This document shows, piece by piece, positions 1 to 47,592 of a stretch of DNA of 47,592 nucleotides. The DNA is taken from NCBI GenBank assembly GCA_032718475.1, contig JAUCBJ010003358.1, positions 1 through 47,592 on the forward strand, given 5' to 3'. Positions within the stretch are counted from its first letter, which is position 1. Each line of letters starts with the position of its first letter. A program made the translations under genes and the position numbers. The notes under the pieces were generated by a model. That model saw only the letters and a list, made by a program, of their open reading frames with translations. It was not told the origin of the DNA and ran no database searches. This DNA is from Nemertoderma westbladi. Its lineage: Eukaryota; Animalia; Xenacoelomorpha.

Positions 1-823
1 TCCTTATTTCCTTTCTAGGCAGGTTGTCAGTCTGTCAGTGTGGTACTGCTACTGCATTATCTGAGTATTGGTATGTGCGGTAGGGTAGGGAGTCCTGCAA
101 TTGCATGAGTGAAGTCTGAATTGCGATATCGCGATTATTCAGCCATATCATGTACCAGTACCGTACCTTAATCTTATTAAACATGTTTTACAGTACAGTA
201 CCAGTACTGTTCTGTTACTGTGATACAGAGTTACCTGTACCGTCTTCAGTTCGTTGGCGCCACCCACCAATTGGCTCGGCAAAGGCAACCATGCAGCCAT
301 GGAAGTTTTGAAATTGTGCGGACTTAAGACAGACTGACATATTGTCAGGATGTACCAGCTGACCTTTATTCCATGTTCCGGTATCCACTACTGCACTAGG
401 AACCAAAACAGCCCAATACTGCAATACCCAGCAACCCTTTGGAATTTTACCGGTACTCAAACAACTCGCTATCAAGGCCACCGCCTCTGTCTGTTCTCAG
501 TATCGTTGGCGACCTCGACTTTCGGTATCGCTACTGCGCTAGCGCTACGGGCAAACTGGACTAACCGATGAGCGAGACCCGAGGATTGAAGATAGAAGAA
601 TGCATTGAATTTTTTGAGTAGTTTGACTGTGGACTTCTATGACATCGATGCCAAGCTGAAAGTTTGTGAAAAATGCGAAAGTTTTTTTTAAGTATAAGTT
701 TGGTTAAATTTTATCAAATTATTAATTTGAATTTCTTAAGTACCGGTTTTGGGATAGAATTGCTCAATTTTAATCCGTATCTAATAACTGAGCCTCGTCC
801 TGCGCGATGGCCCCACGAACGTG

Positions 824-1416
824 TTACATTATGTCAACCAAACAGCGGTGAATTACTCGTAACGCTGCAATGACATGGAAACAACTTCAATTACCGTATT
901 CGAGAATGTATTATTTCCATTTCTAACGGGTACTGTAATCCATTATGGCGAAACGTCCAATGGTAGACACTTTAGAGAAAATAACCAAAGAAAATGGTGA
1001 CTGAACTTTTAAAACTAAAACTGAACTGAAAAATTAAAACTGAACGGACACAGACGGTGACTAAGTTTACTTCAGTCGACTATAGTTAAGATGGATTAAT
1101 GATTTATCACATCCATGCAAGAGATAACTTCCAATAAACTTTAATTAGATTTAAATGTATAATTAATACTGTGTACCTGTTAATAAATTTAACTTATATT
1201 CAATATAGTTAGTACATGAATAAAATGTATAAACGAGTATCCATAAAATGCTTTCTTCACATACCGAAAGCTGATAAGTTGACATAATGTAACAATATTA
1301 CATACGTCATTGCGTGCAAAGGTACTTTTCAGCGTTAAAGACCCTTGTTTATTTATGTCAACCTCCCTCGCTGCGCTCGCTCGGTACATAAATAAACTCA
1401 GGTCATAACGCTGCAA
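824..1416. repeat. Dispersed repeat (probable non-autonomous transposon), copy A; inverted relative to the copy at 4828-5403
   Basis: Blocks such as TTACATTATGTCAAC, GGTGAATTACTCGTAACGCTGCAA, CCATTATGGCGAAACGTCCA and CAGCGTTAAAGACCCTTGTTTATT occur as reverse complements at 4828-5403. Copy A has extra sequence at about 1000-1175. Boundaries approximate. Confidence 0.8.
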
Positions 1417-2199
1417 ATTGCTACTTTGCACACAATGATATAAATAGTTATAACATTAAACATGAAATATGTCATTTTATTTTTATCTTGAACATTATTT
1501 TCACGACGTTTAAAATTTTAGTTTCATTTAGTGAATGACAGGCTTACCAAGCTTCGGTGTTGCATGCTTATTGCATATGGATGAGCATAAACAGTACTCA
1601 TGTACTCCAAAAGGTATGTTGAGTTGGTTGAAGTTTGACGCAAACGAATGGACCTTAATATTGACCGACATATGTTATTATTGATTATTTTATTTCGCTA
1701 TATACGCAATGTTTGAAAACTGCCTTAGAATAGCTGAATCCTACTCGTCTATAAGGAGGCTCTATGTCATACAATACATTAAGACCAATTTTCTGCATTT
1801 TCTACACCAAAATCAAATGGCTTTCTACAAGAACTAACATTATTAAAAGCCTTGGTCGACTCGAAAAAGGGCGCTTTTCTACACGAGAAACAACAGCAAC
1901 CAGGCCCCATTTTACTCGACCAAATCAACTAAAGCCCTAGACTCGTCGTTTTAATATGAGTATTTATTTTGCGGATATGCCTCCTTGTGCAGTAATTATA
2001 TTTAGACTCTGGGCAGTACAGTAGCTATTGTGGGGCGAGCCACGAATTAAGAGAAGACTTAGCATAGGGGTGCCATTAACAAGTTGCCTGTCATCGTCGT
2101 CTAATTTTCCACAGCAACGCCTACCTTGTCCTTTTTGCCAGAAAATTTGATCTGGTATGACCTCCAGCATAGTGCCCACTGCATCGTATAGTCTCTTAA

Positions 2200-2343
2200 A
2201 AGTCATGTATCTTGTAACTTGTTTTTAACCTTGTTTTTACTTAAATCTCTATTACTTATTTGCAGAGTGCTTTAATTGAAGCCTTTAAGCGCCTAGAACA
2301 AAATGTATAGGGAGCTATATAAATATTTTATTATTATTATTAG
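2200..2343 (+). mobile_element. 3' end of an L2/CR1-type LINE or a SINE with an L2-derived tail
   Basis: TAAGCGCCTAGAAC...AGGGAGCTATATAAAT followed by an (ATT)n tail resembles the conserved L2 3' stem-loop plus microsatellite tail. 5' boundary uncertain. Confidence 0.5.
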
Positions 2344-2845
2344 GAGCCCGCTCAAAGAGCTGGGATAGTTACTGTCAGAAAAAATTGTCAGTGAGGGAGG
2401 GATATATAGTCTATCCATATGGAATTGCAGTTTCGTACACTTCCTGCCTAGCTTTTTTTATAAAATTTTGCAAGTACATTGTTTTGATGGTTCGTAATCG
2501 CGTTACAAAATTTCAGATCGATTCTATGTTTGGTATTCGATATATTTCGTTTTTTTGATATTATTATTTCGAGAAATTAAATGTATATAGAAATTCATTG
2601 ACTGCTGTGACAAATGAATACATAGAGAGTTGGTTTAGGGGCATTATTAAGCGGGCTTGCCCATTTGAATGCAGCCCTATTAATTAATTAACGGCCCTGT
2701 GCTTATAATAATTCAATCAGCTGGCCTACCATTTATCATCAGCGAGTAATAGATATTCCTATAGAATTCACTGGGAAGAGATATTCAGCTGACCGGGTAA
2801 TACATTATAAACAGTTGATGTTTGATTACTGTCTGTGATAGTGTG

Positions 2846-4555
2846 CCTCAATGGTTGGAAGGCCCACTTTGAAAAGCTCCTCAATAATGACAGAGTATTG
2901 CCTGATAACTTTATCGAAGTAAAAGTGTCTGAGTCTGTACTCCCAGATATTCCCATTGGTGATATCTCCTTTGCAGAAGTGAAGGCTGCTGCAAAGTGCG
3001 TTAGGACCAATCGTGCCAGTGGAGTAGATGGTGTTCCCCCTGAGGTCTTTAAAATACCTGAGTGTTTAAAGCTCATCTATCCCATCATAGTAGACATGTA
3101 CCGTACAACAAGAGTCCCACAAGAAATGAAAACAAATAAGTTGGTGCCAGTTCCCAAGAAGGGCAGCCTAACACTCTATGGTTCTTTTCGGGGAATCTCA
3201 TTGATCTCGATTGCTGCAAAGCTATACAATAGAATTCTATTAAATCGCATCAGGGATCCCATTGAGAGACTACTCCGTGGAAATCAGAATGGGTTCCGTA
3301 AAGGTCGTGGGACCATGGAGCCAATTTTGGCACTTAGAAGGATAATTGAAGAGTTATCAAAAAAGAAAGACAGGCATCTGGCTGTTATCTTTGTTGACTT
3401 CTTCAAGGCCTTTGATTCAGTCTCTCGCTCACGTATGTTCAGCATACTTTCATTATATGGGATTCCTGATGAAATTATTGCAGCAATCAGATCAGATTAC
3501 GATGGTTCGACAACATTTGTGTCTACTGTTGACGGTGACACAGAACCATTTGAAGTGTTATGGGGCGTTCTCCAGGGAGACATACTTGCACCATTCTTGT
3601 TCATAATTGTTGTTGACTATGTTCTACGCATGTCCTTAGATCATCATAATGATGATGAGGTGATGATAACTCCACCTACTGGCTCCAGAAGTCGAGGAAA
3701 TCCTGCCAAGTACCTAACTGATCTAGACTTTGCTGATGACTTAGGAGTACTCTCAGAATCACTAGAGGGAGCCCAACGGCTCCTCAGCTCATTAGAACAT
3801 GCTGCTTCTAGTGTTGGTCTTTTTATTAACTCCAGAAAGACCAAAATTTTGACAGTTAACTTTGAAAGTCCTCAGCAAGTCTCTGATCGGATGAGCATAA
3901 GCTCAAAAGATGGTATGCTTGAGCATGTGGATGACTTCTGTTACCTGGGACCTTGGATCCGGAAATCAGGTGAGGACCTTCGAATACGTAAGGGAAAGGC
4001 ATGGGCAGCCTTGAATAGGCTTTCCAGGATTTGGAAGTCACCGAGAATTAATCGGAAACTTAAGGTCCGGTTATTTAGAGCAGCAGTAGTTCCAGTACTC
4101 CTCTATGGGAGTCCATGCTGGGCTCTAACTGCTGAGGACACCAAATCTCTGGATGGCACATTCACAAGAATGCTACGCCGGGTACATTGTGTCAAGTACA
4201 ATGCACACATCTCCAACCAGACACTATATAACATTGGAGGTGTCTCATTGGTTACCCCAAGCTTGACACTAGAACAAAATCGCCTCCGCTTTGCAGGAAA
4301 TTGCTTTCGCCGTGAGGACCAGCCAGTGCATAATCTTGTACATTGGCAGCCTCATGGAGTGAATAAGCATGGTGGACAGCCCATGACTTTCTTGAGACGC
4401 ATCTTAAAGGACACTGGCCTTGAAGATGCGGATGATCTAGCAAATGTCATGGGTGATGAGTTGTGGCAGTGCAATTTTGTCGATAAGCCAGCACAGCATT
4501 CTTAAAAATGCAGCTGCAATGCAGCATGCCGATCCTAGTAGTAGTAGTAGTAGTA
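2846..4555 (+). mobile_element. 5'-truncated RTE-type non-LTR retrotransposon, copy 1
   Basis: RT ORF, about 30-nt 3' UTR, (TAG)n tail at 4536-4555, and an exact 11-bp TSD GTGATAGTGTG at 2835-2845 and 4556-4566. Confidence 0.95.
2847..4505 (+). pseudogene. Reverse transcriptase (5'-truncated ORF of RTE-type LINE; endonuclease domain missing)
   Basis: Open frame with non-LTR RT motifs ASGVDGVP, PVPKKG, RGISL, QNGFRKGR, FVDFFKAFDSV, GVLQGDILAPFLF, DFADD, FCYLG, VLLYGS. The ORF-track GTG start lies in the TSD, so it is not a real start. Confidence 0.92.
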
Positions 4556-4640
4556 GTGATAGTGTGAGTGAGTGAGTAAACACAACCTTACTAAAACTTG
4601 GCAAGTAAAATACTTCTTTGTAGTTTGGGTGTATCTGGCG

Positions 4641-4780
4641 CAGTGGCGGTACGGCTAATGTCGCGTTACGGAAAGTCGCGTTACGGCTAATTTTCTGAGT
4701 AGCCGTAACGCGACTTTGAAAGTCGCGGTACGGCTACTTAATAAGTCTCGTTACGGCTAATTGTCGCGTTACGGCTAATC
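4641..4780. repeat. Cluster of about six 15-bp GTCGCGTTACGGCTA motifs, one inverted; likely subterminal repeats of a DNA transposon/MITE
   Basis: Motif recurs with few mismatches. Perfect 18-bp inverted repeat 4672-4689 / 4700-4717 with a 10-nt loop. Starts with CAGTGGCG. Confidence 0.75.
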
Positions 4781-4827
4781 TATTGTCTTGCTTTTACATA
4801 GGGAATCATAGGGGGAATCATAGCACT

Positions 4828-5403
4828 ATGCAGCGTTATGACCCGAGGTTATTTATGTACCGAGCGAGCGCAACGAGGGAGGTTTACATCAATAAACAAG
4901 GGTCTTTAACGCTGAAAAAGTGACCTTTGCAAGCAATGATGTATGTAATTTTGATACATTATGTCAACTTATCAGCGTTCGGTATGTGAAGAAAGGATTT
5001 TATGGATACTCATAAGGATTTTATGGATGCTCATTTATACATTTTAATCATGTACTATTTCGAATATAAGTGAACTTTATTAACCATGTAGCCATTTTCT
5101 TTGGTCATTTTAGTGTCTTCTAGTGGACGTTTCGCCATAATGGATTTTAAAGTACACGTTAAACAATTATTTACATTCAGTTGTAGCTAGTCCCGTCACT
5201 GCAAACTGGATAATAAAGCAGCACTCATTAACATAAATGGAAATAATACATTCTGGAATACGGTAATTGAAGTTGTTTCCATGTCATTGATTACTTTGCA
5301 GCGTTCCGTCCTATAGGCCACAACGCTGCAAAGTACAGTAGTATTGTACTTTGCAGCGTTACGAGTAATTCACCAGAACGCTGTTAAGTTGACATAATGT
5401 AGC
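4828..5403. repeat. Dispersed repeat copy B (reverse complement of 824-1416)
   Basis: Colinear reverse-complement match to copy A with substitutions and indels. Confidence 0.8.
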
Positions 5404-5527
5404 AAAAGTTAATGTTTTGTTAAACTGAATGGTCATGCGTATTAAATAACCCAACAACAAAAGTTGTTAGATGGAGCTATATTAAATAAATTATTAAATT
5501 GGAACTGTATTAAATTAATATACTGTG

Positions 5528-5750
5528 GAACGAGCCACGATTAGTGAGCGAATCTACTAGTGAACAATTTCAATTAGTATTAGGGCCTAATATCATGTCC
5601 GTCTGTTTGTCTGTCCGTCTATCTGTAATGGAAAATTCAACCATTTTGAAGCCTTTACTCAATTTTAACCAAATTTGAATGAACCTACTAGAGGAAAAGT
5701 TCCAATATTTTGCAAATTTTCGTGGGGCATTCGTGCTGCACGAATCAAGT
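5528..5750 (+). mobile_element. HINE/DINE-1-like non-autonomous Helentron-associated element
   Basis: (GTCC/GTCT)n microsatellite at 5597-5625, AATTTTAACCAAATTTGAATGAA core, and TTCGTGGGGCATTCGTGCTGCACGAA end with a small hairpin. Related ends in the opposite orientation at about 787-823 and 24046-24083. Confidence 0.5.
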
Positions 5751-5809
5751 ACTCGGGTTACCCGTTCTCGAGTAAGCAGCCGCTCGTGCTGCGCGACGCG
5801 AACGTAAGT

Positions 5810-6073
5810 TTATTTATATACTGCGAGACGTTCGTATAGGCTGTAGTCCTGAAGTGCTATAGTGGAACCACAAACATCCACATCCACACACACACATACA
5901 TACTAATAAAGGTGTCGCGATGTCGGGTTATAATTCTACTCCAGCTCTCCGAAATGTTGATCCAATCGACGGTAAACAAACTGAACATATACAAAAAAAC
6001 CCGTACCAATTTCAGGGTCTTCATAACTCGGTGAAAAGGGCTCCTTACCGCAACGCTTGCGTTGCGTTTCTAG
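5810..6073 (+). mobile_element. Non-autonomous Helitron-like element (3' end clear, 5' end uncertain)
   Basis: Perfect GC-rich palindrome CGCAACGC-TT-GCGTTGCG (6049-6066) just upstream of CTAG (6070-6073) followed by T, the Helitron 3' signature. Confidence 0.55.
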
Positions 6074-6407
6074 TTATTATGTAGTATTTTATAAGCAATC
6101 ATACCTCATTAGCAGCCCTATCCACTTTTGTCAGTTTAAGTTGTGCATCTGCTAGCGTCTTAGAGAGCATGACATTGCCATCTGCAATGTTGGTGTCTGT
6201 GACCTCATTGCGAAATTGAATACAATTTTAAATAGTAATGGAGCCAATGTGCCACCTTGCAGTGCAGTACGCCAGCCAGGATTGAGAAGTACGCAGTTTC
6301 ACTATCTGATGAGCAGATAGGGGGGGGGGGGGGGGGGGGGGGGGACTGGACGCAAAAAAAAAAATTTCCATAAGCTCTTATTCAAATTCATAAATGTCTG
6401 AACTACA

Positions 6408-6775
6408 AGAAGCTCTTTGACTTAATTCCTTCAATCAGTCTCCATAGTGCAAGTATCTGAGCTATTGTTGATCTATTTGGTCGAAATCCGTTTTGGCTCT
6501 TACGCAGCAGTTTCTCTATGTGAGGCCAAATTCTATATAGAATTATTTTGTTCTTTGTTATATTTGGCAGCTAACACAAGCAGACAGATAAATCCCACGA
6601 TAGTTTGTTGGTATACCGAAGTCTCCTTTCTTGGGGAGGGGCTTTTTTCCCTTTTCAACATTCGGTTGCAAACATCCAATAATGGTCGGATCATCACTCC
6701 TGTTTTTCATACCTCTCTCTGCAGGGATTTCATTTAATCCACTCGCTTTATTGGATGAATATGCTTTAAATGCTT
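6408..6775 (-). pseudogene. Decayed RT fragment of a second, older RTE-type LINE family (inside GPCR intron 2)
   Basis: Manual minus-strand translation across frameshifts gives NKASGLNEIPAE...PLPKKGDFGIPTNYRGI...HIEKLLRKSQNGFRPNRSTIAQILALWRLIEGIK, homologous to but clearly diverged from the RT at 2847-4505. Confidence 0.8.
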
Positions 6776-6932
6776 ATCTGGAGTTCGGCAGGTGTAAACT
6801 GTAAAAAGTACCCTGTGATGGAGAAAGGTTCAATTTTGCGCCACTTATATCAATGTGTGCAGGTAACTTTGAAGATAAAGCCAATTCTAGAATATAAATA
6901 ACAAGGTATTAGTAGTATAAAATTAAACTCAC

Positions 6933-7023
6933 CCCAAGGGCTTGCAAATCGCAATGAATCTTTCAACACACATGGCAACCGAAGTCAAAGTAATAGTTAC
7001 TGGCGAGAAGACACTGAACAAAG
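6933..7023 (-). CDS. Class A GPCR, second coding exon (TM3 and start of ICL2)
   Basis: 91-nt exon with a TTTTTTCAG acceptor and GTGAGT donor. Phase 1 matches the preceding exon. Reads (A)LFSVFSPVTITLTSVAMCVERFIAICKPL(G), with the ERF variant of DRY exactly 25 residues after C3.25. Not in the ORF track. Confidence 0.9.
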
Positions 7024-7631
7024 CTGAAAAAATGAACAAAAATTACAATTACAATAAGATCGTCAGAAACAATATCAAAAAAGGAATAAAGCAATAAATC
7101 CTCGTATAACTCACTACTTGAGTTTTTAATATTACTGCCACCGTAACTCATTCAATAAAACAATAATATTGACACTAAACAATCTCTGTAATTTAAAATA
7201 ATTATGTTGTGGATGAGGAATATCATTTTGGATATGTCAACATATAATCTATGAGGTTCTGTATTTTTTTATGGATCTAATTGTCAAAGGACACCCGACA
7301 CCATATCCTTATATTTATAGCTATTCAGTAATGTTATCTCCAAAATGAAAAGGTTGCTCACTTTATTTGTTATATATACTCTATTTTCTATTTTTTTTAT
7401 TACAATTTTTCTATTTTCATGCATTTACTTTGGCAACCTCTGTTATCATGGTCATTGTCAATCTTGTCAATCATGGTTATACTCGGTCAATCATTGGTCA
7501 AATATGTGCAAATAGAATGAAGTGCTTGAATACAAATTAGCGGAACATAAACTTGAAATAAGCTCTGGGGCAGAAATATAGAAATAATAAGCTCTGGCAG
7601 GGAAATAAAATGCCAAATAGTTGTTACTTAC

Positions 7632-8013
7632 CAACACATTTACAAAGTACCCATCCAACATGTGATCCTTTATAAAGCCAAACCCTTGGGTTAAGTTGAA
7701 AGGAAAGGAACCCCGGTTTCTCCAAACAAGATGCGAACAAACAAACCACGCTTAGATTAACTAGAAAAGTATTGGTTAGAGTTCGCATGTTCTTATTGGT
7801 AACTACGACGAGCACTATTCCAAGGTTACCAAAAAATGAGAATATCGTTATGACAACAAAAGCCACGAGTTGTATTATACGACTTGTATCTACGGATGCT
7901 ACTTTTTTGCATTGTTCTATAACCGTAGCATTAGAGATGGCTGTAGCAGCAATCGAATACGTCGTGTTAGCATTAGCATTCATGCTATAAACTGTTGATG
8001 CTAGCATTTCCAT
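7632..8013 (-). CDS. Class A (rhodopsin-family), neuropeptide-receptor-like GPCR, first visible coding exon (N-terminus, TM1, TM2, ECL1, start of TM3)
   Basis: N-glycosylation sequons NTT and NAT, TM1 GN motif, MRTLTNTFLVNLS, ECL1 Trp, LCK. Ends at a GTAAGT donor at 7631. Start placed at ATG 8013; a possible acceptor at 8067 could add an upstream exon. Confidence 0.9.
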
Positions 8014-9397
8014 ATCGATTATAAACAACTTGCATATTGTTCCATTATTATCAATGTGAAATCCTACTGAAACTATTATTACAAAGGTACTGTTCGGTAA
8101 ATAACTATATATTATATATAACAAAATCTATATTATTCTATCTACTATATTATATAATATAAATCTATTATATTATTCATTAAAAAATATAATTTTTATC
8201 ACCTTAATATATATTATTGATCATAAAAAGAAACACGTGTTCGTGTTATTAAATTTCTGTACTGAAAACCGAACTGAACTAGCTATCGTGGGATGTCTAA
8301 AAAAGAACGGAAGTCAATAAAATAAGGTTAAAAAGTCGGACATACTTTTTTCATCTTGTTCTTATAGATTACTAATTTCAATATCTTGCAGGTGAAGACT
8401 TCAGGTCAAGAAGATATCTTGCAGGTGCCCACTTTTAAATGTGCCAATAATGTTATGCCAATTTCCAAATTAAATATTTTTACCAACTCGATCTCAATCA
8501 GATCAGGTGGAATGTGAAATCGAAAATCAATTTTGTATCCAACTGAGACGAAACATAAGTGAAGAAATATTAAATGGTTTCGTTGAATAGAAGCAACTAG
8601 CGCTATTCGTGCTGCTGTGAGTTGATGAAATATACATAACTGCACTTGATACTTGGAACACTAATTATAGTGTCACTCCATCACAGTAGATGCGAAAATT
8701 TCATGTTGATTTGGTTTACAGTTCTATCACAGCCTAAATAGGGAGTTGATTTACACCAAACATTAATTCCAGATGAGACAAAGTCTAACAATTACAGTGT
8801 AGACACAGTATTCATTTCATAGGACGCCCAGCCCACTCTATGCCTAAACAAACACAGCCAGATGAAGAACAGAACAGTGAAATGGTAGTAGTCTGTGTAT
8901 AGAAAATATTACGTTTTTATCGTGTAATGTTTTCTAACTGATCCTAAAAAATACACAATTAACACGAAAAAATAATATTATATTATCTTCTGGTATGAAT
9001 TGATACAAGTCCTTTTAGTAAATAAACTCAAAATAAATTTATGGGATGATTGGTAAGTGTTTAATACGACTCAACTGTTTTTAATTCTTTTAAATCCTTT
9101 CCTTAATCTTTTAATAACCTGTTTTGAGATGTAATAATCTCACTAACAATTCGCGTTAAAATCTCACTTGGAGAAACTCCAACCAATCAAACAGTTACGT
9201 TGGTGTTGTTCGCACCAAGGTGCTGGTCTATCACCACCAGTCGTGTCAAGATAGACCCATTTCCATGACCATTTCCAGGCTTACAATAATTTCTCAATTG
9301 TAACGAGATCAGTTGTATAACATTCGCCATTGCTCTAACTGCCCTATACTTGGTCGGGGTAAACGCTACGCCTACACCTATACATACATGTACCCTA

Positions 9398-10088
9398 CAA
9401 CTACTACTACTAGGATCGGCATGCTGCATTGCATCTGCATTTTTAAGAATGCTGTGCCGGCTTGTTGCGCCGCCACAACTCCCTATCACCCATGACAATT
9501 GCTAGATCATCCGCATTTTCAAGGCCAGTGTCCTTTAAGATGCGTCTCAAGAAAGTCATGGGATGTCCACCATGCTAATTCACTCCATGAGGCTGCCAAA
9601 GTTCAAGATTATGCACTGGCTTGTCCTCACGGCGAAAGCAAAGTCCTGCAAAGCAGAGGCGGCTTTGTTCTAGTGTCAAGCTTAGGGGAACCAATGAGAC
9701 ACCTCCAATGTTATATAGTGTCAGGTTGGAGATGTGTGCATTGTACTTGACACAGTGAACCCGGCGTAGCATTCTTGTGAATGTGCGATCCAGAGATTTG
9801 GTGTCCTCAGATGTTAGAGCACAGTATGGACTCTCATAGAGGAGTACTGGAACTACTGCTGCTCTAAATAATCGGACCTTAAATTTCCGATTAATTCTAT
9901 GTGACTTCCATATCCTGGAAAGCCTATTCAAGGCTGCCCATGCCTTCCCCTTACGTATTATTTACATGATCCCACGTAACAGGCTCATGCTCAAGTAACA
10001 TGCTCAAGCATACCATCCTTTGAGCTTATGCTTCCGCCGGTCAGAGACTTGCTGAGGACTTTCAAAGTTAACTGTCAAAATTTTGGTC
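9398..10088 (-). mobile_element. 5'-truncated RTE-type LINE, copy 2 (degraded)
   Basis: Reverse-complement match to 3839-4550, (CTA)n tail at about 9398-9413, TSD ATGTACCCTA (9388-9397) / ATGTACCGTA (10089-10098) with one mismatch. Internal indels. Confidence 0.92.
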
Positions 10089-10246
10089 ATGTACCGTAAG
10101 CCGGGCCTAAACATCTGACTGTTGATTATCAAGCTGTTCATTCTCAAGTAAATTGGGTTTTCTACAATATACCTATAACTCTCGTTTATTGTTTTGATTC
10201 CTGTCAACCAGGCCTTCTTGACTAACCTGTAGATGTAGGTGTAGGT

Positions 10247-11052
10247 GTGGGTGTGGGTGTGGGTGTGGGTGTGTGTGTGTGTGTGTGGGTGTGGGTGTGG
10301 GTGTGGGTGTGGGTGTGGGTGTGGGTGTGGGTGTGGGTGTGGGTGTGGGTGTGGGTGTGGGTGTGGGTGTGGGTGTGGGTGTGGGTGTGGGTGTGGGTGT
10401 GGGTGTGGGTGTGGGTGTGGGTGTGGGTGTGGGTGTGGGTGTGGGTGTGGGTGTGGGTGTGGGTGTGGGTGTGGGTGTGGGTGTGGGTGTGGGTGTGGGT
10501 GTGGGTGTGGGTGTGGGTGTGGGTGTGGGTGTGGGTGTGGGTGTGGGTGTGGGTGTGGGTGTGGGTGTGGGTGTGGGTGTGGGTGTGGGTGTGGGTGTGG
10601 GTGTGGGTGTGGGTGTGGGTGTGGGTGTGGGTGTGGGTGTGGGTGTGGGTGTGGGTGTGGGTGTGGGTGTGGGTGTGGGTGTGGGTGTGGGTGTGGGTGT
10701 GGGTGTGGGTGTGGGTGTGGGTGTGGGTGTGGGTGTGGGTGTGGGTGTGGGTGTGGGTGTGGGTGTGGGTGTGGGTGTGGGTGTGGGTGTGGGTGTGGGT
10801 GTGGGTGTGGGTGTGGGTGTGGGTGTGGGTGTGGGTGTGGGTGTGGGTGTGGGTGTGGGTGTGGGTGTGGGTGTGGGTGTGGGTGTGGGTGTGGGTGTGG
10901 GTGTGGGTGTGGGTGTGGGTGTGGGTGTGGGTGTGGGTGTGGGTGTGGGTGTGGGTGTGGGTGTGGGTGTGGGTGTGGGTGTGGGTGTGGGTGTGGGTGT
11001 GGGTGTGGGTGTGGGTGTGGGTGTGGGTGTGGGTGTGGGTGTGGGTGTGGGT
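10247..11052 (+). repeat. (GTGGGT)n hexanucleotide microsatellite, roughly 130 units
   Basis: Near-perfect array with one (GT)n interruption at about 10271-10286. Edges grade into GTAGGT units. Confidence 0.98.
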
Positions 11053-11339
11053 GAGGGTGTAGGTGTGTAGGTGTAGACGTAGCGTTTACGTAACTCCGTT
11101 ACACTACACTTAGGATGACATTAACCATCCTGGTTGAATCAATTGAAATGATTCAATAATTCAAAACAGATTCGATAAAGCCATGGTGTTCCGTAAACAA
11201 TGTACCGTAAGTGCAGTCTAAGAATATGGTAAGAAAATGTTATATTTTATTTTACATTAATGATAAATTAATAAATTATACGTATATAGTGTAGCTGAAA
11301 GTCACCGCCGCGCCCTATTTTGCACGGTAGGGTACGCCT

Positions 11340-11720
11340 ACAACACTTTACAGCTTTACAAAAACATTTCAGTCAGTTAATTACTTTATATTTTTCTCTC
11401 TGCCACAACCTCACATCCTCTGATAGTAAACTGAATATTTATTTATTTGTACTTCCCTCCTGTTTCACTCTAGCATACTTGAGGCCGGTAGGTCAGCTGT
11501 TAGAGATAGAATATATGCAATTTAAGACTGCCCGTTCAATAGAAGTGGATTAGGTTGGAGTTTGAGTGTCAGGGGCTAGTAGCTGAGCTGGTTAGCGCTA
11601 CTGATGAGGTCTGTTAGGCCGAAACGTCGTATAGCGCTGGTTCAATCCCAGGTGACGCACTTTCTCATTTTTTCCACATAGTATACTGATCCCAGGTTGA
11701 TATTTAATTTCAACCCATGT
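11340..11720 (+). mobile_element. Decayed Penelope-like element 3' end / pseudo-LTR remnant
   Basis: ORF 11320-11553 (YFSLCHNLTSSDSKL...LLEIEYMQFKT) loosely follows the C-terminus of Penelope GIY-YIG endonucleases and is directly followed by a minimal hammerhead, the usual PLE arrangement. Boundaries approximate. Confidence 0.5.
11592..11640 (+). ncRNA. Minimal type I hammerhead ribozyme
   Basis: Stem I AGCGCTA (11594-11600) / TAGCGCT (11632-11638); core CTGATGA (11601-11607); stem II GGTCT-gtt-AGGCC; GAAAC; minimal stem III; cleavage triplet GTA (cut after 11631). Confidence 0.88.
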
Positions 11721-12514
11721 TGAAATTCAAGAAATAAATTTGTCAAAATTAAAATTAAATATAAGTTGTTTTTGCCGTTTTCAGTTACATGTAATATTGT
11801 TCGTGTGACTAACGAAGTTGATGTATCTGCAAGTGCGGAATTTGTACCGCACATTGCAAGATTTCTAAATAATGTTCTTGAATAATGAACATCAAAGCCA
11901 AAATAATAAACTACTGACCAATTACACTAATACAAATACCTATAGTACTAATTAATTTATTGTCAGTTGTTATTAATTTCATATTATGTTAAACTAACGA
12001 TTAAGTTCATAAAGGTGTGCAAATTAATTTTTTTTCGAAGAATCTCTCACTTTAAAGTGCCTGTCAATTAGGCATAAAGGTGCAGCAATAATTGCTATTA
12101 GTCCTCATTACAATTTGAATTAAAGGATTCAAACTTTTCCGCAACTAATTAAAGGTCGCTGTGTTAGAACTGCACTATGTCAGACAAAGAGATCACCACT
12201 CCAGAGCCCTCTCAGAATAATTTGCCCACCCCCTTCCCTCCCAGCTCTTATCCTTACGAGTACAACAACACCTTCAGCAGGAGACCCAATGCAGTTGTTA
12301 TAATTCTGCCAAGATTAATAATTAAATCTGCGTTTCATTCAATTTATATGTATAGGAGGGGTGAAGTGGAAATAACACATATTATTGTATTTTCAATTCA
12401 AGATTTAAGATGTACTGTGTGTATGGAAATGAGATATTACTATGAAATGGATTTGTCTGAGGCTTAACAGGGTGGTAGGATTACCTTTATTACAGATAGT
12501 TAATATAGCAGTGA

Positions 12515-12720
12515 GTATATATCACCCCTTGAAGTTTAGTTAGCAAGTCGTAAGTCTTGATTACTGTAAGAAAAAAAGCTACTGACTACTGGCTACTGAG
12601 TACTGGTACTGACTACTGACTATTGGCTACTGAGTACTGGCTACTGACCTAGAGCAAAAACGGCTCTAACTATTTTGATGAAATTTTGCATGGACCATGA
12701 AAATCGATTTCTTTATTATT
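12515..12720 (+). mobile_element. Helitron/HINE-like non-autonomous fragment with a (CTACTGR)n 7-bp microsatellite
   Basis: About 7 copies of CTACTGA/CTACTGG at 12579-12648 followed by CAAAAACGGCTCTAACTATTTTGATGAAATTTTGCATG, resembling the DINE/HINE core. Confidence 0.4.
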
Positions 12721-14269
12721 TTGGTTTGAATAACATGTCGATGTAACCTGTTCCTTTCCTTGAATTGATAAGTATTCTAATTACTACTCTAATCATTTCT
12801 AATCAATCACTACTCTCATCATTGGTATTGACTCACATTATTATTAATTATCGACAATATTAATTCAACGAGATGGTATTAGCCTCAAATCTCTAATTAG
12901 CCTCTCAATTCAATGCCTAAATGCTAAAGAGAAATCAAACGTTAATTAAACTGCAAACGCAGACACAGTAAACTCCTGTAAATTTAGCACTGAACCATGA
13001 ATAAGTAATAACACCATAAGCATCACTCCGTCCCACCACGCCCATGTTTAGAACCTGCAAAGTTTAGTATCAGCAATTCTAGGAACGCACCCCTAGTAGT
13101 GCATCCAAGCTTTACATTATTATATTACGTTAGGTGTAATACGGTGTCCGGTGTCGTCTATTCATTACTTAATACCGGTATCCTTTAGTTGTGTTTAACA
13201 CTAATCAAGCGCTAGATCCCGCATTGGAAATAAATATAATCTATTATTCTATGAAGATTTCCTTAATTAAAGGAGTAAAATAAAGTTAACTTTATACAAT
13301 GCGTGACATACACACACCTACACACCTCAACAGCGCATTTAAGTTAAAATAAAGTTTGAAATTGAGAAGGGATCGAAATAAAAATTGTGAGTACAATTAT
13401 TATTGGTCTGAGTTGAATATGTGAACATTCACTGGCATCATTCAACAGTCCAGATATGGGGGGGGGGGGGGGGGGGGATACTTTCGGCGCAATAAAAATG
13501 AATCCCTCTCCAAACTCCACTCCAGGGGAAATTCGACGCAAATAACAGCTGATTACTCCTAAAAATAAAACTGTAACCTGTTCTATTGAGTTTCTTTTTT
13601 TGTTTTGGTTAGAATAACGTACTACTGTAACCTGGTCCTTTCCCTAAATCGGTAATTTAGTAATAAAACGAAATATTAATTCGCTGAGATGGGAGTTGCG
13701 TCCAGTTTCCCCCTGTCGCTAACTGTCACAAATTTGATGTGGTAATTAGTGGGTAATTCTAATTATAACAAAAAAATTACCAATGAGAATGAAAAATTAT
13801 CAGACTTGATTGTGTGTAAAGCAGCGTAGGTTTCAAATGTATTCATTCTATTTAAACATAGACAGAACTGTGCGTAGAGGTAATAATTATCACAAGAAAA
13901 TATAATTAATTTTAATCTCGGATAAGAACTACATTAAATAAAAAAAATAAAAGATTATCATATTTAAGACCCGTCATGAAATAATTGCTTGTCATTAGAT
14001 CGTGTGCGTACAACGCAATCGGATCATTTTATAGTAACACACATGACAGCCGCAAAGTATAGTAGATAGCATAAGGGATAAAATAATCATTACGCCATAT
14101 CATGATGAAATTTTGTCTTATCGAAATAATCAACAATTATATTTAATCCAAAAAATTTATTTTCAAAAAAATATGGATTTTTATAAATTATATTTAACAT
14201 AAAATGTAATATATTAATAAGTTATTATTTTTAAAGAGGAATTATTATTTGTCTGAAGTCTGTAAGTCT

Positions 14270-15335
14270 AGTTCGATTTGAGGCATACAATCACACACAG
14301 TCAAAAATGGTCATTTGCACTCACATACAACCACAAACGAACACATACACTACAGTACACATACAACCACAAACGATCACATACACTCAAATACAATCAC
14401 ATACAGCCACAAACGATCACATACACTCAAATACAATCACATACAGTACAGTACACATACAACAACAAACGATCACATACACTCAAATACAATCACATAC
14501 AATACAGTACACATACAACCACAAACGATCACATACACTCAAATACAATCACATACAACCACAAACGATCACATACACTCAAATACAATCACATACAGCA
14601 CAGTACACATACAATCACCTGCTTGTGGTCAAAATGTTATATTAGATCACAAAATATTAATTACATTGTAGATTCCAGTCCCCACATTGAACAACTGCAC
14701 CCATACTACAACGTGTGTTTGGAATGTTATATTAACTGTATGGAAAAGGGGACACTTGAAACTATCGCATTATACTGGGGTCGGTGAAATTTTCAAAACT
14801 CAAACACAAATTTACACACGTATTTGACAGGTTTGGGTGGAACAGGGGACATCGCCGAAATGATCTGAAATTTTCAGAATCCATTAATTTTAGTACGTAG
14901 ATTTCATTTTTGATATCTTTTCATTCCTGGGACGTCCCCGGATTGTAGATCGTCCCCGGTTTGTGGCTGTGTATTCATGCAATTGTCCCCTGTTTGAACC
15001 GGTTCACCTACACTCAAATACAATCAGATACAACCATAAATGATCACATACACTCAAATACAATCACATACAGTACAGTACACATACAACCACAAACGGT
15101 CACATACACTCAAATACAATCACATACAGTACAGTACACATACAACCACAAACGATCACATACACTCAAATACAATCACATACAGTACAGTACACATACA
15201 ACCACAAACGATCACATACTGTCTAATTTTAATGATTCATTACGATTTGGAACATATATTGATTATAGCTTTGATATCGTATCACTCAACTACAGTAATT
15301 GGCAATCTTTATCCCTATTGTTGCTGTACTGTGGT
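14270..15335 (+). repeat. Minisatellite-bearing dispersed element, copy A (40/57-bp units), interrupted by an unrelated ~380-bp insert
   Basis: Units CACATACAACCACAAACGATCACATACACTCAAATACAAT with or without CACATACAGTACAGTA. Non-repetitive ends are shared with the inverted copy at 17430-19085. Insert at about 14620-15003. Confidence 0.85.
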
Positions 15336-15425
15336 ACACTGTTCAGCTGTAGCCATGAACTACTTCAGTAGTCCTTGGCTGTAGCTTATACCGGTACTGC
15401 TAATTACAAATTATACTCCAGAATA

Positions 15426-15896
15426 GGGTTGGTGCGCGAAAAAATTTGTTGAGCAAGAAACAATAGAATAAGGGGTAACAAGGTGCTCTGAATCGAGTGG
15501 CGGGATGTATTTATTGTTAAAACACGTGGAAACGGTCGAAATGGCGGGTTTAATAAATCGTGGAAGGCCAATTTTGATAATCGGCTGTGATTGGCAGCTA
15601 CATATTTGACGTCATTACGCAGTGATCTGTTATTTTTTTATCTTGGTTTCTATGGAGAGAGATTTTCAATCGATTCAAAAACACATTATCAGTTTGACGT
15701 CATTACTGCGTCGTTAAATATGTAGCAGCCAATCACAGTCGATTTTCAAAATTAGCTTCCCGCGCTTACTTAAACCCGCCATGTCGACCATTTCCTCGTG
15801 TTTTTACAAAATACACACCCCGCCACTCGATTCAGGTCACCTTCTTACCCCTTATTCATTTGTTTCAATACCAACAACTTTTTCGCGCGCCAACCC
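15426..15896. mobile_element. MITE, 471 bp, with ~190-bp imperfect TIRs and TA flanks (Tc1/mariner-like non-autonomous)
   Basis: GGGTTGGTGCGCGAAAAA ... TTTTCGCGCGCCAACCC with inverted homology continuing inward (e.g. TGAATCGAGTGGCGGG / CCCGCCACTCGATTCA). TA at 15424-15425 and 15897-15898. Confidence 0.85.
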
Positions 15897-16404
15897 TATG
15901 TAGTAGGCTACATGGGCTAGCCTATCCATCCCAGGATGATGGATCATCCTGCTCTATTACTACCGATGTGTGTAATACCCGCCATTGTCATAGACTGGTA
16001 TAATAATTGGGCTTCCGTAGTAATAGATATAGATCAGGATCCCGAATCCAGGGAAAGGCTGGCCTATATTCTAATCATAATTCTGAAATTATATAATGTA
16101 TAATTAAACGCAATAATTTTTATTGTCCGTTTAAATCCTTTTTTTGTCCTTTTTTTTTTATTTTTTATGTCCTCCAAAAATCTAATGTCAGGTTCCATGC
16201 TACCGGTTTCTCTACTGCTGTTCTCTCAGGCTATCAGTACCGGTATTAGTATACATAGCACTATTTTGCTGCATTGTATGTACAGATGTAGGTATAAAGC
16301 AGGCATTTCTGTATTTTAGTACCGGTACCGGCACCGGTACTGCTGCAGGCCTACTGTGTAGCCTACCATTTAAATACGGTACTGGTAGGCCTACCGGCTG
16401 ACCG

Positions 16405-17010
16405 GTTGTTTTGGTTAGAAAATCCCGCCTCATCTGTAACCTGCTCCTTTGCCTGATTTGGTAAAGTGACCGTTTATTGTTTTGGTTAGAAAGGCCCGCC
16501 TCTGTAACCTGCTCCTTTCCTTCATTTTGTAAAGTGACTGTTTATTGTTTTGGTTAGAAAATCCCGCCTCTGTAACCTGCCCCTTTCCCTCAATTAATTA
16601 AGTGATCGTTTATTGTTTTGGTTAGGAAATCCCGCCTCTGTAACCTGCTCCTTTCTCTCAATTGGTAATGTTATCGTTTATTGTTTTGGTTAGAAAATCC
16701 CGTCTCTGTAACCTGCTCCTTTCCCTGATTTGGTAAAGTGACTGTTTATTGTTTTGGTTAGAAAATCCCGCATCTGTAACCTGCTCCTTTCTCTCAATTG
16801 GTAATGTTATCGTTTATTGTTTTGGTTAGAAAATCCCGTCTCTGTAACCTGCTCCTTTCCCTCAATTAGTTAAATGATCGTTTATTGTTTTGGTTAGAAA
16901 ATCCCGCCTCTGTAACCTGCTCCTTTCCCTGATTTGGTAAAGTGACTGTTTATTGTTTTGGTTAGAAAATCCGGCCTTAACCTGCTCCTTTCCATCAATT
17001 GGTAATTGTT
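16405..17010 (+). repeat. 68-bp tandem repeat, about 9 units
   Basis: Unit GTTTATTGTTTTGGTTAGAAAATCCCGCCTCTGTAACCTGCTCCTTTCCCT plus a 17-bp segment present in 2-3 recurring variants. Confidence 0.92.
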
Positions 17011-17429
17011 TTTGGCTATAAAATGAGTGTTTTGCTACGTCATGTGGTAATCGATTATCGACAACAACCACAAACTATTAAATTTAGAGTCTTTTACCAC
17101 AGGCGCATATGGAATTCTATCTCATAGTCTATAAATCATGGAATCATGGAATGTTTTGGCACAGGCATAGTGAAACCAACTGTCCGACAGACCAGAAATC
17201 AACAAATTTTGAATGTTTTGGCATAGGCATGTTGAAATCAACTGTCTGACAGTCCAGAAATCAGCAGTCTGACAGTTTGAAGAAATACATACATAAAAAG
17301 TCATTAAAAGGACAATAAAAGTCATTAAAAGGACAACAAAAGTCATTATGCACAATTCGTAAAAAAAGGAGGACAAAAAAAGTCAAATAAAAGGACATAA
17401 AAAATCACTGCCATAATTAAACAATTCCG

Positions 17430-19085
17430 GTATCGCAGTAGTCCAGCAATAATAGGGATAAACACAGACAATTAGTTGAGCGAAAAGATATAACAAATAA
17501 TCAATATATGATCGAAATCGCAATGAATAATTAAAATTAGACTGTATGTGATCGTTTGTGGTTGTATGTGATTGTTTGTGGTTGTATGTGATTGTATTTG
17601 AGTGTATGTGATCGTTTGTGATTGTATGTGATTGATTTGAGTGTATGTGATCGTTTATGGTTGTATGTGTAGGCCTACGGTATTTTATGTGATTGTATTT
17701 GAGTGTATGTGATCGTTTGTGGTTGTATGTGATTGTATTTGAGTGTATGTGATCGTTTGTGGTTGTATGTGATTGTATTTGAGTGTATGTGAACGTATGT
17801 GATTGCATTTGAGTGTATGTGATCGTTTGTGGTTGTATGTGTACTGTATTGTAAGTGATTGTAATTGAGTGTATGTGATTGTTTGTGGTTGTATGTGATT
17901 GTATTTGAGTGTATGTGATCGCTTGTGATTGTATTTGAGTGTATGTGATCGTTTGTGGTTGTATGTGATTGTATTTGAGTGTATGGGACCGTTTGTTGTT
18001 GTATGTGTACTATACTGTATGTGATTGTAATTGAGTGTATGTGATCGTTTGTGGTCGTATGTGATTGTATTTGAGTGTATGTGATCGTTTGTGGTTGTAT
18101 GTGTACTGTACTGTATGCGATTGTATTTGAGTGTATGTGATCGTTTGTGGTTGTATGTGTACTGTACTGTATGTGATTGTATTTGAGTGTATATGATCGT
18201 TTGTGGTTGTATGTGATTGTATTTGAGTGTATGTGATAGTTTGTGGTTGTATGTGTACTGTACTGTATGTGATTGTATTTGAGTGTATGTGATCGTTTAT
18301 AGTTGTATGTGATTGTATTTGTATGTATTTAATCGTTTGTGGTTGTATATGTACTGTACTGTATGTGATTGTATTTGAGTGTATGTGACCGTTTGTTGTT
18401 GTATGTGTACTATACTGTATGTGATTGTAATTGACTGTATGTGATCGTTTGTGGTTGTATGTGATTGTATTTGAGTGTATATGATCGTTTGTGGTTGTAT
18501 GTGATTGTATTTGAGTGTATGTGATAGTTTGTGGTTGTATGTGTACTGTACTGTATGTGATTGTATTTGAGTGTATGTGATCGTTTATAGTTGTCTGTGA
18601 TTGTATTTGAATGTATGTAATCGTTTGTGGTTGTATATGTACTGTACTGTATGTGATTGTATTTGAGTGTATGTGACCGTTTGTTGTTGTATGTGTACTA
18701 TACTGTATGTGATTGTAATTGAGTGTATGTGATCGTTTGTGGTTGAATGTGATTGTATTTGAGTGTATGTGATCGTTTGTGGTTGTATGTGATTGTATTT
18801 GAGTGTATGTGATCGTTTGTGGTTGTATGTGTACTGTACTGTATGTGATTGTATTTGAGTGTATGTGATCGTTTCTGGTTGTATGTGTACTGTACTGTAT
18901 GTGATTGTATTTGAGTGTATGTGATCGTTTGTGGTTATATGTGATTGTATTTGAGTGTATGTGATAGTTTGTGGTTGTATGTGTACTGTACTGTATGTAA
19001 TTGTATTTGAATGTATGTGATCGTTTGTGGTAGTATGTGAGCGAGCGTATTTAGCCATTTTTGACTGTATGCCTCGAATCGAACC
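17430..19085 (-). repeat. Minisatellite-bearing dispersed element, copy B (inverted; array about 1.5 kb)
   Basis: Reverse complement of the copy A units over 17543-19040. End CCATTTTTGACTGTATGCCTCGAATCGAAC matches the copy A start GTTCGATTTGAGGCATAC...CAGTCAAAAATGG. Confidence 0.88.
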
Positions 19086-19228
19086 AGCCCATAAGTGATT
19101 TATAACCTAAGTTTAGAGTACAGGTATGACATGTATTCAAGCATTATGAATCACATGATGTGACAAATATTTAATTGGTCAAGATAATGAAACTGTAGAT
19201 ATTAATTTTCTTATTAGACACACAGTGT

Positions 19229-19453
19229 TGTGTTGCGTAGATCATATATTGCATATATTAAGTATCAGTATTATTATGATATTAGATCCGCACACCAGTA
19301 TTCTGCATTACATACAACAAACAGCAGCAGTATCAAGCAGTATCGCAGTACTGCAGTACAGCAGTATCAACTCACTACCAGCAGACCGGTACAGTCCCGA
19401 ACTGACAATACTGATTACATGAACTTAGATCCTTTGAGCTTTCACTCACTACA
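19229..19453 (-). repeat. 3' LTR (225 bp)
   Basis: Identical by eye to 23574-23832 except that it has one fewer copy of a 34-bp unit. TG...CA termini. Confidence 0.97.
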
Positions 19454-19470
19454 TCCCCCCCAGTTTTTTC
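19454..19470 (-). promoter_or_regulatory. Polypurine tract
   Basis: Minus strand GAAAAAACTGGGGGGGA immediately before the 3' LTR. Confidence 0.85.
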
Positions 19471-19597
19471 AAAACTTTAATTTAATACAATGAACTGTAA
19501 GTGTGTCATAGTTTCAGTTTTAGTTTGGTAGTCATGCGCTGCCATATAATAATGTTCTCAGGTTAGTTCGAAATAATTCGCAAAGTGCCACTATTAT

Positions 19598-22500
19598 TCA
19601 ACACTCTTCAATATACCTTGAGGGGGGGCGTACTTGACGACCGATGCGCGTTGTTGGCCTAGCAGTTACCTCATCATGAGAGTCGTCGTCTTCGTCTTTA
19701 TACTCGCTATCATCGTCATCACTGCCATTGTCGCCTTCCATACTATGATATATGTCACGTTCTTGTTGGTAGATGTTTTCTGGTTCACATGTTTTTCTGA
19801 CATCGTTAAAATGTCTTCTTACTCCTTTAATTACCACTGCCCAGTTGTCCACCGAGTCTACACGAACTGGACCTTTCCACTGTCTCCAGCACTTCACATG
19901 GCTACCCGGTTTAACATATACCCAATCACCAGGTGCTATTTTGTGCATTGGCACTGTTGTGTCTACTGCAATTTCAACAGGGGTGATTCCAGGTAACTTT
20001 GATCTACGTTCTGCGAGACCTCAGAAACACGTCTCAGCTGGTGTCGTGTCTTTGTTTCTCCCTTTGGTGTTATTAAACCAGAAAGCGGCCTGTTCCAGTG
20101 TTTTACCAGATCGCGCAGCCCAGGCCTTACAGTTCGATGTACTCGTTCAACAGGATTGCCCTGAGGTCGATAGGCACATGCATATGACAACTGTACTTCC
20201 CACAACTTCATGAATTCTTGCAAGTCTGTGCTCCAAAACGCTGGGCCATGGTCCGCAATAACTTGATCAGGGGGGCCCATTTCTGTAAAAATCTGTTGCA
20301 GTTGCCGGATTGCACTGGCTGCAGTTAGATTCGCAACACGCCAAATTATTGTATAGCTCGTTGCACAATCTTTGACAGAGAGATAATGGCGAGTTCCATA
20401 TTCGACAAAGTCTATTGATAATCGGGTCCATGCATGCTTTACTTTCGTGGAACCTGCGTCCCAATGAAGAGGACTTGGGTCGATGCTGCTGCATTGGGGA
20501 CACTGATGACAGACCTCTCTAATGAGTTTTTTATTCACTTGGCTGTTCAATTCACGATCTTGAGCACACAATTCGGTTGTGCGCTCCACTCCAGGATGAA
20601 ATATTTGATGTATCTCAGTAACTCTATCACGTATATCAGTAACAGCTGCAACGTCTGCTTGTATAGTTGTATCTTCATCGCATTCTTCAACATTTTGTTT
20701 TAGCCATGTCTTGGGAACCCGAGTCATCGGATCTGCTTTGTTTTCATTCGTACCGATTAGATAAGGATGAAAAGTGAGCTCGAACTCTTTGATTGTGGTT
20801 GCTAACAGGTCTAGACGTCTAGTGATTAATTTTCTCGACTGTCCCTTAGTTTTAATGCGATGAGAATCAGTAACCACGGCCTTTAACCAACTGAATGCCA
20901 CCTTCGAATCGACCATCAATTCTATTTCTTTTAGGCCCCAATCTATAGCTAAATTCAAGCCGTCAATAGCTGCGTCAAGCTCAGCAATGTTGATGTGACT
21001 GGAATCGTTTGCCTTCTGTAACCAAGCAGAGTCTTCCACTGTTGTACCACCAATCTCGATAATGATTCCTTTTGCGATTGAACTTGCATCAGTCCACACC
21101 ACACCACGGGTTGTAGACTGAACCACCCACTCTCCTGTCAATGGATCATCAGTTATTAAGCGTTCCACTGTTTCTTTCACCATTACCTGTATGCTGTCGT
21201 CCACTACACAATCCCATGGAATACCACTGCAGCATCTTTGTAGCCACGCACAAGCGGGCCGTAACCATCCTGATATCGGGTAGTGGCCAATCAATTTACC
21301 ACACAACACATATAAATCACGTCGCGTTATTCTATCAAGAACTTTACCAGGTATCTCAGAGTCTCGATTCCATAACAACCTACCATTTCGATCCTCGGTG
21401 ATACGTAATCCAAGTACTCGACTACCATTTTGAATTGGTTCTGATGGTTTTGTTATCAACCCATATTCAGCTAAGTGCATGCGAACTTTATCTGCCGAAA
21501 TACGATCTGTATTAATATAAATGTCATCCCGAAAATTAGCACTAGAGTTACCCACTTCCTCATTCTCAGCCAAAACTGTCTCGACCACACGGTCCATGAT
21601 TTTTGGAGCAGGTGCCATCCCATATCCCATAACCGTCACGATGTACCGACGCCCCTTATAGACCACAGTTTGAAAGGTTCGCAAGGATTCACTTATTTTA
21701 ATTTGCAGATACGCCCAGCGTAAATCTACAATAACAGTTTTACTTCCCATACGGCGCCAGATACGCATTTTCTCCCCGCACACCGCAGCTTCACGTCCTG
21801 GAGAGTTTTCAATATAACGATTAAGTTCTCTACAGTCCAATATAGGACGAATTCGCTCCTTCTTCGGCTCATGCTTATCCATGATCGGTAATGTTCCCTT
21901 CACTTCTCCATGTTGAAGTGGATCATACTCAATAATCCAACCTTGATCGATCCACTCTTCCATTGCTTTCTCAAACATATCTTGATGATCGGGACGAATT
22001 TTATACTGGGTCACGGTGTTATGCAGCGTTGGAATCTGTCCATTTTTCCATTTAAACTCAGCTATCCAGTCCTTACCATCGAATGTGCAGTGGAAATCCG
22101 ACTCATTCAATTCGATTATAGGTTCAACTCTTGATTTAACAGCAGTCAATGGTGGTGAGTTTACAACGACATTACTCATCTTGGCAGCTCCGCCTACCAT
22201 TTCGTTCAGCGCACACTGGTTGGTTTTTCCATGAAGCACCTTTATCAACATAATTGGACTCATCTGCTTTATGATATTGTACCCCAAAATTACCATCTCT
22301 CCATTCAGTATTTTTAAAATAACTAGAAAAGTGTTTGAAAGTTGTTGCACAATACCATCTATTTTATCAATGTTTATAACAATTTCGCCAATCACCTGGG
22401 TCTCTGACTCGCCATCTAACATTACAATATTATGTTTCCTGTTTTCTTCAGAATAATATTTTACGCAGATATTTCTCTGTTTACACCATTGATAGGATAC

Positions 22501-22657
22501 CAGAGATTTGCTACAGCCAGAATCTATAAGCGTGTTTACTTTAAACTCCCTCCCTCCCTGTTTCATCCCGAACCTGCATGCCAACAACTGGGACAATGTT
22601 CTCTAATTTTGCGAGGAACCGTCCGTTGGCTGCAACGGCCCTTGCCTCCCGTTTCCC
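19598..22657 (-). pseudogene. pol: Pol polyprotein (aspartic protease, RT, RNase H, integrase), frameshifted
   Basis: PR LIDSGC; RT RPILDCRELN, VDLRWAYLQI, MGYGMAPAP, NFRDDIYI; RNase H VWTDAS, HINIAELDA, MVDS, NKADPMTR; IN H-H-C-C, LSIDF, IADHG, VERVHRT; C-terminal WKGP and RQVRPPSRY. Lesions: inferred extra GGGA at 22547-22558, 1-nt loss at about 20127, TGA at 20021-20023. Confidence 0.93.
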
Positions 22658-23525
22658 GACTGAGCATCACCATTACCCTGCCATCTATTTCCCAGGACTC
22701 CAGAATTTCCACCAGTAGTGTTATTACGTCCACCACCACGACAACCCCTAGCAACATGACCCGGTTCACCACATTTAAAGCAAGCATCGCTATTTCCTCC
22801 CCTTGCTCCTCGAATACTGTTTGGATAATCACGTGCAAAATGTCCAAATTGCTCGCACTGAAAGCATCGTCCATCGTTACCATTGCCACGCTCACTGCTA
22901 CCATACCCATAATTCGCACCGGCACCGCGACCAACGCCCGATCCTCCTCGCATTCCACTTCTCCCGCGATTTTGCCAACCGCGAATTCCCAAAGCACCAA
23001 ATCTCTCGACAGTGACGTGTTGTTCCGCTAACATTCGTTCGCTTGACCTAATAGCTCCTCGATTGCAACCTTACCTGCCATCGCCTTAACTTCGCTACGT
23101 ATGCTATCTGGGAGTCCATTCACGAATTGAACTGCAAGTATGTCACTCGCACATTTACTTTTTGTATCCTCGGTAAACAAAGATATCAAACGCCTTAAGT
23201 CAGCTAAATATGTGTCAGCTGTTTCGTTTCCCAGCAACGTTCGATTCTTAAACTTTTCGTATGCTGTATAAGCGGTATCTGCGAACGCCTCGATCAACTT
23301 GCGACGAATCACATCAATATCACTTTTCTCAGTTTCTGTTAATTGGCTAATTACATCGTGAGCTGCCCCTTTCAAGCATAATCGCAAGTAGGTCGCTCGA
23401 CTCTCTTCGTTTAGTTTCGATTCAATCATTAATATTTCAAAAATATCATTAAACGTGTTTAACCATGCACACGGGTCGCTCGTTCCGTCGTACTTGCTGA
23501 CGTAGTCTGATATCTTAGGCGCCAT
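22603..23525 (-). pseudogene. gag: Gag with two CCHC zinc knuckles, split by a 1-nt frameshift at about 23038
   Basis: YDGTSDPCAWL...LCLKGAA...QFVNGLP capsid-like region (23525-23028). RG-rich region with CFQCEQFGHFARDY (last Cys replaced by Tyr) and CFKCGEPGHVARGC in the next frame. Confidence 0.9.
22651..22657 (-). promoter_or_regulatory. Candidate -1 ribosomal frameshift slippery site G GGA AAC
   Basis: X XXY YYZ heptamer in the correct gag phase, followed by hairpin CCGTTG-CAGC-CAACGG. The -1 frame is open past the gag stop. Confidence 0.6.
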
Positions 23526-23561
23526 TATAATAATACTCGGTACCGGTATAGCACTAACAAG

Positions 23562-23573
23562 GGCCGGTTAGCT
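23562..23573 (-). promoter_or_regulatory. Atypical primer-binding site complementary to nt 1-12 of tRNA-Ile(AAU)
   Basis: Element-sense AGCTAACCGGCC directly abuts the 5' LTR. Its complement GGCCGGTTAGCT is the 5' end of animal tRNA-Ile(AAU) as I recall it (GGCCGGTTAGCTCAGTTGG...). Confidence 0.8.
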
Positions 23574-23832
23574 TGTGTTGCGTAGATCATATATTGCATA
23601 TATTAAGTATCAGTATTATTATGATATTAGATCCGCACACCAGTATTCTGCATTACATACAACAAACAGCAGCAGTATCAAGCAGTATCGCAGTACTGCA
23701 GTACAGCAGTATCAAGCAGTATCGCAGTACTGCAGTACAGCAGTATCAACTCACTACCAGCAGACCGGTACAGTCCCGAACTGACAATACTGATTACATG
23801 AACTTAGATCCTTTGAGCTTTCACTCACTACA
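23574..23832 (-). repeat. 5' LTR (259 bp)
   Basis: Matches the 3' LTR and carries a tandem duplication of AGCAGTATCGCAGTACTGCAGTACAGCAGTATCA (34 bp). Confidence 0.97.
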
Positions 23833-24448
23833 AGTGTGTACAGTGTGATCACAATCTAATGGTTGTTTTCCATTCCAAACATAGGAAGCTGCCTTTTACT
23901 GTCATGGAAATTAATTATTTTCTAATATAATGTAAGTATAATTTAATTGTACTTAAAAATTATTCAGCTGGTGGCGGCTAAGTTGTTAAATTTATAAAAT
24001 GCAATTTTTGTAATAAAGTCGTTCAATTTTAATTTGTTTCCCATAACTGAGCCTCGTGCTGCGCGAAGGCCCCACGAACGTGTATAGTTACTGCTTACTG
24101 CTTAAAATGATACAGTACCGTTATACAGTAGCACATAAATGAATGATTATATCAGTAATAACTTCTGAATATGGATGATGGGATGAAAAGAAATACATTA
24201 AGAAAGATAATTAGCATTACCTTAACTTCATTATTAATAGATGGGCGTCTATTATGTGAGTAATTTGTTTAGTTTCGTACCTCATTACTGAGTTTATAAT
24301 TTGTCAAGGTGGTCGATGATAGAGTAGCTTAGCTTATATGTTACTTAGCTAGTTCTCGCATTGCAATTAAATTAATGTAATGTAACCTACAAGGAAACAA
24401 AATGTTGGGCAACACAATATTGAAATTGATGCATATAGAATCGTAATG

Positions 24449-27400
24449 AATGATCGATTCTGAAAGAAATGATAGATGCTGAAAGAAATGATAGATACTG
24501 AAAGAAATGATAGATACTGAAAGAAATGATAGATACTGAAAGAAATGATAGATACTGAAAGAAATGATAGATACTGAAAGAAATTATAGATACTGAAAGA
24601 AATGATAGATACTGAAAGAAATGATAGATACTGAAAGAAATGATAGATACTGAAAGAAATTATAGATACTGAAAGAAATTATAGATACTGAAAGAAATGA
24701 TAGATACTGAAAGAAATGATAGATACTGAAAGAAATGATAGATACTGAAAGAAATGATAGATACTGAAAGAAATTATAGATACTGAAAGAAATGATAGAT
24801 ACTGAAAGAAATGATAGATACTGAAAGAAATGATAGATACTGAAAGAAATTATAGATACTGAAAGAAATGATAGATACTGAAAGAAATGATAGATACTGA
24901 AAGAAATTATAGATACTGAAAGAAATTATAGATACTGAAAGAAATCATAGATACTGAAAGAAATGATAGATACTGAAAGAAATGATAGATACTGAAAGAA
25001 ATGATAGATACTGAAAGAAATGATTGATACTGAAATAAATGATAGATACTGAAAGAAATGATAGATACTGAAACAAATGATAGATACTGAAACAAATGAT
25101 AGATACTGAAACAAATGATAGATACTGAAAGAAATGATTGATACTGAAAGAAATGATAGATACTGAAACAAATGATAGATACTGAAACAAATGATAGATA
25201 CTGAAACAAATGATAGATACTGAAACAAATGATAGATACTGAAAGAAATGATTGATACTGAAAGAAATGATAGATACTGAAAGAAATGATAGATACTGAA
25301 AGAAATGATAGATACTGAAACAAATGATAGATACTGAAACAAATGATAGATACTGAAACAAATGATAGATACTGAAACAAATGATAGATACTGAAAGAAA
25401 TGATAGATACTGAAAGAAATGATAGATACTGAAAGAAATGATAGATACTGAAACAAATGATAGATACTGAAACAAATGATAGATACTGAAACAAATGATA
25501 GATACTGAAACAAATGATAGATACTGAAACAAATGATAGATACTGAAACAAATGATAGATACTGAAAGAAATGATAGATACTGAAAGAAATGATAGATAC
25601 TGAAACAAATGATAGATACTGAAACAAATGATAGATACTGAAACAAATGATAGATACTGAAAGAAATGATTGATACTGAAAGAAATGATAGATACTGAAA
25701 CAAATGATAGATACTGAAACAAATGATAGATACTGAAACAAATGATAGATACTGAAACAAATGATAGATACTGAAACAAATGATAGATACTGAAAGAAAT
25801 GATTGATACTGAAAGAAATGATAGATACTGAAACAAATGATAGATACTGAAACAAATGATAGATACTGAAACAAATGATAGATACTGAAACAAATGATAG
25901 ATACTGAAAGAAATGATAGATACTGAAACAAATGATAGATACTGAAACAAATGATAGATACTGAAACAAATGATAGATACTGAAAGAAATGATTGATACT
26001 GAAAGAAATGATAGATACTGAAACAAATGATAGATACTGAAACAAATGATAGATACTGAAACAAATGATAGATACTGAAACAAATGATAGATACTGAAAG
26101 AAATGATTGATACTGAAAGAAATGATAGATACTGAAAGAAATGATAGATACTGAAAGAAATGATAGATACTGAAACAAATGATAGATACTGAAACAAATG
26201 ATAGATACTGAAACAAATGATAGATACTGAAACAAATGATAGATACTGAAAGAAATGATAGATACTGAAAGAAATGATAGATACTGAAAGAAATGATAGA
26301 TACTGAAAGAAATGATAGATACTGAAACAAATGATAGATACTGAAACAAATGATAGATACTGAAACAAATGATAGATACTGAAACAAATGATAGATACTG
26401 AAACAAATGATAGATACTGAAACAAATGATAGATACTGAAACAAATGATAGATACTGAAACAAATGATAGATACTGAAACAAATGATAGATACTGAAACA
26501 AATGATAGATACTGAAACAAATGATAGATACTGAAACAAATGATAGATACTGAAACAAATGATAGATACTGAAACAAATGATAGATACTGAAACAAATGG
26601 TAGATACTGAAACAAATGATAGATACTGAAACAAATGATAGATACTGAAACAAATGATAGATACTGAAACAAATGATAGATACTGAAACAAATGATAGAT
26701 ACTGAAACAAATGATAGATACTGAAACAAATGATAGATACTGAAACAAATGATAGATACTGAAACAAATGATAGATACTGAAACAAATGATAGATACTGA
26801 AACAAATGTAGATACTGAAACAAATGATAGATACTGAAACAAATGATAGATACTGAAACAAATGATAGATACTGAAACAAATGATAGATACTGAAACAAA
26901 TGATAGATACTGAAACAAATGATAGATACTGAAACAAATGATAGATACTGAAACAAATGATAGATACTGAAACAAATGATAGATACTGAAACAAATGATA
27001 GATACTGAAACAAATGATAGATACTGAAACAAATGATAGATACTGAAACAAATGATAGATACTGAAACAAATGATAGATACTGAAACAAATGATAGATAC
27101 TGAAACAAATGATAGATACTGAAACAAATGATAGATACTGAAACAAATGATAGATACTGAAACAAATGATAGATACTGAAACAAATGATAGATACTGAAA
27201 CAAATGATAGATACTGAAACAAATGATAGATACTGAAACAAATGATAGATACTGAAACAAATGATAGATACTGAAACAAATGATAGATACTGAAACAAAT
27301 GATAGATACTGAAACAAATGATAGATACTGAAACAAATGATAGATACTGAAACAAATGATAGATACTGAAACAAATGATAGATACTGAAACAAATGATAG

Positions 27401-30400
27401 ATACTGAAACAAATGATAGATACTGAAACAAATGATAGATACTGAAACAAATGATAGATACTGAAACAAATGATAGATACTGAAACAAATGATAGATACT
27501 GAAACAAATGATAGATACTGAAACAAATGATAGATACTGAAACAAATGATAGATACTGAAACAAATGATAGATACTGAAACAAATGATAGATACTGAAAC
27601 AAATGATAGATACTGAAACAAATGATAGATACTGAAACAAATGATAGATACTGAAACAAATGATAGATACTGAAACAAATGATAGATACTGAAACAAATG
27701 ATAGATACTGAAACAAATGATAGATACTGAAACAAATGATAGATACTGAAACAAATGATAGATACTGAAACAAATGATAGATACTGAAACAAATGATAGA
27801 TACTGAAACAAATGATAGATACTGAAACAAATGATAGATACTGAAACAAATGATAGATACTGAAACAAATGATAGATACTGAAACAAATGATAGATACTG
27901 AAACAAATGATAGATACTGAAACAAATGGTAGATACTGAAACAAATGATAGATACTGAAACAAATGATAGATACTGAAACAAATGATAGATACTGAAACA
28001 AATGATAGATACTGAAACAAATGATAGATACTGAAACAAATGATAGATACTGAAACAAATGATAGATACTGAAACAAATGATAGATACTGAAACAAATGA
28101 TAGATACTGAAAGAAATGATAGATACTGAAAGAAATGATAGATACTGAAACAAATGATAGATACTGAAACAAATGATAGATACTGAAACAAATGATAGAT
28201 ACTGAAAGAAATGATTGATACTGAAAGAAATGATAGATACTGAAACAAATGATAGATACTGAAACAAATGATAGATACTGAAACAAATGATAGATACTGA
28301 AACAAATGATAGATACTGAAACAAATGATAGATACTGAAAGAAATGATTGATACTGAAAGAAATGATAGATACTGAAACAAATGATAGATACTGAAACAA
28401 ATGATAGATACTGAAACAAATGATAGATACTGAAACAAATGATAGATACTGAAAGAAATGATAGATACTGAAACAAATGATAGATACTGAAACAAATGAT
28501 AGATACTGAAACAAATGATAGATACTGAAAGAAATGATAGATACTGAAAGAAATGATAGATACTGAAACAAATGATAGATACTGAAACAAATGATAGATA
28601 CTGAAACAAATGATAGATACTGAAACAAATGATAGATACTGAAAGAAATGATTGATACTGAAAGAAATGATAGATACTGAAAGAAATGATAGATACTGAA
28701 AGAAATGATAGATACTGAAACAAATGATAGATACTGAAACAAATGATAGATACTGAAACAAATGATAGATACTGAAACAAATGATAGATACTGAAAGAAA
28801 TGATAGATACTGAAAGAAATGATAGATACTGAAAGAAATGATAGATACTGAAAGAAATGATAGATACTGAAACAAATGATAGATACTGAAACAAATGATA
28901 GATACTGAAACAAATGATAGATACTGAAACAAATGATAGATACTGAAACAAATGATAGATACTGAAACAAATGATAGATACTGAAACAAATGATAGATAC
29001 TGAAACAAATGATAGATACTGAAACAAATGATAGATACTGAAACAAATGATAGATACTGAAACAAATGATAGATACTGAAACAAATGATAGATACTGAAA
29101 CAAATGATAGATACTGAAACAAATGATAGATACTGAAACAAATGATAGATACTGAAACAAATGATAGATACTGAAACAAATGATAGATACTGAAACAAAT
29201 GATAGATACTGAAACAAATGATAGATACTGAAACAAATGATAGATACTGAAACAAATGATAGATACTGAAACAAATGATAGATACTGAAACAAATGATAG
29301 ATACTGAAACAAATGATAGATACTGAAACAAATGATAGATACTGAAACAAATGATAGATACTGAAACAAATGATAGATACTGAAACAAATGATAGATACT
29401 GAAACAAATGATAGATACTGAAACAAATGATAGATACTGAAACAAATGATAGATACTGAAACAAATGATAGATACTGAAACAAATGATAGATACTGAAAC
29501 AAATGATAGATACTGAAACAAATGATAGATACTGAAACAAATGATAGATACTGAAACAAATGATAGATACTGAAACAAATGATAGATACTGAAACAAATG
29601 ATAGATACTGAAAGAAATGATAGATACTGAAAGAAATGATAGATACTGAAACAAATGATAGATACTGAAACAAATGATAGATACTGAAACAAATGATAGA
29701 TACTGAAACAAATGATAGATACTGAAACAAATGATAGATACTGAAACAAATGATAGATACTGAAACAAATGATAGATACTGAAACAAATGATAGATACTG
29801 AAACAAATGATAGATACTGAAACAAATGATAGATACTGAAACAAATGATAGATACTGAAACAAATGATAGATACTGAAACAAATGATAGATACTGAAACA
29901 AATGATAGATACTGAAACAAATGATAGATACTGAAACAAATGATAGATACTGAAACAAATGATAGATACTGAAACAAATGATAGATACTGAAACAAATGA
30001 TAGATACTGAAAGAAATGATTGATACTGAAATAAATGATAGATACTGAAAGAAATTATAGATACTGAAAGAAATGATAGATACTGAAACAAATGATAGAT
30101 ACTGAAACAAATGATAGATACTGAAAGAAATGATTGATACTGAAATAAATGATAGATACTGAAAGAAATCATAGATACTGAAAGAAATTATAGATACTGA
30201 AAGAAATGATAGATACTGAAAGAAATGATAGATACTGAAACAAATGATAGATACTGAAACAAATGATAGATACTGAAACAAATGATAGATACTGAAACAA
30301 ATGATAGATACTGAAACAAATGATAGATACTGAAACAAATGATAGATACTGAAACAAATGATAGATACTGAAACAAATGATAGATACTGAAAGAAATGAT

Positions 30401-33400
30401 AGATACTGAAAGAAATGATAGATACTGAAACAAATGATAGATACTGAAACAAATGATAGATACTGAAACAAATGATAGATACTGAAACAAATGATAGATA
30501 CTGAAACAAATGATAGATACTGAAACAAATGATAGATACTGAAACAAATGATAGATACTGAAACAAATGATAGATACTGAAACAAATGATAGATACTGAA
30601 ACAAATGATAGATACTGAAACAAATGATAGATACTGAAACAAATGATAGATACTGAAACAAATGATAGATACTGAAACAAATGATAGATACTGAAACAAA
30701 TGATAGATACTGAAACAAATGATAGATACTGAAACAAATGATAGATACTGAAACAAATGATAGATACTGAAAGAAATTATAGATACTGAAAGAAATGATA
30801 GATACTGAAAGAAATGATAGATACTGAAACAAATGATAGATACTGAAACAAATGATAGATACTGAAACAAATGATAGATACTGAAACAAATGATAGATAC
30901 TGAAAGAAATTATAGATACTGAAAGAAATGATAGATACTGAAAGAAATGATTGATACTGAAATAAATGATAGATACTGAAACAAATGATAGATACTGAAA
31001 CAAATGATAGATACTGAAACAAATGATAGATACTGAAACAAATGATAGATACTGAAACAAATGATAGATACTGAAACAAATGATAGATACTGAAACAAAT
31101 GATAGATACTGAAACAAATGATAGATACTGAAACAAATGATAGATACTGAAACAAATGATAGATACTGAAACAAATGATAGATACTGAAACAAATGATAG
31201 ATACTGAAAGAAATGATTGATACTGAAATAAATGATAGATACTGAAAGAAATTATAGATACTGAAAGAAATGATAGATACTGAAACAAATGATAGATACT
31301 GAAACAAATGATAGATACTGAAAGAAATGATAGATACTGAAACAAATGATAGATACTGAAAGAAATGATAGATACTGAAAGAAATGATAGATACTGAAAG
31401 AAATGATAGATACTGAAAGAAATGATAGATACTGAAACAAATGATAGATACTGAAACAAATGATAGATACTGAAACAAATGATAGATACTGAAACAAATG
31501 ATAGATACTGAAACAAATGATAGATACTGAAACAAATGATAGATACTGAAACAAATGATAGATACTGAAACAAATGATAGATACTGAAACAAATGATAGA
31601 TACTGAAACAAATGATAGATACTGAAACAAATGATAGATACTGAAACAAATGATAGATACTGAAACAAATGATAGATACTGAAACAAATGATAGATACTG
31701 AAACAAATGATAGATACTGAAACAAATGATAGATACTGAAAGAAATGATAGATACTGAAACAAATGATAGATACTGAAACAAATGATAGATACTGAAACA
31801 AATGATAGATACTGAAACAAATGATAGATACTGAAACAAATGATAGATACTGAAACAAATGATAGATACTGAAACAAATGATAGATACTGAAACAAATGA
31901 TAGATACTGAAACAAATGATAGATACTGAAACAAATGATAGATACTGAAACAAATGATAGATACTGAAACAAATGATAGATACTGAAACAAATGATAGAT
32001 ACTGAAACAAATGATAGATACTGAAACAAATGATAGATACTGAAACAAATGATAGATACTGAAACAAATGATAGATACTGAAACAAATGATAGATACTGA
32101 AAGAAATGATTGATACTGAAATAAATGATAGATACTGAAAGAAATTATAGATACTGAAAGAAATGATAGATACTGAAACAAATGATAGATACTGAAACAA
32201 ATGATAGATACTGAAAGAAATGATAGATACTGAAACAAATGATAGATACTGAAAGAAATGATAGATACTGAAAGAAATGATAGATACTGAAAGAAATGAT
32301 AGATACTGAAAGAAATGATAGATACTGAAACAAATGATAGATACTGAAACAAATGATAGATACTGAAACAAATGATAGATACTGAAACAAATGATAGATA
32401 CTGAAACAAATGATAGATACTGAAACAAATGATAGATACTGAAACAAATGATAGATACTGAAACAAATGATAGATACTGAAACAAATGATAGATACTGAA
32501 ACAAATGATAGATACTGAAACAAATGATAGATACTGAAAGAAATGATAGATACTGAAACAAATGATAGATACTGAAACAAATGATAGATACTGAAACAAA
32601 TGATAGATACTGAAACAAATGATAGATACTGAAACAAATGATAGATACTGAAACAAATGATAGATACTGAAACAAATGATAGATACTGAAACAAATGATA
32701 GATACTGAAACAAATGATAGATACTGAAACAAATGATAGATACTGAAACAAATGATAGATACTGAAACAAATGATAGATACTGAAACAAATGATAGATAC
32801 TGAAACAAATGATAGATACTGAAACAAATGATAGATACTGAAACAAATGATAGATACTGAAACAAATGATAGATACTGAAACAAATGATAGATACTGAAA
32901 GAAATGATTGATACTGAAATAAATGATAGATACTGAAAGAAATGATAGATACTGAAAGAAATGATAGATACTGAAACAAATGATAGATACTGAAACAAAT
33001 GATAGATACTGAAAGAAATGATAGATACTGAAACAAATGATAGATACTGAAAGAAATGATAGATACTGAAAGAAATGATAGATACTGAAAGAAATGATAG
33101 ATACTGAAAGAAATGATAGATACTGAAACAAATGATAGATACTGAAACAAATGATAGATACTGAAACAAATGATAGATACTGAAACAAATGATAGATACT
33201 GAAACAAATGATAGATACTGAAACAAATGATAGATACTGAAACAAATGATAGATACTGAAACAAATGATAGATACTGAAACAAATGATAGATACTGAAAC
33301 AAATGATAGATACTGAAACAAATGATAGATACTGAAACAAATGATAGATACTGAAACAAATGATAGATACTGAAACAAATGATAGATACTGAAACAAATG

Positions 33401-36400
33401 ATAGATACTGAAACAAATGATAGATACTGAAACAAATGATAGATACTGAAACAAATGATAGATACTGAAACAAATGATAGATACTGAAACAAATGATAGA
33501 TACTGAAACAAATGATAGATACTGAAACAAATGATAGATACTGAAACAAATGATAGATACTGAAACAAATGATAGATACTGAAACAAATGATAGATACTG
33601 AAACAAATGATAGATACTGAAACAAATGATAGATACTGAAACAAATGATAGATACTGAAACAAATGATAGATACTGAAACAAATGATAGATACTGAAACA
33701 AATGATAGATACTGAAACAAATGATAGATACTGAAACAAATGATAGATACTGAAACAAATGATAGATACTGAAACAAATGATAGATACTGAAACAAATGA
33801 TAGATACTGAAACAAATGATAGATACTGAAACAAATGATAGATACTGAAACAAATGATAGATACTGAAAGAAATGATTGATACTGAAATAAATGATAGAT
33901 ACTGAAAGAAATTATAGATACTGAAAGAAATGATAGATACTGAAACAAATGATAGATACTGAAACAAATGATAGATACTGAAAGAAATGATTGATACTGA
34001 AATAAATGATAGATACTGAAAGAAATTATAGATACTGAAAGAAATGATAGATACTGAAAGAAATGATAGATACTGAAACAAATGATAGATACTGAAACAA
34101 ATGATAGATACTGAAAGAAATGATAGATACTGAAAGAAATGATAGATACTGAAACAAATGATAGATACTGAAACAAATGATAGATACTGAAACAAATGAT
34201 AGATACTGAAACAAATGATAGATACTGAAAGAAATGATAGATACTGAAACAAATGATAGATACTGAAACAAATGATAGATACTGAAACAAATGATAGATA
34301 CTGAAACAAATGATAGATACTGAAACAAATGATAGATACTGAAACAAATGATAGATACTGAAAGAAATGATTGATACTGAAACAAATGATAGATACTGAA
34401 ACAAATGATAGATACTGAAAGAAATGATTGATACTGAAAGAAATGATAGATACTGAAACAAATGATAGATACTGAAACAAATGATAGATACTGAAACAAA
34501 TGATAGATACTGAAACAAATGATAGATACTGAAACAAATGATAGATACTGAAACAAATGATAGATACTGAAACAAATGATAGATACTGAAACAAATGATA
34601 GATACTGAAAGAAATGATTGATACTGAAAGAAATGATAGATACTGAAACAAATGATAGATACTGAAACAAATGATAGATACTGAAACAAATGATAGATAC
34701 TGAAACAAATGATAGATACTGAAAGAAATGATTGATACTGAAAGAAATGATAGATACTGAAAGAAATGATAGATACTGAAAGAAATGATAGATACTGAAA
34801 GAAATGATAGATACTGAAACAAATGATAGATACTGAAACAAATGATAGATACTGAAACAAATGATAGATACTGAAAGAAATGATAGATACTGAAAGAAAT
34901 GATAGATACTGAAAGAAATGATAGATACTGAAACAAATGATAGATACTGAAACAAATGATAGATACTGAAACAAATGATAGATACTGAAACAAATGATAG
35001 ATACTGAAACAAATGATAGATACTGAAACAAATGATAGATACTGAAACAAATGATAGATACTGAAACAAATGATAGATACTGAAACAAATGATAGATACT
35101 GAAACAAATGATAGATACTGAAACAAATGATAGATACTGAAACAAATGATAGATACTGAAACAAATGATAGATACTGAAACAAATGATAGATACTGAAAC
35201 AAATGATAGATACTGAAACAAATGATAGATACTGAAACAAATGATAGATACTGAAACAAATGATAGATACTGAAACAAATGATAGATACTGAAACAAATG
35301 ATAGATACTGAAACAAATGATAGATACTGAAACAAATGATAGATACTGAAACAAATGATAGATACTGAAACAAATGATAGATACTGAAACAAATGATAGA
35401 TACTGAAACAAATGATAGATACTGAAACAAATGATAGATACTGAAACAAATGATAGATACTGAAACAAATGATAGATACTGAAACAAATGATAGATACTG
35501 AAACAAATGATAGATACTGAAACAAATGATAGATACTGAAACAAATGATAGATACTGAAACAAATGATAGATACTGAAACAAATGATAGATACTGAAACA
35601 AATGATAGATACTGAAACAAATGATAGATACTGAAACAAATGATAGATACTGAAACAAATGATAGATACTGAAACAAATGATAGATACTGAAAGAAATGA
35701 TAGATACTGAAAGAAATGATAGATACTGAAACAAATGATAGATACTGAAACAAATGATAGATACTGAAACAAATGATAGATACTGAAACAAATGATAGAT
35801 ACTGAAACAAATGATAGATACTGAAACAAATGATAGATACTGAAACAAATGATAGATACTGAAACAAATGATAGATACTGAAACAAATGATAGATACTGA
35901 AACAAATGATAGATACTGAAACAAATGATAGATACTGAAACAAATGATAGATACTGAAACAAATGATAGATACTGAAACAAATGATAGATACTGAAACAA
36001 ATGATAGATACTGAAACAAATGATAGATACTGAAACAAATGATAGATACTGAAACAAATGATAGATACTGAAACAAATGATAGATACTGAAAGAAATGAT
36101 TGATACTGAAATAAATGATAGATACTGAAAGAAATTATAGATACTGAAAGAAATGATAGATACTGAAACAAATGATAGATACTGAAACAAATGATAGATA
36201 CTGAAAGAAATGATTGATACTGAAATAAATGATAGATACTGAAACAAATGATAGATACTGAAAGAAATGATAGATACTGAAAGAAATGATAGATACTGAA
36301 ACAAATGATAGATACTGAAACAAATGATAGATACTGAAACAAATGATACATACTGAAACAAATGATAGATACTGAAACAAATGATAGATACTGAAACAAA

Positions 36401-39400
36401 TGATAGATACTGAAACAAATGATAGATACTGAAACAAATGATAGATACTGAAACAAATGATAGATACTGAAACAAATGATAGATACTGAAACAAATGATA
36501 GATACTGAAACAAATGATAGATACTGAAACAAATGATAGATACTGAAACAAATGATAGATACTGAAACAAATGATAGATACTGAAACAAATGATAGATAC
36601 TGAAACAAATGATAGATACTGAAACAAATGATAGATACTGAAACAAATGATAGATACTGAAAGAAATGATTGATACTGAAATAAATGATAGATACTGAAA
36701 GAAATTATAGATACTGAAAGAAATGATAGATACTGAAACAAATGATAGATACTGAAACAAATGATAGATACTGAAAGAAATGATAGATACTGAAACAAAT
36801 GATAGATACTGAAAGAAATGATAGATACTGAAAGAAATGATAGATACTGAAAGAAATGATAGATACTGAAAGAAATGATAGATACTGAAACAAATGATAG
36901 ATACTGAAACAAATGATAGATACTGAAACAAATGATAGATACTGAAACAAATGATAGATACTGAAACAAATGATAGATACTGAAACAAATGATAGATACT
37001 GAAACAAATGATAGATACTGAAACAAATGATAGATACTGAAACAAATGATAGATACTGAAACAAATGATAGATACTGAAACAAATGATAGATACTGAAAC
37101 AAATGATAGATACTGAAACAAATGATAGATACTGAAACAAATGATAGATACTGAAACAAATGGTAGATACTGAAACAAATGATAGATACTGAAACAAATG
37201 ATAGATACTGAAACAAATGATAGATACTGAAACAAATGATAGATACTGAAACAAATGATAGATACTGAAACAAATGATAGATACTGAAACAAATGATAGA
37301 TACTGAAACAAATGATAGATACTGAAACAAATGATAGATACTGAAACAAATGATAGATACTGAAACAAATGGTAGATACTGAAACAAATGATAGATACTG
37401 AAACAAATGATAGATACTGAAACAAATGATAGATACTGAAACAAATGATAGATACTGAAACAAATGATAGATACTGAAACAAATGATAGATACTGAAACA
37501 AATGATAGATACTGAAACAAATGATAGATACTGAAACAAATGATAGATACTGAAACAAATGATAGATACTGAAACAAATGATAGATACTGAAACAAATGA
37601 TAGATACTGAAACAAATGATAGATACTGAAAGAAATGATAGATACTGAAAGAAATGATAGATACTGAAACAAATGATAGATACTGAAACAAATGATAGAT
37701 ACTGAAACAAATGATAGATACTGAAACAAATGATAGATACTGAAACAAATGATAGATACTGAAACAAATGATAGATACTGAAACAAATGATAGATACTGA
37801 AACAAATGATAGATACTGAAACAAATGATAGATACTGAAACAAATGATAGATACTGAAACAAATGATAGATACTGAAACAAATGATAGATACTGAAACAA
37901 ATGATAGATACTGAAACAAATGATAGATACTGAAACAAATGATAGATACTGAAACAAATGATAGATACTGAAACAAATGATAGATACTGAAACAAATGAT
38001 AGATACTGAAACAAATGATAGATACTGAAAGAAATGATTGATACTGAAATAAATGATAGATACTGAAAGAAATTATAGATACTGAAAGAAATGATAGATA
38101 CTGAAACAAATGATAGATACTGAAACAAATGATAGATACTGAAAGAAATGATTGATACTGAAATAAATGATAGATACTGAAAGAAATTATAGATACTGAA
38201 AGAAATGATAGATACTGAAACAAATGATAGATACTGAAACAAATGATAGATACTGAAAGAAATGATAGATACTGAAAGAAATGATAGATACTGAAACAAA
38301 TGATAGATACTGAAACAAATGATAGATACTGAAACAAATGATAGATACTGAAACAAATGATAGATACTGAAAGAAATGATAGATACTGAAACAAATGATA
38401 GATACTGAAACAAATGATAGATACTGAAACAAATGATAGATACTGAAACAAATGATAGATACTGAAACAAATGATAGATACTGAAACAAATGATAGATAC
38501 TGAAAGAAATGATTGATACTGAAACAAATGATAGATACTGAAAGAAATGATAGATACTGAAACAAATGATAGATACTGAAACAAATGATAGATACTGAAA
38601 CAAATGATAGATACTGAAAGAAATGATAGATACTGAAAGAAATGATAGATACTGAAACAAATGATAGATACTGAAAGAAATGATAGATACTGAAACAAAT
38701 GATAGATACTGAAACAAATGATAGATACTGAAACAAATGATAGATACTGAAAGAAATGATAGATACTGAAAGAAATGATAGATACTGAAACAAATGATAG
38801 ATACTGAAAGAAATGATAGATACTGAAACAAATGATAGATACTGAAACAAATGATAGATACTGAAAGAAATGATAGATACTGAAACAAATGATAGATACT
38901 GAAACAAATGATAGATACTGAAACAAATGATAGATACTGAAACAAATGATAGATACTGAAACAAATGATAGATACTGAAACAAATGATAGATACTGAAAG
39001 AAATGATTGATACTGAAATAAATGATAGATACTGAAAGAAATTATAGATACTGAAAGAAATGATAGATACTGAAAGAAATTATAGATACTGAAAGAAATT
39101 ATAGATACTGAAAGAAATGATAGATACTGAAATAAATGATAGATACTGAAAGAAATGATAGATACTGAAAGAAATGATAGATACTGAAAGAAATTATAGA
39201 TACTGAAAGAAATCATAGATACTGAAAGAAATGATAGATACTGAAAGAAATGATAGATACTGAAAGAAATGATAGATACTGAAAGAAATGATTGATACTG
39301 AAATAAATGATAGATACTGAAAGAAATGATAGATACTGAAAGAAATGATAGATACTGAAAGAAATGATAGATACTGAAAGAAATGATAGATACTGAAAGA

Positions 39401-40994
39401 AATGATAGATACTGAAAGAAATGATAGATACTGAAAGAAATGATAGATACTGAAAGAAATGATAGATACTGAAAGAAATGATTGATACTGAAAGAAATGA
39501 TAGATACTGAAAGAAATGATAGATACTGAAAGAAATGATGAATACTGAAAGAAATGATAGATACTGAAAGAAATGATAGATACTGAAAGAAATTATAGAT
39601 ACTGAAAGAAATTATAGATACTGAAAGAAATGATAGATACTGAAAGAAATGATAGATACTGAAAGAAATGATAGATACTGAAAGAAATGATAGATACTGA
39701 AAGAAATGATAGATACTGAAAGAAATGATAGATACTGAAAGAAATGATAGATACTGAAAGAAATGATAGATACTGAAAGAAATGATAGATACTGAAAGAA
39801 ATGATAGATACTGAAAGAAATGATAGATACTGAAAGAAATGATAGATACTGAAAGAAATGATAGATACTGAAAGAAATGATAGATACTGAAAGAAATGAT
39901 AGATACTGAAAGAAATGATTGATACTGAAATAAATGATAGATACTGAAAGAAATGATAGATACTGAAAGAAATGATAGATACTGAAAGAAATGATAGATA
40001 CTGAAAGAAATGATAGATACTGAAACAAATGATAGATACTGAAACAAATGATAGATACTGAAAGAAATCATAGATACTGAAAGAAATGATAGATACTGAA
40101 AGAAATGATAGATACTGAAAGAAATGATAGATACTGAAAGAAATGATAGATACTGAAACAAATGATAGATACTGAAACAAATGATAGATACTGAAAGAAA
40201 TCATAGATACTGAAATAAATGATAGATACTGAAAGAAATGATAGATACTGAAAGAAATGATAGATACTGAAAGAAATGATAGATACTGAAAGAAATGATA
40301 GATACTGAAACAAATGATAGATACTGAAACAAATGATAGATACTGAAAGAAATCATAGATACTGAAAGAAATGATAGATACTGAAAGAAATGATAGATAC
40401 TGAAAGAAATGATAGATACTGAAAGAAATGATAGATACTGAAAGAAATGATTGATACTGAAATAAATGATAGATACTGAAAGAAATGATAGATACTGAAA
40501 GAAATGATAGATACTGAAAGAAATGATAGATACTGAAAGAAATGATAGATACTGAAACAAATGATAGATACTGAAACAAATGATAGATACTGAAAGAAAT
40601 CATAGATACTGAAAGAAATGATAGATACTGAAAGAAATGATAGATACTGAAAGAAATGATAGATACTGAAAGAAATGATAGATACTGAAACAAATGATAG
40701 ATACTGAAACAAATGATAGATACTGAAAGAAATCATAGATACTGAAATAAATGATAGATACTGAAAGAAATGATAGATACTGAAAGAAATGATAGATACT
40801 GAAAGAAATGATAGATACTGAAAGAAATGATAGATACTGAAACAAATGATAGATACTGAAACAAATGATAGATACTGAAAGAAATCATAGATACTGAAAG
40901 AAATGATAGATACTGAAAGAAATGATAGATACTGAAATAAATGATAGATACTGAAAGAAATGATAGATACTGAAAGAAATGATGAATACTGAAA
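24449..40994. repeat. 19-bp satellite array, about 16.5 kb (roughly 870 units), consensus GATAGATACTGAAA(C/G)AAAT
   Basis: Uninterrupted tandem array with a small set of recurrent single-base variants and one visible 18-bp unit near 26807. Confidence 0.99.
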
Positions 40995-41967
40995 TCAGAG
41001 CTTTTACTACCATCATATGGTGTATGTATGCAACTAGTATGGAGATTGCAGCATATACATATATTTATTACTTATTTATGCACCGAATTTATAATATTTA
41101 CTTATTTAATATAGGCCGTAACAGTCCGGAAAAGATAATTAATAATACTGTAGAACATCTGTATATGAAAATACCAAATATATTCTGATAATATGATAGA
41201 TTGTGTATGTGGTGCTTTACATAGCTACTTTACAACAAATTATTTAATTTAAGTTAATGTAGTATTCGTACTCTGTATTCAGTTCGTACGGTATTATATT
41301 TATAATGTAGATACAGTATTAGTGTGTAGGCCTACTCGACATGTTAACTGAGTGGATATTATATTATTTAAACAAAAGCCGATGCTATAAAGGAGGGGGG
41401 GGGGGGCTAATTAAATTAAACAAGAAAACATTGTTGTTGAGCAGCACCTGTTCGACTTACCGCTGACAATTGAAACAATAATAATAAAATTAAAGAGACC
41501 AATACGCCTACCCAAAATCTATATTTGTTATATATAAAGTTACTATTATTTTGAAACTTTAACATAATGATCTTTTACTATGAAAACTGAGTATGGATAG
41601 CTCCGTAAACCCGCTTGAAATATGATATGGCACAATAAAATATGGCACAATTTATGCAGGTCGGTTTTTTCAAAATTTGTAAACTTTTATAAATGTAAAA
41701 TACTGTATATTATGTTTTGAAGGATCAGTAATAATACGACCTAGTTGCAGTTCTCGGTCCAAGACTTTGGCAAAATGGACTTATGTAGGCTATCTTAAAT
41801 GAAAATTTCTGCACAAAATTATTGTTTTTGAAAACTTGAATGGGGGTTTAGTATGTTCGGGCTATATTGAGGGATTTAAATATTTTGTGATAGACAAAGG
41901 GTAGCAGTTACAAAATGGGTTCTGGAAGATCCAAATGGCTATGTTTTACAAAATCAATACGAGTAAG

Positions 41968-42307
41968 TCAACGAATTTGAACATTTCTTCGACGAAGACC
42001 GCGAATTTTCGCAAACGTCGCGATATTTTTTTTCTAGAACTAATAATATATTTTATTCTGAAAAATTTTAAAAAATATATTTTTAATTTTAGATTTTCTT
42101 ACTTTTTAAAAATGTTGTGGAAAATTCGCGAAGATCGCGACGTTTGCGAAACTCCACCTATCGTATTGCTAAACACAAAATTTAGCGAATTTTTGTGTTT
42201 ACGAATACTATACTGTCTACACAACTACATACTATAGAATCTTATAAAAAATCGCGATGTTTGCAAAATTTCGCGATCTTCGCCGAAGAAATGTTCAAAA
42301 TCGTTGA
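41968..42307. mobile_element. MITE, about 340 bp, with ~60-bp imperfect TIRs
   Basis: TCAACGAATTTGAACATTTCTTCGACGAAGACCGCGAA... versus ...TTCGCGATCTTCGCCGAAGAAATGTTCAAAATCGTTGA. Related motif repeated centrally at about 42125-42150. Confidence 0.75.
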
Positions 42308-42923
42308 GCCCTAAAGACCAATCCTAATGATTGTAGCCCAAAAGGTGATGAACATTTTGGTATATGTTTGATGACAATTCAGTAAAAATTAAAAAATTAG
42401 GTTGGAATTTAGTGATGTAAAAAGTAAAAATAAAAAAAACTGAGGAAAGGTGGTTTTATACAGAAAGTCACGAATATCAGCCATAAATACTGTTGTTGAA
42501 AATCGCCGTTTTGTGGTTAAAAAATCATTCACTGGTGAAAAGCGATGTCACCAAATAAATCCCTTCTATCAAACTACAAAAACAGATGAAAAATGTTTTT
42601 TTGAAAATTTTGTAAATTTTCGAAATTTCATTTCCGTTGGGCGTAATGCTCACCTTAATGTCATTTGCTTTTTGCTTTATTAACCGTCAACTGGTAACCA
42701 ATCCGCCAGTGGCTCAGGTAAAAAGTAGACCTGAAAATACTACAGGTTAATATATTAAACTAATAATAAATTATGAAAATATGTTCTATGGGAGTTTCAA
42801 TACATTCGGCCTCCCAACAACAATTACTCTTAACTGAAATTCCTTAAATTCCTATTGTTGGCACAATGGGCGCAAACTGCACCAAACTGAAGACAAATTA
42901 ATATAAAACACTTTTATACTGCA

Positions 42924-42925
<2 letters not shown>

Positions 42926-42954
<29 letters not shown>

Positions 42955-43207
42955 TGATCGGCATGCTGCATTGCAGCTGCATTTTTAAGAATGCTGTGCC
43001 GGCTTGTCAACAAAATTGCACCGCCACAACTCCCTATCACCCATGACATTTGCTAGATCATCCGCATCTTTAAGGCCAGTGTCCTTTAAGATGCGTCTCA
43101 AGAAAGTCATGGGCTGTCCACCATGCTTATTCACTCCATGAGGCTGCCAAAGTACAAGATTATGCACTGGCTGGTCCTCACGGCGAAAGCAATGTCCTGC
43201 AAAGCGG
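42926..43207 (-). mobile_element. Heavily 5'-truncated RTE-type LINE, copy 3
   Basis: Reverse-complement match to 4286-4555 (RFAGHCFRREDQPV...DKPAQHS), (CTA)10 tail, probable TSD ACTGCAAC at 42918-42925 and 43229-43236. Confidence 0.92.
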
Positions 43208-43819
43208 TAAAGCAAAGCAAGTTGCATAACTGCAACAATATAATATTAGGGTAATCGTCGTTCGTATATCTGCGACCATAATGTAATTATTACATACTGT
43301 AACAATCATATTAATTACATTATGTAACCATTATTGCCTTTCGCACCGACAAAAACTTGATGTCTGTATAGTGTCAGGTTGTACCTACATTGGATTTGCT
43401 TAGAATCCAGACATATTCTCCGTAATTAAATGATTCCTTAGTAAAGCGCAGACTTCCGTTTCCTTATCAAATCATAGCATTTTCCTTAGCCGATGCAAAT
43501 CTGTAATTTATACGCATATAATGTAGGCCTATGTATTAAATATTTTAGGTAATACATTCGCGCTACGATCTGAATGTATATACATTTCGAAAGCTCTTAA
43601 CAAAACAACCCATCATATGTTTGATCTATTCAAATTCTCATCCTTCAAATTCAAGTCAAGTGTACTAAGTGAGGGTGGTTCCTTTATAATTGTTCCCGCA
43701 ACTTGGGCTTGGGGGCTGCCTGACGTCCACAGCATTGATTTCGCAATAACATTTACTCTACTGGGAATATCCAGTAAATCACATTTGGAAAATCAAGGAG
43801 GGTGGGGCTCTTTACAATG

Positions 43820-44100
43820 AAATGAACACACATTGTTCGTCATCTACACCCTTTTTTTGCATGACAGCGATAAAGAAGCTCCATACAGTACTGTACATAT
43901 AATACTTTGTCACTCCAAAAGGCAGATGTAGACAGACATTTTGCGTCAGAGAAACAGAAACAAATAAAAAATTGTTAAAATTCAATCTAGGCACACATGT
44001 TGACACCAACACCAATTAATTGCTGTACATCGCAACAAACAATCATTGTGAAATTTTTCATAAATCAAGAAACACCGCATAGCATCCATATGGCTTGGCA
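43820..44100 (-). pseudogene. Possible highly decayed CR1/L2-type RT fragment
   Basis: Minus-strand remnants in RT order: YAVFLDL*K, LPFGV, KGVDD. Weak. Confidence 0.35.
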
Positions 44101-45259
44101 CTAATAACGGTTACATAGAAACTACCAGAGAAGGAAATTAATTTCAACGTTACAATTGACCTAATTTAAATCTCAACCTTTGGACGAGGCGTGAATTAAA
44201 TAATACTTAATTTCCCGTCCGTCTGGATATTATGACTTAATTTCCCGCTGCTCGGTAACTAGTAAATTTAAGTAAATTTGTGACTAAATATGAACTCAAC
44301 GCAAATCCCATCTCGGTAAAATAATATCTTGCCACAATGCTAAATTGACAAAAATGGAAAAAATGCAGGTTACAGAGGTATGATATTCCAACCAAAACAA
44401 TAAACGACCCGGATCCCCCATCGATGACCTTCCCTACATATTTTCTCTCTTCCTCTTCCTCATAATCTCATCAAAGACCGCGCGTCGGTCACTTCTCAAA
44501 CGACACCGTATTAGGCAGTAAGGATGATATTGTTGGAGCCACCCAAGCTGTATCGACTAAAGGGGTATTCTTTCAGTTAGGCACATTCTCCGTGGGTGTG
44601 ACTGGTTACAAAAACTTGTAAAGCAGTAACTGCGCGACCAAGATTCAAACAATATGAAGCAGATTTCCTTTTGAAGAAAGAAGCATTCTAAACTAGGAAT
44701 CGATTTGCGAACAATAATTACTTGACGTGAACCACCTAAAGGCGTGAAATCTTATCAGTTATTCTGCTACTGGAAAAGTGGTAGGGGAGGCAAGAAAATG
44801 AGATACTCTGATTAATTTAGTTACAGTAGACACACGATTCGGATAAAATTTAAATTGTTAAATACTGAAATTGCAATTTAAAGAAGCTGCTTGGCTTTTT
44901 ACAACTTGGCTTAAAGAGAGAAGGTTGACGTAGGTATTTTGAACCTTTGTAAATCGTAAAACTGCGAAATTGTTAAACAAGTTTTATTGATTTTATCTTC
45001 ATTGAATTTTGTTATAATATTTGTATGAAATCCATTGAAGCGCAATTGTTACACACATCTGTTGCCAAAGTGTTTGAAGACCGATCGAACAAGACCCAAT
45101 TCAAATTTACTCGTCGGAAACATCAAAGCCATCACATATTTATGAACGTTAAGCCGCGCCGGTTTAATAGCATATTATATAATAAATTATTGCATTCTCA
45201 CTACTTCCTTCACCTTATCATTAATTCACAACTTAGTTACTTAATCTACACCCAAGCAG

Positions 45260-45937
45260 GACGGTGTACAAGGCTGAGATAACTCCACTCCCTCTTGAAA
45301 TTATATCCCCAGTCGTCTCAGCCTAGGCTGGGAACACTCCTCAGTTGTCACAGCCTAGGCTGGGAACACTCCTCAGTTGTCACAGCCTAGGCTGGGAACA
45401 CTCCTCAGTTGTCACAGCCTAGGCTGGGAACACTCCTCAGTTGTCACAGCCTAGGCTGGGAACACTCCTCAGTTGTCACAGCCTAGGCTGGGAACACTCC
45501 TCAGTTGTCACAGCCTAGGCTGGGAACACTCCTCAGTTGTCACAGCCTAGGCTGGGAACACTCCTCAGTTGTCACATCCTAGGCTGGGAACACTCCTCAG
45601 TTGTCACAGCCTAGGCTGGGAACACTCCCCAGTTATCCCATCATAGACTGAGAACACTCACCTTGCCTTAGGCTGAGGATGAGTCCCCCTTAGGCTTAGA
45701 TGACCTCCCTAATTGAGTTATATTTCACATCCGTACCTGTGGTATTTTCGTATATTGCAAAATTAAGACTGTAACCTATGTTATTGAGTTATCGTTTATT
45801 GTTTTGGTTTGAAAAACGCTATAACCTGCTCCTTTCCGTTAATTGAGAAATCTAGGGAGAAAACTGGGGAGTGTTCTCAGATCTCAGCCTAGGCTGAGAA
45901 GACTGGTGGGGAGATATCTCAGCCGTTACAACGGCCG
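45260..45937. mobile_element. MITE-like element containing a 32-bp tandem array
   Basis: Imperfect inverted ends (TGTACAAGGCTGAGATAACTCC versus GGAGATATCTCAGCCGTTACA). An inverted copy of the array unit lies at about 45862-45905. Confidence 0.55.
45319..45660. repeat. 32-bp tandem repeat, about 10 units, each containing the palindrome CAGCCTAGGCTG
   Basis: CAGCCTAGGCTGGGAACACTCCTCAGTTGTCA repeated head to tail without spacers. Confidence 0.95.
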
Positions 45938-47239
45938 TAGTTAATAACCTTTAAAATGTGTGTTTGGTTAAAATAGTCCTCGGTACAGTGCTCGATCCAA
46001 TAGGTTGAGTAGAGCTCTGTTAAAATTCAGACTTTGTACGCATGGGGGGAGGGGGGGGGGGGGGAGGGGGGGGGGGGGTGACATTCTGTGATGGCGTCAC
46101 CGTTAATTGGATGAACACTCGTGAGCATACCATCAGAGATATTCGGACGAAGGTCAGACAGTAGCCATGAGGGCGGCGGCTTCGTCCCGACAAAAATTTA
46201 ACTATATGTTGTGGTACTGACTCTCGTTCTCGTTTATGGATTTTATTGGTAGGAAAACAAGCCTCACCTTACGGCATCAACCTATGCAATTTGTATGCTA
46301 TTATAACTACACGTTTTTACAACCGAATCAAGTCTAGAAGCATAAAGTATATTATATTAATATATTAAATTCGGATGTGCGATGGTGTCTATCTAAACTG
46401 ATGATAAAACCACACAAAAAGACAATTAAACCACCTGTAACAAGCGGGCTAGCCGATCATAGGGACTATTTCCAACGTGCTCCAGGTTTTCTTTAGCAAT
46501 GTTCAAATACAAAACCAGACCACTCTATTTCTCACTGTTGACACAAATTAGCACTTTAACAAAAGTATGTATAGATTTTGTAAATTATATTGAAATTGCG
46601 TAGGCGTTCACATATTGGTGTGTGTGTCTGGGGGGGGGGGGGGGGGGGGGGGGGGCGTAACGCCTCAGAATTTTAATTCCCAAAGAACCTACTGTAGGCC
46701 CCACATTATATTGTATGCCAGTAGTGAGGGTAGCTAACCGTCGGTGAATGTTTCTTCGGGGTTGCTTTACGCTCGACCGCATCTGCAAGAAAGCACGAAA
46801 TTAAGCAGATGCGGGGCTTTACAGAAAGATCCGCCTCTGATTAAAGTAAAGGCCACATTGCTAAGTCTGCTAATTGCGTAGAGTTATTACGCATTTATTC
46901 GCATAAAGTAAATCACATAATTGGAAGATTCACTTATATAATTTTGAAATAATAATAAAATTATTCGGTTCTAGAAGTTGCAGTAATAAGGATATACTGT
47001 ATATATATAATATATATATACTGTATATATATAATACCCACTGTAGTATTTTAGATACGTAACAGTAAATCTGCACAACATTCCCAATGCAGCTGAAATG
47101 CAGCTGCAATGAACCATTCTGATTATTGATAATAACAGTATATAATGCAATGGGTCCCGGCCTATCTCTCTCTGGAATGTGTGTGTGCGGACTGGACTGT
47201 ATTTGTCAAGGCTGTCTGCATAGGGACACCGTTCAGTCA

Positions 47240-47592
47240 GTGTCCGGACTGTCTGTATCCGGACATCGTACACTATGTGTCCGGACTGTCTATATCGGAC
47301 ACCGACACTATGTGTCCGGACTGTATGTATCGGACACCGTACACTCTGTGTCCGGACTGTCTGTATCGGACACCGTACACTATGTGTCCGGACTGTCTAT
47401 ATCGGACACCGTACACCCTGTGTCCGGACTGTCTGTATCGGACACCGTACACTCTGTGTCCGGACTGTCTGTATCGGACACCGTACACTATGTGTCCGGA
47501 CTGTCTATATCGGACACCGTACACCCTGTGTCCGGACTGTCTGTATCGGACACCGTACACTCTGTGTCCGAACTGTCTGTATCGGACACCGT
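47240..47592. repeat. 36-bp tandem repeat, about 10 units, running off the window end
   Basis: TGTGTCCGGACTGTCT(G/A)TATCGGACACCGTACAC(T/C)(A/C), with an internal inverted repeat TGTCCG/CGGACA. Confidence 0.95.

Follow-up and report, generated by a model that had tools for sequence, protein, structure and literature searches.

Three primer types for LTR retrotransposons, namely whole tRNA, half tRNA and self primer, are distinguished in the available portions of a plant-wide survey (PMC6317226), and the available text of a 2024 paper names 3′-end and anticodon-loop priming (PMC10886601). In half-tRNA priming, the primer-binding site (PBS) pairs with the anticodon arm of a tRNA that is cut in the anticodon stem, a route that these sources, as excerpted, report only for Ty1/copia lineages (PMC6317226, PMC10886601). 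In the self-priming retrotransposon Tf1, the RNA 5′ end pairs with the PBS and is cleaved by RNase H between bases 11 and 12, resulting in an 11-nt primer (PMC7175516). Here we describe an LTR retrotransposon with a candidate PBS complementary to nt 1–12 of a tRNA.

The window, i.e., the whole 47,592-nt stretch of Nemertoderma westbladi DNA that was analysed, contains an element of 4,604 bp on the minus strand (19229–23832) with the features of an Ortervirales-like LTR retrotransposon: two LTRs with TG..CA ends, a target-site duplication (TSD) and a polypurine tract (PPT). The 5′ LTR (259 bp; 23574–23832, minus strand) and the 3′ LTR (225 bp; 19229–19453, minus strand) are identical over 225/225 aligned bases, apart from one 34-bp duplicated unit. 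Equal copies of a 5-bp TSD lie to the left (19224–19228) and right (23833–23837), and the empty site is present in sequencing run X2, where a contig joins 19224 to 23834. Together, duplication and empty site fix the element ends independently of any motif. The PPT (19454–19461, minus strand) is flush with the 3′ LTR, and directly 5′ of it is a short predicted hairpin with a 6-bp stem (19462–19476, minus strand). The gag gene (22741–23525, minus strand) starts with an ATG at 23525, 36 nt after the PBS, and encodes a capsid-like part followed by two CX2CX4HX4C-type knuckles (22825–22866 and 22741–22782, minus strand), while pol (19963–22602, minus strand) encodes protease, RT, DUF7047, RNase H and integrase in this order, with the four acidic catalytic motifs of the RNase H present at about 21096–20725. 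In the window copy, the gag frame is broken near 23030, the pol frame is broken near 20130 and the RT active-site motif is altered. In three sequencing runs drawn from two studies, the element had a contig depth several-fold higher than its flanks, which suggests a multi-copy family. This host family is also young and insertion-polymorphic.

Runs X1, X2 and X3 contain a junction at which 1,177 bases of pol are missing (window 20586–21764); its short side spans only 22 bases, and it might perhaps represent an internally deleted form. A 19-bp satellite of about 870 copies (window about 24400–41100) adjoins the element, and a tandem repeat block occurs to its left in inverted copies (14300–15230 and 17750–19040). 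A separate RT gene, probably non-LTR, is represented by a 559-aa ORF with RVT_1 and DUF6451 at 2826–4505 on the plus strand, part of which has an inverted copy at 9485–9959. ARAGORN found no tRNA genes within the window.

The candidate PBS occupies positions 23562–23573 (minus strand). It reads GGCCGGTTAGCT on the plus strand and AGCTAACCGGCC on the element (minus) strand, and the 12-mer occurs once in the window. It directly adjoins the 5′ LTR without an intervening gap and lacks a TGG, as the preliminary description had stated and as the LTR boundaries, the TSD and the X2 empty site bear out. That description had further put forward a 12/12 match to the start of animal tRNA-Ile(AAU). The match itself holds, in that a T7 template for human tRNA-Ile(AAT), as printed in the accessible part of the source, carries the 12-mer directly after the promoter, making the window site complementary to nt 1–12 of this tRNA (PMC11724295). 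The assignment to a single isotype is less secure: in viral contigs, tRNA-Val, tRNA-Arg and further tRNAs begin with the same 12-mer, and a second, Lys-type allele exists among the host copies, so that the isotype is not certain for this host. Two further 12-mers found among relatives of the element equal human tRNA starts printed in the available excerpts, the commonest one being the start of tRNA-Phe(GAA) (PMC10505166) and another that of tRNA-Lys(CUU) (PMC12140204), bringing to three (Ile-AAT, Phe-GAA and Lys-CUU) the 12-mers with a printed human counterpart. Among ARAGORN tRNAs from viral contigs that held one of four tested 12-mers, the 12-mer began at position 1 in 55/56 and at position 2 in 1/56. 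By comparison with human and viral tRNAs, the window site can firmly be read as a tRNA start, of ambiguous isotype.

An alignment of 28 Pol sequences was used to fetch relatives from metagenome loci. From 302 pattern matches we obtained 153 relatives, the best 80 of which, from 78 loci, were analysed; Pol identity between the window element and related elements was about 35–40%. Among these best 80 of 153 relatives, the gag profile located a gag start with at least 80 nt upstream in 47/78 loci. All 47 carried the site, within 220 nt in 44 and at 220–285 nt in the other three, a rate that may be inflated, as the counting pattern was fitted after the variants had been seen and 42 ORFs located behind sites of this kind served to seed the gag profile. 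Random control windows contained such a 12-mer in 94 of 3,825 cases. Given this difference, the occurrence of a 12-mer beside the LTR that matches a tRNA start is confirmed and not due to chance, and the anticipated conservation of the site in related elements was indeed found. Loci missed by the first pattern held variant sites, and no other PBS types, upon checking by hand. Both LTR copies end inside the contig in five loci (L012, L018, L029, L040 and L054); the site is flush with the LTR CA in four of them, L029 additionally having a 5-bp TSD, and the fifth, L054 (LTR pair at 1969–4404, without gag and without PBS), is an internally deleted relative. In viral contigs, none of 40 pattern matches was confirmed as a relative.

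The 52 sites recovered among the best 80 of 153 relatives comprised 14 different 12-mers. Most relatives use Phe-type starts, Lys-type sites are also found, and the site thus varies among tRNA starts as had been anticipated; several 12-mers were without a match to a named eukaryotic tRNA, and three sites (L016, L075 and L076) look decayed. Information content was 1.5–1.85 bits at the highly conserved site positions 10–12, which face tRNA nt 1–3, and then fell to 0.38 and 0.08 at positions 13 and 14 (positions 1–5 were partly selected by the search pattern); the edge of conservation is nt 1 of the putative primer tRNA. A quick tree of the RT–RNase H region, with 51 rows and L065 left out as too short, required 20 site-type changes (minimum 13), from which the site appears to switch repeatedly and yet to stay a tRNA start. 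The window Pol sits on a long branch (1.32) in this tree, with a best identity of 45% in RT–RNase H.

Two junctions among the relatives deserve mention. At L008 (3233) and L077 (3425), what appears to be the 3′ LTR end continues into the first 5–7 bases of a PBS-like sequence before unrelated DNA begins, which could be a partly copied primer left behind, a truncated tandem copy or a misassembly. At the other end of the internal region, a hairpin with a stem of at least 5 bp was found directly 5′ of the PPT in 29/32 elements, with PPT positions picked by hand, as compared to 1,132/6,400 random windows. Its stem has many different sequences, and it is possibly a signal for PPT cleavage or for the start of the plus strand.

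Variation at the site was also apparent within the host. In each of runs X1 and X2, four 59-nt contigs of similar depth cover 23533–23591, with 0, 1, 1 and 2 differences. One variable site is 23563, opposite tRNA nt 2, and tRNA-Lys genes in 4 viral loci begin with the variant 12-mer; by these matches, the window family would have an Ile-type and a Lys-type allele. The second variable site is most readily placed at 23561 (minus strand), the base just past the PBS and opposite tRNA position −1, from contig ends at 23560 and 23564 and assuming a 31-mer assembly. For two sites separated by 2 nt, the presence of all four combinations implies recurrent change or recombination right there. This is the pattern that would be expected if a 12-nt primer were copied to its 5′ end and a non-templated base added at run-off. 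Across relatives, position 13 is A or C in 36/45 elements compared to a background of 44%, with a p-value that ignores relatedness; start-codon context or shared ancestry could also account for this bias. Copying of the primer into the PBS is known from retroviruses, whereas Ty1 and Ty3 do not inherit their PBS in this manner, according to the accessible part of the source (PMC7472051).

To what extent might the element provide its own primer? The preliminary description had pointed to a partial match in the LTR that would allow self-priming. Indeed, the window LTR contains an 8/12 match to the site, and a primer length of 11–12 nt together with the flush position resembles Tf1. However, the duplex between window LTR and site (−13.2 kcal/mol; shuffled, −11.1) falls far from that of a perfect 12-mer (−23.1), and in 46 elements with at least 150 nt upstream the best LTR–site pairing averaged 9.39/12 (including G-U pairs) as compared to 9.44 after shuffling, none of the 46 holding a full 12/12 self-complement in its LTR. 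In addition, identical sites occur beside unrelated LTRs. That the 5′ end of the element's transcript primes in the Tf1 manner and the likeness to tRNA is incidental is largely refuted by these data and scarcely credible. A self primer made by splicing was rejected as well, as the two halves required for such a guide were not found in the window LTR.

That the tRNA 5′ end serves as primer is, judging from these sites, highly probable. The proposal of the preliminary description, a 5′ tRNA fragment of 12 nt ending at nt 12, likewise draws strong support from the sites of the relatives. As for how this fragment might arise, we favor, with a probability of roughly 0.6, annealing of nt 1–12 of a host tRNA to the PBS and cleavage behind nt 12 by the RNase H of the element, leaving a 12-nt minus-strand primer. 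In this sequence of events, site bases 6–12 would act as a mimic of the 3′ acceptor strand, invading both the acceptor stem and the D-stem on its 5′ side, as nt 1–12 pair with the site. The tRNA would then be cut after nt 12, most likely in trans by the element's own RNase H, with the distance measured from the tRNA 5′ end, just as it is from the mRNA 5′ end in Tf1, and the resulting 12-nt fragment would prime minus-strand DNA. During plus-strand synthesis, all 12 nt of the primer would be copied up to its end, such that the site would be re-written from whichever tRNA had primed, and run-off would add a non-templated base just past the site. The primer most likely stops at nt 12, since tRNA nt 13–15 could not pair with the LTR end and both PBS and PPT are flush with the LTRs. 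That nt 12 is itself paired is suggested by L041 and L070, in which the LTR-proximal base is C: this change has a tRNA counterpart, as the corresponding 12-mer (G at nt 12) starts one ARAGORN tRNA, the only one found in 119 viral loci scanned. Throughout the lineage, the catalytic motifs of RNase H are conserved; together with the analogous Tf1 reaction, this favors RNase H acting in trans on the tRNA. Counting against this best explanation, a folded and modified tRNA must be opened for priming; moreover, cutting of RNA:RNA duplexes by RNase H is exceptional.

Opening of the whole tRNA would not be needed if a host nuclease cut it in the D-loop and the resulting 5′ fragment of 14–16 nt were annealed, trimmed to nt 12, healed at its 3′ end and extended by RT. 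The comparative evidence fits this main rival equally well, and a 15-nt human tRNA fragment beginning with the window 12-mer is on record; yet the known 5′ fragments seen in the available part of the same source end at nt 15 or later, not at nt 12 (PMC12025293). A second trimming to an exact length would moreover be needed in hosts as diverse as sponges, nematodes and arthropods, and only a few tRNA types, sharing one D-stem pattern, are used. We consider host processing unlikely, albeit deserving to be taken seriously. Far less probable is that no cut occurs and RT starts from the 2′-OH of tRNA nt 12, leaving the tRNA whole. Such branched priming would explain the flush edge and the fixed register without any nuclease, and retrons do prime in a branched fashion, from their own RNA; to our knowledge, no LTR element primes from a 2′-OH. 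Extra steps would be needed to remove the branched primer and leave clean TG..CA ends, and a linear primer explains the hypervariable base past nt 1 equally well.

The site could also serve something other than priming, namely the binding of a tRNA, a tRNA-derived SINE RNA or a small tRNA fragment for packaging, gag translation or silencing, with priming occurring otherwise. The gag ATG lies 0–40 nt after the site in most elements, and a Pol III transcript derived from a tRNA and sharing its 5′ end may conceivably exist. Yet the site is located exactly at the PBS position and no other PBS is present, nor would an element conserve a site kept for its silencing by the host. A role of this kind is improbable, if somewhat less so than branched priming, and RNase H cleavage of an annealed tRNA is the reading that we carry forward.

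To which lineage does the element belong? DUF7047 and RVT_3 were present in 28/28 Pol proteins (Pfam), and none of the 28 had a gypsy-, BEL- or copia-marker Pfam family at E ≤ 0.01, the gypsy-type RT_RNaseH, BEL and copia families being those that we take as superfamily markers. The domain order PR-RT-RH-IN is that of Ty3/Gypsy (Metaviridae), and the lineage motifs are absent from one published reference RT set, as sampled; no longer proteins suited as named outgroups turned up in a search for them. By Pfam markers, the lineage fits no superfamily and is apparently unclassified. For BEL/Pao (Belpaoviridae), we take the Peptidase_A17 and DUF1758–1759 families and a three-knuckle gag as markers; none of these Pfam families occurs in the pol alignment or in nine longer proteins, and there are mostly two knuckles, which speaks against this assignment. 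A DIRS-like identity is at odds with the presence of a DDE integrase and an aspartyl protease, in contrast to the tyrosine recombinase of DIRS, which lacks a protease. ESM Atlas returned RT-like clusters of no consistent family, and the PDB, searched by sequence and by fold, yielded retroviral and Ty3 matches that were all distant. The lineage has named protein members in Hydra vulgaris, Amphibalanus amphitrite, Trichuris suis and Nymphon striatum, with a longer form in Sycon ciliatum. At E ≤ 1e-30, a profile search yielded 2,116 representatives; as these may include distant groups, the lineage is at most of this size. Four longer Gag-Pol proteins of about 1,340–1,420 aa (P0124, P0128, P0136 and P0140, one of them from Sycon ciliatum) share PR-RT-DUF7047-RH with the lineage, but the profile integrase aligns to them only in a stretch of its own, so that their integrase may be a different one.

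A possible link to the little-studied Troyka group had also been raised. Like the window element, Troyka elements (Kuafuorterviruses) come from aquatic animals and have PR-RT-RH-IN order and short LTRs, and they lie outside Gypsy proper, as the window lineage may do too. Within the accessible text, however, Troyka LTRs end in CG..CG (PMC12440569) rather than TG..CA, the TSD is 3 bp and not the 5 bp of the window element and L029, the zinc finger is CX2CX8-10HX4C, as opposed to CX2CX4HX4C in the window element and most relatives, and the RT motif is IADD, VADD or LADD ([ILV]ADD; PMC11673190) as compared to Y/F-x-DD in relatives of the window element. Three Kuafu sequences of the supplement, read in sense, have TGG after the LTR (PMC11673190), and the available part of the Troyka paper makes no mention of a PBS or a tRNA (PMC12440569). 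With ends, TSD, zinc finger and RT motif all differing, and Kuafu elements having TGG-type sites, identity with Troyka/Kuafu was rejected for the features that could be compared, and the suggested link did not hold.

Taken as a whole, we tentatively propose, at slightly less than even odds, that DUF7047 elements constitute an unnamed superfamily, spread from sponges to nematodes and arthropods, in which the element's RNase H would act in trans on a host tRNA and make the primer by cutting 12 nt after the tRNA 5′ end, the PBS would be re-written in each cycle and a conserved hairpin would mark the PPT. If true, this would add a fourth primer type to whole tRNA, half tRNA and self primer as listed in the available part of the plant survey (PMC6317226). 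It would also link tRNA priming with self-priming of the Tf1 type and hint at a path by which one could have evolved from the other, and it predicts either that a retroelement enzyme cleaves tRNA at one set place in the D-stem or that very short 5′ tRNA fragments have a function. On the practical side, no member of the lineage will be recognized by PBS finders that seek TGG or 3′ tRNA ends; a 12-mer flush with the LTR CA is a simple diagnostic for it. Since the host family is young, multi-copy and insertion-polymorphic, the primer can be sought directly in the host.

How, then, does this site compare with the described priming systems? Full-text searches, with most subscription journals and Repbase Reports outside their scope, found, among the papers listed, no description of a PBS complementary to tRNA nt 1–12 and no mention of DUF7047. 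Canonical priming by tRNA 3′ ends (retroviruses and most Gypsy, BEL and Copia elements) likewise involves a host tRNA, a PBS after the 5′ LTR and switching between tRNA types, but uses a TGG site, whereas the window lineage has no TGG and would employ the opposite tRNA end. Half-tRNA priming (Drosophila copia, Ty5, Osser, Bryco, Bianca and fungal Copia/Helenus) shares the 5′ tRNA fragment with a new 3′ end; there, the anticodon arm pairs, in contrast to pairing of nt 1–12 and a putative cut in the D-stem here. Ty1/copia elements, moreover, encode integrase before RT, unlike the PR-RT-RH-IN order of the window lineage, and the copia half-tRNA type was rejected on this order, on RVT_1 without RVT_2 in all proteins (28/28 and 0/28, respectively) and on the lack of anticodon-arm pairing. 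Tf1 and Tf2 of S. pombe, Tj1 and the Tf1/sushi group at large share a very short primer from an RNA 5′ end and a PBS beside the LTR, as far as the accessible texts go (PMC7175516, PMC4600332). In that group, the PBS complement lies in the element's own 5′ LTR and the primer is made by RNase H cleavage, while in the window lineage the complement lies at tRNA 5′ ends and is 12 nt long, Pol is without gypsy-type RNase H Pfam families and cleavage is putative, the catalytic motifs being present. The site is thus apparently a lineage-defining, previously undescribed variant of tRNA-fragment priming.
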